Shown here: positions 1 through 40,520 of the stretch, piece by piece
How the letters are laid out: each line of letters begins with the position of its first letter
How positions within the stretch are numbered: position 1 is the stretch's first letter
Assembly (NCBI GenBank): GCA_964526635.1
Contig: CAZGLR010000014.1
Location: 1 to 40,520, forward strand
Direction of reading: 5' to 3'
DNA length: 40,520 bases
DNA from: an uncultured Ignavibacteriales bacterium
Lineage (GTDB): Bacteria > Zixibacteria > MSB-5A5 > GN15 > JAAZOE01
Program-made: the position numbers and the translations under genes
Notes under the pieces: model-generated
Seen by the model: the letters and a program-made list of their open reading frames with translations, nothing else
What the model was told of the DNA's origin: nothing
Databases searched by the model: none

Positions 1-483
1 AGAGGGCCATATAGCGACATTCCTTACAAGCGCCGCCGGCTTTTTGATTGCCTATTCCACTGTGCGGTTGTTACGCTTGGTTGATGAACCACATCGTTAG
101 AGGAGGTGTACGCGGCGGGAGTCTCTAAAACGCCGTTCCCCCCCAGGGATCGGCCGCAATATAAACTCCTCCTGCGCTTCCGTGGATTCAACCATGTGCC
201 GGGAAATGCCTGGTTTCCTTAGTCAAATCATATACAAACGATGCACTAAAGTCAAGAAATTTCGCGTGCGAAATGTGAGAAACTTCACAAATCGCGATAA
301 GTTGGGCCGGGAATGGCTGTATGTATGTTGTTGTAGGGCAAAATGCTAAAAGACACTGGTTTTTTTGAAGCCATATAGTGGATATGAATAGTCTAATATA
401 TGTTGCCTGCAATACAAGTATGCATATTCGAATTACCATCGCGAAGTTCTTCGGGCATTATGTGAAATAAATCACAAAAAGTC

Positions 484-512
484 TTGACCAGCCGCAACCG
501 ATACATATATTA
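484..512 (+). promoter_or_regulatory. Putative sigma70-type promoter (TTGACC, 16-17 nt spacer, TATATT/ATATTA) with overlapping imperfect palindrome cgata-N7-tatcg (possible ArsR operator)
   Basis: Read directly: ttgacc at 484-489, AT-rich hexamer at 506-512, about 25 nt before the ATG at 537; palindrome cgatacatatattatcg spans the -10 region. Confidence 0.35.
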
Positions 513-536
513 TCGTAGTTGCGAAAGGATGCAAGT

Positions 537-908
537 ATGGCACTCGATGATCCCCGAATCTTTGAACTCCATGCCGGGTTCTGTAAAGTCATCGCCAATT
601 CCAAACGGCTCATGATTGTCTCCCTCCTGGCCGATGGCGAAAAGAGCGTGGGGGAATTGGCTGAGGCCCTGGATTCGCCGCTGGCCAATGTCAGCCAGCA
701 TCTGCGCATCCTCAGGGATCACCACATCGTGACTATCAGGAAAATGGCCCAGACGGTGTACTATCGTCTCACCGACCGGCGGCTCCCCGAAGCCTGTCAG
801 CTTATCCGTACGATTTTGTTGGAAAGCCTGACTCAGCAGGTGGAACTGGCCTGCGACGAAAGCTCGGAACGACAGGTACACCGGATATTTACGAAAAAGG
901 GAAGATGA
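537..908 (+). CDS. ArsR/SmtB-family metalloregulatory transcriptional repressor
   Basis: HTH motif SVGELAEALDSPLANVSQHLRILRD typical of the ArsR family; about 120 aa; ATG at 537 preceded by aaaggat (the track's TTG at 519 is less likely); stop overlaps the next gene's ATG (ATGA at 905-908). Confidence 0.8.
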   Translation: MALDDPRIFELHAGFCKVIANSKRLMIVSLLADGEKSVGELAEALDSPLANVSQHLRILRDHHIVTIRKMAQTVYYRLTDRRLPEACQLIRTILLESLTQQVELACDESSERQVHRIFTKKGR

Positions 909-3460
909 GTATGAATAGAGTTATCGGGTTTCGGATGTTCGCACTCGGGTGTCTGCTGACACTGTTTTTTGCGGCCACACTGCAGGGAGCACACCCACCG
1001 ATCATGCTGCTCGATGCCGAGGGGAATGAGATCAATCCCATCACCGGGGATAACGCCGATCAACCGTTCTCGACGGCGATGACCTGCGGCATTTGTCACG
1101 ATTATGAGACCATCACCGGCGGGTATCATTTTCAAATGGGCTGGGATGTGGTCAGTGATACATTCGGCGTTGTCGATGCCAAACCCTGGCAGATATCCAA
1201 TGGTATGATGGGTAAATGGTGTCCATTATACTTCAGGCAACTGGCCAAAAAAGAAAACGAATCGGCGGACGCTATCGACCTGACCGTCTATGACTTTGTA
1301 GGCTTCTCTGACGGCAATGGCTCGCCATATCCCTGCGGCGCCTGCCATCCCGGCGGCGGCGGTCTGGAGTATGACCGCGAGGGTAACCGGTATGATGAAA
1401 TGATGGCCGAAAATCCGGAACTGGCCGAGACTCTCGATGGTGACTACTATCAAAGCAAGTGGCACGAAAGCGGGGTTGTCGAGGCCGATTGCTTTGTTTG
1501 CCATCTCGATGGCTATGCCTTTGAGGAGCGGACTTATCAACTGGAACAGGGCAACTACAAATGGGCCGTAGTCTCCGGTACCGGCTATGGCATCGTGAGC
1601 GGTTCGGTCAAGCGCGGCCGGGAGCCATCGGTTGTCTATAACACGAAGTTTTTCAATGCCGATGGCACTATCAAACTCGACGTCAGTTGGCCCCCGCCTG
1701 ACAAAAACTGCGTGTTCTGCCATGGTCAGTCCGACAGCCGCAAGCGCGGTTTTTCCTGGAATGATATTCATAACTCCGATGTTCACAACAGCCAGGGTAT
1801 CTCCTGTGCCGCCTGTCATCCCTCCGGACTCGATCATCAATTTGCCAAAGGCAATGCCCGGGCGCTCAATGTGGCCGACCATCTCGACGATACCATGATG
1901 GATTGCAAGGAATGCCATGCCGATGGCTACCTCGGTGCAACCGTCCCGGATCATCATTCAGTCAGGCCGTCGCATCTGGAACGTATCGCTTGTGAAGCCT
2001 GTCATATTCCATCGCTGAACCTGTCGGCTGTTCGAGGCGTGGAATCGGCGACCGGAGAACTCGAATTCACATTCCGACCTGATTCGGTCGATGATTTCGG
2101 TGAATACGGTACCTGGTATCCTGATTATGAACGCTGGATAGAAAAGAAGATTTATCCTTTTAATACGCTGGTGATCAACTGGTGGGGAAACTACCAGGAT
2201 GGTGTTATTTATCCCCTGTTCCTGCGGGAGCAGGAAGCCATCTGGCCGTTGTATGCAGACCGGGTGACCGATGATAACGACGATGGCGACCCCGAAGTCA
2301 ATCGTGGCGAGGAGATTCTGGCCGGAATAGAAGCAACCGCCAGAGGGCTGGACGGCAACCAGCGGTTCAGCGAAATTCACCCGGTTTATGTCAAGGCGGG
2401 TACCGCCTGGCATCTGAATGAAGACGGCGTCCTCGATACGCTGCCGTTTGACGAAGTTACCTGTATTATGTATTCGATCAGTCATAATGTGGCCCCGGCG
2501 CGGTTTGCGCTGGGTGTCAACGGCTGCGGTGATTGCCATGACCATGAGGCGCATTTCTTCAAGGGCCGGCGCGTGCTCGATCTGTATGACTCCACCGGTG
2601 CCGCGGTTACGCGCGGCAATGGCTACTTCTTTGGCTGCAACCCGTTTTCATTTACAATCAATACTTTCCACCAGCAGATTCTCAGCCCGATCGTGAGTAT
2701 ACTCATTATCATTGTCATCTTCCTGGTGATATTGCATTATCACAGTTACGGCCCCAAGCATATACCGTTCATCCCCAATTCCGGTGAAGTGAAGCGGTTT
2801 TCACTGTATGAACGGGGGCTGCACCTGTTTCGCCTGATCTCATTTGTCGTGCTGAGTGTAACCGGTTTGATTATGGCTTTCAATCTCGTTTTGTGGCAGC
2901 AATTGCTGTTTAAATCACCACAGCAGATGCTTGAGTTCCATATCGGTTTCGGCATTGTGTTTTTGATTACCACGATACTGGGAATTGTGTCCTGGTACCG
3001 CGATGCCATCTTCAAGCCGCATGACAGGGAATGGATGAAAAAATTCGGCGGATATCTCGGCCACAAAGGTGAATTCACTTCGGGGCGCTTTAACGCCGGG
3101 CAGAAAATGTTTTACTGGTTTACTTCGATTTCGGGAATTCTGATTTCGGTGACAGGAGTTATTCTGACCTTTAAACCCATTACATCGCTGGCGACAGTCT
3201 GCATTACCTCGACTATCCATAACATCCTCGCTTTCATTATGATTGCCGGTGTTCTGGCCCATGCCTATCTCGGGACGGTGGCCAATCCGGGTACCTGGCG
3301 TGTGCTGGTCGACGGCTTCGTGACACGAATCTGGGCGGAACACCATCATCCGCAATGGTATCGGGAAAAGATGGCCCGCGGCGAAGTGGAAACCTGGGAT
3401 GAGGCTGAAGGTGACCAGAACAATGATCCTGATCCGGAAGCCGGCAAGGCTAATTCGTAA
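905..3460 (+). CDS. Octaheme c-type cytochrome fused to a C-terminal diheme cytochrome b (FdnI/HydC-like) membrane domain; CbcL-like quinone-interacting respiratory cytochrome
   Basis: N-terminal signal peptide; eight CxxCH motifs (CGICH, CGACH, CFVCH, CVFCH, CAACH, CKECH, CEACH, CGDCH); then 4-5 TM helices with conserved His (LHLFRL, EFHIGFG, IHNILAFIMIAGVLAHAYLG) as in the formate-dehydrogenase gamma / Ni-Fe hydrogenase cytochrome b family; 4-nt overlap with arsR. Confidence 0.8.
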   Translation: MSMNRVIGFRMFALGCLLTLFFAATLQGAHPPIMLLDAEGNEINPITGDNADQPFSTAMTCGICHDYETITGGYHFQMGWDVVSDTFGVVDAKPWQISNGMMGKWCPLYFRQLAKKENESADAIDLTVYDFVGFSDGNGSPYPCGACHPGGGGLEYDREGNRYDEMMAENPELAETLDGDYYQSKWHESGVVEADCFVCHLDGYAFEERTYQLEQGNYKWAVVSGTGYGIVSGSVKRGREPSVVYNTKFFNADGTIKLDVSWPPPDKNCVFCHGQSDSRKRGFSWNDIHNSDVHNSQGISCAACHPSGLDHQFAKGNARALNVADHLDDTMMDCKECHADGYLGATVPDHHSVRPSHLERIACEACHIPSLNLSAVRGVESATGELEFTFRPDSVDDFGEYGTWYPDYERWIEKKIYPFNTLVINWWGNYQDGVIYPLFLREQEAIWPLYADRVTDDNDDGDPEVNRGEEILAGIEATARGLDGNQRFSEIHPVYVKAGTAWHLNEDGVLDTLPFDEVTCIMYSISHNVAPARFALGVNGCGDCHDHEAHFFKGRRVLDLYDSTGAAVTRGNGYFFGCNPFSFTINTFHQQILSPIVSILIIIVIFLVILHYHSYGPKHIPFIPNSGEVKRFSLYERGLHLFRLISFVVLSVTGLIMAFNLVLWQQLLFKSPQQMLEFHIGFGIVFLITTILGIVSWYRDAIFKPHDREWMKKFGGYLGHKGEFTSGRFNAGQKMFYWFTSISGILISVTGVILTFKPITSLATVCITSTIHNILAFIMIAGVLAHAYLGTVANPGTWRVLVDGFVTRIWAEHHHPQWYREKMARGEVETWDEAEGDQNNDPDPEAGKANS

Positions 3461-3486
3461 GACCTGCTAAACCTGAGTCATGATAG

Positions 3487-3513
3487 GGGAGCGGCAGCGC
3501 CGCTCCCTTTATT
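3487..3513 (+). terminator. Rho-independent terminator after the cytochrome gene
   Basis: GC hairpin gggagcggc-agc-gccgctccc followed by tttatt. Confidence 0.55.
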
Positions 3514-3620
3514 ACATCGTAAATTCGTACTCCGGGACGGAACAATCATAATCATGGACTGGTTACACTGGTAAACTGATACATCTACCGTCAACAACGA
3601 TTGTAATAAGGGGTAACAAA

Positions 3621-3815
3621 TTGTCTGAGAAAAAATCCATATTCGGTAATGGTGTGCTGAAAAACAGCGCCCGTGAATTCTTTGTCTTTGTCGATGACAA
3701 GGGCCAATCCTGGATCTGCGATAAGGAAGCAGTGGGGCAGATTGATCCCACCAAGCCCTTTGAGGGCCAGAATATCGAACGCTGCGAAGTGATGCCATTC
3801 GATCACGGTGGCTGA
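3621..3815 (+). CDS. Small hypothetical protein (64 aa, TTG start)
   Basis: ORF with several Cys/His (WICDKE, ERCEVMPFDHGG); no recognisable family; in the gap between the terminator and the thioredoxin gene. Confidence 0.3.
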   Translation: MSEKKSIFGNGVLKNSAREFFVFVDDKGQSWICDKEAVGQIDPTKPFEGQNIERCEVMPFDHGG

Positions 3816-3909
3816 TCCTCGTGCGTGTGGTGGAATCAAAATTCTGAAATCCAATCCCCGGTAAGTCCGGGGATTGGATTCCATAACAATACTTACGTGG
3901 ACGTAAAGT

Positions 3910-4260
3910 ATGGTTTCAATGACGCGACAGGATTTTCTCGATAAGGTCTTTAACTACGAAAAGTCAAGCGCATGGACGTATCAGGGAAGTGCCCCCTGTG
4001 TGATAGACTTTCATGATGAAAGCTGTCCACCGTGCAAACATCTCGAGCCGATACTGGGTAAACTATCCGAAGAGTATGACGGCCGAGTTATTTTTTATAA
4101 AGTTGATATAAAGGCAGAGAAAGACCTCGCTGAAGAAGTCGGCATCCAGAATTTGCCGACCCTGGTTTTCTGCCCCCTCGATGATAAACCGATTGTGATG
4201 CAGGGTGCGGCCCCCCGAGAAAAAGTCGTGGCGGCGATCGAAAAAGAGCTTCTGGCCTGA
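3910..4260 (+). CDS. Thioredoxin-family protein
   Basis: CPPC active site in thioredoxin-fold context (SCPPCKHLEPILGKLSEEY...NLPTLVF); no signal peptide. Confidence 0.8.
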   Translation: MVSMTRQDFLDKVFNYEKSSAWTYQGSAPCVIDFHDESCPPCKHLEPILGKLSEEYDGRVIFYKVDIKAEKDLAEEVGIQNLPTLVFCPLDDKPIVMQGAAPREKVVAAIEKELLA

Positions 4261-4285
4261 TCACTGTCAGTTTACAGGTATTCGA

Positions 4286-5032
4286 TTACTCTCTCAATCC
4301 CACCGGACCATACCATGAAATAGTATATGCCGTCAACAGACCATCGATTATTTCAGGCAGCGATGACGTGATTTGTTCAATAGCCCCCGGGGAATCAGCA
4401 GAAAATATAAACAGGGCATAGGGCGCACCCGAATCGACGGCATCGGTAAACGGTCCCGCCAACACGATGCGGCCGGTATCGCTGAAGACTCCCAGCAGGG
4501 AATCGACATTCCGATACAGCTCATCGAACGCGGTCAGTTCACTGTCGCGATAGAACAACATTGCCTGATATCCTCGCATGCCTTCCATGCCCTCAAGAGT
4601 ATCGCAGGCCATCGTAGCCGAACCGATCCATGGATGATTTTCAACAGTCAATCTTCCTCGGATAACTGCCGGGTCGGTATCTACCAGTGTGTCGGCGGCA
4701 TGCTTGGAATCAACTCGGTACCAGAAAAGCCCCCGTATTTTATTGGAATTATCGGGCGTATAAAATGGTCCGGCCAGCGCCATGAGCCCAAGCTCCGCCA
4801 GGCGTTGTATATTGGCCAGGTGCGCCGCTTGAATTGCCTGAATCGTATCGGTCGGCAGGTCAGCGCGACCTGGAGACGAAGAAATCAGGCCGACATAATA
4901 GGTTGTCGTATCGGCGATATGTTCAACCCGGAAGACATCAGCAGCCGTTAAGTGTTGCGATGAATCCGTACTGCACCCGGCAAGTGCGAGCAAAACGCAA
5001 ATAGTTAAAAATCGCTTAAGCATATTCTCCAC
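4286..5032 (-). CDS. Lipoprotein with internal tandem duplication (two LAGPF...-type repeats), function unknown
   Basis: Lipobox LLALAGC near the N-terminus; two similar halves (MALAGPFYTPDN... and IVLAGPFTDAVDS...) suggest a duplicated small alpha/beta domain (YciI/Dabb-like guess); start either GTG 5032 or ATG 5023. Confidence 0.55.
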   Translation of the reverse strand: MENMLKRFLTICVLLALAGCSTDSSQHLTAADVFRVEHIADTTTYYVGLISSSPGRADLPTDTIQAIQAAHLANIQRLAELGLMALAGPFYTPDNSNKIRGLFWYRVDSKHAADTLVDTDPAVIRGRLTVENHPWIGSATMACDTLEGMEGMRGYQAMLFYRDSELTAFDELYRNVDSLLGVFSDTGRIVLAGPFTDAVDSGAPYALFIFSADSPGAIEQITSSLPEIIDGLLTAYTISWYGPVGLRE

Positions 5033-5402
5033 AAAATGATAAATCTTACGGCCTTATTCTAACGATGTCGAAACGAATTCGCCACATAATTAGTCTGGCT
5101 TGCCGGAAACTGAGCTTTTCGCTGAGAATTTACCAACATTGCCATTTCCTATTTTGTACCCATTCACGGCGCCGCTATACCCATACCCACAGAATTTTCC
5201 GTCGCGCTGGATCAACAGAACACATTGTAGACAAAATATGTGCAATAATAAATAAAAGGAGAAATTTTGTCTAATACACCCGTGAAAACTTCCGATACAA
5301 CCCTCATAAGGGGTATTCAAAAGCACTTCTAATGCACCACAATCCGGGGCTGTTCGGGCGTTACACTCACAAGGCAGTCTGTCATGGGGCTAAGGGGGAA
5401 GT

Positions 5403-7520
5403 ATGTTCTTCAGCAAAATGAAAATCGGCACTAAACTTATCAGTATCTTTTTACTCACTGGTTTGGTACCGCTCGGAATTTTAGGTTTTATCAGTCTTTC
5501 AAAGTCGCAATCGGCACTCGAGCATGCCGAATTCAATCAGCTTGAATCAATCCGGCAAATTAAAAGGCTTCAAATCGAATCATATTTTGCCGAACGACTC
5601 GGAGATGTTTCGGTTTTATCGTCCAACCCGACAGTTGTCGAGGCGATGGAAGCGTTTGATCAGGCTTTTACCTTTGGTGTCGACAGCGACCAGTACAAAC
5701 AGGTCAATTCCGCCTATTCCGATTGGTTAACACAGTATGAAAAAGAATACGGCTACTATGATCTTTTCCTGATCAATACCGACGGCGACATTGTGTATAC
5801 CGTCGAGCGAGAACCCGATTTTGCCACCAATCTTGTTTCGGGGAGATTTTCCAACCAGAATATCGCTGCCTTGTTTCACCGCGCCAAAAACGAGGTTGTC
5901 CTTCAGGATTTTGCCGCCTATGCGCCATCCAATGGCGTCGCGGCCAGTTTTGTCGGCGCACCGGTGAAGAAGGACGGCAAGACAATCGGCGTAGCAGCGC
6001 TTCAACTTTCCATTGCCGCGATCAATAAGATCATGCAGGAAAGAAGTGGTCTGGGTGAATCCGGAGAAACGTATTTGGTTGGTGATGATCTCCTGATGCG
6101 GTCGGACTCACGCTTTTCGACGAAGTCGACCATTCTTGAGCAAACCTGTGATCATGCCTCGATTAAATCCGGTTTGACCGGCAAGTCGGGTATTGAGGTT
6201 GTTCCGGATTATCGCGGTATCAATGTCCTCTCGGCCTATGCACCACTTGAACTACCCGGTCTGAACTGGACGATTATCGCCGAAATTGACGAAGAGGAAG
6301 CGTATCACGCTGTGGCCACGCTCCGCAGTTTTATTTTCCTGCTCATCGGGGTGATTGCTGTTATTGTGGCTGCCGTGGGGTGGTTTTTCTCGCGGAGTAT
6401 TTCTCGCCCGATAGCGCGTGTAGCGATGGTTGCCTCGAGTGTGGCCCAGGGCGATGTGAATCATAAGATAGAAGTAAGATCACAGGATGAGATTGGGCAA
6501 CTGGGACGTTCCTTCGAAGAGTTGATTGACTATATGAAGGAAATGGCCGGCGCCGCCGAGAGTATTGCCAGGAATGATTTGACCGCATCGATTACTCCGC
6601 GATCAGAAGATGATGCGCTTGGTAATGCCTTTAAGATGATGATTGACAATCTCTCCGGTGTCCTGAATCAGTTGAACGACAGTGTCCAGCAACTGGTGAC
6701 GGCCTCCAATGAGATCAGTTCATCGTCGGAACAGATGGCGACCGGGTCCCGGTCACAGACAGATCAGGCTAATCAGGTGACCAGCGCTATTCAGGAAATG
6801 ACAGCGACGATTCTCGAATCCTCCAAAAATGCCAATGAAGCCCGCGAGGTTTCTGAACAGACATCCGCGAAATCCGGCGAGGGGCAGCGCGTCGTGGGAG
6901 ATACCATATCCGGGATGGTCCGTATTGCCGACTCCGCCTCCGAATCCGGACGCATCATTTCCGACCTGGCCGAAGCATCGGATAAAATCGGCGAGATTAT
7001 TGCGGTTATAGATGACATTGCCGACCAGACCAATCTACTGGCTCTCAACGCTGCCATTGAGGCAGCCCGGGCCGGTGAACAGGGTCGAGGCTTTGCTGTC
7101 GTCGCCGATGAAGTCCGCAAACTGGCCGAACGCACCGGCACGGCCACAGGTGAAATCACTGACATGATAAAAGGCATCCAGGAGGATTCCGGACGGGCGG
7201 TGACATCTATGGAAGGTGCCTCCAAGCTGGTCGATGAGGGCAAGGCGCTGGCCGATGAAGCCGGCAACAGCCTGAATGAAATCAACCAGATGTCCACCCG
7301 GGTATCGGATATGATCATCCAGATTGCCACAGCGGCCGATCAGCAATCAGCTGCCGCCGAGCAAATTTCACATAGCATGGAGCAAATCGCGAATGTCACG
7401 CGAGAATCTGCCGCCGGCGCCGAACAGTCCGCCAGCGCCGCGGAAAATCTAAACCAACAGGCCGAAGTGCTCAAGACGATGATCGGGCAATTTAAAGTGC
7501 GAACCAAAGCGACTGTTTGA
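5403..7520 (+). CDS. Methyl-accepting chemotaxis protein with periplasmic double-Cache-like sensor, HAMP and MCP signalling domain
   Basis: Strong RBS (agggggaag) before ATG; N-terminal TM, about 270 aa periplasmic region, second TM, HAMP, then the highly conserved signalling tip [34 protein letters not shown]. Confidence 0.9.
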
Positions 7521-7580
7521 TATTGATGGAATCTACTTTCCGGCGCCATCAGGCGCCGGAAAGTTCAGGGGGGAAATCCA

Positions 7581-8330
7581 ATGAAAACTACGTCATGTTA
7601 CATCCTGATGCTCGGCCTGTTGCTGATTAGCCTTGCCCCACTCGGGCAGGCGCAATCTGATCTTGAAATTTCAACCGGCGTGGACTGGTATAACCGCTAT
7701 GTCTGGCGGGGACTTGATATCGCCGGAACACCGAGTATTCAACCGACATTATCTCTCGAGTATTCCGGCTTCGAGATCGGTATCTGGGGCGCCTATACCC
7801 TGTCCAACGAAACCTCGGAATCGGATGAAATTGACTTCTGGCTGGGATATACCCATGATCTGGGCAATGATGCCTCGCTTGGTCTTGTGGTTACCGATTA
7901 TTATTTCCCGAACGCCGGGGTGGCGTTTTTCAACTTCAACAACTATGACAAGGTGATCGACGATTCCATTCCCGATCCCGGAGCGCATACTGTCGAAGTC
8001 GGGGTGTCTGTTACCGGGCCGAAATCATTTCCGATGACTGTTTCGGGATTCGTCAATGTTCACAACGACGCCGGTAATAACACCTATTTCCAGGCGGAGT
8101 ATCCATTTGGAATCAACGGCACCGATTTCAATTTTTTTGTGGGTGTCACCGGGGGTAGTAAAGACAATCCGGATTACTATGGCGCCGACTCGTTTGAATT
8201 TATCAACATAGGAATTTCAGCCGAGCGCAAAATCGCGATAACGGACTCGTTTGTTTTACCGCTCAGCATATCATTCTTGGTCAATCCGAATGTGGAAATA
8301 TCCTATCTGCTGGTTGGAGTAAGTCTTTGA
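7581..8330 (+). CDS. TorF/Gcw_chp-family putative outer-membrane beta-barrel protein
   Basis: Signal peptide (LISLAPLGQAQSD); about 230 aa mature protein with alternating amphipathic beta-strand pattern and YVWRG motif similar to the TorF-family porin signature; RBS ggggggaa. Confidence 0.55.
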   Translation: MKTTSCYILMLGLLLISLAPLGQAQSDLEISTGVDWYNRYVWRGLDIAGTPSIQPTLSLEYSGFEIGIWGAYTLSNETSESDEIDFWLGYTHDLGNDASLGLVVTDYYFPNAGVAFFNFNNYDKVIDDSIPDPGAHTVEVGVSVTGPKSFPMTVSGFVNVHNDAGNNTYFQAEYPFGINGTDFNFFVGVTGGSKDNPDYYGADSFEFINIGISAERKIAITDSFVLPLSISFLVNPNVEISYLLVGVSL

Positions 8331-8373
8331 TTCTTGGAGCCTTGCAGGCGCGCATAATAATCGTTTCGGGAAA

Positions 8374-8400
8374 ACGGCCGGCAATGCGCCGGCCGTTTTG
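8374..8400 (+). terminator. Rho-independent terminator
   Basis: acggccggc-aatg-cgccggccg hairpin followed by tttt. Confidence 0.55.
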
Positions 8401-8570
8401 TGTTACACCGGTTTCCGGATGACCGGATATCCGCCATCATCGATACTTGACAAAATCGTCGATGTATGTACTTTGTAAGTAGACGAACGACTTCTTTGAT
8501 TTACCCCTTTTTATAACGATACTGTTTCCGCGCTCCGCGCCGGAACATGCCTTTGTCCCGGGATGATACT

Positions 8571-9749
8571 ATGAAAGTCCTGATCTGCCTCCTGCTTGTC
8601 AGTGTTCTGGCAACACTTTTTACCGACTCATTATCCGCTGCCACCAAAGTCTATTTCGAAACCTTCGAGCGGCAGATCACCACCGATACGGCCGACCAGT
8701 TTGATCCATCGATTTGCGGCACGATAATCGTCTATTCCGATCGCCGCAATAGCGATGCCGATGTGTACATCTATGATCTGGCGGCTGATTCGGAGATTCA
8801 GGTGACCAGCGGTGGCGGTGATCAACTCCTGACCGATGTCTGGGACAATCACGTTGTCTATACCGACTATGGCAGCGGCAATGCCGAGATATTCCTGCGG
8901 TATCCTTCCGGATCATATGCCTCCATTCTTTCCCATCCGGCCAACCAGCGCCGTCCGGCTATCAACGACGGCGTCATTGTTTTCGAGGACGATCGCAATG
9001 GCAATTACGATTGTTACTGGTATATCAGCACGACATTGAGCGGATGGGTGACGCTTGATCTTTCTCATCAAAGAAAACCAGCCGTAGCCGATTCGATTAT
9101 CGTTTATGAGGATTTCCGCAATGGCAATTCTGATGTCGGCATGTATCGTGTCGGGTGGTCGACCGAGATGCTGCTGACAGATGATCCCGCTCAGGATGTC
9201 GATCCCGATATCAATGACGGTATAATTGCGTTTTGCTCCAATCGCGCAGATATTGGAGATGTTTTCTACTTCGATATCGCAGCTGATTCTTTGGTACAGG
9301 TAACGGCCGGTGACGGCAACTATGAACGGAACCCATCGGTTTCAGGCGATTTCATTACTTATGAAAGCTATGCCGCCGGCGATGCCGATATCTGGCTGTA
9401 TTCGATTCTACTCGATTCTTCGGTACGCATAACGTGTGATTCTGCCGAGCAATACCTGCATGATCATTCCGGCAATACGATTGTCTACACGGATAATCGC
9501 AACGGCAATCTCGATATCTACGCCATGACTTTCCTTTTCGAAGAAGTCGTGTGTGGTGATGCCAATGGTGATGATATCGTCAATGTCGGTGACGCTATCT
9601 TTCTCATCAATTATATCTTCAAAGCCGGGCCCGAACCGCTGCCGAAAATAGCCGGCGATGCCTCCTGTGATGAAGAACTCAATGTCGGCGATGCCATCTA
9701 TATCATCAATTATGTCTTCAACGGTGGTCCGGAGCCCTGTTGTCCATAG
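8571..9749 (+). CDS. Secreted TolB-like beta-propeller (PD40-repeat-like) protein with C-terminal type-I dockerin-like module
   Basis: Signal peptide MKVLICLLLVSVLATLFTDSLSA (ATG at 8571 preferred over 8547); repeated motifs (IYIYDLAADSEIQVTSGG, FYFDIAADSLVQVTAGDG); C-terminal CGDANGDDIVNVGDAIFLINYIFKAGPEP...GDASCDEELNVGDAIYIINYVFNGGPEPCCP is two dockerin EF-hand-like repeats. Confidence 0.75.
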   Translation: MKVLICLLLVSVLATLFTDSLSAATKVYFETFERQITTDTADQFDPSICGTIIVYSDRRNSDADVYIYDLAADSEIQVTSGGGDQLLTDVWDNHVVYTDYGSGNAEIFLRYPSGSYASILSHPANQRRPAINDGVIVFEDDRNGNYDCYWYISTTLSGWVTLDLSHQRKPAVADSIIVYEDFRNGNSDVGMYRVGWSTEMLLTDDPAQDVDPDINDGIIAFCSNRADIGDVFYFDIAADSLVQVTAGDGNYERNPSVSGDFITYESYAAGDADIWLYSILLDSSVRITCDSAEQYLHDHSGNTIVYTDNRNGNLDIYAMTFLFEEVVCGDANGDDIVNVGDAIFLINYIFKAGPEPLPKIAGDASCDEELNVGDAIYIINYVFNGGPEPCCP

Positions 9750-9851
9750 CCCGTAATATCTTCGTTTCGCCGGGTATTTTGTGATATCATAACCTGTGTC
9801 ACACCCGTATAAAGGGTAAATCAATCTATAATTTTATCAGGGAGTCTGCCC

Positions 9852-10319
9852 ATGGCTACCTACGACTGGAGTCGTTTTGTCGAAAGAATCTACATCAATG
9901 CTTCACCTGAGCGGGTTTTCAATGCCTGGACCCAAGGAAGGGAACTGATGCGATGGTTTCCGATAAAAGCCGAAAGCGAAGCAAAAACCGGCGGACGGCT
10001 TTATTATGCCTGGCTCGGGGATGACAAGCTGGAGACAACGTATATCAAGGTCGTCAGGAACCGTTCGATTGAGTTCCCTTTTGGTAGTCATGGCGAAAAG
10101 GTCCGGGTGAAATTCCGCAAGAAAGGCTCCGGCTGTATTTGCGAGCTGGAGCAATTCGATATGAAGACAGACCCAAAAACCAAAGCGAGTACGCATCTTG
10201 GTTGCGCCACCGGGTGGGCCTTTTTCCTGGCCAACCTGAAGGCATATCTTGAGCACGGGATTGATTTGCGCAGCCATGATCCGAAGATGAGCTATCGCCA
10301 GGGTTTTGTTAACTCGTAA
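9852..10319 (+). CDS. SRPBCC-superfamily (AHSA1/CalC-like) protein
   Basis: About 155 aa; N-terminal WTQGRELMRWFP resembles activator-of-Hsp90-ATPase/polyketide cyclase SRPBCC proteins; good RBS (agggag). Confidence 0.55.
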   Translation: MATYDWSRFVERIYINASPERVFNAWTQGRELMRWFPIKAESEAKTGGRLYYAWLGDDKLETTYIKVVRNRSIEFPFGSHGEKVRVKFRKKGSGCICELEQFDMKTDPKTKASTHLGCATGWAFFLANLKAYLEHGIDLRSHDPKMSYRQGFVNS

Positions 10320-10508
10320 GGTGGCCTGTGAGGGTAGTTGTTTACTTATGTTCGAAAGTGACAACCGCGCTTGAAAATGCGGCAAAATCAAACCACATTT
10401 TACGAAATCTTCTGTGGTATCTAATGGTAAACCACTAATGACATCGCCCTCCGCATCCGATTAAGATAATAGTGGATTGTGCGAAAATAAGAATCAGGAA
10501 TTAATCGG

Positions 10509-11852
10509 ATGCAGGGACGGAAAACCAGACGGCAGGCGCAGGTACCAGCGGCAGTATCGGATAGTGAGATAGTATCCGGATTAGTCGCTGAACAACGATC
10601 GCATTCCGAATCACACCGAATACCGACAATAGCACTGCGGCGGCCTGCGGAATCCATATATCATGAAATCTTTGATAAATCCCCGGTAGGTATAGTCATT
10701 GCCAGCGGTGAATCGATTGCGCTGGCCAATCAGCGGGTGGTTGCCCTCTCAGGATATTCACGTGACGAACTGATGTCGCAACCATATATGGATCTTATCC
10801 ACTCCGACGATCGCAACCATATCCGCGATGTACGGATGCAACTCCTCGAGGGCAATCGCGATCACGCTACTTTTGAGTTCAGAATGCTGCACAAAGATGG
10901 CGGGATCCGATGGTTCGAGGGAAGTGCTGTCCCAATCATGTATGCCGGCCGGATCGCCACTCTGAACTACCTTCGTGATATCTCAGCGAAAAAAGAACTG
11001 CACATTGAACTCAAAGACAGCGAAGCCCGATATCGCTCCTTTGTCGAGAACTTCCAGGGCATAGCTTTTCGGTATACACGTGATTTTGTGCCATTATTCT
11101 ACCACGGCGCAGTTGAGGCGATTACCGGATACTCCGAGCGGGAGCTATTGTCCGGTCATCCCCAATGGTCCCAGATTGTCTATCGACCGGACCGTGAGAT
11201 GTTGACCCGGCAGGCGCAGCAAGTCCAGACCGTTGCCGGGATTTCTCTGGAGCGGGAATACCGGATTCAGACCAGAGATAATGAAATCAAATGGATCCGT
11301 GAGTCGATTCAAAATATACCTGACGACAACGGCAGTCCGATGTACATACAGGGCGCTATATATGATATAACCGAAAAGAAACGTTCCGAGCAGAAACTCC
11401 GGCAGACCTATGCCAATCTTGAGCAGGAGCGGGAAATCCTCAACCAGAAAAACCAAACCCTGAAGGACGTCCTTAATCAGATTCAAGAGGAAAAAAAGCA
11501 GCTTGCACTCGACATCCAATCAAATCTCAATCGCATAACCCTGCCATTGTTTACCATGCTTGAAGAACAATCCGATCCCGATAAAAAGGAATATATCGCC
11601 ATTATCAGAGAAGCGATCGGGAATATCACGTCACCATATTTGTCGCGTCTGGAGCAGTTGTATTCGCAGTTGACTCAGCGCGAAGTCGAGATATGTATGA
11701 TGATCCGGAGCGGGTTTACCTCCAAGCAAATCGCCCAGGCGCTAAATAATTCGGAACAGACCGTCCGCAAACAGCGTAAAATGATTCGCCGCAAACTGGG
11801 TATAGCCAATACCGACGTCAACCTGATGTCGTTCCTTAAATTATTGCGATAG
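10509..11852 (+). CDS. PAS-domain sensor fused to LuxR/FixJ-type HTH transcriptional regulator (one-component regulator)
   Basis: Two PAS-like segments; C-terminal LTQREVEICMMIRSGFTSKQIAQALNNSEQTVRKQRKMIRRKLGI is a LuxR-family HTH; no receiver domain; true start uncertain. Confidence 0.75.
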   Translation: MQGRKTRRQAQVPAAVSDSEIVSGLVAEQRSHSESHRIPTIALRRPAESIYHEIFDKSPVGIVIASGESIALANQRVVALSGYSRDELMSQPYMDLIHSDDRNHIRDVRMQLLEGNRDHATFEFRMLHKDGGIRWFEGSAVPIMYAGRIATLNYLRDISAKKELHIELKDSEARYRSFVENFQGIAFRYTRDFVPLFYHGAVEAITGYSERELLSGHPQWSQIVYRPDREMLTRQAQQVQTVAGISLEREYRIQTRDNEIKWIRESIQNIPDDNGSPMYIQGAIYDITEKKRSEQKLRQTYANLEQEREILNQKNQTLKDVLNQIQEEKKQLALDIQSNLNRITLPLFTMLEEQSDPDKKEYIAIIREAIGNITSPYLSRLEQLYSQLTQREVEICMMIRSGFTSKQIAQALNNSEQTVRKQRKMIRRKLGIANTDVNLMSFLKLLR

Positions 11853-12183
11853 AATGGCTAAGGTATCTTTCGCGACCATTCCCAACCACTGCTGTTTCGC
11901 TAATTAATAAAGATCCCCGGGGGTAAAGTATATACCCCGCATTGCCCTCATAATCCCCCCTCGGGAAATCGGATAATTCGGGCGAAAAAACGATAAAGGG
12001 CAAGGACGGCTGTATTCCGTCTGCTCCGGATCCTGGCTGACACCTGTGAATCGACATCAGAAGTACATCTGAATATAGGTTTGAATAGCGACCATTCCGG
12101 TCGGGGTTCCTGTTGTCAGCCGGAAGGCAAACGGATGTGACCACAATTTCAGGTAGATAGAGACATGAACAAAGGAGTCAATA

Positions 12184-13452
12184 ATGAAACGGGTGCTTCA
12201 GATTACTCTCATACTGCTTATCTGCGGTATGTTCAGTGCCGGTATTTTCGCAGGTGATGTTGTCAAGATCGGCTTGAATTATCCTAAGAGCGGTCCCTAT
12301 AGCGTGCAGGGTCTGGATCAGTTCCGGGCCGCCTCTCTGGCTGTTGAAGAGATCAACGCCAATGGCGGTATTCTCGGTAAGCAGGTCGAGCTGGCCTGGC
12401 GCAACAGCGAATCAAATGTCGATGTGTCCAAACAGAATGTCAAAGACCTGATCGATGTCGATCGTGTCAAGATGGTCTTCGGTGGATCATCGAGTGCGGT
12501 TGCTATTGCCGCCGGTGAAACCTGCCAGGAACGGGGTGTACCGTTTTTCGGGACCCTGACCTATTCCACGTCGACGACCGGTACCAAAGGTCATCGGTAT
12601 ACCTTCCGGGAATGTTATGATGCCTGGATGGCCGCCAACGCCATCGGCAATTATCTGAAATCGAACTTCGCCGGCAAAAAGTACATGTATATCACCTCCG
12701 ATTATACCTGGGGCTGGACTACCGAAGAATCGGTTCGTCAAATCACCGGTACGACCGATAAGGATGCGCACAAGAGTGTGCTGACACCGTTGGGCACGAC
12801 CGATTTCAATAAGCAGTTGTCACTGGCCAAGATGGTGAAGCCGGATGTTCTCGTGCTGGTACTTTTTGGTAAGGACATGAGCAACGCCATCCGCCAGGCA
12901 ACCGCCATGGGTCTGAAGTCCTCCTGCCAGATTGTCGTTCCGAACCTTACGCTGGGGATGGCCGAAGGTGGCGGTCCCAAGGTTATGGAAGGTGTTATCG
13001 GGGCGTTGCCGTGGTGCTGGAATGTCCCGTATCAGTACAATTATCCCCGGGGCAAAAAGTTTGTCGAAGATTATTCGGCCAAATACAGCCGCTATCCGAG
13101 CACATCCGGAGCGTCAGCCTATACCATCGTCTATGAATATAAAGATGCGGTCGAGCGCGCCGGCAGTTTTGACGGCTCACAGGTCGTGGCGGCGCTCGAA
13201 GGTCATACCTATCAACTTCTCAAGGATCCGCAGACATGGCGCGATTTCGACCATCAGTCGATTCAGACTGTCTTTGCGGTTAAATGCAAACCGCAGGCCG
13301 AGGTCATGAAGGACAAGTACCAACTCGATTATTTCGAAATTCTCAGTTCGATCGACGGCCCGAGTGCTGTGATCACCCGGGAGGCCTGGAACAAAGCCCG
13401 TGCCGAAGCCGGACTCCCGCCCGAACTGGAACCGCTGGTTAATACCCGGTAA
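12184..13452 (+). CDS. Periplasmic solute-binding protein, LivK/type-I PBP (branched-chain amino acid/amide/urea family)
   Basis: Signal peptide; VKIGLNYPKSGPYSVQGLDQFRAASLAVEEINANGGILGKQVELAWRNSESN matches the Peripla_BP_6 family; RBS aaaggag. Confidence 0.85.
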   Translation: MKRVLQITLILLICGMFSAGIFAGDVVKIGLNYPKSGPYSVQGLDQFRAASLAVEEINANGGILGKQVELAWRNSESNVDVSKQNVKDLIDVDRVKMVFGGSSSAVAIAAGETCQERGVPFFGTLTYSTSTTGTKGHRYTFRECYDAWMAANAIGNYLKSNFAGKKYMYITSDYTWGWTTEESVRQITGTTDKDAHKSVLTPLGTTDFNKQLSLAKMVKPDVLVLVLFGKDMSNAIRQATAMGLKSSCQIVVPNLTLGMAEGGGPKVMEGVIGALPWCWNVPYQYNYPRGKKFVEDYSAKYSRYPSTSGASAYTIVYEYKDAVERAGSFDGSQVVAALEGHTYQLLKDPQTWRDFDHQSIQTVFAVKCKPQAEVMKDKYQLDYFEILSSIDGPSAVITREAWNKARAEAGLPPELEPLVNTR

Positions 13453-13553
13453 ATATGAGCCGCTGCCGGAGGGTATGGTCAAACCATATCCTCCGGCCTG
13501 AGGCGGTCTCACATCCCTCTCACTAATAGCGTTGCAGAGCCTGGGGAGGCAGC

Positions 13554-15653
13554 ATGTTTAAGTGGAATATACGCGCTCAGATTCTTTCAACCGGTGTCGT
13601 CAGCCTGATTGTGCTGTTCGCGATTGTAGTGTATTTTTATGGCTTCACTGCCAAACGGTTCAGCCAGAATGTCGACGATATTATCTCGATCATAAATGAA
13701 CAATATGCCGCCAATACGTCGCAGGAACTCGAAAACCGCGCGATCACTTTTGATCAATGGACACGCGAAGATGTTTTTGGGCTGGCAATTGAATTCAATA
13801 CGACCAAAGAACTCGGGGAGCAGATGATCGGGTGGCAGGCGGAAGATCCCGAATTCATTCTGCTGGCGGTAGTTGATAAAAACGGCGATGTCATCGAGGC
13901 CGCCAACGGTTCTCAACTTCGGTCCGCCCATGAACTAAAAGGGCGACGTCTGGCCGATGCCGAGACTGTGCTGTCGGCCGGATCAAAGTCAGTGATCTTC
14001 ACGCAAAGCGCGGCCCTCGAGGCGCTGGGTGCTCAATCCAACGCCACCTATATGTTTGTCTATCCGGCCCGGGGGTCCGATGGCAACCGCGTGGGTGCCT
14101 TTATCGCCTATACCGGCTGGAACGGCGTCAACACTCTGACCCAGGCCAGCGCCGATAAACTCAATGCGCTTGAACTCAACGGCGCAGTTTCTTTCGTCGC
14201 CATCCCGGAGAAAAAACTCCTGATTAGTGCCTCCGATGGCGCTAATGGTCACGCTGGTGTCGACGCCTTTATCAATGAACACGCAGCGGCCGGTGCAAAC
14301 AAAGTGGTCGAGACCGAACTGGCCGGCGAAAATATGCTGGTCGGAACTACCCCGGTCAAATTGCCGGACAGCTTTGCCGCCGATTACAATACTGTCCAGC
14401 CGACATTCGTTTCCCTACTGTCTAAAAAAACAGTTATGGCTGCGCTCAACGATACCCTGACCAGAATCATTATACTGGCTGTTCTCAGTAACATCCTCAT
14501 TCTGGCCATCAGCTACTTTATCTCATCACGGATCTCGCGCCGTATTCGCAAAATTGCCGGCGTCGCCGATAAAATGGCCAAGGGTGATATCTCAACCGAA
14601 ATCGAAGTTACTTCCAACGATGAAATCAAAGATCTGGTGGTCTCCTTCAAAGAATTGTCCAGGTATATCGGTGATATGACCACCGCCGCCAACAAAATCG
14701 CCGCCAATGATCTGACTGTGACTGTCTGGCCTCGTTCAGAGCAGGATGAACTGGGTAAATCATTCCAGACAATGATCGAAAATTTGACCGGGATGATCAT
14801 CAGCCTGCAGGAGAACGCCCGTGAACTGAGCAGTTCGGCGACCGAAATAACTGCGACCTCGGAGCAGATGGCTTCGGGCGCCAGAAATCAGTCGCAGCAG
14901 ACGGCGCAGGTCTCATCGGCGATTCAGCAAATGAGCGCGACTATTATGGAATCGTCGCAAAACGCCGGCGTCGCCCGCGAAAGCGCCGAGAGCTCATCGG
15001 AAATTTCCGAAAAGGGCCGACTGACAGTATCATCGACTATCGATGGTCTCATCAAGATCACCGAGGCCGCCAATGATGCCCATCGCATTGTCAATGATCT
15101 CGCGCAGGCATCATTGCGCATCGGCGAAATCACCAGTGTTATCGATGATATCGCCGATCAAACCAATCTGCTGGCCCTCAATGCCGCTATCGAGGCCGCC
15201 CGGGCCGGGGAACAGGGTCGCGGTTTTGCTGTCGTGGCCGATGAAGTCCGCAAGCTGGCCGAACGGACCGGGAAAGCCACCGGCGAAATCAATGATATGA
15301 TCAATTCGATTCAGTCCGATTCCGAACGGGCGGTGCAATCGATGGAGCGGGCGTCATCGCTGGTCGAAGAGGGGAAGGAACATGCCGACGAAGCCGGTGT
15401 CAGCCTTAATGAGATCAATACTATGGCGATGCGCGTCAAGGATATGATCGTCCAGATCGCGGTTTCCACCGATGAACAGTCGGCTGCTGCGGAGGAAATC
15501 TCCAAGAATGTCGAACATATCGAAAATGTCGCTCGCGAGACCGCAGCCGGAGCCGATCAGTCGGCGTCGGCGGCAGAGAAATTAACGCAGCAGGCTGAAA
15601 ATCTGAATAAAATGATCGCGATATTCAAAGTGCAACACAAAACTTCGACCTGA
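13554..15653 (+). CDS. Methyl-accepting chemotaxis protein (paralog of 5403..7520 with a different periplasmic sensor domain)
   Basis: TM-periplasmic-TM-HAMP-MCP architecture; signalling tip identical at protein level to the first MCP over more than 35 aa; RBS ggggagg. Confidence 0.9.
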
Positions 15654-15683
15654 CCAGTGTGTCGATGTTTATCCTTGCCAAGC

Positions 15684-15715
15684 GGGGCCGGTGGATCCGA
15701 CCGGCCCTTTTTTTT
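15684..15715 (+). terminator. Rho-independent terminator
   Basis: ggggccggt-ggatccg-accggccc hairpin followed by T8. Confidence 0.7.
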
Positions 15716-15898
15716 AGGGTATTGGGAATCGAGAGGCGTCAAGCGACGGACCTGCAAAAGATGAGGCTCCAAAAGAAAGGTCGCTCCGGTTTAACTGACT
15801 ATGGGCGAGTTTTGAATTAACCCGGATTACCGGGCATAGTATTTCCGAGCACTGGCGACAATCTATCGGGCGAATGTGGTCAGCCGGGGACTTACATA

Positions 15899-17029
15899 CT
15901 AATAGCGAATCTCAACGGCCAGTTCTATAAAGTGCTCCTTTACCACCGAACCATCGTTTACTTCGAGATGATCATAATCAAGCAGCACTTTTGAGTTTTT
16001 ATAGAAATAACAGGAAATCCCGACAATGAAGCGTTGCTTGTACCAGTCGGTCTCGACATAGTCGCTGTTAAAACGGTCATAGCGGGCAAAAAGCGCAAAA
16101 TCTTCAAATGGATACTTGAGTTCGAAAAAAACCGAATAGCCGTCCTGATCAACCGAGTTACCATTCTCGTCAACCATGTCGCCATCGAGATCGCCGACGC
16201 CATTGTAATACATTGAGGTTACTATCAGACGTTCAGTTTCGAGGGTTGCAAAACCAGCCAGAAACGAATAGTCCGGCGCCGCTTCAGTGTTGGACTTGCC
16301 GTAACCGCCGACAACGCTCAACTGTATGCCTGGTATGACATCAGGAAATGGTCGAAGCGACAGGCGACCTTCCAGAAGTTTATTTTCATTTTTCTCAACT
16401 GCCTCATAGCCGCCGCCATTGTACACGCCGAAGACCAGGCTGCCATATCGTCCCGGGTAGCTATTATTGACTTTATTCTGGTATTCCTTGTCAATTTTTC
16501 CACCAAGAAGAGTTCCGAAGGTGATGCCATAATCAGCCGACTTGACGATGCCATAGCGCTCGATAAACATGGTTCCCTGGACACGATACGGATTTATTTT
16601 CTGTTCGAAATCCAGCCACGGCCGGTGAACCAGACCAAACTCGAAATACATGTCGTGAAATATTGAAAAGGCGCCAAACGCGTATTTAATATACAAATAT
16701 TTCAACCGTATTTCGATATCCCCCTCGCCGTCGCCCTCCTGGTCCACGGCGATATCTTGAGTTACACGGGTCGAAAGTGACTGGTTGAATTTTTTCTTGA
16801 TTGTTACATACCCGCGCTTCAGTCGAAATTCATTCGATGATTCATCATCGGAATCTTCCATATCATATGCCAGAAACCATTGTCCGGAAAACGACATGCC
16901 ATCGGATATCACCTCAATTGGCGATTTGACTGCGGCTGAATCGGATGATTCTTCAGCGTTGATGATTTCAGCGAAAATGATTAATACAGCCAGCAATAAA
17001 ACGACCGCGAAGGGAGTTGCCTTGATCAT
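15899..17029 (-). CDS. Outer-membrane beta-barrel (porin-like) protein
   Basis: Signal peptide MIKATPFAVVLLLAVLIIFAEIINA; alternating beta-strand pattern; C-terminal ...LAVEIRY aromatic terminus typical of OMP barrels; RBS gagga before ATG at 17029. Confidence 0.6.
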   Translation of the reverse strand: MIKATPFAVVLLLAVLIIFAEIINAEESSDSAAVKSPIEVISDGMSFSGQWFLAYDMEDSDDESSNEFRLKRGYVTIKKKFNQSLSTRVTQDIAVDQEGDGEGDIEIRLKYLYIKYAFGAFSIFHDMYFEFGLVHRPWLDFEQKINPYRVQGTMFIERYGIVKSADYGITFGTLLGGKIDKEYQNKVNNSYPGRYGSLVFGVYNGGGYEAVEKNENKLLEGRLSLRPFPDVIPGIQLSVVGGYGKSNTEAAPDYSFLAGFATLETERLIVTSMYYNGVGDLDGDMVDENGNSVDQDGYSVFFELKYPFEDFALFARYDRFNSDYVETDWYKQRFIVGISCYFYKNSKVLLDYDHLEVNDGSVVKEHFIELAVEIRY

Positions 17030-17350
17030 GGTATCCTCATTGCCCATAGATCAACCCGGCACTATGATCCGGGAAGCCCCCGTACTCTGAAAGTGGGGCC
17101 TCCCGGCGATTACTCAAGATGCAGCGCCCCGAGTCTTAACGTTTTTCTAACACAACGCTAACAATATAAGGGATTTCGAGGAGAAGATCAATTGAATTGA
17201 CGCTTAGCCTAATGATATAGTTTTCGGTGCGAAAATATTGTGGAAATTCGTAAGTGTGATACCATCCGAGGGTTTTATTTTACTACGTTTTTAAGGCGAG
17301 CCCCTCACCCTGCTGTCCATAACTGCTTATTGTGTTGGCAGTTGATCGTT

Positions 17351-17377
17351 TACAGGACAGCCGGTTGCTCAACAGGC
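17351..17377 (+). other. Stable hairpin in the intergenic region between divergent OMP and OmpA-family genes
   Basis: gacagcc-ggttgctcaaca-ggctgtc perfect 7-bp stem followed by tcttttc. Confidence 0.35.
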
Positions 17378-17550
17378 TGTCTCTTTTCATCATAATCTAA
17401 AATCTGCAACAGGCCAAAATCAGTTGCCATTTCTAAATGATACGGCTATTTTCCCATATTACCGTGTATCAGCACCACGAACTACACCATGAAATAGGCT
17501 ATCTGGTAACATCACCATATGAGACAAGCCGTTGGGTGGAGGGTATTGTA

Positions 17551-19104
17551 ATGTTCAGGCAGACAAAGTGGTTTCTGTCAATATTGCTGTTGATGTTGGC
17601 GGCGCAGGCATTGGCCGCTGATTTATCCGAATATGAGAGAGTTGTAATATTGTATGATTCGGCCAGAGCCATAGAAGCGCCGGTATTCGCGCCGATTTCA
17701 TGGGGAGCGGCCGAAAAACTGAAAGTTGATATCGAAGATGCCATACGCAAGAACTATGGCCAGAAATCGCTGGATCGCAAGGTTGCCGAATTTCGGGAGT
17801 ACGTTGAAAACTCGCTCAAGGCCACCGAAGTATGTCTGCTTACACTTGGCGAATATCTGCCCCGGAGAAACAAGGCCATAGAAGCCGGGGCCCGGGAACT
17901 GGTGCCTGATCTGTTCAATGAAGCTGACCGTCAGTTAATCGGCGTTACCGCTCGTATTGAAGACGGAAACGTTAAGGGCGGTTTAAAAAATGTCGAAGAG
18001 GCCATGCCCTATTATGATCAGGCTGAGTTCGAAGCCATCCGCAAAGATATTCTCGGGAAATCGTGGGTCCTGATCGACAAGGCCGAAACTGATGAAGCCC
18101 GAAAATATGCTCTTTCGACACTCAATAAGGCCACAACCAACCGCGATCGGGCCGACCAAATTCTTCAGGCTGACCGGTATAACCGTGATGAAGCAATAAA
18201 ACATGCGCGCATCGCTGAATATGAAGCACGGCATGCCTCCAATATCGCTCAATCGGTACGGGCCCTGGAGCGCAATGATCAGGCCTGGGAAAAGCTGATG
18301 CTGGTTTATGAAATCCAGATGAATGCGGTCGGCAAATCTATCGGACTGGATCACTTGCCATTTGACAATGGCCCCCAGGCGGCGGCGGATACGCTTATTC
18401 TGTATATTGAAAGTCTTCAAAAGGAAAGCGAAACCCTCAGGGCGCGCCATGCCGAATTCAAACAGGCAGTGGCTGACAAAACAGCCAAACTGATGGCGAA
18501 ATTGAATGAGACATCACTCGATGATGATCCGCTGGCGATGATAAACGACCTTGACGTTCACCTGGCCAATCTGCTGGAATCATACAGCAGTATTCAGGCC
18601 GAATACGCCGCAACCCATGATCAATTGACCGAGATGTCCGCACAGCATGAGGCGGTCTCCGTCGAACTCGACGAACGGCTTGCCCGGGAGGAAAAATTCA
18701 AGGAAGCCAAGCGGACGCTTAATCCATCCGAGGGTGAAGTTCTGTTTAATTCCTCCAATGATATCGTCATCCGCCTTCACGGCCTGTCATTCAGTGTCGG
18801 CAAAAGCGACATTGTCGATGAGCACGTACCTATTTTGCGAAAATGCGAAAATATTGTTGCGATGTTTCCGGAGGCAAAACTGGTTCTCGAAGGCCATACC
18901 GATGCCACCGGCGACCCGCAATCCAATCTGCAATTGTCGGAAAAACGGGCTTATGCGGTTATGCAGTATCTGCGTCAGTCGATGCTGATTCCGGCCGAAC
19001 GGATATCGGCTATTGGCTATGGTTCGGAGAAACCGGTGGCGTCGAACCTGACCGACGATGGACGGGCCAAAAACCGCCGTATCGATATAATTATTATGCA
19101 ATAA
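17551..19104 (+). CDS. OmpA/MotB-family protein: signal peptide, long coiled-coil region, C-terminal OmpA peptidoglycan-binding domain
   Basis: ATG 17551 gives signal peptide MFRQTKWFLSILLLMLAAQALA; C-terminus LVLEGHTDATGDPQSNLQLSEKRAYAVMQYL...GYGSEKPVASNLTDDGRAKNRRIDI is canonical OmpA_C. Confidence 0.8.
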   Translation: MFRQTKWFLSILLLMLAAQALAADLSEYERVVILYDSARAIEAPVFAPISWGAAEKLKVDIEDAIRKNYGQKSLDRKVAEFREYVENSLKATEVCLLTLGEYLPRRNKAIEAGARELVPDLFNEADRQLIGVTARIEDGNVKGGLKNVEEAMPYYDQAEFEAIRKDILGKSWVLIDKAETDEARKYALSTLNKATTNRDRADQILQADRYNRDEAIKHARIAEYEARHASNIAQSVRALERNDQAWEKLMLVYEIQMNAVGKSIGLDHLPFDNGPQAAADTLILYIESLQKESETLRARHAEFKQAVADKTAKLMAKLNETSLDDDPLAMINDLDVHLANLLESYSSIQAEYAATHDQLTEMSAQHEAVSVELDERLAREEKFKEAKRTLNPSEGEVLFNSSNDIVIRLHGLSFSVGKSDIVDEHVPILRKCENIVAMFPEAKLVLEGHTDATGDPQSNLQLSEKRAYAVMQYLRQSMLIPAERISAIGYGSEKPVASNLTDDGRAKNRRIDIIIMQ

Positions 19105-19439
19105 ACCCGGAGCCCGGGCTGGATATTCATATCCGGGGCGACTACCGATCGCCCCGGTGTATGTAGAGCAGGAAATTGAGCTGAAATTACCTCTTCGTCT
19201 GCCCATATTCTCCGTTTTTCCCCCGTATATTGTAACAGTGAAGACGCACGTAAAGACTGCGCATGGCCATGTGGACTCAATGTTGGCAAAACAGCGCCAT
19301 CGGGGAAATCATTGACATAATTCTACAATAATTTATATTGTAATATATGTGGGGGAAGGCATTCCCCCGGTCCGCGTAGTACCGCACGCCGCCATGCGCA
19401 CTTACCGGATACTGCACGAGTAAAATTACGGGAGGAAAT

Positions 19440-22400
19440 ATGAGGCTTTTGACCGGCCTGGTTCTCATTCTGGGTCTTTTTCTGCTGGTCGCTTCGGCTG
19501 TGGCCGAAGAAAAGATCTACGGATCTAACACACTCCGACAAAACCCGGAAATTACGATTTACCAGGAAAATGACCGGGGTATTCCAACTTACATCGAGGG
19601 AGCACTCAGCGACGGGAGTACCGCCAAGGGCGGCGAGGTTGCCGAGACCTTCGCGTTTCTCGAAACTCACCGCGGGGCTTTCAAGATGGCCTCCCCGAGC
19701 GAGGAGATGAAGGTCGAACGGATGGATATCGACGAGTTCGATATGCGCCATGTTAGGCTCTCCCAAACGTATCAGGACCTGCCGGTTATCGGCGGTGAGC
19801 TTATCTCTCATTTCACTGCCGACGGCCGCCTGAAGACGATCAACGGCTACTATTATCATGATATATCCCTTGATCCGGTACCGCTGGTGCCATCAGAAGA
19901 GGCCATACGGATCGCCTCAGAGGATCTGGAAGTGTTTTTTGGCAAGGGCGAGCCAGATCAGCCGGAACTGGTGGTATTTCCCTGGGATGATACCTACTAC
20001 CTGGCCTGGCGGTTGTTTCTTTACTCCGATACGCCGATGGGCCGCTGGGAGTATTTCGTCGATGCCAAAACCGGCGATGTTATCTTCAATGCCAACCGGA
20101 TTATGAATGAAAATGATATCGGTACCGGATATGGTGTCATGGGAGATTTTCGTGACAGTATTGAGACCCATTACAGCGGCTCAACCTATCAGATGATTGA
20201 CCGGACCCGGCGGCTGAATAATAATCCGCATGGCCACGATGGTCAGATGCCGTCGACCAATGATATCCGGACGAACATCGCCGGGTCGAGTCTGCCGGGA
20301 TCGCTGGCTTCCGACCCGGATAATCTCTGGGATCAAAGCACTCAGGCGCCGGCTGTCGACGGTCAGGTGTATACCGGCCTGGTCTATGATTATCTGCTGC
20401 ATCACCTGGGACGCAATGGCTACAACAATGCCGGGGCGTCGATGTTGACGATTGTCAACTATTCCGGCGACGGCGACAACAATGCCTACTGGGATGGCTC
20501 CCGAATTGTGATCTGGAGCTGGTCGTCGGGGTGGCGGTCACTGGCTGGCTGTCCTGATGTGATTGCCCATGAATGGGGTCATGCCGTCACCGAATATACC
20601 TCCGGACTGGTGTATCAGAAAGAACCGGGTGCGTTGAACGAATCCTTCTCCGATATGATTGGAGCGGCATTTGAGTTCTATCATCCGGAACTGGATGTCG
20701 GTGATTGGGATATGGGCGAGAATGGCCGTACGACGGGTATCGGCTTCCGTTCCATGGATAACCCGCACGAAGCCAGCGATCCCGATTATTATGGTACCTC
20801 CGATCCCTACTGGATTGATGTGGAAGGCTGCTCACCATCGTATTACAACGATTACTGTGGTGTTCACACCAACAGCGGTGTCGGCAATAAATGGTTCTTC
20901 CTGCTCTCCGATGGCGGTTCGCATCATGGTGTCACTGTCACCGGTATCGGCGTACAAAATGCTATGCTGGTAGCCTATCGCGCCAACGCCATGTACTGGA
21001 ACTCCAACACCGATTATCATCAGGGAGCACTGGGGACGATTTCGGCGGCTAATGATCTCGATACCACCGGGACTTGGGCCCAGCAGGTTTCGGCGGCCTG
21101 GAATGCTGTCGGGGTTGCGACACCCGGACCGTCGCTGGCCTTTTCGTATCCCGATGGACTTCCCGAAACTCTGTTACCCGGAGAAGCGGCTACATTTAGA
21201 GTCATACCATCGGGGACTCTGGGTGGCACGCCCGTGCCGAATTCCGGGTATATTTATCTGTCGCTCGATGGCGGACCGTTTGTCAAGACCTCGATGCTGG
21301 ATCTGTTCTCGCATTATTCGGCGATGATTCCCGGAGCATCATGCGGCAGCGTGTATCGATACTACGTCAGTATCGATGAATCATCCAGCGGCACCGTCTA
21401 CGATCCTGATCCCTCCGCACCGATCGTCGCGTTTGTCGCCGATTCGGTTGTTTCGGTCTTCGATGACAGCTTCCAGACCGACCAGGGTTGGACAGTCACC
21501 GGCAATGCTGTCGAAGGTATGTGGCAACGCGCGATTCCATCCAATGGCGGATTCCGCGGCGATCCGGCCAGTGATTTCGACGGCTCTGGATATTGTTTTG
21601 TCACGGATAACGGCGTTGATCATGATATCGACGGCGGGACGACCTACCTGACATCGCCGACCTTCGATATGTCGGCAGGCGATGGTGTCATTAAGTATGC
21701 CCGCTGGTATTCCAATGACTTCGGGGCTTCGCCGTTTGCCGATGAAATGTATGTCTATGTTTCCAACAACGACGGTTCGAGCTGGACTCTGGTCGAAACC
21801 GTCGGCCCGGTCGAAGATGCCTCCGGTGGCTGGGTGGAAAAATCCTTTTTGGTGAGTGATTTTGTATCGCCGAGTGCTGCGGTGCGAATTCGTTTCGAGG
21901 CCGGTGATCTCGGTGATGGCTCGGTTGTCGAGGCGGCGATCGATGCCGTCAGTGTTACTGTCTTCGGTTGCGATCAGGCGCCGCCTGAACTCGATATCGT
22001 GACCGAGACAATCGATGACTGGACATCGGGCGTGGCCTTCAATCAGGTACTCGAATCCAGCGGCGGAACCGGTACGCATGTCTGGTCGGATATGTATAGT
22101 GAGCTGTCCGGAACCGGCTTAAGCCTGTCGGCCGGCGGTGAGCTTGCCGGCATGCCGGGTGATACCGGTCAGATTTCCTTTACTGCGTTGGTCGTTGATG
22201 ATGAAAGCGACAGCGCCATGCAGGTATATGATTTCATCATTAATCCGGCCGTCAGTATCACAACCGAAACGCTGGCGTCCTGTACCACCAACGTTGCCAT
22301 CACCCGGCAGTTAATTACCACCGGCGGTACGGGAACTATCATCTGGTCAGATCTTAACAATGATCTCGATGGCACCGGGCTGGCCCTGTCGACAAGCGGC

Positions 22401-30115: not shown

Positions 30116-31738
30116 TTACCCTGTCTTCTCTTCGGAGGTTGCGTCTAAGGCATTGGCCATCATATCCTCGGTCTTGATCCCGGCTTTTTTCAGGAGGTCA
30201 CCGACATCTATTCCGGCGGCTTTGGCCTGCTCCAGAAACTGGAACAGCATGGTTGGTCCGATTTTCGAAAAACGGTTCAAAGCGCTGTCATCTTTGCCGT
30301 TACCGCCGCTATCGACGACCACCAGTTTATCGATATTACCCATTGGAGCGGCAATCGATCCAAACACCGACCCGAGAGCCTGTATGGCTTGCGGCAGGAC
30401 TTTTAGAACTTCAAGTGTCAAAGCCGCTTCATTGAATTGCTGATAGGCTTTGGCGAGTTCGTTAATGGAGACAGCTTTGGCCAGTCCCTGTTTTTCAATG
30501 ACGTCGGCCTCTGCCAGACCCTTGCTCTGGGTGATTTCGGCTTCAGCCAAACCGGTGGCCTTTGTCGCAGCCGCCATACCTTCACCTTCAGCCTTGCGTT
30601 TATGCTGTTCAGCATCGGCCCGGGCGATAGTGGCGTATTTGTCGCCTTCGGCTTTTGCCTGCTGGGCTACCCGATAGCCCTCGGCTTCCTTGACACTGGC
30701 ATCAGCCTTGGCTTTGGCGGGTACCACGATCACCGCTTCCTGCGATTTTTGTTCTCGCAGAATGTTTTGCTCTTCTACTTCGATCTGGGCACGTGAACGT
30801 TCTTCCTCGATTTTAACCTCGGCAATGATGACCTTTTGCTTCTGCTCGGCGGTTGAGAGGGGACCGGCCTGATCGGTGACGGCCGTTTCGCGGGCAATCT
30901 CCGCCTGGTATATCTGCTTGGCAACCTGGGTGTTTTTTTGCGCTTCAGCCTCGAGCCGTTCATTTTCCTGGGCAACCACTTCGGCTGCCCGTTCGGCATC
31001 GGTGGCCCGCTTTTTGGCTTCAGCCAGTGCCTCGGCCTCGCCGATTGCGGCATCACGCTTGACTTCGGCAGTACGCTTTTTACCAAGGGCTTCGATATAG
31101 CCCAACTCGTCAGTAATAGACTGCGGGTTGAACACGTCTATCTGCATACCGAGTCGGGACAAATCTTCACCGGCTTCGCCCAGTACTTTCTGCCGAAAGG
31201 CGTCACGGTCTTTGATCAACTGATCGACTGTCAGGGTTCCGACCACACCGCGTAAGTTGGATTCAAGTGTTTCCCGTGCGACACTTTGTACATTTTCGTG
31301 TGACATGCCGAGGAACCGGGCTCCGGCCGCCAACAGGGATTGCGCGTCATCCTTGAAACGGATATTGGCCACCGCCTCCACCGTGACCAGCACGCCATCT
31401 ATATTAGGCATATTTTTGACAAAAATCTGAGGCAGTGAAATTTCGGTCAGATCAAGGAATTCGACCGCTTCAATAATCGGTTTGCGAATGCGGCCGCCAC
31501 CGGTAACGACCACTGTCCCGGGAGGGAGAACCGTAACGGTGGCCTCATCCGGACCTCCGATTTTTGCAATTTTCTGAATCCCCTTTTTGCCGCTTTTGGC
31601 GCCATAGAAAAAGGCCGCCTTATTCGGAGGGACCCGAACGTAATAGGCTGCCAACGCTTTGACCAATACAAAAAGTGCAATTATTGCGGCCAACCCAATC
31701 GCCGGCCAAATTAAAGTCCCAATTATTTCTTCAGACAT
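30116..31738 (-). CDS. Flotillin-family SPFH/band-7 protein (FloT/YuaG-like)
   Basis: N-terminal TM helix; SPFH domain then long Ala/Glu/Lys/Gln-rich coiled-coil (EA repeats) typical of flotillins; RBS GGAGGG. Confidence 0.85.
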   Translation of the reverse strand: MSEEIIGTLIWPAIGLAAIIALFVLVKALAAYYVRVPPNKAAFFYGAKSGKKGIQKIAKIGGPDEATVTVLPPGTVVVTGGGRIRKPIIEAVEFLDLTEISLPQIFVKNMPNIDGVLVTVEAVANIRFKDDAQSLLAAGARFLGMSHENVQSVARETLESNLRGVVGTLTVDQLIKDRDAFRQKVLGEAGEDLSRLGMQIDVFNPQSITDELGYIEALGKKRTAEVKRDAAIGEAEALAEAKKRATDAERAAEVVAQENERLEAEAQKNTQVAKQIYQAEIARETAVTDQAGPLSTAEQKQKVIIAEVKIEEERSRAQIEVEEQNILREQKSQEAVIVVPAKAKADASVKEAEGYRVAQQAKAEGDKYATIARADAEQHKRKAEGEGMAAATKATGLAEAEITQSKGLAEADVIEKQGLAKAVSINELAKAYQQFNEAALTLEVLKVLPQAIQALGSVFGSIAAPMGNIDKLVVVDSGGNGKDDSALNRFSKIGPTMLFQFLEQAKAAGIDVGDLLKKAGIKTEDMMANALDATSEEKTG

Positions 31739-31762
31739 GATATTCCCTCCGTTGTACTATTT

Positions 31763-32278
31763 TCATTGAATCTTTTCGACTGTGACTATGTTTCCGGTTT
31801 TACCGACAATTTTGACCACCGCACCCTTGTTGATTGACTCGCCGCTACTCGATCGCGCCAGAAAAGTAAATTCTCTGCCACGGACAATGCAGGAGACCTG
31901 CCCCGTCGCGCCATTATCGATCATATCGATTAAATTTGCTGTTTGGCCAATAATATCTGAATCACCAATAGTTGAACTTGCCTGGCTGCCGTAAAACATG
32001 CGCAGTATAAAGTACCCCATAGTGCAAAGGACTAATGCTCCCGCGACTCCGGTCAGGGAGGATTGAAGCATGCTAAAATCGGTTGTGGCTCGAATCCCAA
32101 ACCCGGTGCCACCGAAGCCGACCATTAGCAGCGCAAACATCTTAACGCTGAAGATGCTGGGACCATGACCAACATCGGCGTCAACGTCGACATCAAAATC
32201 GGCATCGGCATCGCCGAAAACAAGGCTGATAAGGAGAATGATAAAACCCAGGCCGAATATTAGCGCAAAGATAAGCAT
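31763..32278 (-). CDS. NfeD-family membrane protein (YuaF-like, C-terminal OB-fold)
   Basis: ATG 32278 with GGGGAGGA RBS; two TM segments then a soluble beta-rich C-terminus; immediately upstream of flotillin as in nfeD-floT operons. Confidence 0.7.
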   Translation of the reverse strand: MLIFALIFGLGFIILLISLVFGDADADFDVDVDADVGHGPSIFSVKMFALLMVGFGGTGFGIRATTDFSMLQSSLTGVAGALVLCTMGYFILRMFYGSQASSTIGDSDIIGQTANLIDMIDNGATGQVSCIVRGREFTFLARSSSGESINKGAVVKIVGKTGNIVTVEKIQ

Positions 32279-32660
32279 TGTATCCTCCCCGATTCTTATT
32301 CTGAATTGATATACTGTGGATATAGCGAAAAATTCAATTTTTTGCGACAATAATATAACAACCGATATCGGGGGGCGGCGATTTTTTCATTTCCCCCGGC
32401 AACATCGCCTTACCGTAATCCTGATCAGAATATTTTCATGGTCGTTTTTGTCAGGCTATGTCGATAGTTACTTGTCACCGGCCCGGGGCTTGGGGCCGAT
32501 AGGAAAATAAAGATCGGCACTAAAGTCAGCTCTTTTGAGTAATGCCCAATCTGTTTTGCAAAATTTCTTCTTTTGTAGATAGATTAATTACCGTCTATAA
32601 AATTTGATTTATATAAAGGAGATAATTGCTAATTGAGGCATTGGTTTATATACTGTCCTT

Positions 32661-33992
32661 GTGGATACTGAGTTCAACAGCACGACCGAGATTATTCTTA
32701 ACAGTATTGCCGATGGCGTCTTCACCGTCGACAATCAATGGCGCATCCGGTCATTCAATCGGGCCGCCGAAATCATCACCGGTATAAGTCGGGAAGAGGC
32801 TGTCGGGAGGCGTTGTTGTGACATCTTCCGGGCATCGATCTGCGAAAGCTCCTGCGCCCTGCGCCAGACCATGACTACCGGGACCAACATCCTCAACAAA
32901 ATCGTCTATATCATCAACAGCGATGGTGACCAGATACCGGTCAGTATCTCGACGGCGCTGCTCAAGGATAACGACGGCCGCGTGATTGGCGGGGTCGAGA
33001 CCTTCCGCAATCTCAGTGATATCGAACGACTGCGCCGTCAGCTCGAAAAACAATACACGTTCCAGGACATAATCAGCAAACATCCCCGTATGCTCGAGCT
33101 GTTTGATCTGCTCCCGGGGATCGCGGAAAGCGACAGCAGTGTGGTGATCCAGGGCGCCAGCGGCACCGGAAAGGAACTTGTCGCCAGGGCTATCCATGAT
33201 CTCTCGCGCCGCCGCAAAGGGCCGTTTATCGCCATTAATTGCGGGGCGCTGCCCGATACCCTGCTTGAGGCCGAGCTTTTTGGCTATAAAAAGGGCGCAT
33301 TCACCGACGCCCGCACCGACAAACCCGGGCGATTTGCCCAGGCCGAGAAGGGGACGTTGTTTCTCGATGAAATCAGCGATATCTCGCCAGCCATGCAATC
33401 GCGCCTTTTGCGCGTCCTCGAGAATAAAACATATGAACCGCTCGGGGCAACCGCCAGCGAAACAGCTAATGTGCGCATTATCGCCGCAACCAATAAACCG
33501 CTGTCCAAACTGATCGCCTCCGGCACCTTCCGGGAAGATCTGTTTTATCGCATTAATGTCATGGAAATCAGCCTGCCTCCGCTCAAAGAGCGGCGCGGGG
33601 ATATTCCCCTGCTGGTGAGCCATTTTGTAAACCATTTCAATACCATGACCGCCAAAAATATAAATGATATTTCCCCGGCCGCCCTGGAAACCCTGATGAA
33701 TCATGATTACCCCGGCAATATCCGGGAATTACAGAATATTATTGAACATGCCTTTGTCGTAAACCGAAAAGGCATTATCGAAACCGCCGACTTGCCCGGC
33801 CATCTTTTGCCGGAAAAAAAACTGCATTCTTCCGAGCCTCAAACGCTTGATGAACTCGAAGCAAAACTCATCAGCAATGTCCTTCGTCGCAATGATTGGA
33901 ATCGGGCCCGGGCCGCGGCCGAACTGGGTATTCATCCCACGACGTTATGGCGTAAGATCAAAAAACTCGGGATCACAACCCCCAATTCATAG
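32661..33992 (+). CDS. Sigma-54-dependent transcriptional activator with N-terminal PAS sensor domain and C-terminal Fis-type HTH
   Basis: AAA+ sigma54-interaction motifs GASGTGKELVARAIH, GAFTDA (GAFTGA variant), ELFGY; C-terminal NRARAAAELGIHPTTLWRKIKKLGI; no receiver domain. Confidence 0.85.
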   Translation: MDTEFNSTTEIILNSIADGVFTVDNQWRIRSFNRAAEIITGISREEAVGRRCCDIFRASICESSCALRQTMTTGTNILNKIVYIINSDGDQIPVSISTALLKDNDGRVIGGVETFRNLSDIERLRRQLEKQYTFQDIISKHPRMLELFDLLPGIAESDSSVVIQGASGTGKELVARAIHDLSRRRKGPFIAINCGALPDTLLEAELFGYKKGAFTDARTDKPGRFAQAEKGTLFLDEISDISPAMQSRLLRVLENKTYEPLGATASETANVRIIAATNKPLSKLIASGTFREDLFYRINVMEISLPPLKERRGDIPLLVSHFVNHFNTMTAKNINDISPAALETLMNHDYPGNIRELQNIIEHAFVVNRKGIIETADLPGHLLPEKKLHSSEPQTLDELEAKLISNVLRRNDWNRARAAAELGIHPTTLWRKIKKLGITTPNS

Positions 33993-34139
33993 CATTGCAT
34001 TACCGCAATTGTAGTTTCTTGAAATATTGCAAATATGCAATATTTTTAGTGCGTTCATGCGAAGTCGATTAATCGATGAACATTTTAATCAATTGTACCA
34101 CAATAATATATTGTTTTCTTGTTTGTGTTTTGCTTATGT

Positions 34140-34155
34140 CGGCAAGCCTTTTGCT
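34140..34155 (+). promoter_or_regulatory. Putative sigma-54 (-24/-12) promoter cGGCAAgccttTTGCT
   Basis: GG and GC correctly spaced versus consensus TGGCAC-N5-TTGC; immediately upstream of the NifX-like operon and downstream of a sigma-54 activator gene; leader to ATG 34172 is unusually short. Confidence 0.4.
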
Positions 34156-34171
34156 TTTATGTTACAACGTT

Positions 34172-34582
34172 ATGGAAAGGGTTGCAATTCCGCTATATAA
34201 TGGACGGGTATCGCCGGTCTTCGATACCGCCACACAGGTTCTGGTCGCTGCCTGTGGCGCTCGCCAGTATTACATCGAAAAGACACTGAGTCTCAAGACA
34301 TCAGATCCGGCCCAACGGTGCCGTTGTCTTGCCGAAAACGGCATCACGGTCATTCTTTGCGGTGGGATATCCCGGCGATTTCTGGCCTATTTACGGAAGT
34401 ACAATATTGTTGTTCATTCTTTTTTAAGCGGGCCGATACCGCAGATCCTGAGAACGTATGTTCGTGATTTTGAACATCTCCAGGATCATCGCCAAATCAG
34501 GCAACGTCCACAGCATCATCGCCGGCGACGAACGGGACATCGGATGCAGCCGCCATCTCAGAAAAAAATGGAGTCGAAATGA
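34172..34582 (+). CDS. NifX/NifB-C-like (dinitrogenase FeMo-cofactor-binding family) domain protein 1
   Basis: MERVAIPLYNGRVSPVFDTATQVLV...ENGITVILCGGIS matches the Nitro_FeMo-Co family pattern; Arg/His-rich tail may indicate an uncertain 3-prime end or a frameshift. Confidence 0.55.
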   Translation: MERVAIPLYNGRVSPVFDTATQVLVAACGARQYYIEKTLSLKTSDPAQRCRCLAENGITVILCGGISRRFLAYLRKYNIVVHSFLSGPIPQILRTYVRDFEHLQDHRQIRQRPQHHRRRRTGHRMQPPSQKKMESK

Positions 34583-34944
34583 AAATTGCTGTTTCAGCTC
34601 AACAGGATTCATTGTCCAGTCCGGTCGATCCGCGGTTTGGCCGGGCCCCGTTTTTCATCATTTATGATACCGACACCGATTCGCACGAAATTATCTCGAA
34701 TGCGGAAAATGTAACGGCCGGGCAGGGTGCCGGCATCCAGGCGGTCCAATTGGTGGCGGGTCATAATGTTGAAATGGTCATTTCCGGCCGCGTCGGTCCC
34801 AAGGCATTCGTGGCGCTTGGCACCGCCGGCATCAGGGTTGCCTCATGGCAGCAGGGCACGGTTTCCGAGGCTATCGATCTGGCCCGGGATAACCGACTTG
34901 AATTTATCAACCAGGCCAATGCCGCGGCTCATTGGCAGCAATAA
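34579..34944 (+). CDS. NifX/NifB-C-like domain protein 2
   Basis: MKIAVSAQQDSLSSPVDPRFGRAPFFIIYDTDT...QLVAGHNVEMVISGRVGPKA family pattern; RBS tggag; 4-nt overlap with the upstream ORF. Confidence 0.7.
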   Translation: MKIAVSAQQDSLSSPVDPRFGRAPFFIIYDTDTDSHEIISNAENVTAGQGAGIQAVQLVAGHNVEMVISGRVGPKAFVALGTAGIRVASWQQGTVSEAIDLARDNRLEFINQANAAAHWQQ

Positions 34945-34969
34945 GCTATATACGGGAGGTGAGTACCAC

Positions 34970-35251
34970 GTGACACCTGACAGCACCAGAGGCGGCCGAC
35001 GATTTCGACTGCGCGGGAATAAGGCGGTGCGCAACAGCGGACTGACTCTTCTGGCTACGTCAATTGTATCGGCCATTACCTACGATCTCAAACAGCCGGA
35101 CAGTATCGTACGCGGCCTGATTGGATCCGGGTATCGCGCGCTTAAATCGCTGGCTGCCCCTCGCCGGGGTCAGGATGTTTCTGATCTGGTGGACGTTACC
35201 GACGTTGCCCCGGCTGAAATTATTGAAGATGAATCGAAGCGAAAGGAGTAA
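34970..35251 (+). CDS. Small hypothetical protein (GTG start, about 93 aa)
   Basis: Fills a 310-nt gap inside the operon; GGGAGGTGA RBS 9 nt before GTG 34970; acidic C-terminus; no family recognised. Confidence 0.3.
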   Translation: MTPDSTRGGRRFRLRGNKAVRNSGLTLLATSIVSAITYDLKQPDSIVRGLIGSGYRALKSLAAPRRGQDVSDLVDVTDVAPAEIIEDESKRKE

Positions 35252-35255
35252 CACC

Positions 35256-35615
35256 ATGCCAGGAGGAGATCGTACCGGACCATTGGGTGCCGGACCATTA
35301 ACCGGTCGAGGCGCCGGCTTTTGCCGTGGCGCCGGGCAACCGGGTTTTTATACTCGCGGTGGTCGCGGCCGGGGTGTCAACCGTCCTTTCGGCGGTCGTG
35401 GTGGTCGCCGGCGCGGCGATTTCTACTATCAACCTGATGCCGTCGGATGGACCCGCGGCAGTGGCGAACCGATTATGGCGGCGGCAGACGCGGCGTATCA
35501 GGACGAAAATACCGGTCTGCAGCAGCAAATTGACAATTTGACCAAAACGGTCGAAGCACTCGGCAGCCGGGTAAAGCAATTGCTGCGGAAGGACACCAAA
35601 GATGATGCAAAGTAA
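35256..35615 (+). CDS. DUF5320-like Gly/Arg-rich protein with C-terminal coiled coil
   Basis: AAAGGAG RBS; N-terminus MPGGDRTGPLGAGPLTGRGAGFCRGAGQPGFYTRGGRGRG resembles the MPRGDGTGPxGxGPxTGRG signature of DUF5320 proteins that accompany MinD-ferredoxin/NifX-like clusters; C-terminal helix QQQIDNLTKTVEALGSRVKQLL. Confidence 0.6.
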   Translation: MPGGDRTGPLGAGPLTGRGAGFCRGAGQPGFYTRGGRGRGVNRPFGGRGGRRRGDFYYQPDAVGWTRGSGEPIMAAADAAYQDENTGLQQQIDNLTKTVEALGSRVKQLLRKDTKDDAK

Positions 35616-35853
35616 AGGACGCGGCGGCGGCCAGGGACAGGGCGGTGGTCGCGGTCAGGGACAGGGCGGTGGTCGCGGCCAGGGCCAGGGACGTGGTCAG
35701 GGTCAGGGACGCGGCGGCGGGCCGAATATGCAGCGCGGACCCGGGGGTGAGTGTATCTGCAATAACTGCGGTGCGATCGTCCCGCATGAACCCGGTGTTC
35801 CCTGCATGGATCAGACCTGCCCGAAATGCGGCGGGACGATGGTAAGGAAGTAA
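35602..35853 (+). CDS. Gly/Arg/Gln-rich low-complexity protein with C-terminal 4-Cys zinc ribbon
   Basis: Overlaps the upstream stop by 14 nt; GRGQGQGGGRGQGQGGGRGQGQGRGQGQGRGGG then CICNNCGAIVPHEPGVPCMDQTCPKCGG. Confidence 0.55.
   Translation: MMQSKGRGGGQGQGGGRGQGQGGGRGQGQGRGQGQGRGGGPNMQRGPGGECICNNCGAIVPHEPGVPCMDQTCPKCGGTMVRK
35632..35720 (+). repeat. Imperfect tandem DNA repeat (about 24-nt unit ggacagggcggtggtcgcggtcag, about 3.5 copies) encoding (GRGQGQGG)n
   Basis: Read directly from the sequence. Confidence 0.8.
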
Positions 35854-35867
35854 CGCGGAACGACTGC

Positions 35868-36716
35868 ATGAGAATAGCCTTTGCCAGTGGAAAGGGTGGT
35901 ACCGGTAAGACAACGCTGGCCACCAATTTGACAGCATGGCTCGCTGATCAGGGCGAGACAGTTTGCTATGCCGACTGCGATGTGGAAGAACCTAACGGGC
36001 ATATTTTTCTCAAACCGGAGATTGAGGACACCATTGACGTGACTGTCCCGATTCCGGTAATAGACGCAGAGGCCTGTGATGCCTGCGGCGAATGTGTGAC
36101 GCATTGTCAGTTCAATGCCATAGCTCTTTTGGGCAAAACTGTCGCAGTTTTCCCAACACTCTGCCACAGTTGCGGGGTGTGCAGTGCCATCTGTCCTCAG
36201 CAGGCGATTACTGAATCATCCCGGTCGCTTGGCACGATTACTATCGGTCGCGGCCGTGGCGCTGGTGTGTATACCGGGCGTCTGACGGTTGGCGAAGCGC
36301 TGGCCCCGCCGGTCAGCAGAGCGCTGAAAAGCCTGTTACCCGATGACGGCACCATAATTATCGATGCTCCGCCGGGCACGTCCTGTCCCGTGATTGAAGC
36401 GGTAACCGGATGTGACTATCTGGTATTGGTAACCGAACCGACACCGTGCGGCCTCCATGATCTCTGTCTGGCCCTTGAGATGGCGGGAAAGCTCCATCTG
36501 CCCTGTGGTGTCGTGATAAATAATGACGATGGCGACCCCGATACGGAAGTCGCGATCGCCTCCAGGGGCGCAGAAATTCTACAGACTATCGCATATCAGC
36601 CGCATCTGGCCCGAAAGTATTCCGAGGGACACATGTTGATCGATGCTGATCCGGGCTATGCCTGGAAGATGAAACATCTCTATGGCAAAATAACACGGGC
36701 GGTGGCGCATGGCTGA
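35868..36716 (+). CDS. MinD/ParA-superfamily P-loop ATPase with inserted 2x[4Fe-4S] ferredoxin domain (COG1149-type)
   Basis: Deviant Walker A SGKGGTGKTT; CDACGECVTHCQFNAI and CHSCGVCSAICPQQAI CxxCxxCxxxCP clusters. Confidence 0.85.
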   Translation: MRIAFASGKGGTGKTTLATNLTAWLADQGETVCYADCDVEEPNGHIFLKPEIEDTIDVTVPIPVIDAEACDACGECVTHCQFNAIALLGKTVAVFPTLCHSCGVCSAICPQQAITESSRSLGTITIGRGRGAGVYTGRLTVGEALAPPVSRALKSLLPDDGTIIIDAPPGTSCPVIEAVTGCDYLVLVTEPTPCGLHDLCLALEMAGKLHLPCGVVINNDDGDPDTEVAIASRGAEILQTIAYQPHLARKYSEGHMLIDADPGYAWKMKHLYGKITRAVAHG

Positions 36717-37635
36717 GATGGTCTTTATCAGTGGCAAAGGGGGGACCGGGAAGACCACTGTGTGTGCCAGTCTGGGGCATCTTCCTGAATCCTGTGTGCT
36801 GACAGACTGCGATGTGGATGCAGCCAATTTGCATCTGCTGGTCAACTACAACACCAAAGAAACACATGATTTTTCCACCAGTGCGGTGGCGTCGATCGAT
36901 CAGACTGCCTGCGATTCCTGCGGGCTGTGTTTTGATTTGTGTCGTTTTTCGGCCATCAGCCGTACCTATAAATCCGATGTACCGGGAAAATATGAATACC
37001 GCGTGGAGCCGCTTGCCTGTGAGGGCTGCGGTATGTGCCGTTACATGTGCCCGCAAAAGGCGGTTGAACTGAAACCGGTACGCAGCGGCCAGTGGTTTAT
37101 CTCCGAAACCGAGCGCGGGCCGTTTTATCATGGCCGCCTTGATATCGCTCAGTCCAATTCCGGCCGCCTGGTTTCTCTGCTGCGCAAAAAGGCACAGGAA
37201 GCCGCGCGCGTCTCGAACATCCCGCTGCTGCTCACCGATGGTCCTCCGGGGATTGGCTGCCCCGTAATTGCATCAATAACCGGCGCCGACCTGGTCGTGG
37301 CTGTTTCGGAACCATCGCGCTCGGCCTTTCATGATCTGCAACGGATTGTTGAGTTGACGACATTTTTCTCGCTCCCGGCGGTCGTGTGTATTAACAAATA
37401 CGATATCAATCCAGAAATCTCCCGTCACATCGAGGAATTCGCGCAGGAACATCATCTGCCGGTTGTAGCCAGGTTGCGCGTTGACCGGGCAGTGATCGAC
37501 GCCCAGCGAACCGGGCGACCGTATCTCGATGTTGCGATCGACTATAACCGTCGCGAATTGATTAAAATGTGGAATACAGTAATTGATCGATTGCCTGACC
37601 TCAATGGCACCAGGCAACGGCGTTTTGCCGTCTGA
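36709..37635 (+). CDS. Second MinD/ParA-type ATPase with inserted 2x[4Fe-4S] ferredoxin domain
   Basis: SGKGGTGKTT; CDSCGLCFDLCRFSAI and CEGCGMCRYMCPQKAV; 8-nt overlap with the upstream paralog. Confidence 0.85.
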   Translation: MAEMVFISGKGGTGKTTVCASLGHLPESCVLTDCDVDAANLHLLVNYNTKETHDFSTSAVASIDQTACDSCGLCFDLCRFSAISRTYKSDVPGKYEYRVEPLACEGCGMCRYMCPQKAVELKPVRSGQWFISETERGPFYHGRLDIAQSNSGRLVSLLRKKAQEAARVSNIPLLLTDGPPGIGCPVIASITGADLVVAVSEPSRSAFHDLQRIVELTTFFSLPAVVCINKYDINPEISRHIEEFAQEHHLPVVARLRVDRAVIDAQRTGRPYLDVAIDYNRRELIKMWNTVIDRLPDLNGTRQRRFAV

Positions 37636-37664
37636 TGAAAATGAATGAAATGGAGAAGACAACA

Positions 37665-38048
37665 ATGAAAATAGCCATCCCTACCGAAAACGGCCGGCTG
37701 TGCGCCCATTTCGGACACAGCCCGCAGTTTACCCTGGTCGATGTCAACGCTGATACCGGCCTGATAGAAAACAGGTCAACGATGACTCCACCGCCGCATG
37801 ACCGTGGTGTCCTCCCGGCCTGGCTGCGCGAGCTCGGGTGCACGCACATCATTGCCGGTGGTATGGGCGGTCGGGCGCTGACGCTTTTTGCCCAGCAGGG
37901 CATCGAAGTAGTGTGTGGGGTCGGTGAGTCGGATATTGACGACATTATCGCAGCTTTTTTTGCCGGCACGCTGGCGACTGATAACAATCCCTGCAGTGAT
38001 CCCTCGTTTCATGCGGGGGGGCATACTGATTGCGAGCATCGTCATTAG
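37665..38048 (+). CDS. NifX/NifB-C-like domain protein 3 with Cys/His-rich C-terminal extension
   Basis: MKIAIPTENGRLCAHFGHSPQFTLVDV...HIIAGGMGGRALTLFAQQGIEVV; tail NPCSDPSFHAGGHTDCEHRH; RBS ggagaag. Confidence 0.7.
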   Translation: MKIAIPTENGRLCAHFGHSPQFTLVDVNADTGLIENRSTMTPPPHDRGVLPAWLRELGCTHIIAGGMGGRALTLFAQQGIEVVCGVGESDIDDIIAAFFAGTLATDNNPCSDPSFHAGGHTDCEHRH

Positions 38049-38133
38049 ATGCCGCCGGTTGATGAACAAATAGTGACACTTACAACCTGTGCCGGTCTTT
38101 ATGGTCGGCGTAAGGAATAGATGGAAAGCAACT

Positions 38134-39588
38134 ATGCGAACAGATCCGATCTCTGAAGAACAACGTAAGACGGCTTTTGCGGCCACCAAAAAGCCGGATG
38201 TGATGGAGCGGCAAAAGCTGGCGGTGCGATATCATGTCGAGGATTACGATATTGCCGACCGGCCACGGAAATTTCTGGAGGCCTTTGCCGCAATTTTGCG
38301 GCATACCAATTATCGTTTTGCTCTGGATCATTTCGCGCGGGTCTCGGCAAAGTGCGCCCGATGTTCGGTCCAGTGCCCGGTGTATCAGGCGACCGATGAT
38401 GTCACCGACATCCCCTGCCATCGATCTGAATTGCTGCTGAAGGTCTATAAACGGCACTTTACCCTGGGCGGTATGTTCCAGGGCCGCCTGACCGGCAGTG
38501 GCCACCTGACCGACAGCGATATCGAAGAGATGGCCGACTCGTTCTGGAATTGCACCGCCTGCCGGCGCTGCACGCTGGAATGCCCGGTCGGCATCGATCA
38601 TGCCCTGATTACCCATCTTGGCCGTTTCATCCTCAGCGAAATTGGTATTGCCCCCCGGGCGCTGGTCGTCAGTACCCGTGAACAGCTCGAAGGTAAAACC
38701 GGTAACACTTCGGCTATACCGCTGCCGGCCCTGGTCGATACCCTCGAATTTCTTGAAGAGGATATGAAAGAGGAAAAGGGCGTCGATATTAAATTCCCGC
38801 TCGATGTCGATGGCAGCGAATACCTCTTTATGCCGGCGGTCTCCGATTTTTTGATGGAGGCCGAGACCCTGATGGGTATCGCAGCTGTCTTTGCCGCCAC
38901 CGGCGGTTCCTGGACAATCAGCACGGAATACTTCGATGCAATCAACTACGGCCTCTTTTACAATGATCGCATTCTTGAACGGGTCATTCGCAAGCTGTAT
39001 GCCGAATCCGAGCGGCTGCATACCAGGGCTATACTGATCGGTGAATGCGGCCATGCTTCGCGTACGGCCAAATATTTCGTGCCGGTGCATTGCGGTGGCG
39101 ATAAAGCCAGGCCCGTGTTGAATATCATGGAATACACATATCGCATGCTGAAAGAAGGCAAACTCAAACTCGATCCCAACGTGATCACCGAACGGGTGAC
39201 ATATCACGATCCTTGCAACATCGCCCGTCAGGGCTGGGTCGTTGACCAGCCGCGTGAGATTATCCGGGCTTTCTGCAAAGACTTTGTTGAGATGACCCCG
39301 CGCCGTACCGAAAACATCTGTTGCGGTGGCGGTGGCGGATCGGTATCGATCGATGAAATCCGTCCCTATCGCACGACGATCGGCGGCAAGGCCAAGGCCG
39401 ACCAAATTCGTAACACCGGCGCCAGGTACGTTATTGCGCCATGCGCCAACTGCAAAAAGCAATTGCGGGAACTGGTCGAAGATCAGCGAATCGACTGCGA
39501 AGTCATCGGGCTGCATGATCTGATCTACAAAGCAATTATTTTCGATACTGTCCCGCAGCCATCACCCGAAACCGTGGAGAAAGGATAA
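38134..39588 (+). CDS. HdrD/DsrK/GlpC-like Fe-S oxidoreductase with CCG domain
   Basis: Cys clusters CARCSVQCP and CTACRRCTLECP; CCG-domain signature HDPCNIARQG...ICCGGGGGS...APCANCKKQL; start at ATG 38134 preferred. Confidence 0.75.
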   Translation: MRTDPISEEQRKTAFAATKKPDVMERQKLAVRYHVEDYDIADRPRKFLEAFAAILRHTNYRFALDHFARVSAKCARCSVQCPVYQATDDVTDIPCHRSELLLKVYKRHFTLGGMFQGRLTGSGHLTDSDIEEMADSFWNCTACRRCTLECPVGIDHALITHLGRFILSEIGIAPRALVVSTREQLEGKTGNTSAIPLPALVDTLEFLEEDMKEEKGVDIKFPLDVDGSEYLFMPAVSDFLMEAETLMGIAAVFAATGGSWTISTEYFDAINYGLFYNDRILERVIRKLYAESERLHTRAILIGECGHASRTAKYFVPVHCGGDKARPVLNIMEYTYRMLKEGKLKLDPNVITERVTYHDPCNIARQGWVVDQPREIIRAFCKDFVEMTPRRTENICCGGGGGSVSIDEIRPYRTTIGGKAKADQIRNTGARYVIAPCANCKKQLRELVEDQRIDCEVIGLHDLIYKAIIFDTVPQPSPETVEKG

Positions 39589-39591
39589 CCA

Positions 39592-40296
39592 GTGCAGGAG
39601 ATACTCGATTTTTGCCGCGGCCCGCTGTTCCGATTTTCCTTTTTACTTATGGTCTTCGGACTGCTCCGCATCCTGGTCCTTGATATCTGGCAGGCGTTGA
39701 TCGCATGGCGCCGGGCCGGGGACAAGCGACTTGCGTGGAAGTCGGCGACAGTCAATACTTTACACTGGCTGTTTCCGATTAAAAAGACGTTTACCCGAAA
39801 ACCGGTCTATAGCCTGGTTTCTATATTGTTTCACGTCGGCTTGATCACTGTCCCGATTTTTCTGGCCGCTCATATTACACTCTGGCACGAGAGTACCGGT
39901 ATCAGATGGTGGGCCATGCCGCACAGCCTGGCTGACTGGCTGACGATCTCCACGATTGTCTTTGCCCTGACCTTGTTTGCCTGGCGGGTGCTCAGCCGTG
40001 ATGCCCGCTTTCTCAGCCGCAGCCAGGACTATCTTTGGCCGATTTTGCTGAGTATCCCGTTTATTACCGGCTATGCCTGCGTCAATACCGCTTTGAGTGC
40101 GCGAGCGTATGAATTCAGTATGCTGCTGCATGTGCTGTCGGCGAACCTGATTTTCGTCATGATACCGTTTTCGAAAATCGCCCATTGTGTCATCCAGCCG
40201 TTGTCGCAATTCATGCTGGCCCTGGCCTGGAAATTCCCGGCCCGCATCGATGATAAAATTGCCACGACTCTCAAGAAGAAAGGAGCGCCGGTATGA
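39592..40296 (+). CDS. NarI/DsrM/HdrE-like integral membrane cytochrome b
   Basis: 5 TM helices with conserved His (LFHVGLITVPIFLAAHITLWH, LLHVLSANLIFVMIPFSKIAH), as in nitrate-reductase gamma-like subunits that pair with HdrD/DsrK. Confidence 0.65.
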   Translation: MQEILDFCRGPLFRFSFLLMVFGLLRILVLDIWQALIAWRRAGDKRLAWKSATVNTLHWLFPIKKTFTRKPVYSLVSILFHVGLITVPIFLAAHITLWHESTGIRWWAMPHSLADWLTISTIVFALTLFAWRVLSRDARFLSRSQDYLWPILLSIPFITGYACVNTALSARAYEFSMLLHVLSANLIFVMIPFSKIAHCVIQPLSQFMLALAWKFPARIDDKIATTLKKKGAPV

Positions 40297-40520
40297 AGGC
40301 TATCCTGACTGATGTCACCAAATGTATCGGCTGCCGGGAATGTGTTGTCGCATGTAAGGAAAAGCATAACCTCGAAACCGATGTCCCGCGGTTGTTTCAT
40401 CGCACCGATGGCCTGTCGGCCTCAAACTGGACGTCGATTCTGCAGCGCCCCGATGAGCGCTATATCCGCAAGCAGTGCCGTCATTGTATCGAGCCGGGTT
40501 GTGTCTCGGCCTGTCCGGTC
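40293..40520 (+). CDS. 4Fe-4S ferredoxin-type iron-sulfur subunit (DsrO/HybA/DmsB-like), 5-prime partial at window end
   Basis: ATGA overlap with the upstream gene; CIGCRECVVAC and CRHCIEPGCVSACP cluster motifs; continues beyond the window. Confidence 0.7.
   Translation, partial: MKAILTDVTKCIGCRECVVACKEKHNLETDVPRLFHRTDGLSASNWTSILQRPDERYIRKQCRHCIEPGCVSACPV

What the first reader, a model, noticed from the sequence alone, without database searches (positions are those of the whole stretch)
905..3460. Very large CbcL-like cytochrome: periplasmic octaheme c domain fused to a diheme b membrane anchor, translationally coupled to an ArsR regulator
There are eight CxxCH motifs in about 560 periplasmic residues, plus an FdnI/HydC-like cytochrome b C-terminus. 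In Geobacter this architecture (CbcL) is a low-potential inner-membrane quinol:periplasm electron conduit used in extracellular respiration. Direct ATGA coupling to an ArsR/SmtB metal-responsive repressor, which normally controls metal or metalloid resistance, suggests metal- or metalloid-responsive control of an electron-export conduit. That pairing is not a described arrangement.
Basis: partly seen in the sequence, partly recalled or inferred. Interest (0 to 1): 0.65.

Follow-up and report, generated by a model that had tools for sequence, protein, structure and literature searches.

The report
Octahaem-c/dihaem-b membrane cytochrome with ArsR
The gene is a real, intact member of a widespread but uncharacterised family of inner-membrane cytochromes that probably link the quinone pool to periplasmic electron carriers; it resembles Geobacter CbcL only in layout, and its ArsR-type neighbour looks like a thiol/sulfur-redox sensor, not a metal sensor.

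Summary
ORF 905/911-3460 encodes 851 aa: a signal peptide, eight CxxCH motifs, one linker helix and a four-helix FdnI-type cytochrome b. All four haem-ligating His and the FdnI quinone-site motif are present. More than 300 full-length homologues (55-69% identity) rule out a frameshift artefact.

"CbcL-like" is right for architecture and probable role, but wrong for family membership. The c-domain is distantly related to tetrathionate-reductase-type octahaems (hhalign probability 90%). The b-domain scores as bona fide FDH-gamma. True CbcL/MtoC-type 19-21-haem c/b fusions are separate genes that sit directly upstream of this family in about 12 related loci, often with OmcK-like decahaem and MtrB/PioB-like genes. 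That synteny supports an extracellular-electron-transfer role.

The ArsR gene is tightly co-operonic: a promoter with a palindrome over the -10, a 4-nt overlap or 2-nt gap, and a terminator after the cytochrome gene. The pairing occurs in none of 38 other loci. This ArsR lacks the canonical metal sites. It belongs to a clade with two conserved Cys (C16, C87), usually found upstream of TusA-FlpD-HdrA-like operons.

Verdict: a new variant of a known kind, of moderate-to-low interest.

The parts
484..513 (+). sigma-70-like promoter (TTGACC, 16-18 nt spacer, TATATT/TATTAT) upstream of arsR
   Evidence: 10 of 12 matches. This is a consensus scan only and is not proof of function.
494..522 (.). candidate operator: nested imperfect palindrome GCAAC-CGATA-N7-TATCG-ta-GTTGC overlapping the -10
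   Evidence: Sequence read. The perfect CGATA-N7-TATCG occurs only at 499-515 in the 40.5-kb window. Binding by the ArsR is an inference.
537..908 (+). ArsR/SmtB-family winged-helix repressor, 123 aa, of a clade with two conserved Cys (C16, C87)
   Evidence: PF01022 and NF033788 at 78 bits against a 55-bit cut-off. Clade alignment A2. In 80 metagenome loci C16 is kept in 80 of 80 and C87 in 78 of 80. SmtB H106 is replaced by R82 and SqrR C41 by S29.
905..3460 (+). octahaem-c / dihaem-b fusion cytochrome gene (851 aa from ATG 905; 849 aa from ATG 911)
905..991 (+). signal peptide (aa 1-29), ending ...ATLQGA|HPP
   Evidence: Hydrophobic segment at aa 5-29. H30 immediately after it is invariant. 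The cleavage site is inferred.
992..2674 (+). periplasmic octahaem domain (aa 30-590): haems 1-7 at aa 61-367, a beta-rich insert of about 160 aa (aa 370-530) carrying a DDNxDGxPEVN loop, and haem 8 at aa 541
   Evidence: hhalign to a TIGR04315 OTR-family octahaem gives probability 90% and E 1.7e-6, with haems 2-7 co-linear. There is a weak match to the NrfA haem 4-5 region.
2678..2740 (+). linker transmembrane helix (aa 592-612) that carries the chain from the periplasm to the cytoplasm
   Evidence: Highest hydropathy peak, 3.34. The topology is inferred from the cytoplasmic N-terminus of FdnI.
2786..3382 (+). FdnI-type cytochrome b domain (aa 628-826): 4 TM helices, b-haem ligands H640/H786 and H679/H772, and the quinone-site motif G-R-F-N730-A-G732-Q733-K
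3485..3515 (+). intrinsic-terminator-like hairpin (about 11-bp GC-rich stem, then UUUAUU) that closes the two-gene operon
   Evidence: centroid hairpin, z -3.08, none of 200 shuffles folds as well. The simple scanner did not flag it.

Best explanation
arsR and the cytochrome gene form a two-gene, probably autoregulated operon.

The cytochrome. It is an inner-membrane quinol/quinone:multihaem-cytochrome oxidoreductase. The signal peptide exports an OTR-like octahaem domain. One linker helix returns the chain to the cytoplasm. A four-helix FdnI-type cytochrome b then carries two b haems stacked across the membrane, with a menaquinone site on the cytoplasmic face next to the H786-ligated haem. 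Electrons therefore cross the membrane between the quinone site and the eight periplasmic c haems. This is an electrogenic half-loop. Quinol oxidation with outward electron flow consumes proton-motive force, which helps reduce low-potential acceptors. The reverse direction would generate it.

Likely role. In relatives the gene lies in operons with an OmcK-like decahaem, an MtrB/PioB-like (GSU2204-family) barrel protein, a CbcL/MtoC-type 19-21-haem c/b fusion and sometimes an ImcH-like protein. The most likely role is therefore one of several alternative entry or exit points between the quinone pool and a periplasmic/outer-membrane electron conduit.

The regulator. The ArsR probably represses the operon by binding the palindrome over the -10. 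It is probably released by modification of the C16/C87 thiol pair (disulfide, persulfide or polysulfide), not by a metal.

Shown: anatomy, residue conservation, homologies and synteny. Inferred: topology, direction of electron flow, partners, operator binding and effector.
For: Anatomy and conserved ligands. FdnI-type b-domain above the curated cut-off, confirmed by fold. The 'GKYNAGQKMMFW' quinone-site loop of FdnI aligns with the invariant 'GRFNAGQKMFYW'; the assignment of Asn110, Gly112, Gln113 and His169 to the HQNO site is from my memory of Jormakka et al. 2002. Family breadth.

Synteny. The GSU2203-family decahaem (343 bits against a 325-bit cut-off) and the GSU2204-family protein (526 bits against 350) are. 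The GSU2204 family is described as an MtrB/PioB-type barrel in PMC13188914. Counts across the 38 related loci are: a decahaem hit in 16 loci, the barrel protein in 15, and a full-length 19-21-haem c/b fusion in about 12. Same-strand gaps of 36-41 nt occur in L003, L004, L007 and L038. An Hmc/Dsr-like trio at window 38089-40520 lies beside family members in 5 loci.

Operon signals.

Regulator. The Cys pair is conserved. Canonical metal ligands are missing. The dominant context is TusA-FlpD-HdrA-like. Two-Cys ArsR-type sulfane-sulfur sensors that control respiratory or sulfur genes are a precedent (PMC12423496).
Against: The window has no other multihaem gene and no porin-cytochrome partner. About half of the related loci, mostly Acidobacteriota and Methylomirabilota, also lack them, so an EET role is not universal for the family. 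The c-domain descends from a catalytic octahaem lineage. Only seven invariant non-motif His are available as distal ligands for eight haems, so one haem could be open-coordinated. The AF2 model is poor over the haem regions (pLDDT below 50), and no structural homologue was found for the c-domain. The two Cys of the ArsR are not at the SqrR/BigR positions, so the sensing chemistry is conjecture. No shared operator motif could be established in promoters of ArsR homologues.
Confidence: 0.55

Rival explanations
1. It is a membrane-anchored enzyme, not a wire. An OTR-like octahaem reductase is fused to its quinol dehydrogenase and reduces a soluble periplasmic substrate such as tetrathionate or polysulfide, nitrite or hydroxylamine, or a metalloid oxyanion. 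It is induced through the thiol-sensing ArsR when that substrate, or the sulfur stress it causes, is present.
For: hhalign links haems 2-7 to a TIGR04315 tetrathionate-reductase-family octahaem. There are weak TIGR04315 and NrfA matches. An ArsR 62% identical to this one lies next to a split analogue, an OTR-family octahaem plus a PhsC-like cytochrome b. Only seven invariant candidate distal His serve eight haems. Haem 2, the active-site haem position in OTR (from memory of Mowat et al. 2004), is the one lost in 7-haem relatives. The window locus has no conduit partners.
Against: In the hhalign register, which is of low confidence there, the 'GKG' Lys of the OTR-family template (not verified to be the haem-ligating Lys) falls at A123 of the window protein, and no Lys is conserved at that position. 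All eight motifs are the standard CxxCH. About 15 related loci place the gene inside porin-cytochrome operons. OTR-like folds are also used by non-catalytic or terminal EET cytochromes.
Confidence: 0.25
2. The machine is the same but runs inward. It acts as a quinone reductase that takes electrons from extracellular or periplasmic low-potential donors (reduced humics, cathodes, Fe(0)/Fe(II), sulfide) and conserves energy as an Fdn-N-type redox half-loop.
For: FdnI itself works in this direction, and the quinone site is conserved on the cytoplasmic side. CbcL/MtoC-type relatives occur in both Fe(III) reducers and Fe(II) oxidisers, and direction cannot be read from sequence (PMC6295460).
Against: With this topology, reducing quinone from a donor of higher potential than the quinone would have to work against the membrane potential, so only low-potential donors fit. 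No donor-specific genes are nearby.
Confidence: 0.12
3. One reading: a CbcL orthologue under metal- or metalloid-responsive ArsR control.
For: The overall c-plus-b layout is the same. The regulator matches the NF033788 'metalloregulator ArsR/SmtB' model. C16 together with C87 of the other protomer could in principle form a thiolate metal or metalloid site.
Against: The haem number, haem spacing and TM count differ from CbcL. Only the b-domain shows remote similarity to a CbcL-type protein. The 2018 BLAST survey of CbcL homologues did not list a homologue that carries a 2015-style NCBI locus tag (P0058, AMS18_13420). The alpha3N and alpha5 ligands are absent. No ars or other metal-resistance genes were seen among the window ORFs I scanned. 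The clade context is TusA-FlpD-HdrA-like.
Confidence: 0.05
4. It is what the public annotation says: a formate dehydrogenase gamma subunit.
For: TIGR01583 scores above its cut-off. Several sources name homologues this way.
Against: The match covers only aa 629-823. No FdnG- or FdnH-like genes are adjacent in the window or in related loci. The octahaem domain occupies the place of the catalytic subunits.
Confidence: 0.02

Closest known systems
Geobacter sulfurreducens CbcL (GSU0274) and the CbcL/MtrH/MtoC family
   Same: Both have a periplasmic multihaem c domain fused to an FdnI/HydC-like dihaem b membrane domain. Both are proposed to exchange electrons between the quinone pool and periplasmic cytochromes, and both occur in EET gene clusters.
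   Different: CbcL is 619 aa with 9 haems at aa 34-257 and 6 TM helices. This protein has 8 haems spread over 480 aa, a 160-aa insert, an OTR-like c-domain and 5 TM helices. Its b-domain is about 20% identical to that of a CbcL-type 19-haem protein, which is encoded as a separate, adjacent gene in relatives. I could not retrieve the GSU0274 sequence for a direct comparison.
E. coli FdnI (formate dehydrogenase-N gamma subunit, PDB 1KQF chain C)
   Different: FdnI is a stand-alone subunit that docks FdnGH. Here an extra linker helix and a covalently fused octahaem domain replace those partners.
Octahaem tetrathionate reductase family (TIGR04315 / PF11783), often encoded with a PhsC-like cytochrome b
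   Same: Haems 2-7 are co-linear (hhalign probability 90%). A similar 'H-x-V-A-P...C-x-x-C-H' context precedes haem 8. The split analogue (octahaem plus cytochrome b) lies next to an ArsR of the same clade.
   Different: Similarity is very remote: 29 bits to TIGR04315 against a 375-bit cut-off. No Lys is conserved where the template's 'GKG' Lys falls. The large insert is unique. The b partner is fused and of FdnI type, not PhsC type.
pcc-associated cytoplasmic-membrane c-cytochromes Dester_0351 / Theam_0871 (Shi et al. 2014, PMC4245776)
   Same: They are described as 8-haem c-cytochromes with similarity to formate-dehydrogenase cytochrome b, encoded in porin-cytochrome clusters, and less than 17% identical to MtrH/MtoC. 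That is the same description as this family.
   Different: They have six CX2CH plus two CX3-5CH motifs.
Two-Cys sulfane-sulfur-sensing ArsR regulators (SqrR, BigR, HlyU, SoxR, sHdrR)
   Same: They are the closest solved relatives (E about 1e-11). They have two conserved Cys, act as local repressors of sulfur or respiratory genes, and are linked to TusA/Hdr-type genes.
   Different: The first canonical Cys (SqrR C41 / HlyU 'ILCML') is Ser29 here. The conserved pair is C16 (alpha1) and C87 (start of alpha5). The BigR model scores 59 bits against a 155-bit cut-off.

Membership tests
CbcL/MtrH/MtoC family | C-terminal HydC/FdnI-like dihaem cytochrome b domain with conserved His ligands | tested here: met
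   PF01292 and TIGR01583 match, and four His align to the FdnI ligands.
CbcL/MtrH/MtoC family | Six transmembrane helices after the haem domain | tested here: not met
   A hydropathy scan finds five helices, one linker plus four of FdnI type, against six for CbcL. This was a hydropathy scan only, not a dedicated TM predictor.
CbcL/MtrH/MtoC family | Densely packed haem domain with the family's repeating CxxCH spacing (about 23-30, 28, 45, 28 residues) | tested here: not met
   The spacings here are 83, 52, 73, 32, 33, 29 and 178 residues. The 19-haem neighbours reproduce the published pattern.
CbcL/MtrH/MtoC family | Detectable sequence homology over the whole protein to GSU0274, MtoC or MtrH (at least about 28% identity in the 2018 survey) | tested here: inconclusive
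   Against a CbcL-type 19-haem proxy (L025), only the b-domain aligns: 20% identity, E 6e-7. GSU0274 itself was not available. The 2018 survey did not list P0058, a homologue of this protein.
Formate dehydrogenase gamma subunit (TIGR01583 equivalog) | Score above the curated cut-off | tested here: met
   143 bits against 115.85, but only for aa 629-823.
Formate dehydrogenase gamma subunit (TIGR01583 equivalog) | Encoded with, and serving, FdnG/FdnH-type catalytic subunits | tested here: not met
   There are no such genes in the window or in the related loci.
Tetrathionate-reductase-family octahaem cytochromes (TIGR04315) | Score above the curated cut-off | tested here: not met
   29 bits against 375. 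Remote homology only, by hhalign at probability 90%.
Tetrathionate-reductase-family octahaem cytochromes (TIGR04315) | Lys-ligated active-site haem 2 | tested here: inconclusive
   No Lys is conserved at the position aligned to the 'GKG' Lys of the OTR-family template. The alignment is of low confidence there, and no haem-containing model was possible.
ArsR/SmtB metalloregulators with alpha3N or alpha5 sites | CxC-type Cys in alpha3 (alpha3N) or Asp/His/His/Glu ligands in alpha5 | tested here: not met
   Alpha3 reads 'EKSVGEL'. SmtB H105/H106 align to R81/R82. The identity of the SmtB ligand residues is from memory.
SqrR/BigR/HlyU/SoxR/sHdrR persulfide-sensing ArsR subfamily | Two conserved Cys at the canonical alpha2 and alpha5 positions | tested here: not met
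   SqrR C41 and the HlyU alpha2 Cys align to S29. A different pair, C16 and C87, is conserved instead. BigR scores 59 bits against a 155-bit cut-off.

The most novel reading that the evidence does not exclude
The window may show a previously unrecognised clade of two-Cys ArsR repressors (C16 in alpha1, C87 in alpha5), normally dedicated to TusA-FlpD-HdrA-like operons, recruited to control a quinone-linked periplasmic multihaem module. Sibling genomes do the same with three other kinds of module: HmcBC-like plus c3-type cytochrome, OTR plus PhsC-like b, and a CydA-like/multihaem fusion. On this reading the octahaem-FdnI fusion is an OTR-derived, proton-motive-force-coupled quinol:acceptor oxidoreductase whose expression is tied to cytoplasmic thiol or sulfane-sulfur status. 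That would couple extracellular or periplasmic electron flow to Hdr-type disulfide chemistry. The Hmc/Dsr-like CCG module at 38-40.5 kb, which co-localises with the family in 5 loci, would belong to the same system.
Probability: 0.2. Interest if true: 0.6.

Novelty: new variant of a known kind. Interest (0 to 1): 0.36.

Why it matters
Inner-membrane entry and exit points for extracellular electron transfer are known experimentally from only a handful of proteins: CymA, ImcH, CbcL and CbcBA. This family is abundant in uncultured Zixibacteria, Ignavibacteria, Acidobacteriota, Gemmatimonadota and Methylomirabilota.

It is routinely mis-annotated as "formate dehydrogenase subunit gamma", and it is not the CbcL that surveys would equate it with. 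Recognising it as a separate OTR-like octahaem/FdnI fusion, often encoded in tandem with a true CbcL/MtoC-type protein, improves metabolic inference from metagenomes. It also gives a defined candidate for testing how cells tune quinol oxidation to acceptor potential.

The regulator observation is a modest lead. It suggests thiol- or sulfur-redox control of such modules, not metal control.

Tried and rejected
(1) A direct comparison with GSU0274 was not possible, because no tool could fetch the sequence. I used the published architecture table and a CbcL-type 19-haem neighbour as a proxy.

(3) I looked for the ArsR, thioredoxin, orf64 and YciI-like neighbours in 34 related loci and found none.

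(4) I looked for further operator copies. Seven single-mismatch matches to CGATA-N7-TATCG exist, but six lie inside ORFs. The seventh (26193) is intergenic, upstream of the gene at 23685-25751, and I found it unconvincing.

(5) I compared the promoters of four ArsR homologues for a shared palindrome. Only loose GCAA/TTGC themes appeared, so this is inconclusive.

(6) After 10 look-ups I thought the ArsR clade was strongly tied to cytochrome modules (4 of 10 contexts). The 80-locus metagenome sample corrected this: the dominant context is TusA-FlpD-HdrA-like and only 1 of 80 is multihaem.

(7) I rejected the frameshift-artefact idea and the FDH-gamma annotation (no FdnGH genes).

(8) The organism could not be identified. 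The public record carries no name.
Full report
**Observation**

The ORF at 905..3460 (+) is real and encodes 851 aa. A script finds exactly eight CxxCH motifs, at aa 61, 144, 196, 269, 301, 334, 363 and 541, and no CX3-4CH motifs. It also finds an N-terminal hydrophobic signal (aa 5-29) and five later hydrophobic helices, at about aa 592-612, 640-662, 677-697, 735-757 and 765-790.

The C-terminal 200 residues match Pfam PF01292 (67 bits). They match NCBIfam TIGR01583, "formate dehydrogenase subunit gamma", at 143 bits, above its curated cut-off of 115.85. The only sequence-detectable solved relative is E. coli FdnI (1KQF chain C). It scores E 4.9e-19 with the single sequence and 1.2e-27 with a family profile.

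**Not an artefact**

The word-indexed protein search returned 319 hits. The best 120 are nearly all 830-900 aa, cover 93-100% of the query and are 55-69% identical. In an alignment of 38 of them, all eight CxxCH motifs, the four b-haem His and the NAGQK loop are invariant.

**Is it CbcL?**

Published data give Geobacter CbcL (GSU0274) as 619 aa. It has nine CxxCH motifs between residues 34 and 257 and six TM helices (PMC6295460 Table S2; PMC9129911 abstract). The window protein has a quite different haem spacing (83, 52, 73, 32, 33, 29, 178), a 160-residue insert between haems 7 and 8, and five TM helices.

Related loci also contain a separate gene that is the genuine CbcL/MtrH/MtoC type. It encodes 927-999 aa with 19-21 haems, six hydrophobic helices and a weak PF01292 match. 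Its haem spacing is almost identical to that of MAF27600.1, which the 2018 survey lists as a CbcL/MtrH/MtoC homologue. BLASTP between the window protein and one of these (L025) aligns only the b-domain, at 20% identity and E 6e-7.

The same survey used BLAST at E < 0.01, and it does not list P0058 (AMS18_13420), a 60%-identical homologue of the window protein from Gemmatimonas sp. SG8_17. I could not obtain the GSU0274 sequence itself, so the direct comparison remains undone. On present evidence, "CbcL-like" describes the architecture, not the family.

**What the c-domain is**

Pfam and NCBIfam give only weak, local multihaem matches: Cytochrome_C7, MtrC/MtrF domains II/IV, MmcA, OTR and NrfB. 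A profile of the family against PDB sequences finds the haem 4-5 region of NrfA at E 3e-4.

The best evidence comes from hhalign. I compared the family profile with a bona fide tetrathionate-reductase-family octahaem (TIGR04315 at 577 bits against a 375-bit cut-off). The result was probability 90% and E 1.7e-6 over 208 columns, pairing haem motifs 2-7 in order. BLASTP also pairs the context of haem 8, ISHNVAP...CGDCH with LAHMVAP...CASCH. The periplasmic part is therefore a very divergent OTR-like octahaem module.

The exhaustive search of 1.84 billion representatives found 1946 relatives at E up to 0.001 and 176 at E up to 1e-30. Among the top 150, this module occurs in three settings: with the same FdnI-type anchor, with other multi-helix anchors, and with a single helix. 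Many of these relatives have seven haems because the haem-2 motif is lost.

Only seven non-motif His are invariant in the periplasmic part: H30, H75, H294, H311, H350, H357 and H527. One of the eight haems may therefore lack a His distal ligand. This leaves room for a catalytic or ligand-binding haem. The AF2 model is too poor over the haem regions to test it (pLDDT below 50).

**Genomic context of the family**

I examined 34 loci from species-representative genomes, all MAGs. They come from Zixibacteria, Ignavibacteria, GN15, Thermoanaerobaculia, Solibacteraceae, Bryobacteraceae, Methylomirabilota and a myxobacterial bin. Four further places came from look-ups of the closest homologues.

Counts across the 38 loci are as follows:
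- 16 carry a hit to the OmcK-like decahaem query, and 15 the GSU2204-family CXXCH protein. The curated models score above their cut-offs: NF041028 at 343 bits against 325 and NF041027 at 526 bits against 350. The GSU2204 family is described as an MtrB/PioB-type outer-membrane barrel (PMC13188914). A small protein of about 145 aa accompanies them in 14 loci.
- About 12 have the 19-21-haem CbcL/MtoC-type gene directly upstream, on the same strand, with gaps of only tens of nucleotides.
- Three have an ImcH-like protein with a NapC/NirT-type N-terminus.
- Eleven have a TetR-family regulator.

The closest relative (P0002, 68% identical) has the decahaem, the barrel protein and TetR next door. This is good guilt-by-association evidence that the family works with porin-cytochrome conduits. 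Shi et al. 2014 noted what sounds like the same kind of protein in Aquificae pcc clusters: 8 haems, similarity to FDH cytochrome b, and less than 17% identity to MtrH/MtoC. I could not verify homology to those proteins.

About half of the loci, mostly Acidobacteriota and Methylomirabilota, have no cytochrome neighbours. The window itself contains no other ORF with two or more CxxCH motifs.

**The ArsR link**

The 123-aa ORF from ATG 537 to TGA 906-908 is a clear ArsR/SmtB protein. Upstream lies a good sigma-70-like promoter at 484-513. It is overlapped by a nested palindrome, GCAAC-CGATA-N7-TATCG-ta-GTTGC, at 494-522. The perfect core occurs only once in the window.

The stop codon overlaps ATG 905. 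The public gene call uses ATG 911 instead (P0001 is 849 aa), and the purine-rich AAGGGAAG is better spaced for 911. The junction is therefore either a 4-nt overlap or a 2-nt gap. A GC-rich hairpin followed by UUUAUU lies 25 nt after the cytochrome stop (z -3.1). Together these signals define a two-gene operon.

The pairing is not a property of the cytochrome family. tblastn with the ArsR finds nothing in any of the 38 other loci.

**What kind of ArsR**

The closest solved relatives are HlyU, SmtB, SqrR, NolR and BigR, at E about 1e-11. The alignments give three results:
- Alpha3 reads EKSVGEL, with no Cys at the alpha3N position.
- SmtB H105/H106 align with R81/R82, so the alpha5 site is missing. 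The ligand identities are from memory.
- The first canonical Cys of the SqrR/BigR/HlyU persulfide sensors aligns with S29.

A different pair is conserved instead. C16 is nearly invariant and C87 is present in 26 of 29 clade members. In 80 metagenome loci at 43-63% identity, C16 is kept in 80 of 80 and C87 in 78 of 80.

The contexts of this clade are dominated by an ArsR-TusA-FlpD-HdrA-like operon. Among the 80 loci, many of them short, an HdrA-like gene appears in 45, FlpD in 32 and TusA in 26. A minority sit beside quinone-linked multihaem modules of different kinds:
- HmcB-like, then HmcC/NrfD-like, then a c3-type cytochrome, in a Zixibacterium.
- An OTR-family octahaem plus a PhsC-like cytochrome b, in convergent orientation.
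- PsiE, an unknown protein and a CydA-like/multihaem fusion.

Two-Cys ArsR repressors that sense sulfane sulfur and control sulfur-oxidation and respiratory genes are established (SoxR and sHdrR; PMC12423496). The most economical reading is that the window's regulator is a thiol-based redox or sulfur sensor recruited to this cytochrome gene. Metal or metalloid sensing has no positive support. No ars genes were seen among the window ORFs I scanned; ORFs below 150 aa outside the first 8 kb were not scanned.

**Mechanism**

Shown by sequence: an exported octahaem domain, a linker helix, and an FdnI-type dihaem b with an intact cytoplasmic-side quinone site.

Inferred: electrons cross the membrane between the quinone site and the c haems. 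Quinol oxidation would then release protons to the cytoplasm and move charge outward. That consumes proton-motive force and favours reduction of low-potential acceptors. The reverse direction would conserve energy as in Fdn-N. Direction, partners and substrate cannot be read from sequence.

I put 0.55 on the quinone-pool-to-periplasmic-conduit reading with thiol-based ArsR control. I put 0.25 on a fused OTR-like reductase acting on a soluble substrate, and 0.12 on inward electron uptake.

**Verdict**

The gene belongs to a large, uncharacterised family that is often mis-annotated. The family is a distinct variant of the known multihaem-c/dihaem-b class of quinol oxidoreductases. The ArsR pairing is lineage-specific. 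It is of moderate-to-low interest, and its main value lies in annotation and in choosing candidates for experimental work on inner-membrane EET modules.

Noticed in passing
window 38089-40520: Three genes lie at the right end of the window: an HdrD-like CCG/Fer4 protein (499 aa), a 5-TM membrane protein (234 aa) and an HmcB/HybA-like 4Fe-4S protein cut off by the window end. The same trio, at 52-72% identity, lies next to the octahaem/FdnI family gene in L015, L018, L020, L024 and L030. In L020 and L024 it comes with an NrfD-plus-6-haem fusion. It looks like an Hmc/DsrMK-type transmembrane complex that may belong to the same respiratory system.
   Followed up: partly
L003, L004, L007, L025, L030, L033, L034, L038 (e.g. 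L025:3994-9419): Two different multihaem-c/cytochrome-b fusions are encoded in tandem on one strand. A 19-21-haem, 6-TM protein of CbcL/MtoC type comes first, followed immediately by the 8-haem, 5-TM FdnI-type protein. Why a cell needs two quinone-interacting fusions in one operon is unexplained.
   Followed up: partly
L040, L042-L045 and most of L047-L126: There is a conserved operon ArsR(C16/C87)-TusA-FlpD-HdrA/GltD-like-HdrA-like. It is often preceded by CbiA/ParA-Fer4, Nitro_FeMo-Co-like or Thi4-like genes. I could not match this two-Cys ArsR clade to a characterised regulator.
   Followed up: partly
window 34076-37635: A Nitro_FeMo-Co-like protein and two CbiA/ParA-type P-loop proteins with inserted 4Fe-4S motifs. 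They resemble the genes found upstream of the ArsR-TusA-Hdr operon in L043 and L044.
   Followed up: no
window 3621-3815 and 3845-3883: A 64-aa ORF with a TTG start (MSEKKSIFGNGVLKNSAREFFVFVDDKGQSWICDK...) has no Pfam or NCBIfam match. It is followed by a perfect 17-bp-stem hairpin, then by a cytoplasmic CPPC thioredoxin gene at 3910-4260. Whether the small ORF is real is unknown.
   Followed up: no
window 2270-2302 (aa 456-466 of the cytochrome): A conserved DDNxDGxPEVN loop lies inside the beta-rich insert between haems 7 and 8. D456, D460 and E464 are invariant, and D457, G461 and N466 are conserved in at least 90% of the 38 homologues. It resembles a calcium-binding loop.
   Followed up: no
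P0004, P0009, P0016, P0029, P0042, P0051 and others: Public sources name members of this 850-aa octahaem family 'formate dehydrogenase subunit gamma'. TIGR01583 passes its cut-off on the C-terminal 200 residues alone. This is a systematic mis-annotation.
   Followed up: yes
window 8547-9749, 19440-22715, 23685-25751, 26535-28265: Four large secreted proteins carry C-terminal or internal dockerin type I domains. One is an M4 thermolysin-like peptidase of 1091 aa. This is unusual in a genome with no obvious cellulosome context.
   Followed up: no
L025:9499-11043, L026:4293-5825, L027 (near position 347): ImcH-like proteins, each with about six CxxCH motifs and a NapC/NirT-type N-terminus. In L025 and L026 they are encoded beside the octahaem/FdnI gene in Zixibacteria; in L027 the hit lies about 5.6 kb upstream. 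This parallels the ImcH/CbcL pair of Geobacter.
   Followed up: partly

Follow-up and report, generated by a model that had tools for sequence, protein, structure and literature searches.

The window, by which we mean the whole stretch of 40,520 nucleotides analysed here, harbours a gene encoding a sigma-54-dependent enhancer-binding protein which is followed, on the same strand, by a series of genes resembling the orp genes. The features of this locus, as far as they are referred to below, are the following:

32626-32654, plus strand: putative sigma-70-like promoter of the orpR-like gene, -35 TTGCTA (32626-31), 17-nt spacer, -10 TATACT (32649-54), 9/12 match
32661-33992, plus strand: orpR-like gene, GTG start, 443 aa; PAS / sigma-54 AAA+ / Fis-HTH enhancer-binding protein
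32814-32855, plus strand: codons C52-C53-D54...C61...C65 of the PAS domain, predicted [4Fe-4S] ligands
33294-33311, plus strand: GAFTDA loop (residues 212-217), sigma-54 contact motif of the same variant as in DVU2106, from sequence reading and alignment
33994-34009, no strand: UAS 1, palindrome ATTGCATTACCGCAAT, predicted OrpR binding site, ATTGCA-N4-TGCAAT, 16 bp
34026-34041, no strand: UAS 2, palindrome ATTGCAAATATGCAAT, spaced 32 bp from UAS 1; distance from its centre to the promoter 16-mer downstream ~106 bp
34042-34139, no strand: AT-rich spacer between UAS and promoter, 72% A+T
34140-34155, plus strand: predicted sigma-54 promoter cGGCAAgccttTTGCT, GG 34141-42, GC 34153-54; predicted transcription start ~34165-34167
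34172-34582, plus strand: first operon gene, Orp7-like NifX/Di-Nase domain protein (MERVAIPLYNGRVSPVFD...), no SD upstream
34579-34944, plus strand: ORP (orange protein, Orp8)-like gene, Pfam Nitro_FeMo-Co, 84 bits
35256-35615, plus strand: DUF5320 gene at the position of Orp5 in the DvH gene order, equivalent to Orp5 by position only
35602-35853, plus strand: small Gly/Arg-rich protein with two CxxC pairs, no family match
35826-36716, plus strand: MinD/ParA-type ATPase 1 with 2x[4Fe-4S] ferredoxin insert, like Orp4/Orp3; CbiA/ParA and Fer4 domains
36709-37635, plus strand: MinD/ParA-type ATPase 2 with 2x[4Fe-4S] ferredoxin insert, like Orp4/Orp3; CbiA/ParA and Fer4 domains
37635-38048, plus strand: stand-alone Di-Nase gene corresponding to the C-terminal domain of MrpORP (Orp9), CxHFGH motif

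According to the Pfam search the activator comprises a PAS_9 domain (residues 18-120), a Sigma54_activat domain (PF00158, residues 137-303, E 6e-66), AAA_lid_14 and, at its C-terminus, HTH_8 (residues 395-436); a Response_reg domain is absent from the ORF. This bears out the sequence-only reading, which had described the gene product as a PAS activator devoid of a receiver. The central AAA+ Sigma54_activat domain, the GAFTGA-type loop and the C-terminal Fis-type HTH are those of a bEBP, while the single N-terminal PAS domain without a receiver is the arrangement which characterises OrpR. In the AlphaFold model of the protein (pLDDT 80.5) the AAA+ core superposes on those of ZraR, FleQ and NtrC1 at a TM of 0.9. 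Its closest relatives are proteins from Zixibacteria MAGs sharing 65-69% identity. Among the NCBIfam models there is none specific for OrpR, and all bEBP equivalog matches of the activator fall below their cut-offs. The OrpR and the orp promoters of Desulfovibrio vulgaris Hildenborough (DvH) are said to have been studied already in Fievet 2011, to which later papers refer. Descriptions of DvH OrpR (DVU2106) and of the orp1 and orp2 promoters are given in Fievet 2014 (PMC3897727) and Fievet 2021 (PMC8359166), and the loop of DVU2106 is listed as GAFTDA (PMC4641369). The orthology to DvH OrpR put forward here is based on motifs, synteny and the residue numbers given in the literature, with the DvH promoter sequences as the only ones compared directly. 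The identity of the locus with the known OrpR/orp system had been missed in the sequence-only reading.

OrpR was the first bEBP described to sense redox via an Fe-S cluster in a PAS domain (PMC8359166). In the DvH protein this redox-sensitive [4Fe-4S] cluster is held by C52, C61 and C65 together with D54, and the three cysteines and the acidic residue 54 are needed for redox control (PMC8359166); the residue numbers are the same in the present activator. All of 100 close homologs have C52, C61 and C65, and C53 is conserved to 96% among them. In the alignment of 49 cross-phylum relatives C52/C61/C65 are kept in 44-45 of the sequences and D/E54 in 41 of them; C53, the fourth cysteine of the Zixibacteria-type clade, is not conserved outside this clade. 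By analogy with the DvH experiments, the activator would bind an Fe-S cluster, respond to redox and be negatively controlled by its PAS domain. The earlier proposal that the PAS domain senses redox directly gains support, in the same analogical sense, from the likeness to OrpR and from the conserved cluster ligands. It seems unlikely to us that the operon is driven as proposed with a PAS domain sensing a small-molecule ligand, heme, flavin or a Cys-bound metal such as Zn instead of redox via Fe-S. PAS domains in general bind many cofactors, and the PAS domain taken alone has no informative solved homolog, matching solved PAS domains such as FixL and LOV weakly and generically. In addition, AF2 confidence dips across residues 51-70 of the activator, and the clade-limited C53 could make the coordination differ from that in DvH. 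However, the exact C52/C61/C65 triad with the acidic residue 54, conserved across phyla and required in DvH OrpR (PMC8359166), argues for the Fe-S cluster. A LOV- or heme-type PAS had also been considered from the GRRCCDIF motif and its position, and was set aside on the OrpR Cys triad alone.

With regard to the genes downstream, the second one, ORP-like, finds its best PDB match in 2wfb, the ORP of D. gigas (E 1.8e-18). It is followed by a gap of 311 nt (34945-35255) which, including its ORF, matches no Pfam family. In the small-protein position a gene of 59-84 aa is also present in the related loci L083, L084, L086 and L087. The Di-Nase gene at the end of the series aligns with positions 258-365 of NCBIfam MrpORP at 116 bits, the cut-off of this model being 450. 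An ORP-type Di-Nase protein together with paired MinD-like 2x[4Fe-4S] ATPases, as found here, is the combination which marks an orp cluster. The Mrp/NBP35 P-loop fused to Di-Nase which defines MrpORP is not found, and no gene with an Mrp domain is present among the operon genes scanned (34172-40296). Orp3/Orp4 and the CxHFGH motif are described in PMC6345978, as is the ORP complex consisting of Orp3, Orp4, Orp5, Orp8 and Orp9/MrpORP. The operon shares with this complex the ORP-like Di-Nase protein, the two MinD-like 2x[4Fe-4S] ATPases and the CxHFGH Di-Nase domain; it differs from it in that Di-Nase is not fused to an Mrp/NBP35 P-loop domain and in the extra small Gly/Cys-rich gene. A DsrK-like and a TmcC/HmcE-like gene, a further difference from the complex, lie downstream of the orp genes on the same strand. 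Downstream of the activator and on its strand, orp-type genes are found in 7/7 Zixibacteria-type relatives, which also share the gene order, and in no fewer than 21 loci representing many phyla.

The sequence-only reading had pointed to a GG-N10-GC sequence about 18 nt before the first NifX-like ORF, and we located it at 34140-34155, 17 nt from ATG 34172. A first scan with the loose consensus TGGCAC-N5-TTGCW, in which 2 mismatches were allowed, yielded 12 matches over the window compared to 19.5 expected, which is not above chance, and it was therefore replaced by a weighted scan and comparative analysis. Using a weighted consensus in which GG and GC are required, a promoter scan of the kind that the sequence-only reading had proposed, cGGCAAgccttTTGCT turned out to be the top match on both strands of the window (21/23; runner-up 20). 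It deviates from the consensus by C instead of T before GG and by A instead of C at the sixth position. The core GG[CT]A-N7-TGC is invariant in 8/8 close relatives, +128 to +162 past the stop codon of the activator, while the bases of the spacer differ, and 34 loci from different phyla have a site scoring at least 19 ahead of the Orp7-like gene. An rpoN gene was found neither in the window nor in any related locus examined by means of an rpoN-box peptide search; sigma-54 is thus assumed to be encoded elsewhere in the source genome. A literature search on sigma-54 in Zixibacteria returned nothing.

It is very unlikely that the GG-N10-GC is a chance match, that the operon is read through from the orpR promoter or from a sigma-70-type intergenic promoter, and that the activator has its targets elsewhere. 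Besides the outcome of the loose scan, such a reading could invoke sigma-70-like matches at 34019-34046 (9/12) and 34173-34201 (10/12) as well as the finding that there is no terminator between orpR and the operon, so that read-through could contribute to operon expression. Yet, in so AT-rich a stretch the number of sigma-70-like matches barely exceeds that of shuffles (7 vs 3.6 +/- 2.2), whereas cGGCAAgccttTTGCT has the highest weighted score in the window and its -24/-12 core stays in place in the 8/8 relatives, as well as in the 34 loci, while neighbouring bases drift. Furthermore, DvH ChIP-seq revealed the adjacent orp promoters as the only targets of OrpR (PMC8359166).

A dependence of the operon on the activator is further suggested by the region between them. 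The upstream enhancer inverted repeats, for which the sequence-only reading had proposed to look, are present as the two 16-bp palindromes UAS 1 and UAS 2. Within the 40.5-kb window TTGC-N6-GCAA has two matches only, both in the intergenic region between orpR and the operon. In 32 related loci this motif occurs 26 times in the -200 to -30 regions (5.4 kb) compared to 5 times in the other 311 kb, corresponding to a ~300-fold enrichment, and paired sites are 30-32 bp apart. Even where the promoter sits 1-3 kb from orpR, the UAS stays with the promoter. The spacer between UAS and promoter contains one IHF-like site on the minus strand (34104-34116, 1 mismatch to WATCARNNNNTTR); in the corresponding spacers of the relatives, whose A+T content amounts to 57-76%, no conserved IHF consensus site is found. 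An Rfam search of 32300-35400 gave no riboswitch or sRNA, e.g. a Moco riboswitch. Adjoining orp genes, a sigma-54 promoter and paired palindromic upstream sites are thus all present, as is typical of OrpR, with a motif sequence unlike that of DvH. The earlier claim that the activator drives the adjacent redox/cofactor operon from GG-N10-GC is supported, by analogy to DvH, by the conserved neighbourhood, the palindromes and the promoter.

A conspicuous feature of the promoter is its proximity to the first operon gene. Between the C of the -12 GC (34154) and the A of ATG 34172 there are 17 nt, and an SD is absent upstream of this start codon. The gap amounts to 12-17 nt, leaving no room for an SD, in 17 of 34 related loci, 16 of which start with ATG, while, judged by eye, an SD precedes the gene in ~14 of the 16 loci whose gap is at least 25 nt. 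In the relatives a fixed distance, either 12-13 or 16-17 nt, separates the -12 C from an ATG, also where the N-terminal extension is a different one (12 nt in L013; an in-frame ATG at 13 nt in L009). The recurrence of the short gap without SD in half of the loci points to leaderless or near-leaderless sigma-54 transcripts. Judged from the spacing alone, transcription would start so close to the AUG that the leader comprises 4-7 nt here and 0-3 nt in the class with 12-13 nt, and translation would be leaderless. The sequence-only reading had cautioned that the short distance may mean that the real start codon or the promoter is elsewhere; this caveat is not supported since there is no other plausible start and since the short gap is found in half of the related loci. 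That the promoter is real and translation nevertheless starts at another position, downstream of an ordinary ribosome-binding site, is highly improbable: an SD-like GGAAAGGG is indeed present at 34174-34181, 5 nt ahead of an in-frame ATT (34187), and gene callers disagreed on the start or missed the gene in relatives, but the next in-frame ATG/GTG/TTG follows only far beyond the conserved N-terminal strand, the N-terminus M-E-R-V-A-I-P aligns with the family starts M-K-I-A-I-P, the in-frame ATG 34076 is upstream of the promoter and hence excluded from a transcript begun at cGGCAAgccttTTGCT, and the spacing of the ATG from the -12 C is fixed across relatives.

We lean, with reserve, towards the view that OrpR-dependent promoters form a conserved sigma-54 class yielding leaderless or near-leaderless mRNAs, with the -12 GC at a fixed distance of 12-13 or 16-17 nt from the AUG in Zixibacteria, Spirochaetes and some Desulfobacterota. 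In other lineages the same promoter-gene pair occurs in leadered, SD-bearing forms. A literature search yielded nothing that connects sigma-54 promoters to leaderless transcripts, and the near-absent leader at OrpR-dependent promoters has, as far as we found, apparently not been described before. The orpR gene itself also appears to be leaderless in Zixibacteria-type loci, under a sigma-70-type promoter: the -10 box ends 6 nt 5' of the GTG with no SD in between, and 8/8 Zixibacteria-type relatives have a TATAYT box 6-9 nt ahead of the orpR start.

Compared to DvH OrpR, the activator shows the same PAS-AAA+-HTH architecture of a bEBP without receiver, the C52/C61/C65 triad with an acidic residue 54, the GAFTDA loop, a location beside orp genes and a predicted sigma-70-type promoter of its own; it differs in the extra Cys53. 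As in DvH orp1, two palindromes 32 bp apart are situated ~90-140 bp upstream of the sigma-54 promoter, with AT-rich DNA, or DNA that may bind IHF, in between. In contrast, the palindrome observed here has 16 bp (ATTGCA-N4-TGCAAT) and a 4-nt centre, while that of DvH, GGGCGYRTTTTGCGCCC, has 17 bp and a 3-nt centre. Furthermore, there is one unidirectional operon instead of two divergent orp operons, no OrpR site over the promoter of orpR is present in the window, and the gap of 17 nt without SD contrasts with ~35 nt including a GAGGT SD in DvH orp1. The host, too, is a different one, namely probably a member of the Zixibacteria. More distant parallels are provided by the oxygen/redox sensors NreB and FNR, in which a Cys-ligated [4Fe-4S] cluster likewise is the sensing cofactor, in NreB also within a PAS domain, and by NorR and DmpR, bEBPs whose sensor domain represses the AAA+ domain as long as the proper signal state is lacking (PMC8359166). 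Unlike OrpR, however, NreB belongs to the histidine kinases and FNR to the CRP family of factors, NorR senses NO via a GAF domain with non-heme iron, and none of the four controls orp genes.

Considering the observed domain architecture, ligand conservation and synteny as well as the conserved promoter and palindromes, the ORF at 32661-33992 very probably is an OrpR ortholog, i.e. a redox-responsive [4Fe-4S] PAS bEBP acting on the adjoining orp operon. In the mechanism which we propose, OrpR dimers would occupy the two ATTGCA-N4-TGCAAT palindromes directly past the orpR stop codon, and the AT-rich DNA between palindromes and promoter would loop, perhaps with the aid of IHF or HU. As long as the redox potential is low and the cluster intact, the AAA+ ring would remodel sigma-54 RNA polymerase at cGGCAAgccttTTGCT and thereby activate a single operon which merges both divergent orp operons of DvH. 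Switched on would be the Orp7-like protein, ORP, DUF5320, the small Cys protein, the two MinD-like Fe-S ATPases and the Di-Nase gene. Transcription would start ~11-12 nt past the -12 GC, 4-7 nt before the ATG, and the mRNA, lacking an SD, would undergo leaderless or near-leaderless translation. Upon a rise in potential the cluster would become oxidised and the PAS domain would block the ATPase while DNA binding persists.

The locus is, hence, a new phylum-level copy, probably from Zixibacteria, of the already known OrpR/orp system. OrpR has been described as restricted to Deltaproteobacteria (PMC8359166); the OrpR-orp module, including the cluster ligands, is also present in Zixibacteria, Spirochaetes, Planctomycetes, Lentisphaerae/Victivallales and other MAG lineages (80+ related loci). 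Since the first orp gene lacks an RBS, gene callers often overlook it or assign it a wrong start. The motif TTGCA-N4-TGCAA may be used to predict the OrpR regulons of uncultured anaerobes. Half of these predicted sigma-54 promoters directly abut the start codon and would thus provide a natural set in which leadered and leaderless forms of the same regulon are matched, which may serve as material on the coupling of activator-dependent transcription to leaderless translation.

The reading frame at 32661-33992, described in the sequence-only reading as a PAS-containing sigma-54 activator lacking a receiver, is borne out as such by the domain search, which assigns residues 18-120 to PAS, 137-303 to Sigma54_activat AAA+ (E 6e-66), followed by an AAA lid, and 395-436 to a Fis-type HTH, and detects no receiver domain in this frame. 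An AlphaFold model obtained with 89 homologs as input (mean pLDDT 80.5) agrees with ZraR, FleQ and NtrC1 in the AAA+ core. The sigma-54 contact loop reads GAFTDA, a variant listed for DVU2106 (PMC4641369), the OrpR of Desulfovibrio vulgaris Hildenborough (DvH). This PAS-AAA+-HTH protein activates, together with sigma-54 and IHF, two divergent orp operons, which according to ChIP-seq are its sole targets in DvH (PMC8359166). As judged from sequence, the system in the window is the OrpR/orp system known from DvH, here in a lineage new to it, probably Zixibacteria.

Features of the orpR-orp region (UAS, palindromic upstream site predicted to bind OrpR; ORP, orange protein)
32661-33992, + strand: orpR, 443 aa, GTG start
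33994-34009: UAS 1, 16-bp palindrome ATTGCATTACCGCAAT, just past the orpR stop
34026-34041: UAS 2, 16-bp palindrome ATTGCAAATATGCAAT, 32 bp from UAS 1
34140-34155, + strand: predicted sigma-54 promoter cGGCAAgccttTTGCT, GG 34141-42, GC 34153-54
34172-34582, + strand: Orp7-like Di-Nase protein
34579-34944, + strand: ORP-like protein, best solved relative D. gigas orange protein 2wfb (E 1.8e-18)
35256-35615, + strand: DUF5320 protein
35602-35853, + strand: small Gly/Cys-rich protein, 83 aa
35826-36716 and 36709-37635, + strand: MinD-type ATPases with ferredoxin inserts, like Orp4/Orp3
37635-38048, + strand: Di-Nase domain protein, MrpORP/Orp9 C-terminal domain (116 bits), CxHFGH motif

The PAS domain of DvH OrpR carries a [4Fe-4S]2+ cluster which requires Cys52, Cys61 and Cys65, with the acidic residue 54 as candidate fourth ligand; an increase in redox potential of about 140 mV inactivates the protein while DNA binding is retained, and PAS deletion or cysteine mutation renders it constitutive (PMC8359166). 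The window protein harbours Cys52, Cys53, Asp54, Cys61 and Cys65, so that, compared via the published numbering, the triad and the acidic residue occupy identical positions. Cys52, Cys61 and Cys65 are invariant among 100 close homologs and present in 44-45 of 49 full-length cross-phylum relatives, 41 of which have Asp or Glu at position 54. Cys53 occurs in 96% of the close homologs but in just 3/49 cross-phylum relatives and, by these counts, is a clade-specific fourth cysteine. Most relatives devoid of the triad are also devoid of adjacent orp genes, the exception being locus L064 with a weak Orp7-like match downstream. That the PAS domain of the window activator binds a different ligand appears quite improbable, since the triad experimentally required in DvH OrpR is conserved here.

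The operon genes all lie on the forward strand, overlapping or closely spaced. Compared to DvH, the gene content of both divergent operons is united in a single unidirectional one, from which the Mrp/NBP35 domain of the DvH set is absent. For comparison we used 80 loci with activator relatives, taken from one-genome-per-species contigs, and seven additional loci encoding the closest activator homologs (65-69% identical, mostly labelled Zixibacteria). The gene order of the window is common to the Zixibacteria-type relatives. At least 21 of the genome loci have orp-type genes downstream of the activator, among them Geobacteraceae, Desulfobulbus, Smithella, Spirochaetes, Victivallales, Planctomycetes and a gammaproteobacterial MAG. 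The gap between the ORP-like and DUF5320 genes (34945-35255) measures 311 nt versus 23-84 nt in relatives; a reading frame through it (34907-35251) matched no Pfam family. The 35602-35853 protein, whose N-terminal half is Gly/Arg/Gln-rich and whose two CxxC pairs are zinc-ribbon-like, belongs to no described family; four relatives (L083, L084, L086, L087) carry a gene of 59-84 aa in this position.

The GG-N10-GC match noted in the sequence-only reading shortly before the first NifX-like frame is present, with 17 nt between the -12 C and the ATG at 34172. A loose consensus scan allowing two mismatches shows no enrichment in the window (12 matches versus 19.5 expected); a scan with a weighted consensus requiring GG and GC returns 34140-34155 as the single top match on both strands of the 40.5-kb window (21/23). 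The stronger argument that this promoter is more than chance is, at the level of sequence, comparative. The window and each of the seven close relatives have a -24/-12 element 128-162 nt past the activator stop, its core GG[CT]A-N7-TGC invariant and its spacer bases variable, and 34 loci from many phyla possess a site scoring at least 19 directly upstream of the first operon gene, which was located in the fetched loci by a profile of that gene. A chance match, or transcription of the operon by sigma-70 or read-through, is likewise quite improbable: weak sigma-70-like matches do occur and no terminator follows orpR, but these matches barely exceed shuffles, and the conserved core and the palindromes would be left unexplained. 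An Rfam search of the region revealed no structured RNA. Neither rpoN nor IHF genes are found within the window or the fetched loci. The Zixibacteria-type contig L085 carries a second, receiver-type sigma-54 activator (5245-6335), convergent and right after a shortened orp cluster, which lends indirect support to the use of sigma-54 in this lineage.

The enhancer inverted repeats whose search the sequence-only reading had proposed are represented by UAS 1 and UAS 2, which contain the only two copies of TTGC-N6-GCAA in the entire window. Across 32 loci this strict motif is found 26 times between -200 and -30 of the promoters (170 nt each), compared with only five occurrences in the other 311 kb, which amounts to an approximately 300-fold enrichment; paired copies are spaced 30-32 bp. 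Where the promoter lies 1-3 kb away from orpR (for instance in L016 and L032), the motif still accompanies the promoter; some lineages have variants, among them TAGCA-N4-TGCTA and TCGCA-N4-TGCGA. Upstream of the sigma-54 box of DvH orp1 there is likewise a pair of palindromes spaced 32 bp, but their sequence, GGGCGYRTTTTGCGCCC, is unlike that of the window; hence, the architecture is the same and the recognition sequence different. The DNA between UAS and promoter contains 72% A+T compared to 48.5% in the whole window; no conserved IHF consensus was found there. A near-copy of the UAS, TTGCAATTCCGCTA (34182-34195), sits within the V-A-I-P-L codons of the first operon gene, some 15-30 nt downstream of the predicted transcription start, and may represent either an additional, third contact for OrpR or a mere codon coincidence. 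Of 32 Orp7-like genes, 11 carry the half-site TTGCAAT in this codon position, many of the 11 being closely related to one another, compared with 1/21 paralogous NifX-like genes. In L086 (about 2440-2500) a palindrome, TTGCGTTTTTGCAA, immediately upstream of the orpR -10 box suggests autoregulation, as reported in DvH; the window shows no comparable palindrome upstream of orpR.

The short distance to the ATG had raised the suspicion that start codon or promoter lies elsewhere, which finds no support, as the gap recurs and ATG 34172 is, by sequence, the sole plausible start. Another start codon is unlikely because this ATG begins the conserved strand M-x-[RK]-[IV]-A-[IV]-P, no in-frame start follows, and the upstream in-frame ATG 34076 precedes the promoter and would be absent from a transcript started there.

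Distance from the -12 C to the start codon in the 34 strong-promoter loci
12 nt: 7/34
13 nt: 5/34
16 nt: 4/34
17 nt: 1/34 (window)
21 nt: 1/34
25-73 nt: 16/34

The short-gap class (12-17 nt) has no room for a Shine-Dalgarno (SD) sequence and starts with ATG in 16/17 cases; in the long-gap class a clear SD is seen by eye in about 14/16 loci, and three start with TTG or GTG. An ATG is kept at 12-13 nt despite different N-terminal extensions, for instance in L013 (12 nt) and L009 (in-frame, 13 nt). In several relatives this gene had been overlooked by gene callers or given a wrong start. The promoter box of DvH orp1 ends at -11 relative to the mapped transcription start; unlike in the window, its ATG lies about 35 nt from the GC, preceded by a GAGGT SD. 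With this geometry, the 5' UTR would measure about 0-3 nt at gaps of 12-13 nt and about 4-7 nt in the window, so that, by spacing only, the mRNA would be leaderless or nearly so. The spacing suggests that the short gap reflects a conserved leaderless design and not an error. A literature search found no connection of sigma-54 promoters with leaderless mRNAs; the single paper in which the two terms co-occur draws no link between them. orpR itself looks leaderless in the same manner: in region 32626-32663, -35 TTGCTA and -10 TATACT (32649-54) precede GTG 32661 by 6 nt from the -10 box with no SD, and a TATAYT box 6-9 nt before the start codon, again with no SD, recurs in each of the seven Zixibacteria-type relatives. 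The start annotated for P0010 (L083) is apparently over-extended by about 21 codons.

A flotillin/NfeD pair lies immediately upstream of orpR. Elsewhere, the window codes for a multiheme cytochrome/cytochrome b561-like fusion (905-3460), two methyl-accepting chemotaxis proteins (5403-7520, 13554-15653), a PAS-LuxR regulator (10509-11852), an M4 peptidase and a dockerin-domain protein, which fits an anaerobic, environmentally responsive organism. On the same strand, 40 nt past the orp genes, 38089-40296 encodes a CCG/Fe-S protein resembling DsrK (290 bits against the NCBIfam DsrK model, whose cut-off is 400) together with a membrane subunit resembling TmcC/HmcE. Both may be co-transcribed with the orp genes, which would tie the latter to a membrane redox module.

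The finding of the sequence-only reading is real and its interpretation essentially right. The occurrence of OrpR/orp in this lineage exceeds the deltaproteobacterial range stated in 2021 (PMC8359166), and to the known system are added a predicted binding motif that extends across phyla, a single-operon arrangement, a putative clade-specific fourth cysteine and, as the spacing suggests, a short promoter-to-ATG gap as conserved leaderless design.

Follow-up and report, generated by a model that had tools for sequence, protein, structure and literature searches.

An orp locus joined head to tail to an Hmc-like redox module on a Zixibacteria-like metagenome contig

Gene content and organization of the locus

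The stretch of DNA analyzed here (the window), 40,520 bp long, makes up the full record of a contig from a Zixibacteria-like metagenome-assembled genome (MAG), which therefore offers no sequence beyond g11. In the corrected gene map a sigma-54 activator gene is followed by 11 ORFs on the same strand, g1 to g11 (Table 1). The starts of g6 and g8 were set at 35868 and 37665, the longest ORFs beginning at 35826 and 37635, respectively; that of g9 was placed at 38134 rather than 38089, where the N-terminus MRT..I..EE..KAF is kept in relatives and agrees with a 484-aa database protein. The ORFs are tightly packed, with overlaps of 4 nt (g1/g2 and g10/g11), 14 nt (g4/g5) and 8 nt (g6/g7) and a gap of 3 nt between g9 and g10. 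Gaps elsewhere in the cluster do not exceed 25 nt, in contrast to the 85 nt that separate g8 from g9. This gap coincides with the join of two gene sets of known kinds, which lie head to tail. On sequence evidence, positions 32661-38048 form an orp locus like that investigated in Desulfovibrio vulgaris, and at positions 38134-40520 a separate unit begins, an Hmc-like paralogue of DsrMKJOP that comprises four genes.

Table 1. Features of the orp locus and the adjoining Hmc-like module
Feature	Coordinates	Strand	Basis
OrpR-type sigma-54 enhancer-binding protein (PAS, AAA+, HTH_8)	32661..33992	+	Pfam matches
Candidate activator site 1, TTGCATTACCGCAA	33995..34008	.	palindrome
Candidate activator site 2, perfect inverted repeat AAATATTGCA-N4-TGCAATATTT	34022..34045	.	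palindrome
Putative sigma-54 -24/-12 element CGGCAAGCCTTTTGCT (GG 34141-42, GC 34153-54)	34140..34155	+	position, conservation in relatives
g1, weak NifX-like domain with cationic His/Arg tail (IssA-like architecture)	34172..34582	+	PF02579 25.9 bits
g2, orange protein (ORP/Orp8) homologue, single NifX-like domain	34579..34944	+	PF02579 84 bits
g3, small basic protein (93 aa), lineage-restricted	34970..35251	+	GTG start, GGGAGGTGAG before it
g4, DUF5320 protein, N-terminal half Gly/Arg-rich	35256..35615	+	PF17253 71.2 bits, cut-off 27
g5, Gly/Arg/Gln-repeat protein ending CxxC-N13-C-N4-CxxC	35602..35853	+	Cys-rich C-terminus
g6, MinD/ParA-type ATPase with 2x[4Fe-4S] ferredoxin insert (Orp3/Orp4-like)	35868..36716	+	CbiA 56.6 bits, Fer4 44 bits
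g7, second MinD/ParA-type ATPase with ferredoxin insert (Orp3/Orp4-like)	36709..37635	+	CbiA 43.1 bits, Fer4 35.2 bits
g8, stand-alone NifX-like domain, MrpORP C-terminal type (CAHFGH ... DCEH)	37665..38048	+	PF02579 70.2 bits
Junction of orp genes and Hmc-like module, 85 nt	38049..38133	+	gap between g8 and g9
g9, cytoplasmic CCG Fe-S subunit, DsrK/HmcF/TmcB paralogue	38134..39588	+	CCG 46 bits, Fer4_8 39.8 bits
g10, di-haem cytochrome b membrane subunit (TmcC/HmcE-like)	39592..40296	+	NCBIfam TmcC/HmcE
g11, N-terminal 76 aa of four-cluster ferredoxin subunit (HmcB/HybA/DsrO-like)	40293..40520	+	runs off contig

The activator and its promoter

The activator matches the Pfam Sigma54_activat family at 221.6 bits, and carries the GAFTDA loop seen in DVU2106. 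Its residues C52, D54, C61 and C65 stand at the numbering published for the Fe-S ligands of OrpR from D. vulgaris Hildenborough (DvH) (PMC8359166). In a neighbor-joining ordering it groups with enhancer-binding proteins (EBPs) linked to orp genes, apart from the paralogues linked to the Hmc-like module. TTGCA-N4-TGCAA sites occur in the window only at 33995-34040, the interval that holds all three matches to TTGCANNNNTGCAA (at most one mismatch) in the 40.5-kb window. Paired TTGCA-N3-4-TGCAA palindromes recur at the equivalent place in the Zixibacteria loci L007, L016 and L083 and in metagenome orp loci. The candidate -24/-12 element departs from the consensus (CGGCAA versus TGGCAC) and as a bare pattern is not above chance, the window having 12 two-mismatch matches where 19.5 are expected, which counts against the explanation favored below. 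The element is supported by its position and by its conservation in relatives: equivalents precede the first gene by an equal distance in L007 (CGGTACGCTTCTTGCC), L083 (CGGTACGAATTATGCT) and L016 (TTGGCACAAATTTTGTA), elements of the TGGCAC-N5-TTGC type are present in L114, L134, L097 and L141, and the layout of palindromes plus GG-N10-GC is shared with nine other orp loci.

The orp genes

The Nitro_FeMo-Co (PF02579) score of g1 falls just below the cut-off of 26.3 bits, and homologues of this gene immediately follow the EBP in L007, L016, L083, L092, L114 and L134. With an IPR003731/NifX-like domain and an unstructured cationic tail (pI 11.8), g1 resembles in sequence IssA (PF2025), the thioferrate storage protein of Pyrococcus furiosus (PMC5524996), to which comparison g4 and g5 contribute further Gly/Arg-rich cationic segments; the domain match is marginal, however, and the tail is His/Arg-rich rather than Gly/aromatic-rich. 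The top PDB match of g2 is the D. gigas ORP (2WFB_A), aligned over its full length with E=1.8e-18. The g3 protein finds no match in Pfam or NCBIfam and only 3 relatives among 1.84e9 representative proteins, and a homologue occupies the equivalent position in L016. While g5 likewise matches no Pfam or NCBIfam family, its Cys-rich C-terminus is shared by the 125-aa protein of L083 and recurs at 20 of 80 orp loci. It is probably an Orp5-type small Fe-S protein; Orp5, encoded in the ORP operon, is described as a small protein with a [2Fe-2S] cluster (PMC6345978). A deviant Walker A motif (KGGTGKT) and two CxxCxxCxxxC motifs are found in g6. Each of the 80 metagenome loci pairs a homologue of g6 with one of g7, and across these loci the MinD-Fer4 pair recurs jointly with DUF5320 and the 4-Cys protein. 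The motif of g8 agrees with that described for MrpORP (Orp9), the Mrp/NBP35 Fe-S carrier (PMC6345978), in having CxHFGH and a terminal C-(D/E)-H. Its NCBIfam MrpORP match covers only profile positions 258-365 (116 bits versus a cut-off of 450), the cluster-transferring P-loop NTPase domain being absent.

The orp (orange protein complex) cluster, a metal-cluster gene set under redox regulation that is known from sulfate reducers, and its regulator OrpR have been studied experimentally in Desulfovibrio (PMC8359166, PMC3897727, PMC6345978), where a role of ORP proteins in cell division has been proposed (PMC8359166). The DvH orp1/orp2 locus with OrpR (DVU2103-DVU2109) has a comparable make-up. 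As in the window, its sigma-54 activator bears an Fe-S PAS domain (C52, D/E54, C61, C65) and GAFTDA, its activator sites are palindromes placed about 110-150 nt before a -24/-12 promoter, and its products include two MinD-like ATPases that carry ferredoxin motifs, a NifX-like protein of the ORP type and a small Cys protein. The two differ in that DvH has two divergent operons and the window one co-directional operon, and in the activator site, which is TTGCA-N4-TGCAA in the window and GGGCGYRTTTTGCGCCC in DvH. Moreover, the window lacks the Mrp/NBP35 ATPase, to which the free protein g8 corresponds only in the C-terminal NifX-like domain, and has in addition the IssA-like g1, the lineage-specific g3 and the Hmc-like complex appended downstream.

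Most of the original prediction's description of these genes was borne out, namely the same-strand ORFs with tiny overlaps and gaps (the 85-nt gap went unmentioned), the upstream activator, a probable sigma-54 dependence, which here draws on comparative evidence, the NifX-like domains, the twin MinD-ferredoxin ATPases, and the CCG, cytochrome b and ferredoxin subunits. Of the proposed DUF5320-like proteins only g4 is recovered in the HMM searches, g5 being Gly/Arg-rich but without a Pfam match. The description of the NifX/DUF5320/MinD-ferredoxin set as unassigned is outdated, as this set is the known orp cluster.

The Hmc-like module

The best NCBIfam match of g9 is DsrK (289.7 bits, cut-off 400), followed by TmcB (212.8) and HmcF (201.1); its C361-X34-CC-X39-CxxC and two 4-Cys motifs are invariant across 84 sequences. 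There is no Pfam match for g10 at E<=1e-5, and its NCBIfam scores for TmcC (120.4 bits) and HmcE (110.6 bits) are both below cut-off, but H81, H94, H180 and H198 are invariant across 79 sequences. The truncated g11 is 78% identical to its L007 orthologue, which scores 254 bits with HmcB and 218 with HybA; the ferredoxin subunit has 16 invariant Cys. In relatives the fourth gene, off-contig here, encodes NrfD fused to a hexahaem cytochrome with six CxxCH motifs. Together these subunits would form a transmembrane electron conduit, linking the periplasmic cytochrome-NrfD fusion, the four-cluster ferredoxin and the di-haem cytochrome b to the cytoplasmic CCG subunit, where a disulfide- or trisulfide-type substrate would be reduced or oxidized.

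The same modules (HmcF-, HmcE-, HmcB- and HmcC-like, with a multihaem cytochrome c) make up the Hmc complex (HmcABCDEF) of Desulfovibrio. Every NCBIfam score is nevertheless under the equivalog cut-off, a six-haem cytochrome joined to the NrfD-like subunit stands in place of the separate 16-haem HmcA of Hmc, the gene order in Hmc terms is F-E-B-C, no HmcD counterpart lies between or beside the four genes, the ferredoxin is without a signal peptide, and many relatives of the module, unlike Hmc, are controlled by an OrpR paralogue. The module was originally called HdrDE/DsrMK-like; the relationship to DsrMK paralogues holds, but HdrDE is less close to it than Hmc and those paralogues are, and the module includes the NrfD-hexahaem cytochrome subunit.

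With DsrMKJOP, and with the paralogues dsrM2/dsrK2 that have been noted close to dsrAB (PMC6018796), the module shares a CCG catalytic subunit (invariant C-Xn-CCG-Xn-CxxC) and a di-haem cytochrome b, and it too lies within 10 kb of dsrAB in 13 of 83 relatives, although we do not equate it with dsrM2K2. It differs in having no DsrJ-type trihaem cytochrome and in its gene order, K-M-O-P. The proximity to dsrAB and the DsrK match of g9 would fit a reading in which the module serves this organism as its DsrMKJOP proper, reducing DsrC trisulfide as the last step of sulfite respiration; in sulfate respiration DsrMKJOP is the terminal reductase (PMC10861901). We regard this reading as quite improbable: the g9 score is well short of the DsrK cut-off, the remaining subunits resemble HmcB, HmcC, HmcE and TmcC more than DsrO, DsrP and DsrM, and neither dsrC nor dsrAB is found in the window or the Zixibacteria loci. 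Furthermore, in L039 a canonical dsrMKJOP, with five subunits above cut-off (DsrK 729 bits), lies immediately upstream of the module, whose g9 orthologue scores only 300 bits with DsrK.

Distribution and linkage of the two gene sets

The four-gene module is kept in 83 loci from several phyla (CCG subunit identity 66-84%), being found in every relative with enough downstream sequence. In 39 of the 83 it is preceded by its own OrpR paralogue (EBP2), a sigma-54 promoter and a NifX-like/Cys-rich leader gene, and EBP2 and the leader gene are retained in all of its closest relatives (82-84% identity). The original prediction took the placement in one operon to suggest an insertion or carrier system feeding the membrane complex, and proposed a survey for consistent linkage. 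The observation itself was confirmed but the interpretation only partly supported. The fused layout is not conserved, the module standing as its own set in all 83 relatives, and the counts do not support a general linkage of the two sets: only 3 of 83 relatives have orp genes within 10 kb, and none of the 80 orp-containing metagenome loci holds a module orthologue.

These counts also bear on the proposal that the orp proteins are a dedicated ATP-dependent carrier or insertion system for Fe-S or metal-sulfide clusters serving the CCG/cytochrome b complex, the fusion marking a functional partnership. Along these lines, the two sets adjoin in Zixibacteria in three different layouts, namely tandem (L007, L016), divergent (L083, probably L004) and fused (the window), the NifX-like gene opens the module's own operon in the 39 relatives with a leader, and other lineages have NifX-like and DUF134-like genes close to the module. 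Fe-S clusters pass from MrpORP to Orp3/Orp4 in vitro (PMC6345978), and NifX-like domains that carry a cationic tail bind anionic Fe-S species (PMC5524996). On the other hand, 79 of the 83 module loci lack MinD-Fer4 genes within 10 kb, other CCG/cytochrome b pairs occur in only 2 of the 80 orp loci, about the chance level, the DvH OrpR regulon comprises the two orp operons only (PMC8359166), and each set has a separate regulator and promoter where both occur. Cluster insertion by the orp proteins into the Hmc-like complex is a possibility with no more than circumstantial support, and the dedicated system as a whole appears unlikely.

The junction and the origin of the fused layout

The window is the only one of 84 loci in which the orp genes and the module are directly joined, the module standing 85 nt behind the last orp gene and the stretch of about 2.4 kb with EBP2, its promoter and the leader gene being absent. 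No terminator-like site was found in the junction (RNA fold z-score -0.49) and no terminator after g8, and neither the junction nor the sequence just before it holds a sigma-70-like site, a sigma-54-like GG-N10-GC element or an EBP palindrome. The bare junction and the retention of EBP2 and the leader gene in the closest relatives suggest that the current layout is a derived fusion.

An assembly artefact might be suspected, as the layout is unique and the contig is a complete MAG record. This is highly improbable: the closest relatives on both sides are of the Zixibacteria type (the EBP is 68-69% identical to EBP1 of L007, and g9 81% identical to its L007 orthologue), and nothing at the junction resembles a remnant of EBP2, the leader gene or their activator sites as known from relatives. 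The two sets are neighbors in other Zixibacteria genomes, and therefore a simple 2.4-kb deletion explains the layout.

Alternatively, the sets may be independent units, the module having its own unrecognized promoter, which may lie in the junction or inside g8, and the adjacency being a rearrangement scar devoid of regulatory or functional meaning. Both sets are separately regulated in every relative, the 85-nt gap stands out in the cluster, and L005 has the module but no EBP2, leader gene or upstream orp genes, so that the module is able to exist without EBP2 and the leader. Against this, all genes are on the same strand and the junction offers neither promoter, activator site nor terminator, and we consider independence somewhat unlikely.

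We favor, as the probable explanation, an orp locus with an appended Hmc-like module that is read through from the orp promoter, placing both sets under one redox-sensing activator. The loss of the module's own regulatory stretch makes such read-through likely. The PAS domain of the activator carries the Fe-S ligands to which DvH OrpR owes its redox sensing, and a single such activator would switch on the orp genes and the module under reducing conditions. What the analysis shows is the identity of the genes, the architecture of the promoter and the layouts in relatives; we infer co-transcription and redox control in this organism, as well as the substrates of both systems. The occurrence of the join in one locus of 84, from a metagenome assembly, counts against this explanation. 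Given this single occurrence, the join is mainly a hint that the orp and Hmc-like systems may answer to the same redox control.

Identification of an orp locus behind an OrpR-type activator

The sigma-54 activator gene and the eleven same-strand ORFs that follow it (g1–g11), with the overlaps quoted in the original prediction, are real, and their map was corrected by choosing start codons on the basis of ribosome-binding sites and homologues. A Pfam and NCBIfam run upheld the proposed families for g2 and g8 (NifX-like), g4 (DUF5320), g6 and g7 (CbiA plus Fer4) and g9 (CCG); g5 is not a DUF5320 protein, g1 is marginal, and g10 is without a Pfam match at E<=1e-5. An Rfam search over the whole window returned no match. 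Elsewhere in the window, an 851-aa protein (905-3460, + strand) has both multihaem cytochrome c domains (Cytochrome_C7, MtrC/MtrF-like) and a membrane domain of the cytochrome b561 type.

Corrected map of the activator gene (EBP, sigma-54 enhancer-binding protein) and the ORFs behind it
Gene	Position	Strand	Product or feature
EBP	32661-33992	+	sigma-54 activator
g1	34172-34582	+	weak NifX-like domain and cationic tail
g2	34579-34944	+	ORP homologue, NifX-like
g3	34970-35251	+	small protein, narrow distribution
g4	35256-35615	+	DUF5320
g5	35602-35853	+	Gly/Arg repeats and CxxC...CxxC
g6	35868-36716	+	MinD-like ATPase, CbiA plus Fer4
g7	36709-37635	+	MinD-like ATPase, CbiA plus Fer4
g8	37665-38048	+	free MrpORP C-terminal NifX-like domain
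g9	38134-39588	+	CCG plus Fer4_8
g10	39592-40296	+	TmcC/HmcE-like cytochrome b
g11	40293-end	+	partial, ferredoxin subunit

The set of NifX-like, DUF5320 and MinD-ferredoxin proteins had been considered to be without an assigned function. It is instead the known orp system, as indicated by residues C52/D54/C61/C65 of the activator, the relationship of g2 to the structure 2WFB, and matches to the NCBIfam family "MrpORP"; the region of the first eight genes is thus an orp locus. In Desulfovibrio vulgaris Hildenborough (DvH), the ORP complex is specified by two divergent sigma-54 operons, DVU2103-2105 and DVU2107-2109, under the control of OrpR (DVU2106) and IHF (PMC3897727, PMC8359166, PMC6345978). 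The PAS domain of DvH OrpR holds a [4Fe-4S] cluster which acts as a sensor of redox potential and requires C52, C61 and C65, with a conserved D/E54 nearby (PMC8359166). The window activator, which comprises PAS_9 (47.4 bits), Sigma54_activat (221.6 bits) and HTH_8 (58.3 bits) domains in Pfam, shows the PAS segment ...GRR-C52-C-D54-IFRASI-C61-ESS-C65, placing C52/D54/C61/C65 at exactly the published OrpR positions. These ligand positions are kept in 40 of 40 aligned EBPs, position 54 being N in two of them. At residue 212 the activator has the GAFTDA variant of the sigma-54 contact loop, and DVU2106 itself is listed among the GAFTDA-loop activators (PMC4641369). Immediately before the activator gene are two oppositely oriented genes, for a flotillin-like SPFH/Band 7 protein (30116-31738, - strand) and an NfeD-like partner (31763-32350, - strand).

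Among the individual orp genes, g2 (Nitro_FeMo-Co, 84 bits) finds its best PDB match in 2WFB_A, the ORP of D. gigas (E=1.8e-18, residues 2-106 of 121), and can be classed as a homologue of the orange protein (Orp8) with a single NifX-like domain. The paralogous MinD-like ATPases g6 and g7, each displaying a KGGTGKT motif and two CxxCxxCxxxC motifs, fit Orp3/Orp4, which have two [4Fe-4S] ferredoxin motifs each, by their domains and motifs. DUF5320 (PF17253) is recovered in g4 well above its cut-off (71.2 bits against 27) and gives no Pfam match to g5, whose C-terminal CxxC...CxxC arrangement is kept in related orp loci; g5 is probably the counterpart of the small four-Cys Fe-S protein Orp5, to which it is likened by description. 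The NifX-like domain of g1 falls slightly below the Nitro_FeMo-Co cut-off (25.9 bits against 26.3) and is followed by a tail of pI 11.8. This architecture resembles that of the thioferrate-binding IssA, an IPR003731 domain with a cationic disordered tail (PMC5524996), a likeness drawn from sequence and involving a sub-threshold domain match. Only three relatives of g3 (39–58% identity, 87–92 aa) were recovered among 1.84 billion representative proteins, and a homologue occupies the equivalent position in L016 (L-numbers denote the compared loci). Finally, g8 (Nitro_FeMo-Co, 70 bits) contains the CxHFGH motif and matches MrpORP over profile positions 258-365 only (116.4 bits, cut-off 450). Whereas MrpORP (Orp9) is an Mrp/NBP35 NTPase fused to a NifX-like domain, g8 has no NTPase domain, and the scanned ORFs of the window include no Mrp-type gene.

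To our knowledge, the ORP complex has a well-described regulator and no agreed function after more than a decade of work on Desulfovibrio. The conjunction of NifX-like carriers, cationic Gly/Arg proteins and an ATP-driven MinD-type pair fits the handling of Fe-S or metal-sulfide species, and by analogy with published systems (PMC6345978, PMC5524996) the orp part would most plausibly handle such species in anionic form. A role in cell division has been published as an alternative (PMC8359166).

A Hmc-like paralogue of DsrMKJOP

Downstream of g8, the genes g9–g11 and an NrfD-cytochrome gene lying off the contig constitute a second, widely conserved unit, hereafter the module. The database copy of g9 (100% identical) belongs to a contig of 40,520 bp, so that the window represents the complete record and offers no extension beyond g11; exact-protein look-ups with g10, g7 and P0001 gave no match. 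A one-genome-per-species scan with g9 recovered 80 loci (66-83% identical), in MAGs labelled Zixibacteria, Ignavibacteria, Kryptonia, Acidobacteria, Eisenbacteria and LCP-89; three more came from exact-protein look-ups, and the nearest named relatives of g9 are from Zixibacteria. The same set of four genes is found wherever a locus has enough sequence; their products are a CCG protein, a cytochrome b, a Fer4_11 ferredoxin, and an NrfD-like protein that carries a multihaem cytochrome c domain at its C-terminal end. The CCG protein has invariant cysteines in all 84 sequences, both in the CCG domain (C361, C396, C397, C437, C440) and in the [4Fe-4S] motifs (C74/77/81/95, C140/143/146/150). Four histidines are invariant in the cytochrome b (H81/H94 and H180/H198), 16 cysteines are conserved in the ferredoxin subunit, and in 70 of 70 orthologues the NrfD-like subunit has a C-terminal fusion with six CxxCH motifs. 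The ferredoxin subunit (window 40293-40520; L007 12150-12920) and all 78 of its orthologues begin at the first Cys motif and have no Tat or Sec signal; the matches to the HmcB, HybA and DsrO profiles start only at about position 37-45, and the protein has a TM helix in its C-terminal part, with KRRERLR behind it. Most of the loci L001-L083 (e.g. L007 14783-16682) have, directly behind the NrfD-cytochrome gene, genes for a response regulator of about 145 aa and a PAS histidine kinase of about 489 aa.

The module had been described as HdrDE-like. This affinity is rejected, as the NCBIfam families point instead to DsrK, TmcB and HmcF, and NrfD, ferredoxin and cytochrome c subunits are present. 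A search of solved structures for a DsrK/HdrD relative of g9 gave one distant chain only, 9ojn_A. DsrK is the best NCBIfam family for the CCG subunit, at 289.7 bits against a cut-off of 400. The best families for g10 are TmcC (120 bits) and HmcE (111 bits); Pfam Nitrate_red_gam does not match it at E<=1e-5, and the L082 orthologue has merely a 'faint' entry. For the ferredoxin and NrfD-like subunits the best families are HmcB and HmcC, respectively. All four Hmc equivalogs remain below their cut-offs (HmcF 201/750, HmcE 111/275, HmcB 254/420, HmcC 238/550), and in place of the separate 16-haem HmcA of the Hmc complex the module has a fused hexahaem domain.

Identity with DsrMKJOP itself was also considered. 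It is made unlikely by the sub-threshold DsrK score, by the lack of an NCBIfam match of g10 to DsrM and of the NrfD-like subunit to DsrP, by the score of the L007 ferredoxin against DsrO (116.5 bits, cut-off 200), and by the hexahaem domain that stands where DsrMKJOP has the DsrJ cytochrome. In 13 of the 83 related loci, dsrAB are at most 10 kb away from the module; the MAGs concerned are labelled Acidobacteria, Ignavibacteria, Kryptonia and Eisenbacteria. In L039, from a Bryobacteraceae MAG, a canonical dsrA-dsrB-dsrL-like-dsrC-dsrM-K-J-O-P series (98-11437; dsrA and dsrB identified by tblastn) lies directly upstream of the module. There, the NCBIfam cut-offs are exceeded by DsrC and by each of the five DsrMKJOP subunits, with DsrK at 729 bits, and the adjacent g9 orthologue reaches 300 bits. 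The coexistence of a canonical set with a far lower-scoring g9 orthologue thus indicates that the module is a DsrMKJOP paralogue with Hmc-like subunits. Possible counterparts are the "dsrM2/dsrK2" paralogues noted in Acidobacteria (PMC6018796). Both the window and the Zixibacteria loci lack dsrAB and dsrC. The module would move electrons between the periplasmic hexahaem domain, the quinone pool and the cytoplasmic CCG site.

Other NifX-like genes were encountered in the vicinity of the module. In L047 (15068-17555) the module is separated from dsrAB by a NifX-like gene of 143 aa, a PRK04217/DUF134-like gene and an IS-type transposase. In L029, L030, L032, L036, L038, L042 and L043, a pair of NifX-like and DUF134-like genes follows the module at a distance of about 10 kb.

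Separate regulation of the module and its association with orp genes

Upstream of the module, 39 of the 83 relatives have a second activator, the OrpR paralogue EBP2, and a leader gene of about 250 aa (L007 9186-9962; 38 other loci, e.g. L083 7173-7931). The leader protein unites a NifX-like N-terminal domain with a conserved Cys-rich C-terminal domain of about 150 aa, the latter giving no Pfam or NCBIfam match. EBP2 is about 50% identical to the window activator, retaining the three PAS cysteines and GAFTDA, and in neighbor-joining ordering it groups with other module-linked EBPs, apart from the orp-linked ones. Its intergenic region has palindromes of its own (GTTGCA...TGCAAC) and a predicted promoter, TGGCAC-N5-TTGCA.

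In L007 and L016 the orp genes and the module stand in tandem, separated by EBP2, and in L083 and probably L004 they are divergent; Zixibacteria show three layouts. In the window, EBP2 and the leader gene are absent and the module stands directly behind g8, a layout seen in one of 84 loci. The proposed fusion of orp genes and redox module does not recur in the relatives; the window joins two units which are regulated separately in relatives. Since the closest g9 relatives (82-84% identity) all keep EBP2, the state of the window is derived. Loss of the private regulator is not unique to it, as EBP2 and the leader gene are also missing upstream of the module (upstream of 5741) in L005, from the Zixibacteria MAG B22_G1 (78% identity in g9), where no orp genes lie upstream of the module.

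A neighbourhood survey likewise failed to show consistent linkage. Orp genes lie near the module in few loci, and none of 80 orp metagenome loci has a module orthologue. These loci were obtained with a four-sequence MinD-ferredoxin alignment, a metagenome scan with g7 alone having returned no relatives. NifX-like genes are found in 54 of them; 22 have DUF5320, 20 the 4-Cys protein and 8 an OrpR-like activator. Two of 34 long loci (L104, L135) have a different CCG/cytochrome b pair close to the orp genes, a frequency judged to be about chance level.

Promoter architecture and the g8–g9 junction

The only recognisable sigma-54 promoter and candidate activator sites in the window precede g1. The predicted element, CGGCAAGCCTTTTGCT, conforms to GG-N10-GC (34140-34155) and lies 148 nt past the EBP stop codon; as a bare pattern it is not significant. 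An arrangement of one or two palindromes, an A/T-rich spacer, GG-N10-GC and the first gene recurs behind the orp-linked activators of L007, L016, L083 and six metagenome loci (nine in all), and this context supports CGGCAAGCCTTTTGCT as a putative sigma-54 promoter. The 17-bp OrpR binding site GGGCGYRTTTTGCGCCC is absent here; instead, the intergenic region has TTGCA-N4-TGCAA palindromes as candidate sites, the only matches in the window being at 33995-34040, 100-145 nt upstream of the promoter element. A search for an IHF site between the activator sites and the promoter gave only a half-match at 34087 (AATCAATTGTACC). In all four Zixibacteria-type loci, namely the window (34153-34172), L007 (about 4175-4191), L083 and L016, the predicted -12 GC is only 14-17 nt before the start codon of the first orp gene, which would imply a very short leader and a nearly leaderless g1 mRNA.

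The 85-nt gap between g8 and g9 (38049-38133) marks the boundary of the two units. It contains no promoter-like, terminator-like or palindromic element, its predicted RNA fold is ordinary, and no remnants of EBP2 or the leader gene were found in it. The orp promoter thus seems, from the arrangement of genes and predicted elements, to have captured the complex in one lineage. In the simplest and most likely reading, holo-OrpR would activate sigma-54 RNA polymerase at 34140-34155 under reducing conditions, the transcript would continue through g1–g8 into g9–g11 and the off-contig NrfD-cytochrome gene, and the control lost with EBP2 would be replaced by that of a regulator of equal sensory type.

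Functional and evolutionary implications

One novelty, modest but useful, is a predicted regulon in which an OrpR paralogue, sigma-54 and a NifX-like leader gene are associated with a Hmc-like DsrMKJOP paralogue in 39 of 83 related loci, in MAGs labelled as belonging to several phyla. Of comparably modest but useful standing are the repeated orp-module neighbourhood in Zixibacteria and the apparent promoter capture in one lineage. The comparison further sets apart, within the Dsr/Hmc family, a distinct K-M-O-P::hexahaem variant that metagenome annotation could confuse with DsrMKJOP.

That the orp proteins and the complex are functionally coupled is a minority hypothesis. In its fullest form, which we regard as rather unlikely, OrpR-family Fe-S redox sensors would control both orp operons and those of the Hmc-like paralogue, and NifX-like proteins (the orp set, the leader protein or, as here, the orp set by itself) would be working partners of the CCG complex, delivering or repairing its Fe-S clusters or carrying the (poly)sulfide or metal-sulfide that it turns over. 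If true, the role of the ORP complex would lie in sulfur and energy metabolism and not in cell division. The presence of OrpR paralogues and a NifX-like leader before the Hmc-like complex, together with a lineage in which the complex lies behind orp genes, connects NifX-like metal-sulfide carriers in a concrete, testable way with redox-sensing sigma-54 control and with membrane complexes of the Dsr/Hmc type.

Follow-up and report, generated by a model that had tools for sequence, protein, structure and literature searches.

Few anaerobe-specific gene sets are as conserved as the orange-protein (ORP) cluster, whose function has been unclear since 2011. Cell division was the original proposal for the ORP complex, whose physiological role is unsettled, and the trafficking of Fe-S and heterometal clusters in strict anaerobes has acknowledged gaps. 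In Desulfovibrio, the complex is made up of Orp3, Orp4, Orp5, Orp8, and Orp9, and Orp5 was purified together with the two MinD-ferredoxin ATPases Orp3 and Orp4, both of which have MinD-like amphipathic helices (PMC6345978). Fe-S clusters are transferred to this complex by MrpORP (Orp9), a protein with a polar localization (PMC6345978). OrpR and Orp7 also belong to the ORP system. The PAS domain of Desulfovibrio vulgaris OrpR binds a [4Fe-4S] cluster (PMC8359166), and the orp1 promoter of the same organism has the sequence CACGGCATCATTCCTGCTT (PMC4641369 supplement). That supplement also lists Orp5 (DVU2105) under the automatic annotation “major ampullate spidroin,” which suggests a Gly-rich protein.

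The second described system with similarities to our locus is IssA of Pyrococcus furiosus, in which, as in its “IssX” relatives, a NifX-type metal-sulfide module is combined with a disordered cationic Gly-rich tail. This tail has been proposed to bind anionic thioferrate, which is a model only (PMC5524996).

An ORP-like gene cluster with a single direction of transcription

We analyzed a stretch of 40,520 nucleotides, referred to as the window here, with a focus on two small overlapping genes, ORF-A and ORF-B. Both belong to a run of forward-strand genes in the order NifX0, NifX1, small ORF, DUF5320 (ORF-A), ORF-B, MinD-ferredoxin ATPase, MinD-ferredoxin ATPase, and NifX2. On the same strand, positions 32661 to 33992 encode a sigma-54 enhancer-binding protein that resembles OrpR and has Pfam matches to PAS, AAA+, and HTH_8. 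Residues C52, D54, C61, and C65 of this protein coincide in position with those reported for D. vulgaris OrpR in its PAS domain. It also contains the GAFTDA loop variant that is listed for DVU2106 (PMC4641369) and is likely the regulator of the operon. Just 5' of the first operon gene we found a sigma-54 promoter-like element on the forward strand (positions 34138 to 34156), GTCGGCAAGCCTTTTGCTT (GGCA-N7-TGCTT), which matches the D. vulgaris orp1 promoter in form; the number of matches to the sigma-54 consensus was not significant (36 versus 39.9 expected), and it is the position of the element that speaks for it.

The first gene of the cluster (positions 34172 to 34582) encodes NifX0. This protein contains Cys and is weakly NifX-like, and it ends in a cationic tail, which gives it an IssA-like architecture. 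Its score against Nitro_FeMo-Co was 26.1 bits for a cutoff of 26.3 (E = 1e-5), and its homologs from five related loci all have Arg/Gly-rich C-terminal tails. NifX1 (positions 34579 to 34944) is an orange-protein-like Nitro_FeMo-Co protein (PF02579; E = 9.1e-24). It is separated from ORF-A by a conserved small ORF of 93 amino acids (positions 34970 to 35251) with a GTG start after GGGAGGTGA, for which Pfam and NCBIfam gave no match and which has homologs in the same position at four related loci. Starting 14 nt past the ORF-B stop codon, positions 35868 to 36716 encode a P-loop ATPase of the MinD/ParA type into which a 2x[4Fe-4S] ferredoxin domain is inserted (Pfam matches to CbiA, ParA, and Fer4), followed by a second MinD-ferredoxin ATPase at positions 36709 to 37635 (CbiA and Fer4), both of them Orp3/Orp4-like. 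The last gene (positions 37635 to 38048) encodes NifX2, a Nitro_FeMo-Co protein (PF02579; E = 1.9e-19) that contains CAHFGH and has a Cys/His patch at its C terminus. Judged against the CXHFGHCE and CDH motifs described in PMC6345978, it is similar to the second (Di-Nase) domain of MrpORP. No RNA family from Rfam was found anywhere in the window. Both Fe-S ATPase genes are located 3' of ORF-B, and the upstream side is occupied by NifX-like genes, so that the ATPases do not flank the pair, contrary to a preliminary description of this DNA.

The window shares several features with the ORP loci of D. vulgaris and Desulfovibrio alaskensis, namely, an OrpR-like activator in which the Cys/Asp positions and the GAFTDA loop agree, the form of the putative sigma-54 promoter, two MinD-ferredoxin ATPases, NifX-like proteins, and a gene for a small Gly-rich protein directly 5' of the ATPase genes. 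However, the Desulfovibrio genes form two divergent operons, whereas those of the window form a single co-directional one; the window contains no Mrp/NBP35 domain, with NifX2 standing alone; and it encodes two small Gly/Arg proteins instead of the one recognized Orp5. The window probably derives from a different phylum than Desulfovibrio.

ORF-A is a member of the DUF5320 family

ORF-A (positions 35256 to 35615, forward strand) encodes 119 amino acids and is preceded by an AAGGAG Shine-Dalgarno sequence 7 nt 5' of its start. It had been suggested to be DUF5320-like, and a profile search placed it firmly in this family, with PF17253 spanning the whole protein (E = 6.4e-20; 72.6 bits versus a cutoff of 27; model positions 1 to 99 of 99). 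The search for homologs yielded 1,063 proteins, with PF17253 on every one among those listed, and every column that is invariant in 56 aligned DUF5320 members is present in ORF-A. DUF5320 has no assigned function, and the literature that we searched mentions it only twice, both times incidentally.

The protein starts with a nearly invariant motif (residues 1 to 30, positions 35256 to 35345; MPGGDRTGPxGxGPxTGRGAGxCxG), which includes an invariant Cys and is followed by a Gly/Arg/aromatic stretch predicted to be disordered (residues 31 to 74). AlphaFold2, run with the family alignment, predicted residues 1 to 74 to be disordered and residues 75 to 118 (positions 35478 to 35609) to form one long helix (pLDDT, 85 to 97), in line with the C-terminal helix anticipated earlier. 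The calculated pI is 10.1 for ORF-A (11.6 for its residues 1 to 66) and 9.7 for ORF-B (∼12 for its N-terminal part), so both proteins are as basic as had been proposed. The N-terminal regions of both proteins are predicted to be disordered, in agreement with the earlier description, but the first 30 residues of ORF-A, with their nearly invariant motif, are not of low complexity.

Regarding the counterpart of Orp5, the first seven residues of DVU2105, MPYGDGT, are of the DUF5320 signature type, and over these seven residues, which are all that the comparison covers, they fit ORF-A (MPGGDRT) and not the N terminus of ORF-B in the window (MMQSKGR). We had first assumed from its position that ORF-B was Orp5/Dde_3197, an assignment that found no confirmation; the known DVU2105 residues fit ORF-A better, and the position of Dde_3197 (after OrpR Dde_3196 and before the ORP gene Dde_3198) is closer to that of NifX0 than to that of ORF-B. 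According to PMC6345978, which cites a 2016 study, Orp5 is homologous to a small, Cys-containing protein that is encoded in an ORP operon and is reported to bind [2Fe-2S]; ORF-B is likewise small, with six Cys residues and one His. The 80 best loci of a profile scan of genome contigs included none from Desulfovibrio, a protein search with a Desulfobacterota-type ORF-B homolog returned no named Desulfovibrio protein, and a text search for the motif strings returned nothing. The one paper retrieved for Dde_3197 was a transcriptome study of strain G20.

ORF-B carries a conserved Cys6His domain

ORF-B (positions 35602 to 35853, forward strand) encodes 83 amino acids, and its overlap with ORF-A is exactly 14 nt (positions 35602 to 35615), confirming the earlier reading. 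A Shine-Dalgarno-like GGAAGGA is located 8 nt 5' of the gene. Residues 1 to 48 constitute a cationic Gly/Arg/Gln-rich tail that AlphaFold2 predicts to be disordered and that consists of 50% Gly, with 7 basic residues versus 1 acidic residue and almost no aromatics. The C-terminal Cys6His domain (residues 47 to 83, positions 35740 to 35850) contains the motif C51-x-C53-x2-C56 ... H62 ... C68-x4-C73-x2-C76, all seven residues of which are invariant in 72 aligned homologs. The family pattern at this end of the protein, after the Gly-rich cationic tail, is CxCxxC-x5-H-x5-C-x4-CxxC, and it is retained in full by 118 of 120 homologs.

The homologs of ORF-B are thus conserved well outside the low-complexity part, which indicates that the frame is coding and answers an earlier concern that the homology might be limited to low-complexity matches. 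ORF-A and ORF-B are real genes. The alternative, that a GC-rich repeat keeps several frames open and that one or both ORFs are noncoding, could appeal to long minus-strand ORFs covering the same stretch (positions 35473 to 35937 and 35498 to 35926) and to the collection of 15 billion proteins, in which the exact ORF-A product is present while the exact ORF-B product, with any of its three possible starts, is missing. It is at odds with hundreds of ORF-B homologs from different phyla that have 55 to 65% identity and invariant Cys and His residues in frame, with the Shine-Dalgarno-like sequence and the conserved operon position, and with a family member from an isolate genome that RefSeq annotates as a coding sequence under the name “hypothetical protein.” We consider this alternative to be refuted by the evidence from homologous sequences, with a negligible probability left to it. 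ORF-B appears to have been missed during gene calling of its own contig, implying that such genes may be underannotated.

The C terminus of ORF-B had been described as a CxxC...CxxC zinc knuckle. AlphaFold2 with the family alignment yielded a small beta domain for residues 50 to 83 (pLDDT, 85 to 94), for which a zinc-ribbon-like fold is predicted, so that this part of the description agrees with the model; yet the motif, with six Cys and one His, is richer than a knuckle and offers three conserved ligand-type residues in addition to a plain zinc-ribbon Cys4 core. No family from Pfam (E ≤ 0.01) or NCBIfam matches ORF-B, neither DUF5320 nor any zinc-ribbon model, and sequence and profile searches of the PDB found no real relative. 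The PDB gave weak sequence matches with the zinc ribbons of ribosomal proteins, RNA polymerase, and Nop10, as well as with RG-rich ribosomal protein tails; the matches are of the generic CPxCG knuckle type (E = 0.002 to 1). Likewise, Foldseek searches of the PDB with the 34-residue model retrieved only generic zinc ribbons, all nonsignificant (E ≥ 0.1). The best of them, 4qbh (38 aligned residues, 39% identity, probability of 0.99, E = 0.11), is the zinc-binding LID of a Gram-positive adenylate kinase, which has a similar predicted fold and CxxCG...H...CxxCG spacing but an unrelated function, and compared to which ORF-B has its three extra conserved ligand-type residues.

Distribution, genetic neighborhood, and fusions of the ORF-B domain

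Homologs of ORF-B numbered 421 at E ≤ 1e-3, and the family profile matched 2,199 clusters (50% identity). A genome scan with the trimmed family alignment placed the domain in 573 or more species genomes, which belong without exception to anaerobic lineages of Bacteria and Archaea. The general architecture of the family is a disordered cationic Gly/Arg/Gln N terminus of variable length, followed by the invariant CxCxxC...H...C....CxxC domain. Many relatives share an MPRGDGTGP...GRG N-terminal module and match DUF5320 through their N termini, some of them having even been scored or named as DUF5320. ORF-B of the window, in contrast, differs from DUF5320 (PF17253) by the lack of the MPxGDxTGP motif and by a Cys6His domain in place of the helix. 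Cationic tails are also found on small 2x[4Fe-4S] ferredoxins in ORF-B loci, and one of these ferredoxins carries an MPFGDGTGP motif. As a separate matter, we rejected the notion that a locus needs MPxGDGTGP just once, whether ORF-B or a separate DUF5320 protein supplies it (counts of 6/10/13/18; Fisher P = 1.0).

The genetic neighborhood was assessed in the 41 ORF-B loci flanked by 3 kb or more on either side, of which 33 contained a partner gene within 3 kb. By partner, 27 loci contained MinD-Fer4, 30 contained NifX-like genes, and 20 contained DUF5320; the co-occurrence with MinD-ferredoxin ATPase genes that had been expected for the pair is seen across phyla. About one-fifth of these well-flanked loci have none of the partners within this distance, so that the ORF-B domain is not strictly tied to the operon. 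In a set of 62 loci, the next gene 3' of the ORF-B homolog was a MinD-Fer4 ATPase in 22 cases, with gaps mostly between −4 and +19 nt, and the next gene 5' was NifX-like in 22. The complete gene order of the window is common to six loci, and the closest syntenic loci are labeled Ignavibacteriales or Zixibacteria among those named. Other genes beside the cluster in independently called, Pfam-labeled contexts were Fur/PadR, FeS_assembly_P, NifU_N, and CooT.

An ATPase gene immediately 3' of 22 of the 62 homologs, together with the long helix of ORF-A, would also fit a role as structural tethers or adaptors only, in which ORF-A, through its coiled-coil, and the sticky tails recruit or space the MinD-like ATPases at the membrane or pole without taking a direct part in metal chemistry. 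The copurification of Orp5 with Orp3 and Orp4, the amphipathic helices of these ATPases, and the polar MrpORP (PMC6345978) agree with such a role, as do the morphological defects of an orpR mutant (PMC6345978, PMC8359166). Nevertheless, we judge it rather unlikely: metal ligation is favored by the invariance of the Cys6His set in ORF-B and of the Cys in DUF5320, the same cationic tails are present on ferredoxins and on NifX0, and no ATPase fusion was seen among the representatives examined, while NifX-like fusions are common. The idea joins the original cell division proposal for ORP to the preliminary description, which had speculated about flexible tethers or carriers for the Fe-S ATPases, and has a parallel in the MinE or MinC partners of MinD.

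Among 54 multidomain representatives of the ORF-B family, Nitro_FeMo-Co is the fusion partner in 19, and further partners are rhodanese, DUF134, ferredoxin, and CDF cation transporter domains. Judging by these fusions, the ORF-B domain has its closest functional partner in NifX-like (Nitro_FeMo-Co) domains, and not in the ATPases. A basic RGG-like tail joined to a zinc ribbon is the classic makeup of small RNA- or DNA-binding proteins, and ORF-B, perhaps together with ORF-A, might be a metal- or redox-sensing regulator or an RNA chaperone for the operon, acting with DUF134-type helix-turn-helix proteins. In accordance with this, DUF134 is fused to the domain in 4 of the 54 representatives and Sigma70_r4_2-type matches occur in 2, a DUF134 gene lies near the ORF-B homolog in Peptoclostridium, JGI names some members “predicted RNA-binding Zn-ribbon protein” or “ssDNA-binding Zn-finger,” and the weak PDB matches include ribosomal and polymerase proteins. 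However, those matches go no further than generic knuckles, NifX-like domains are joined to the ORF-B domain about five times as often as DUF134 is, and the rhodanese, ferredoxin, and cation efflux transporter fusions exist besides. The genes also sit inside a structural operon, tightly coupled to an ATPase gene, and nucleic acid binding leaves the three ligand-type residues beyond the Cys4 core unexplained, making it a distinctly unlikely function for the pair.

A putative role in metal-sulfur cluster handling

On balance, and with modest confidence, we favor the view that ORF-A and ORF-B are accessory subunits of an ORP-type, IssA-like system for handling metal-sulfur clusters, with a biochemistry that we infer at every step, including the identity of the ligand, the metal bound, and the direction of transfer. 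As part of this best explanation, the system would be restricted to anaerobes and transcribed as one operon under the control of sigma-54 and the OrpR-like protein. The Gly/Arg-rich, acid-poor disordered segments would act as cationic arms that electrostatically hold an anionic inorganic metal-sulfide, such as thioferrate-like Fe-S chains or a thiometallate cluster, in the way proposed for the tail of IssA; alternatively, they may hold an acidic partner surface. In the C-terminal domain of ORF-B, C53, C56, C73, and C76 would form the core of the zinc ribbon, while C51, H62, and C68 could provide a further metal or [2Fe-2S] site that is incomplete by itself and to which a partner or another copy would add the rest. 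A site that needs a partner would suit the handover of clusters to or from NifX-like domains. The long C-terminal helix of ORF-A may oligomerize the protein or dock it on the complex, and the two MinD-ferredoxin ATPases may supply ATP-gated assembly or transfer.

One likeness to IssA, as judged from sequence, is the tail, a kind that occurs in ORF-A, ORF-B, and NifX0 of the window as well as in the ferredoxins of related loci. ORF-A and ORF-B differ from IssA in that they have no Nitro_FeMo-Co match, and thus no IPR003731/NifX-like globular domain, the NifX domains being located on separate polypeptides, although NifX0 has both the domain and the tail. In Desulfobacterales, unlike in the window, the NifX domain, the tail, and the ORF-B domain are found in one polypeptide. 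The tail of IssA is rich in aromatic residues, whereas that of ORF-B is composed of Gly, Arg, and Gln, and IssA has no Cys6His domain.

Regardless of the exact biochemistry, the small Gly/Arg proteins of the ORP cluster are shown here to form large conserved families. The Cys6His family in particular is without a Pfam, NCBIfam, or PDB entry, and NifX-like, rhodanese, and ferredoxin modules are found fused to it time and again. These proteins are concrete candidates for missing carrier or adaptor steps, and they tie the ORP system to the IssA model, in which iron and sulfur are stored as an anionic mineral on cationic tails. A more far-reaching and tentative version, which we regard as possible without counting on it, is that the Cys6His domain is an unrecognized carrier of metal clusters, widespread among anaerobes, that works with NifX-like domains, and that the cationic tails on ORF-A, ORF-B, NifX0, and ferredoxins of one operon jointly nucleate or hold an anionic inorganic metal-sulfide phase of a thioferrate-like or thiometallate kind. 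If so, the ORP cluster would encode an IssA-like protein-inorganic particle for storage and delivery and not a cell division device.

A tandem repeat in the tail of ORF-B

The N-terminal tail of ORF-B is encoded in part by a 24-nt tandem repeat on the forward strand (positions 35627 to 35717), which had been estimated at about 3.5 copies and for which Tandem Repeats Finder gave 3.8 copies in one array (80% matches; score, 119), encoding GGGRGQGQ units. The copy number had been proposed to vary between strains; a metagenome scan returned no relative above 58% identity, and the closest relative found is only about 58 to 63% identical. Syntenic relatives have repeats with other periods, namely, 42 nt with 4.1 copies at locus L035 and 27 nt with 3.5 copies at locus L033.

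A conserved pair of overlapping genes

The preliminary description, made from sequence alone, had pointed to two overlapping genes for basic, Gly/Arg-rich proteins with a 24-nt repeat, and it proved correct, since gene positions, overlap, repeat array, pI and composition all agree. ORF-A (35256-35615, + strand, 119 aa) is preceded by AAGGAG and overlaps by 14 nt with ORF-B (35602-35853, + strand, 83 aa), which starts within the end of ORF-A behind GGAAGGA; the pI values are 10.1 and 9.7, respectively. The only array reported at the pair by Tandem Repeats Finder lies at 35627-35717 (period 24, 3.8 copies, 80% matches, score 119) and encodes GGGRGQGQ units, and residues 1 to 50 of ORF-B comprise 25 Gly, 10 Gln, 6 Arg and one acidic residue. 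The repeat unit of ORF-B tails is 24 nt in the window, 42 nt (4.1 copies) in locus L035 and 27 nt (3.5 copies) in locus L033, and the tails evolve by tandem duplication of a unit that differs between lineages. In an Ignavibacteriales metagenome-assembled genome (L003, ∼5928-6335), the Gly/Arg repeat of the ORF-B homolog contains a run of N, due either to masking or to a gap in the assembly, suggesting that repeats of this kind are hard to assemble.

ORF-A is matched over the whole Pfam DUF5320 model (PF17253) with an E value of 6.4e-20 (72.6 bits against a cutoff of 27). A search of 5.8 billion proteins returned 1,063 homologs, with PF17253 in all among the matches listed. The protein had been described as low in complexity with a C-terminal helix. 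The first part does not hold for the N terminus, where 16 residues are invariant in an alignment of 56 members (M1, P2, G4, D5, T7, G8, P9, G11, G13, G17, R18, A20, G21, C23, G25 and G30), giving the motif MPGGDRTGPxGxGPxTGRGAGxCxG. The helix was borne out by AlphaFold2 with the same alignment, which predicted one long helix at residues 75 to 118 (pLDDT 85 to 97) and no confident structure for residues 1 to 74.

ORF-B matched no Pfam or NCBIfam model, no solved structure was related to it by sequence or by profile, and our literature search found no description of its family. It is clearly a real gene despite this lack of a family model. The same 5.8 billion sequences yielded 421 matches at an E value of ≤1e-3 (best, 2.9e-16), all 60 to 100 aa long, with ∼55 to 65% identity across the C-terminal 35 residues. 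Had the pair been a noncoding artefact, homologs beyond low-complexity matches would not be expected; this explanation is refuted, as the pattern CxCxxC...C....CxxC is kept in 118 of 120 homologs, and the family profile, run against 1.84 billion cluster representatives, matched 2,199 clusters at ≤1e-3 and 699 at ≤1e-10. Large as it is, the family is absent from Pfam, NCBIfam and the PDB. A scan with one genome per species located the domain in at least 573 genomes of anaerobic lineages of both Bacteria and Archaea, including Chloroflexota/Dehalococcoidia, Desulfobacterota, Zixibacteria, Omnitrophota, Planctomycetota, Bathyarchaeota, Asgard archaea, methanogens and others. The N-terminal tail of family members spans 29 to 87 residues, with a median composition of 45% Gly, 14% Arg plus Lys and 3% Asp plus Glu.

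Seven residues of the C-terminal domain (C51, C53, C56, H62, C68, C73 and C76) are invariant among 72 aligned homologs. Given that C53, C56, C73 and C76 are strictly invariant in fused multidomain members, while C51, H62 and C68 are conserved at ≥90%, we read this Cys6His domain as a putative Cys4 zinc-ribbon core with an extra Cys-His-Cys triad. AlphaFold2 predicted a small beta domain at residues 50 to 83 (pLDDT 85 to 94) behind a disordered tail. Foldseek against the PDB returned zinc ribbons, the best being the zinc-binding lid (LID) domain of Gram-positive adenylate kinases (38 residues, 39% identity), but every E value was ≥0.1, so that the zinc ribbon proposed earlier is plausible but not proven.

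A collection of 15 billion proteins contains ORF-A of this contig but not the exact ORF-B product, for which three alternative starts were tried. ORF-B was apparently not called as a gene on its own contig, and gene callers may miss or mis-strand it. Two antisense ORFs cross ORF-B on the - strand (35473-35937, 154 aa; 35498-35926, 142 aa); the GC-rich repeat is the probable reason that they stay open. An ORF-B homolog of the isolate Peptoclostridium acidaminophilum is labelled "hypothetical protein" by RefSeq and adjoins a "DUF5320 domain-containing protein."

Operon context and domain fusions

Both genes belong to a single codirectional gene row on the + strand of the window. An OrpR-like σ54 activator with PAS, AAA+ and HTH_8 domains (32661-33992) is followed by the first operon gene, NifX0 (34172-34582), weakly NifX-like and Cys containing; NifX1 (34579-34944), a clear Nitro_FeMo-Co gene; and a conserved small ORF of 93 aa (34970-35251) with a GTG start after GGGAGGTGA. 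Downstream of the pair lie two MinD/ParA ATPases, each with an inserted 2x[4Fe-4S] ferredoxin domain (35868-36716 and 36709-37635), and NifX2 (37635-38048), a stand-alone Nitro_FeMo-Co protein that carries a CAHFGH motif and, near its C terminus, a Cys/His patch (…CSDPSFHAGGHTDCEHRH). Contrary to what had been assumed, the Fe-S ATPases do not flank the pair, since both lie downstream and the NifX-like genes NifX0 and NifX1 upstream. The small ORF has no Pfam or NCBIfam match; its N terminus is basic, it contains a hydrophobic stretch as well as the conserved motif DL+xPDSI+R, and it has positional counterparts in L003, L033, L035 and L057. A GGCA-N7-TGCTT σ54-like element, whose pattern count alone is not significant, lies at 34141-34156, only ∼16 nt before the ATG at 34172, which would imply a very short leader. 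Upstream of it, TTGCA...TGCAA-type palindromes at 33992-34012 and 34028-34046 could be activator sites. Directly 3' of the cluster, 38089-40296 encodes a CCG/Fer4-domain protein (HdrD/DsrK-like, 499 aa) and then a possible membrane protein (ORF of 234 aa); these genes may form a redox module tied to the cluster. On the - strand upstream (30116-32350), a flotillin-like gene and a second, possibly NfeD-like gene were assigned by eye only.

We compared the window proteins with all ORFs of 80 genome loci of the ORF-B domain, and the synteny extends across phyla. The full order OrpR-NifX0-NifX1-small ORF-DUF5320-ORF-B-ATPase-ATPase-NifX2 occurs in six loci (L003, L004, L009, L033, L035 and L057). 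In 33 of the 41 loci that extend at least 3 kb to either side, a partner gene lies within 3 kb of the ORF-B homolog: MinD-ferredoxin in 27, which agrees with the co-occurrence suggested earlier, NifX-like in 30, and DUF5320 in 20. Where at least 1.2 kb was required on each side (62 loci), the next gene downstream is a MinD-ferredoxin ATPase in 22, with a gap of -4 to +19 nt in 19 of these, and the next gene upstream is NifX-like, also in 22. Two loci had independent gene calls and precomputed Pfam labels. One reads FUR, DUF5320, Nitro_FeMo-Co, ORF-B homolog, two CbiA/Fer4 ATPases, FeS_assembly_P, DnaJ and NifU_N; the other reads PadR, a Nitro_FeMo-Co+DUF5320 fusion, Nitro_FeMo-Co, ORF-B homolog, ATPase, TrmO_N, ATPase, FeS_assembly_P and CooT.

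The Cys6His domain also occurs in gene fusions, suggesting that the NifX-like domain is its closest functional partner. In Desulfobacterales (L020, L024, L026, L048 and L049), one ORF encodes both a NifX-like domain and the Cys6His domain, connected by a Gly/Arg/Gln linker. Of the 150 best profile matches, 54 representatives exceed 120 aa, and 19 of these contain Nitro_FeMo-Co, often with PDZ and two to five Cys domains. Giant proteins of 772 to 1,516 aa (P0121, P0122, P0124, P0127, P0131 and P0137) carry PDZ domains at the N terminus, two to five Cys6His domains and one to four Nitro_FeMo-Co domains. Other partners are DUF134 (4 representatives), 4Fe-4S ferredoxin domains (3), rhodanese with the Cys6His domain and Nitro_FeMo-Co (P0130) and an HtrA-type protease behind the Cys6His domain (P0134). 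In one genome of Bathyarchaeota (L002), the domain ends a cation-diffusion-facilitator-like membrane protein, assigned by reading the sequence. No fusion to a MinD-type ATPase was seen among the 54; that the pair serves purely to tether the MinD-like ATPases, as a structural element, is less well supported. The same grading applies to nucleic-acid binding by the small proteins, for which the DUF134 fusions, including one in Methanococcoides (L050) where the Cys6His domain follows DUF134 and an MPGKDGTGP motif, and the RGG-plus-zinc-ribbon makeup speak.

Relation to the ORP system and recurrence of cationic tails

The evidence best supports a role of ORF-A and ORF-B as accessory subunits in an ORP/IssA-like system handling metal-sulfur clusters. 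The gene row has the same makeup as the orange-protein (ORP) system of Desulfovibrio, which comprises OrpR (DVU2106), the MinD-like ATPases Orp3/Orp4 with two ferredoxin motifs, the orange protein Orp8 with a NifX-like fold, Orp9 (MrpORP) and the small Orp5 and Orp7 (PMC6345978, PMC8359166). Cys52, Cys61, Cys65 and Asp54 of the window activator lie at the positions described for the PAS domain with which OrpR binds [4Fe-4S] (PMC8359166), and its unusual GAFTDA loop is shared with DVU2106, suggesting OrpR-type redox control outside Desulfobacterota. The σ54-like element has the same form as the Desulfovibrio vulgaris orp1 promoter. The palindromes are unlike the Desulfovibrio OrpR boxes GGGC-N9-GCCC. 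NifX2 resembles the second domain of MrpORP (CXHFGHCE and CDH motifs) but lacks the Mrp/NBP35 domain.

Orp5 (DVU2105) belongs to the ORP complex as purified and has been called a homolog of the [2Fe-2S]-binding Dde_3197 (PMC6345978). Its start, read from the orp2 promoter figure and a cloning primer, is ATG CCA TAC GGA GAT GGA AC (MPYGDGT), a DUF5320-type motif comparable to the MPGGDRT of ORF-A. This seven-residue start, together with the fitting automated annotation "major ampullate spidroin" for a Gly-rich protein, suggests that Orp5 is a member of the MPxGDxTGP family. In strain G20, OrpR is Dde_3196, followed by the first regulated gene Dde_3197, the ORP gene Dde_3198 and the uncharacterised Dde_3199. 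By position, Dde_3197 matches NifX0 rather than ORF-B; as the first gene after OrpR and before the ORP-like gene, NifX0 may be the counterpart of Dde_3197/DVU2107, which disagrees with the published homology to Orp5.

Within the ORP/IssA-like reading, the cationic tails would hold anionic metal-sulfide species or acidic partner surfaces, and the Cys4 core of ORF-B would carry zinc. The Cys-His-Cys triad could provide a shared second site, for a metal or [2Fe-2S], that serves hand-over to NifX-like domains, while the ORF-A helix may serve oligomerisation or docking and the ATPases may gate the process. Both the DUF5320 family, whose function is unknown, and the ORP system were known before; the interest is moderate and lies in the link of an unnamed Cys6His domain to NifX-like domains through synteny and fusion, the DUF5320 motif on Orp5 and the recurring tails, all directly testable.

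Cationic tails emerged as a recurrent module of the ORP-type system. Their only characterised analogue, IssA of Pyrococcus furiosus, has a NifX-type domain and behind it a Gly-rich tail, cationic and disordered, which has been proposed to wrap around anionic thioferrate; the authors of that work noted uncharacterised Gly-tailed relatives in nonthermophiles (PMC5524996). NifX0 has this IssA-like architecture, and Arg/Gly-rich cationic C-terminal tails, often with Cys, are present on all NifX0-type proteins of syntenic loci (L003 4305-4730, L004 6594-7010, L009 5758-6174, L035 6169-6600 and L080 235-672). Many ORF-B relatives start with the DUF5320 signature MPRGDGTGP, which explains why some were scored or named DUF5320. 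Small 2x[4Fe-4S] ferredoxins in ORF-B loci bear Arg/Gly(/Trp) tails as well (L036 3886-4368, L007 5372-5806, L009 7092-7742 and L057 7226-7834; also L030, L034, L054, L064, L068 and L072), one of them with the full MPFGDGTGP...GRGMGYC motif. In the L036 ferredoxin, the full DUF5320 N-terminal motif is placed after the ferredoxin domain, and those of L009 and L057 consist of a Gly/Arg N terminus, a DUF5320-like helix and a C-terminal ferredoxin.

Follow-up and report, generated by a model that had tools for sequence, protein, structure and literature searches.

The window, by which we mean the whole 40,520-nucleotide stretch of DNA analysed (contig CAZGLR010000014.1 of an uncultured bacterium placed in Zixibacteria), ends with the first three genes of an operon, here named K-M-O-P::c, for a transmembrane electron-transfer complex of the Hmc/Tmc/DsrMKJOP superfamily whose likeliest substrate is of the DsrC type; we put the probability of this reading at roughly 60%. 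Dsr-type sulfur redox metabolism is a likelier role for it than service to the orp-like genes that precede the module, which is weakly supported. In the module, dsr-bearing lineages of the FCB group (the superphylum Fibrobacterota-Chlorobiota-Bacteroidota with its relatives) and of the Acidobacteriota have a second complex, one that resembles Hmc and Tmc. Its three genes in the window are:

38134..39588, forward strand: K (484 aa), cytoplasmic CCG iron-sulfur protein of the DsrK/HmcF/TmcB type
39592..40296, forward strand: M (234 aa), membrane di-haem cytochrome b of the TmcC/HmcE/NarI type with 5 TM helices
40293..40520, forward strand: O (first 76 codons), ferredoxin resembling HmcB/HybA/FdnH, with four [4Fe-4S] clusters, truncated where the window stops

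The genes are closely packed on one strand, at the positions assigned to them by an earlier sequence-only reading of the window. K starts with ATG, as does the identical database protein P0001; M starts with GTG, 3 nt past the K stop codon, and the start of O overlaps the stop of M (ATGA). Homologues of K number in the thousands, at 66-84% identity; K-M-O are genuine genes and not a chance pattern. An open reading frame of 478 aa on the opposite strand (38080-39516) was rejected as a gene, being the shadow of K. The sequence-only reading had seen an HdrD/DsrK-like protein, a NarI/DsrM-like protein and a ferredoxin, in this order, as parts of a quinone-linked transmembrane redox complex of the HdrDE, DsrMK(JOP) or Hmc kind; Pfam and NCBIfam matches and the coordinates agree with it on the identities, the order and the kind of complex. 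It had also taken the three genes for the end of an operon, which proved incorrect: relatives carry a fourth gene after O, so that the window stops at the contig end, inside a four-gene operon, and for that reason lacks the P::c gene.

K scores above the gathering thresholds for the CCG domain (PF02754, 46.0 bits, cut-off 20.6) and for an N-terminal dicluster ferredoxin domain (Fer4_8, 39.8 bits, cut-off 27), and thus falls into the CCG-domain/HdrD-type superfamily. In NCBIfam its best match is DsrK (289.9 bits), followed by TmcB (213 bits) and HmcF (201 bits), all below the respective cut-offs. No transmembrane helix is predicted in K. Sixteen cysteines are invariant (74, 77, 81, 95, 140, 143, 146, 150, 305, 320, 361, 381, 396, 397, 437 and 440), and K carries the cysteine ligands for two [4Fe-4S] clusters. 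Its signature is a single CX34CCGX39CXXC motif plus GECGH, with C361, C396, C397, C437, C440 and G-E-C305-G-H307 invariant in 28-82 family members; the N-terminal CCG motif is degenerate, only GECGH and HCGG being left of it. One complete CCG motif and the GECGH cysteine assign K to the DsrK/HmcF/TmcB group, for which a single-CCG plus T/GECGH signature has been described (PMC10861901), and set it apart from HdrDE, where two complete motifs are expected. The best structural matches of an AF2 model of K are EtfD (9ojn), LutA and HdrB.

M has five hydrophobic helices and four invariant histidines, His81 and His94 in TM2 and His180 and His198 in TM5, as expected of the His-rich, five-helix cytochrome b proposed earlier. 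These two pairs would fit one haem on the periplasmic and one on the cytoplasmic side; hydropathy and the positive-inside rule put the N-terminus outside and the C-terminus inside. NCBIfam gives TmcC as the best match (120 bits) and HmcE as the second (111 bits), and the match to QmoC is weak (16.9 bits, cut-off 300, E = 0.003). While M itself scores 18.2 against Pfam Nitrate_red_gam (PF02665, cut-off 22.9), many of its homologues do carry this domain, and many are annotated as nitrate reductase gamma subunit; NarI is also the top fold match in the PDB, a weak one (TM ~0.47, E ~0.1). The 76 codons of O cover a CxxCxxCxxxC motif and the beginning of a second cluster motif, with DmsB, HybA and HmcB as the best family matches. 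In a separate comparison, O matched FdnH with E = 5e-37. Full-length orthologues of O have 250-256 aa, 16 invariant cysteines and a C-terminal TM helix, and their tail starts with KRR or RR. A signal peptide is neither present nor possible in any of 78 loci (78/78), and no Tat-signal partner is encoded in the K-M-O-P::c operon. Because O lacks a signal, its homologues are periplasmic and such a partner is missing from the operon, the membrane side of O, and hence the electron path, is uncertain; should O lie on the cytoplasmic side, as it may, the topology would be non-canonical for a module of the NrfD type.

In relatives, the gene directly after O (70 of the 70 loci with enough sequence) encodes P::c, a 10-helix, quinone-interacting protein of the NrfD/HmcC type fused to a periplasmic hexahaem cytochrome c. 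An eleventh helix connects the NrfD/HmcC-type part to the haem domain, which is of the c3 type, matches nine-haem and sixteen-haem cytochromes weakly, and has six invariant CXXCH motifs plus 6 additional invariant histidines. K-M-O-P::c forms one conserved family, with K 66-84% identical over several phyla; the lineages with it include Zixibacteria, Ignavibacteria, Kryptonia, LCP-89 and Acidobacteriota (taxon labels as assigned by the MAG submitters). The family comprises thousands of protein clusters at 90% identity and at least 576 matching stretches in species-representative genomes, and in 81 loci, spread over several phyla, the four genes stand on their own as a unit. O is present wherever the contig allows (75/75 loci). 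The cofactor ligands, that is, the 16 cysteines of K, the 4 histidines of M, the 16 cysteines of O and the haem ligands of P::c, are invariant over 68-82 sequences.

Judged by its sequences, K-M-O-P::c is a separate variant of the Hmc/Tmc/DsrMKJOP superfamily and not a canonical DsrMKJOP, because none of its subunits reaches a curated NCBIfam cut-off for Dsr, Hmc or Tmc (for O and P, the scores are those of relatives' full-length orthologues); function is consequently carried over from paralogues, not orthologues. For the same reason the complex is no canonical Dsr, Hdr or Qmo system, which bears out that side of the earlier reading. The component types are those of Hmc (HmcF for K, HmcE for M, HmcB for O, HmcC for P and HmcA for the c domain); this composition was found in all 70 relatives with enough sequence, and the window shows K and M and the beginning of O. 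In NCBIfam, O matches HmcB best and P matches HmcC best, and regulatory genes are attached to the operon, as with Hmc. The scores, however, stay below the Hmc equivalog cut-offs (HmcF 201/750, HmcE 111/275, HmcB 244/420, HmcC 244/550), and the gene order is F-E-B-C in Hmc terms instead of A-B-C-D-E-F. Whereas Hmc has a separate 16-haem HmcA, the family has 6 haems fused to the NrfD subunit via the extra helix; it has no HmcD, its O has no signal peptide, and it occurs in FCB-group phyla and Acidobacteriota, Hmc in Desulfobacterota. Tmc shares with the module the TmcB-TmcC order (as K-M), the CCG signature of TmcB and TmcC as the best match of M; TmcB (213/735) and TmcC (120/240) nevertheless remain below the cut-offs, and Tmc differs in lacking the FeS/NrfD pair and in having TmcA as a separate tetrahaem cytochrome. 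Nothing resembling TmcA or TmcD was recognised in the conserved neighbourhood (TmcD being judged without a reference sequence), and QmoA- or QmoB-like genes were neither found in the window nor seen to recur near the module.

Upstream of K the window carries an orp-like gene block with its likely regulatory elements:

32661..33992, forward strand: sigma-54 enhancer-binding protein (PAS, AAA+ and HTH by NCBIfam/Pfam-type matches) with a GAFTDA variant of the loop motif, Orp-regulator type
34140..34155, forward strand: sigma-54 -24/-12 element CGGCAAGCCTTTTGCT, just 5' of the first NifX-like gene (likely start 34172)
34172..38048, forward strand: orp-like gene block, products assigned via Pfam/NCBIfam
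38019..38034, forward strand: candidate sigma-54 -24/-12 element GGGCATACTGATTGCG, in the 3' end of the NifX-like gene preceding K

The block encodes two NifX/Di-Nase proteins, a DUF5320 protein, an 83-aa Gly-rich Cys protein, two MinD-type ATPases (Orp3/Orp4-like) with two [4Fe-4S] motifs each, and a third Di-Nase protein that resembles the C-terminal domain of MrpORP. The enhancer-binding protein is likely to be the regulator of the operon, and the element at 34140..34155 is the probable promoter of an operon running into K-M-O. The candidate element ~100 nt 5' of the K start codon is suggestive only, with ~0.06 chance matches expected in the 540 nt scanned. The 85-nt gap between the block and K (38048-38134) contains no terminator-like site, and the block and K-M-O probably share one transcription unit in the window. 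The Orp3/Orp4-like ATPases, the Orp8/MrpORP-like Di-Nase domains, the GAFTDA activator and the sigma-54 promoter all resemble the ORP system, a complex described in PMC6345978; GAFTDA is also found in DVU2106, which regulates the orp operons of D. vulgaris (PMC4641369). Unlike the window, Desulfovibrio has its orp genes in two divergent operons, and full-length MrpORP (Mrp/NBP35 plus Di-Nase) is absent from the window. As predicted from these elements, the Zixibacteria module is under sigma-54 control by an Orp-type activator, and in the window it is joined to the end of the orp-like operon. Co-regulation with Di-Nase proteins is plausible, given that the module comes straight after the orp-like genes, no terminator-like site intervening, and given the activator and promoter context.

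The link to sulfur metabolism comes from other phyla. In 13 of 81 loci, of non-Zixibacteria lineages, dsrA or dsrB lies within 10 kb of the module, and many of these loci also hold dsrN, dsrL or dsrC; the adjacency recurs in at least four lineages. In Kryptonia (L051), DsrA (589 bits, cut-off 393), DsrB (520, cut-off 342) and a DsrN-like CobB homologue are encoded directly downstream of the module, whose K scores 274.7 bits against DsrK. DsrC ending in ...PKPTGCV was found in L041, L065 and L077, and in each of the metagenome loci L091 and L096 dsrA comes directly after a further, divergent module. In the Acidobacteria locus L041, canonical DsrK (728 bits, cut-off 400) and DsrO (295 bits, cut-off 200) are encoded in the interval that separates dsrABLC from the module; the module thus exists in addition to DsrMKJOP. 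The dsr-linked copies are scattered among the others in a neighbour-joining tree of K (without support values). Across phyla, the only recurring metabolic neighbours are dsr genes and a CoA-disulfide-reductase/rhodanese gene. Pfam scans of 20 large upstream open reading frames and the cluster genes confirmed the earlier statement that dsrAB, aprAB and hdrABC are not in the window; dsrC, further apr genes and qmo were not found there either, and no dsr genes, dsrAB and dsrC included, lie within 10 kb of the module in ~37 Zixibacteria-type loci. According to the reading we prefer, the hexahaem domain, O and P would exchange electrons with periplasmic cytochromes and the menaquinone pool; on the cytoplasmic side, electrons would pass through the haems b of M and then the clusters of K, whose noncubane cluster would reduce, or in reverse oxidise, a protein-bound tri- or disulfide, most likely of a DsrC-type carrier, as for DsrK.

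The sequence-only reading had instead assigned the complex to the upstream cofactor/ATPase module rather than to sulfur metabolism. Stated as a general hypothesis, this would make it the membrane redox partner of an ORP-like metallocluster/ATPase module, supplying or removing electrons for Di-Nase (NifX-like) cluster proteins independently of Dsr sulfur metabolism, which we regard as rather improbable. Besides the 85-nt junction without a terminator-like site, it can draw on 37 loci (32 of the 73 loci with at least 1.2 kb upstream) in which K has, immediately 5' of it, a 250-aa Di-Nase protein with an invariant CPxC...CCG...C domain, a GAFTDA activator and a sigma-54 promoter. Of 35 related loci, 22 have a sigma-54 element ahead of the NifX-like gene that precedes K; among the 43 loci lacking this gene, a single one has such an element 5' of K. 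The module has a full orp-like cluster on its upstream side in L001, L002 and L018 and on its downstream side in L039, and Zixibacteria-type loci have no dsr genes within 10 kb. Of the 53 loci whose upstream sequence extends over 8 kb or more, however, only 3 have Orp3/Orp4-type ATPases there, and the Di-Nase neighbour is absent from all Acidobacteria and many Ignavibacteria and Kryptonia copies, whose K is still 66-75% identical. The cross-phylum metabolic neighbours, the DsrK thiol/disulfide catalytic signature of K and the ORP papers PMC6345978 and PMC4641369, which describe no attached membrane complex, also speak against it. As originally stated, the assignment is not supported, given the autonomy of the module, the rarity of the ATPases and the dsr adjacency; a weaker form of it survives, in that an Orp-type activator, a sigma-54 promoter and a NifX/Di-Nase protein precede Zixibacteria-type modules. 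Restricted to Zixibacteria without dsrAB and dsrC, the proposal that K-M-O-P::c is the redox partner of Orp-type metal-sulfide cluster (Di-Nase/NifX-like) proteins has a similarly small chance of being right; the 250-aa Di-Nase protein, or the orp-like proteins in the window, would then be the substrate or electron acceptor of K. The observation named beforehand as decisive against the earlier assignment, downstream genes completing a standard DsrMKJOP or Hmc operon with dsrAB nearby, was made in part: relatives' downstream genes complete an Hmc-like set, and dsrAB is near in other phyla, not in Zixibacteria.

It is also unlikely that the complex is a sulfur-independent quinol:cytochrome c or cytoplasm-periplasm conduit, comparable to Nhc, Geobacter Cbc4 or CbcL, in which K, like EtfD, would only let electrons in or out, for instance in the service of extracellular electron transfer. 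The O and P::c half does have the composition of NhcABC or Cbc4 (CbcSTU), namely an FeS protein, an NrfD-like protein and a membrane-attached multihaem cytochrome c, and a gene at 905-3460 of the window specifies a CbcL-like fusion of multihaem c and cytochrome b. The solved structure nearest K is that of Mycobacterium smegmatis EtfD (9ojn; sequence E = 1e-12, Foldseek E = 6e-12), matched over the ferredoxin and CCG domains at ~20% identity; EtfD, LutA and GlpC are CCG proteins, yet not disulfide reductases. EtfD, which is joined to a membrane cytochrome b module, differs in being a single fused polypeptide that passes electrons from ETF to menaquinone, with no known thiol/disulfide chemistry and no periplasmic module. 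Mtr-type cytochromes have been reported in Zixibacteria (PMC3903129; PMC9769843), and NhcC-type genes were counted in a few Acidobacteria, Bacteroidetes and Chlorobi (Calisto and Pereira, PMC8076601). NhcABCD and Cbc4, however, lack the cytochrome b and CCG module and have the cytochrome as a separate polypeptide; the invariant GECGH cysteine and the complete CCG motif favour thiol/disulfide catalysis, dsr adjacency is seen in at least four lineages, and no outer-membrane conduit genes recur among the conserved neighbours of the module. Far less probable still is that the module is simply the organism's canonical DsrMKJOP, the menadiol:DsrC-trisulfide oxidoreductase (PMC10861901), with its gene order rearranged. 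Both combine a quinone-interacting cytochrome b and a CCG catalytic subunit with an FeS protein, an NrfD-type protein and a cytochrome c, K is nearest DsrK among the curated models and has the same catalytic motifs, one family member bears the JGI name '[DsrC]-trisulfide reductase subunit K', and dsrAB is adjacent in the 13 loci above. But the scores lie far below the equivalog cut-offs (K 289.9 against 400 for DsrK; in relatives, O 101 against 200 for DsrO and P 35 against 350 for DsrP), the order is K-M and not M-K, and M, which matches TmcC/HmcE, hits no Dsr-complex model and, of other membrane-anchor families, only QmoC, weakly. A six-CXXCH c3-type domain fused to P takes the place of the separate trihaem DsrJ, whose His/Cys ligation has no counterpart in the family. 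Most dsr loci of this type employ canonical DsrK and DsrO, and the coexistence of both with the module in L041 contradicts identity of the two complexes.

Desulfovibrio is almost the sole source of what is known of Hmc/Tmc-type complexes, whose cytoplasmic substrate is still an inferred one. K-M-O-P::c is a related, architecturally distinct complex that is common, and well conserved, among the dsr-bearing lineages recognised of late outside Desulfobacterota; it is distinguished by its K-M-O-P order, the hexahaem cytochrome fused to the NrfD subunit and a ferredoxin subunit that lacks an export signal. In public annotation these proteins go just by '(Fe-S)-binding protein' or 'nitrate reductase gamma subunit'; such uninformative names probably cause metabolic reconstructions of these phyla to miss a major periplasm-to-cytoplasm electron route, or to mis-score it as DsrK/NarI. 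Through their shared control by Orp-type sigma-54 activators, the complex and the Di-Nase proteins are both open to experimental test and, if the complex did serve Orp-type proteins, the functionally obscure orange-protein system would be tied to the respiratory chain.

In the closest relatives (K 79-84% identical), P::c is followed by a two-component system, which we found after the module in 52 of 66 loci. The response regulators of these systems best match the NCBIfam 'DVU0259 family', whose namesake adjoins the tmc operon.

The last stretch of the window, 38134-40520 on the + strand, consists of three closely packed genes. They code for a DsrK/HmcF/TmcB-type CCG protein (K), a TmcC/HmcE/NarI-like cytochrome b (M) and an HmcB/HybA/FdnH-like ferredoxin (O):

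38134-39588, + strand: K, 484 aa, identical in sequence to database protein P0001
39592-40296, + strand: M, 234 aa, GTG start 3 bases beyond the K stop
from 40293, + strand: O, start overlapping the M stop (ATGA), 76 codons up to the window end

K contains a dicluster ferredoxin domain and a CCG domain, both exceeding the Pfam thresholds. Its best score against the NCBI curated models is that for DsrK (290 bits, cut-off 400), ahead of TmcB (213 bits, cut-off 735) and HmcF (201, 750). M matches TmcC (120 bits, cut-off 240), HmcE (111, 275) and, weakly, the Pfam NarI family (18.2, 22.9), and O opens straight on a CxxCxxCxxxC motif, its N-terminus being similar to DmsB, HybA and HmcB. These positions and family matches therefore bear out the sequence-only reading, which had described HdrD/DsrK-like, NarI/DsrM-like and ferredoxin subunits in this order. 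A 478-aa ORF antisense to K (38080-39516, - strand) was rejected as a shadow ORF, since every homology match is to the product of the + strand. The end of the operon, which the same reading had placed at 40520, is, however, the end of the contig, and relatives carry on past O.

The genomic context of these genes was taken from homologues and from a scan of one genome per GTDB species, an exact look-up of M in the assembly index having given no match. K homologues of 72-84% identity belong to Zixibacteria MAGs. In four relatives examined singly (loci L163, L164, L001 and L002; K identity 79-84%), full-length O has 250-256 aa. The stop codon of its gene overlaps the start codon of the next, as at the M-O junction. 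This fourth gene codes for a protein of 618-633 aa (P::c), in which an NrfD-family membrane domain is joined to a class III cytochrome c domain that lies at the C-terminus and has six CXXCH motifs. Genes for a response regulator and a PAS histidine kinase come next, and then one or two more response regulators. The scan revealed at least 576 stretches coding for relatives. In the best 80 of these, K is 66-83% identical to the window protein, and the submitter labels are Zixibacteria/GN15, Ignavibacteria/Melioribacteraceae/'Bacteroidetes', Kryptonia, LCP-89, Eisenbacteria, Lentisphaerales and Acidobacteriota (Bryobacterales, Terriglobia, Solibacteraceae). Genes were mapped in 81 distinct loci, counting for each feature only loci with enough sequence to hold it: M was present in 81 of 81, O in 75 of 75, the P::cytochrome fusion in 70 of 70 and the two-component system in 52 of 66. 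K-M-O-P::c is thus one invariant module. All-against-all clustering of 4636 neighbouring ORFs gave no universally conserved neighbours beyond these four genes, the two-component system, a sigma-54 activator and a NifX-like protein (NifX250). In the library clustered at 50% identity the K family stands separate, the next full-length relatives being merely 39-46% identical; eight of the nine of these that were scanned (database proteins P0125-P0146) are DsrK-like with sub-threshold scores. Databases give these proteins generic names ('(Fe-S)-binding protein', 'Fe-S oxidoreductase', 'nitrate reductase gamma subunit'), one was annotated automatically at JGI as '[DsrC]-trisulfide reductase subunit K', and none of the 240 best matches listed has a cultured carrier or an informative name.

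No membrane helix is predicted in K, which has 16 invariant cysteines. Two [4Fe-4S] motifs account for eight of them (C74/77/81/95 and C140/143/146/150), one complete CCG motif for five (C361, C396, C397, C437, C440), and C305 sits in an invariant GECGH. Barbosa et al. (PMC10861901) attribute to DsrK, HmcF and TmcB one noncubane cluster together with a conserved GECGH cysteine, a signature that K shares. The AF2 model of K (pLDDT 70) best matches mycobacterial EtfD (9ojn), LutA and HdrB; 9ojn was also the sole match of K in a PDB sequence search, where M found no match. M has five helices, with a long Lys/Arg-rich loop 1 and the C-terminal tail predicted to be cytoplasmic. Its invariant histidines (His81 and His94 in helix 2, His180 and His198 in helix 5) are arranged as in NarI, with one haem close to each membrane face, and NarI is its best, though weak, structural match. 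P aligns end to end with HmcC (244 bits, cut-off 550) and HybB (240, 450); its ten helices follow the positive-inside rule with both ends cytoplasmic, and an eleventh is predicted to take the hexahaem domain into the periplasm. Six further histidines are conserved in that domain, and its matches to the nine-haem and sixteen-haem cytochromes of Desulfovibrio are weak.

The position of O is less straightforward, and the side of the membrane that it faces affects the electron path of the complex. O orthologues have 16 invariant cysteines, a number that would serve four clusters, and, directly after a C-terminal helix, KRR or RR; their best matches are HmcB (244 bits, cut-off 420), HybA (213, 263) and, in the PDB, FdnH (E = 5e-37). 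Yet none of 78 loci showed a signal peptide, and the frame mostly has no space for one. A hidden signal peptide or an alternative upstream start was rejected because in most loci the stop-to-stop frame leaves only 10-25 residues before the first Cys motif; the long open frames that precede O in high-GC genomes read M out of frame and are rich in Arg and Pro. Alignments of O start at profile positions 37-45 of HmcB, HybA, DsrO and NrfC, so that the signal-peptide region is absent. FdnH gets to the periplasm by riding on FdnG, and the ORF clustering revealed no Tat-signal partner in or near the operon. This leaves two options, a partner gene at another site or an O that faces the cytoplasm. Homology would place the iron-sulfur domain of O in the periplasm, since P is canonically oriented and the C-terminal anchor of O is followed by KRR, and we moderately favour this orientation.

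Clustering of all ORFs neighbouring the module brought out dsr genes, with dsrA or dsrB at most 10 kb away in 13 of the 81 loci. In the Kryptonia locus L051, DsrA (589 bits, cut-off 393), DsrB (520, 342) and a DsrN-like amidase are encoded downstream of the module on the same strand. The usual order in Ignavibacteria and Kryptonia is K-M-O-P::c, an optional stretch (response regulator-histidine kinase-response regulator, a DsrMK-like pair and another response regulator), a 375-aa zinc-ribbon protein and then dsrA-dsrB-dsrN-dsrL. Eight further loci of these groups extend to the zinc-ribbon gene without dsrA or dsrB in the fetched sequence; in loci such as L031 and L067, where the flank stops at that gene, dsrAB may follow just past it. 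The 375-aa protein (L051 6060-7187; L061 15410-16537; 15 other Ignavibacteria/Kryptonia loci), conserved between the module and dsrA, has an IS1-type N-terminal zinc ribbon and is no obvious transposase. L031 (16900-19555) and nine similar Ignavibacteria loci contain a second pair, NarI-like (337 aa) and DsrK-like (341 bits, below the cut-off), with the two-component system on one side and the dsr genes on the other; it is probably the 'dsrM-2/dsrK-2' reported for Ca. Thermonerobacter. In three Acidobacteria loci (L041, L065, L077) dsrA-dsrB-dsrL-dsrC stand ahead of the module, the DsrC being 106 aa long and ending in ...PKPTGCV, and L041 has a canonical DsrK (728 bits, cut-off 400) and DsrO (295, 200) between dsrC and the module. 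The dsr genes of the Eisenbacteria locus L024 are in divergent orientation. A CoA-disulfide-reductase-like flavoprotein with a rhodanese domain adjoins the module in seven loci from Zixibacteria (two loci), Eisenbacteria and Acidobacteria, six of them being L020, L024, L029, L041, L057 and L078. The converse scan, of metagenome contigs with DsrB, found canonical DsrK and DsrO in most dsr loci of this type, as well as two more, divergent K-M-O-P::c modules that sit directly 5' of dsrA. In a neighbour-joining tree of K the dsr-linked copies are dispersed among the others; no split between the two was seen, so the tree offers no subfamily by which function could be transferred or withheld. Beyond the classical sulfate reducers, reductive-type dsrAB have been reported in Acidobacteria, Ignavibacteria, Zixibacteria and LCP-89 (PMC6018805; PMC8477390; PMC10591310), and these same phyla carry the module.

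Zixibacteria-type loci have a different setting. In 37 loci, labelled mostly Zixibacteria, with some Ignavibacteria and one LCP-89, the two genes ahead of K code for a sigma-54 activator and then a 250-aa protein (L001 9200-9949; L002 9186-9962; 35 other loci; directly 5' of K). The activators have the rare GAFTDA loop, a variant also present in DVU2106, the regulator of Desulfovibrio orp (orange-protein complex) operons (PMC4641369). The 250-aa protein combines an N-terminal Di-Nase (NifX-like) domain with a C-terminal domain, covered by no Pfam family, that has an invariant CPxC...CCG...C (C155, C158, C167, C168, C207, H242). A -24/-12 sigma-54 element lies just 5' of its gene in 22 of 35 loci, and 5' of K in one of 43 loci without it, the chance expectation being 0.05 per region. 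No Zixibacteria-type locus has dsr genes within 10 kb of the module; reductive dsrB has been reported in Zixibacteria MAGs in a study whose Dive96 bins include carriers of the module (PMC9769843), and complete dsr loci are described in the literature for some of them.

The window is atypical in that the second activator and the 250-aa gene are absent. Upstream of K are:

32661-38048, + strand: orp-like cluster (activator, Di-Nase proteins, DUF5320, Gly-rich protein, MinD-type ATPases)
34140-34155, + strand: sigma-54 -24/-12 element preceding the orp-like genes, ~17 nt before the probable start at 34172
38019-38034, + strand: weaker sigma-54 -24/-12 element, ~100 nt before K

Complete orp-like clusters include Di-Nase proteins, DUF5320 and ATPases that resemble Orp3/Orp4 and have two [4Fe-4S] motifs (PMC6345978). 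The cluster of the window codes for a sigma-54 activator with the GAFTDA loop, two MinD-type ATPases (Orp3/Orp4-like) with two [4Fe-4S] motifs each, three Di-Nase/NifX-like proteins, DUF5320 and an 83-aa protein that is rich in Gly and has a Cys motif at its C-terminus; its last Di-Nase protein has CxHFGH and a C-terminal C-E-H, motifs typical of the MrpORP Di-Nase domain. The position of the first element implies a very short leader for the first NifX-like gene, and the element-to-gene spacing is equally short in relatives. The gap of 85 nt between the last orp-like gene and K, in which no terminator-like site was found, together with the sigma-54 elements, makes it probable that the module of the window is co-transcribed or co-regulated with the orp-like genes. 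Beyond such co-regulation, the proposal that the complex serves the upstream cofactor/ATPase genes is weakly supported. Of 53 loci with enough sequence upstream of the module, only 3 have a complete orp-like cluster there; a further locus has one downstream. In the family as a whole the orp link is thus exceptional, while neighbours from sulfur metabolism are found again and again in different phyla. An ordinary SPFH/Band 7 and NfeD-like gene pair (30116-32350, - strand) is divergent from the sigma-54 activator of the window.

Which known complex the module represents can be weighed on these data. Canonical DsrMKJOP, whose DsrK is the curated model closest to K, was rejected: K stays at 290 bits against a cut-off of 400, and canonical DsrK and DsrO coexist with the module in L041. 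An HdrDE complex was rejected on the CCG motif, which is complete once in K and occurs twice in HdrD and HdrB (PMC10861901). Qmo fell because Pfam scans of 20 large upstream ORFs and the cluster genes found no qmo genes in the window; as the sequence-only reading had noted, dsrAB, apr and hdrABC are missing there too. We conclude that the module is not DsrMKJOP, but a second, Hmc/Tmc-like complex in the same metabolic neighbourhood. In Desulfovibrio, Hmc and Tmc likewise accompany DsrMKJOP. That K-M-O-P::c forms a transmembrane complex of the Hmc/Tmc/Dsr superfamily is, in our view, highly probable.

Sequence comparison establishes which residues bind cofactors, how M and P are oriented in the membrane, that K is cytoplasmic, that the four-gene architecture is invariant and that dsr genes recur nearby. 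In the mechanism that we propose, the hexahaem domain would trade electrons with periplasmic carriers, and O and P would link it to the menaquinone pool. The two haems of M would carry electrons across the membrane to the clusters of K, where the noncubane cluster and Cys305 would reduce a protein tri- or disulfide. A DsrC-type carrier appears the most probable substrate of K, though for the window organism we put a DsrC-like substrate at about even odds. Electron flow could reverse in sulfur-oxidising or -disproportionating organisms. We give this overall explanation, as worded here, a probability of about 0.6.

All building blocks of the module are of known kinds. New relative to the curated families and the literature found is their combination: the K-M-O-P order, the NrfD::hexahaem fusion, the signal-less FdnH-like O, the attached two-component system, very high conservation across phyla and, in FCB lineages, the Orp-type sigma-54 activator and Di-Nase protein. 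In the open-access literature we found no description of the K-M-O-P::c architecture in these phyla and no report of Hmc or Tmc combined with Acidobacteriota and dsrAB; in a review of NrfD-like subunits, the 'NhcC' genes recorded for Acidobacteria, Bacteroidetes and Chlorobi are no more than a handful (PMC8076601).

Two further observations concern genes outside the module. On the metagenome contig Ga0316576_10000166 (L135 5361-21069), a GAYTDA sigma-54 activator is accompanied by a perfect promoter, TGGCACACGGGTTGCA, followed by a membrane protein gene and then dsrA-dsrB-dsrL-dsrN-dsrC-dsrK-dsrO, so that this dsr operon looks sigma-54-dependent; the region upstream also contains response regulators and an O/P pair that is more distant. 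In the window itself, domain matches at 905-3460 (+ strand) identify an 851-aa protein in which multihaem cytochrome c domains (Cytochrome_C7, MtrC/MtrF-like) are fused to a cytochrome b561/Ni_hydr_CYTB domain at the C-terminus, as in the CbcL-type quinol oxidoreductases of Geobacter.
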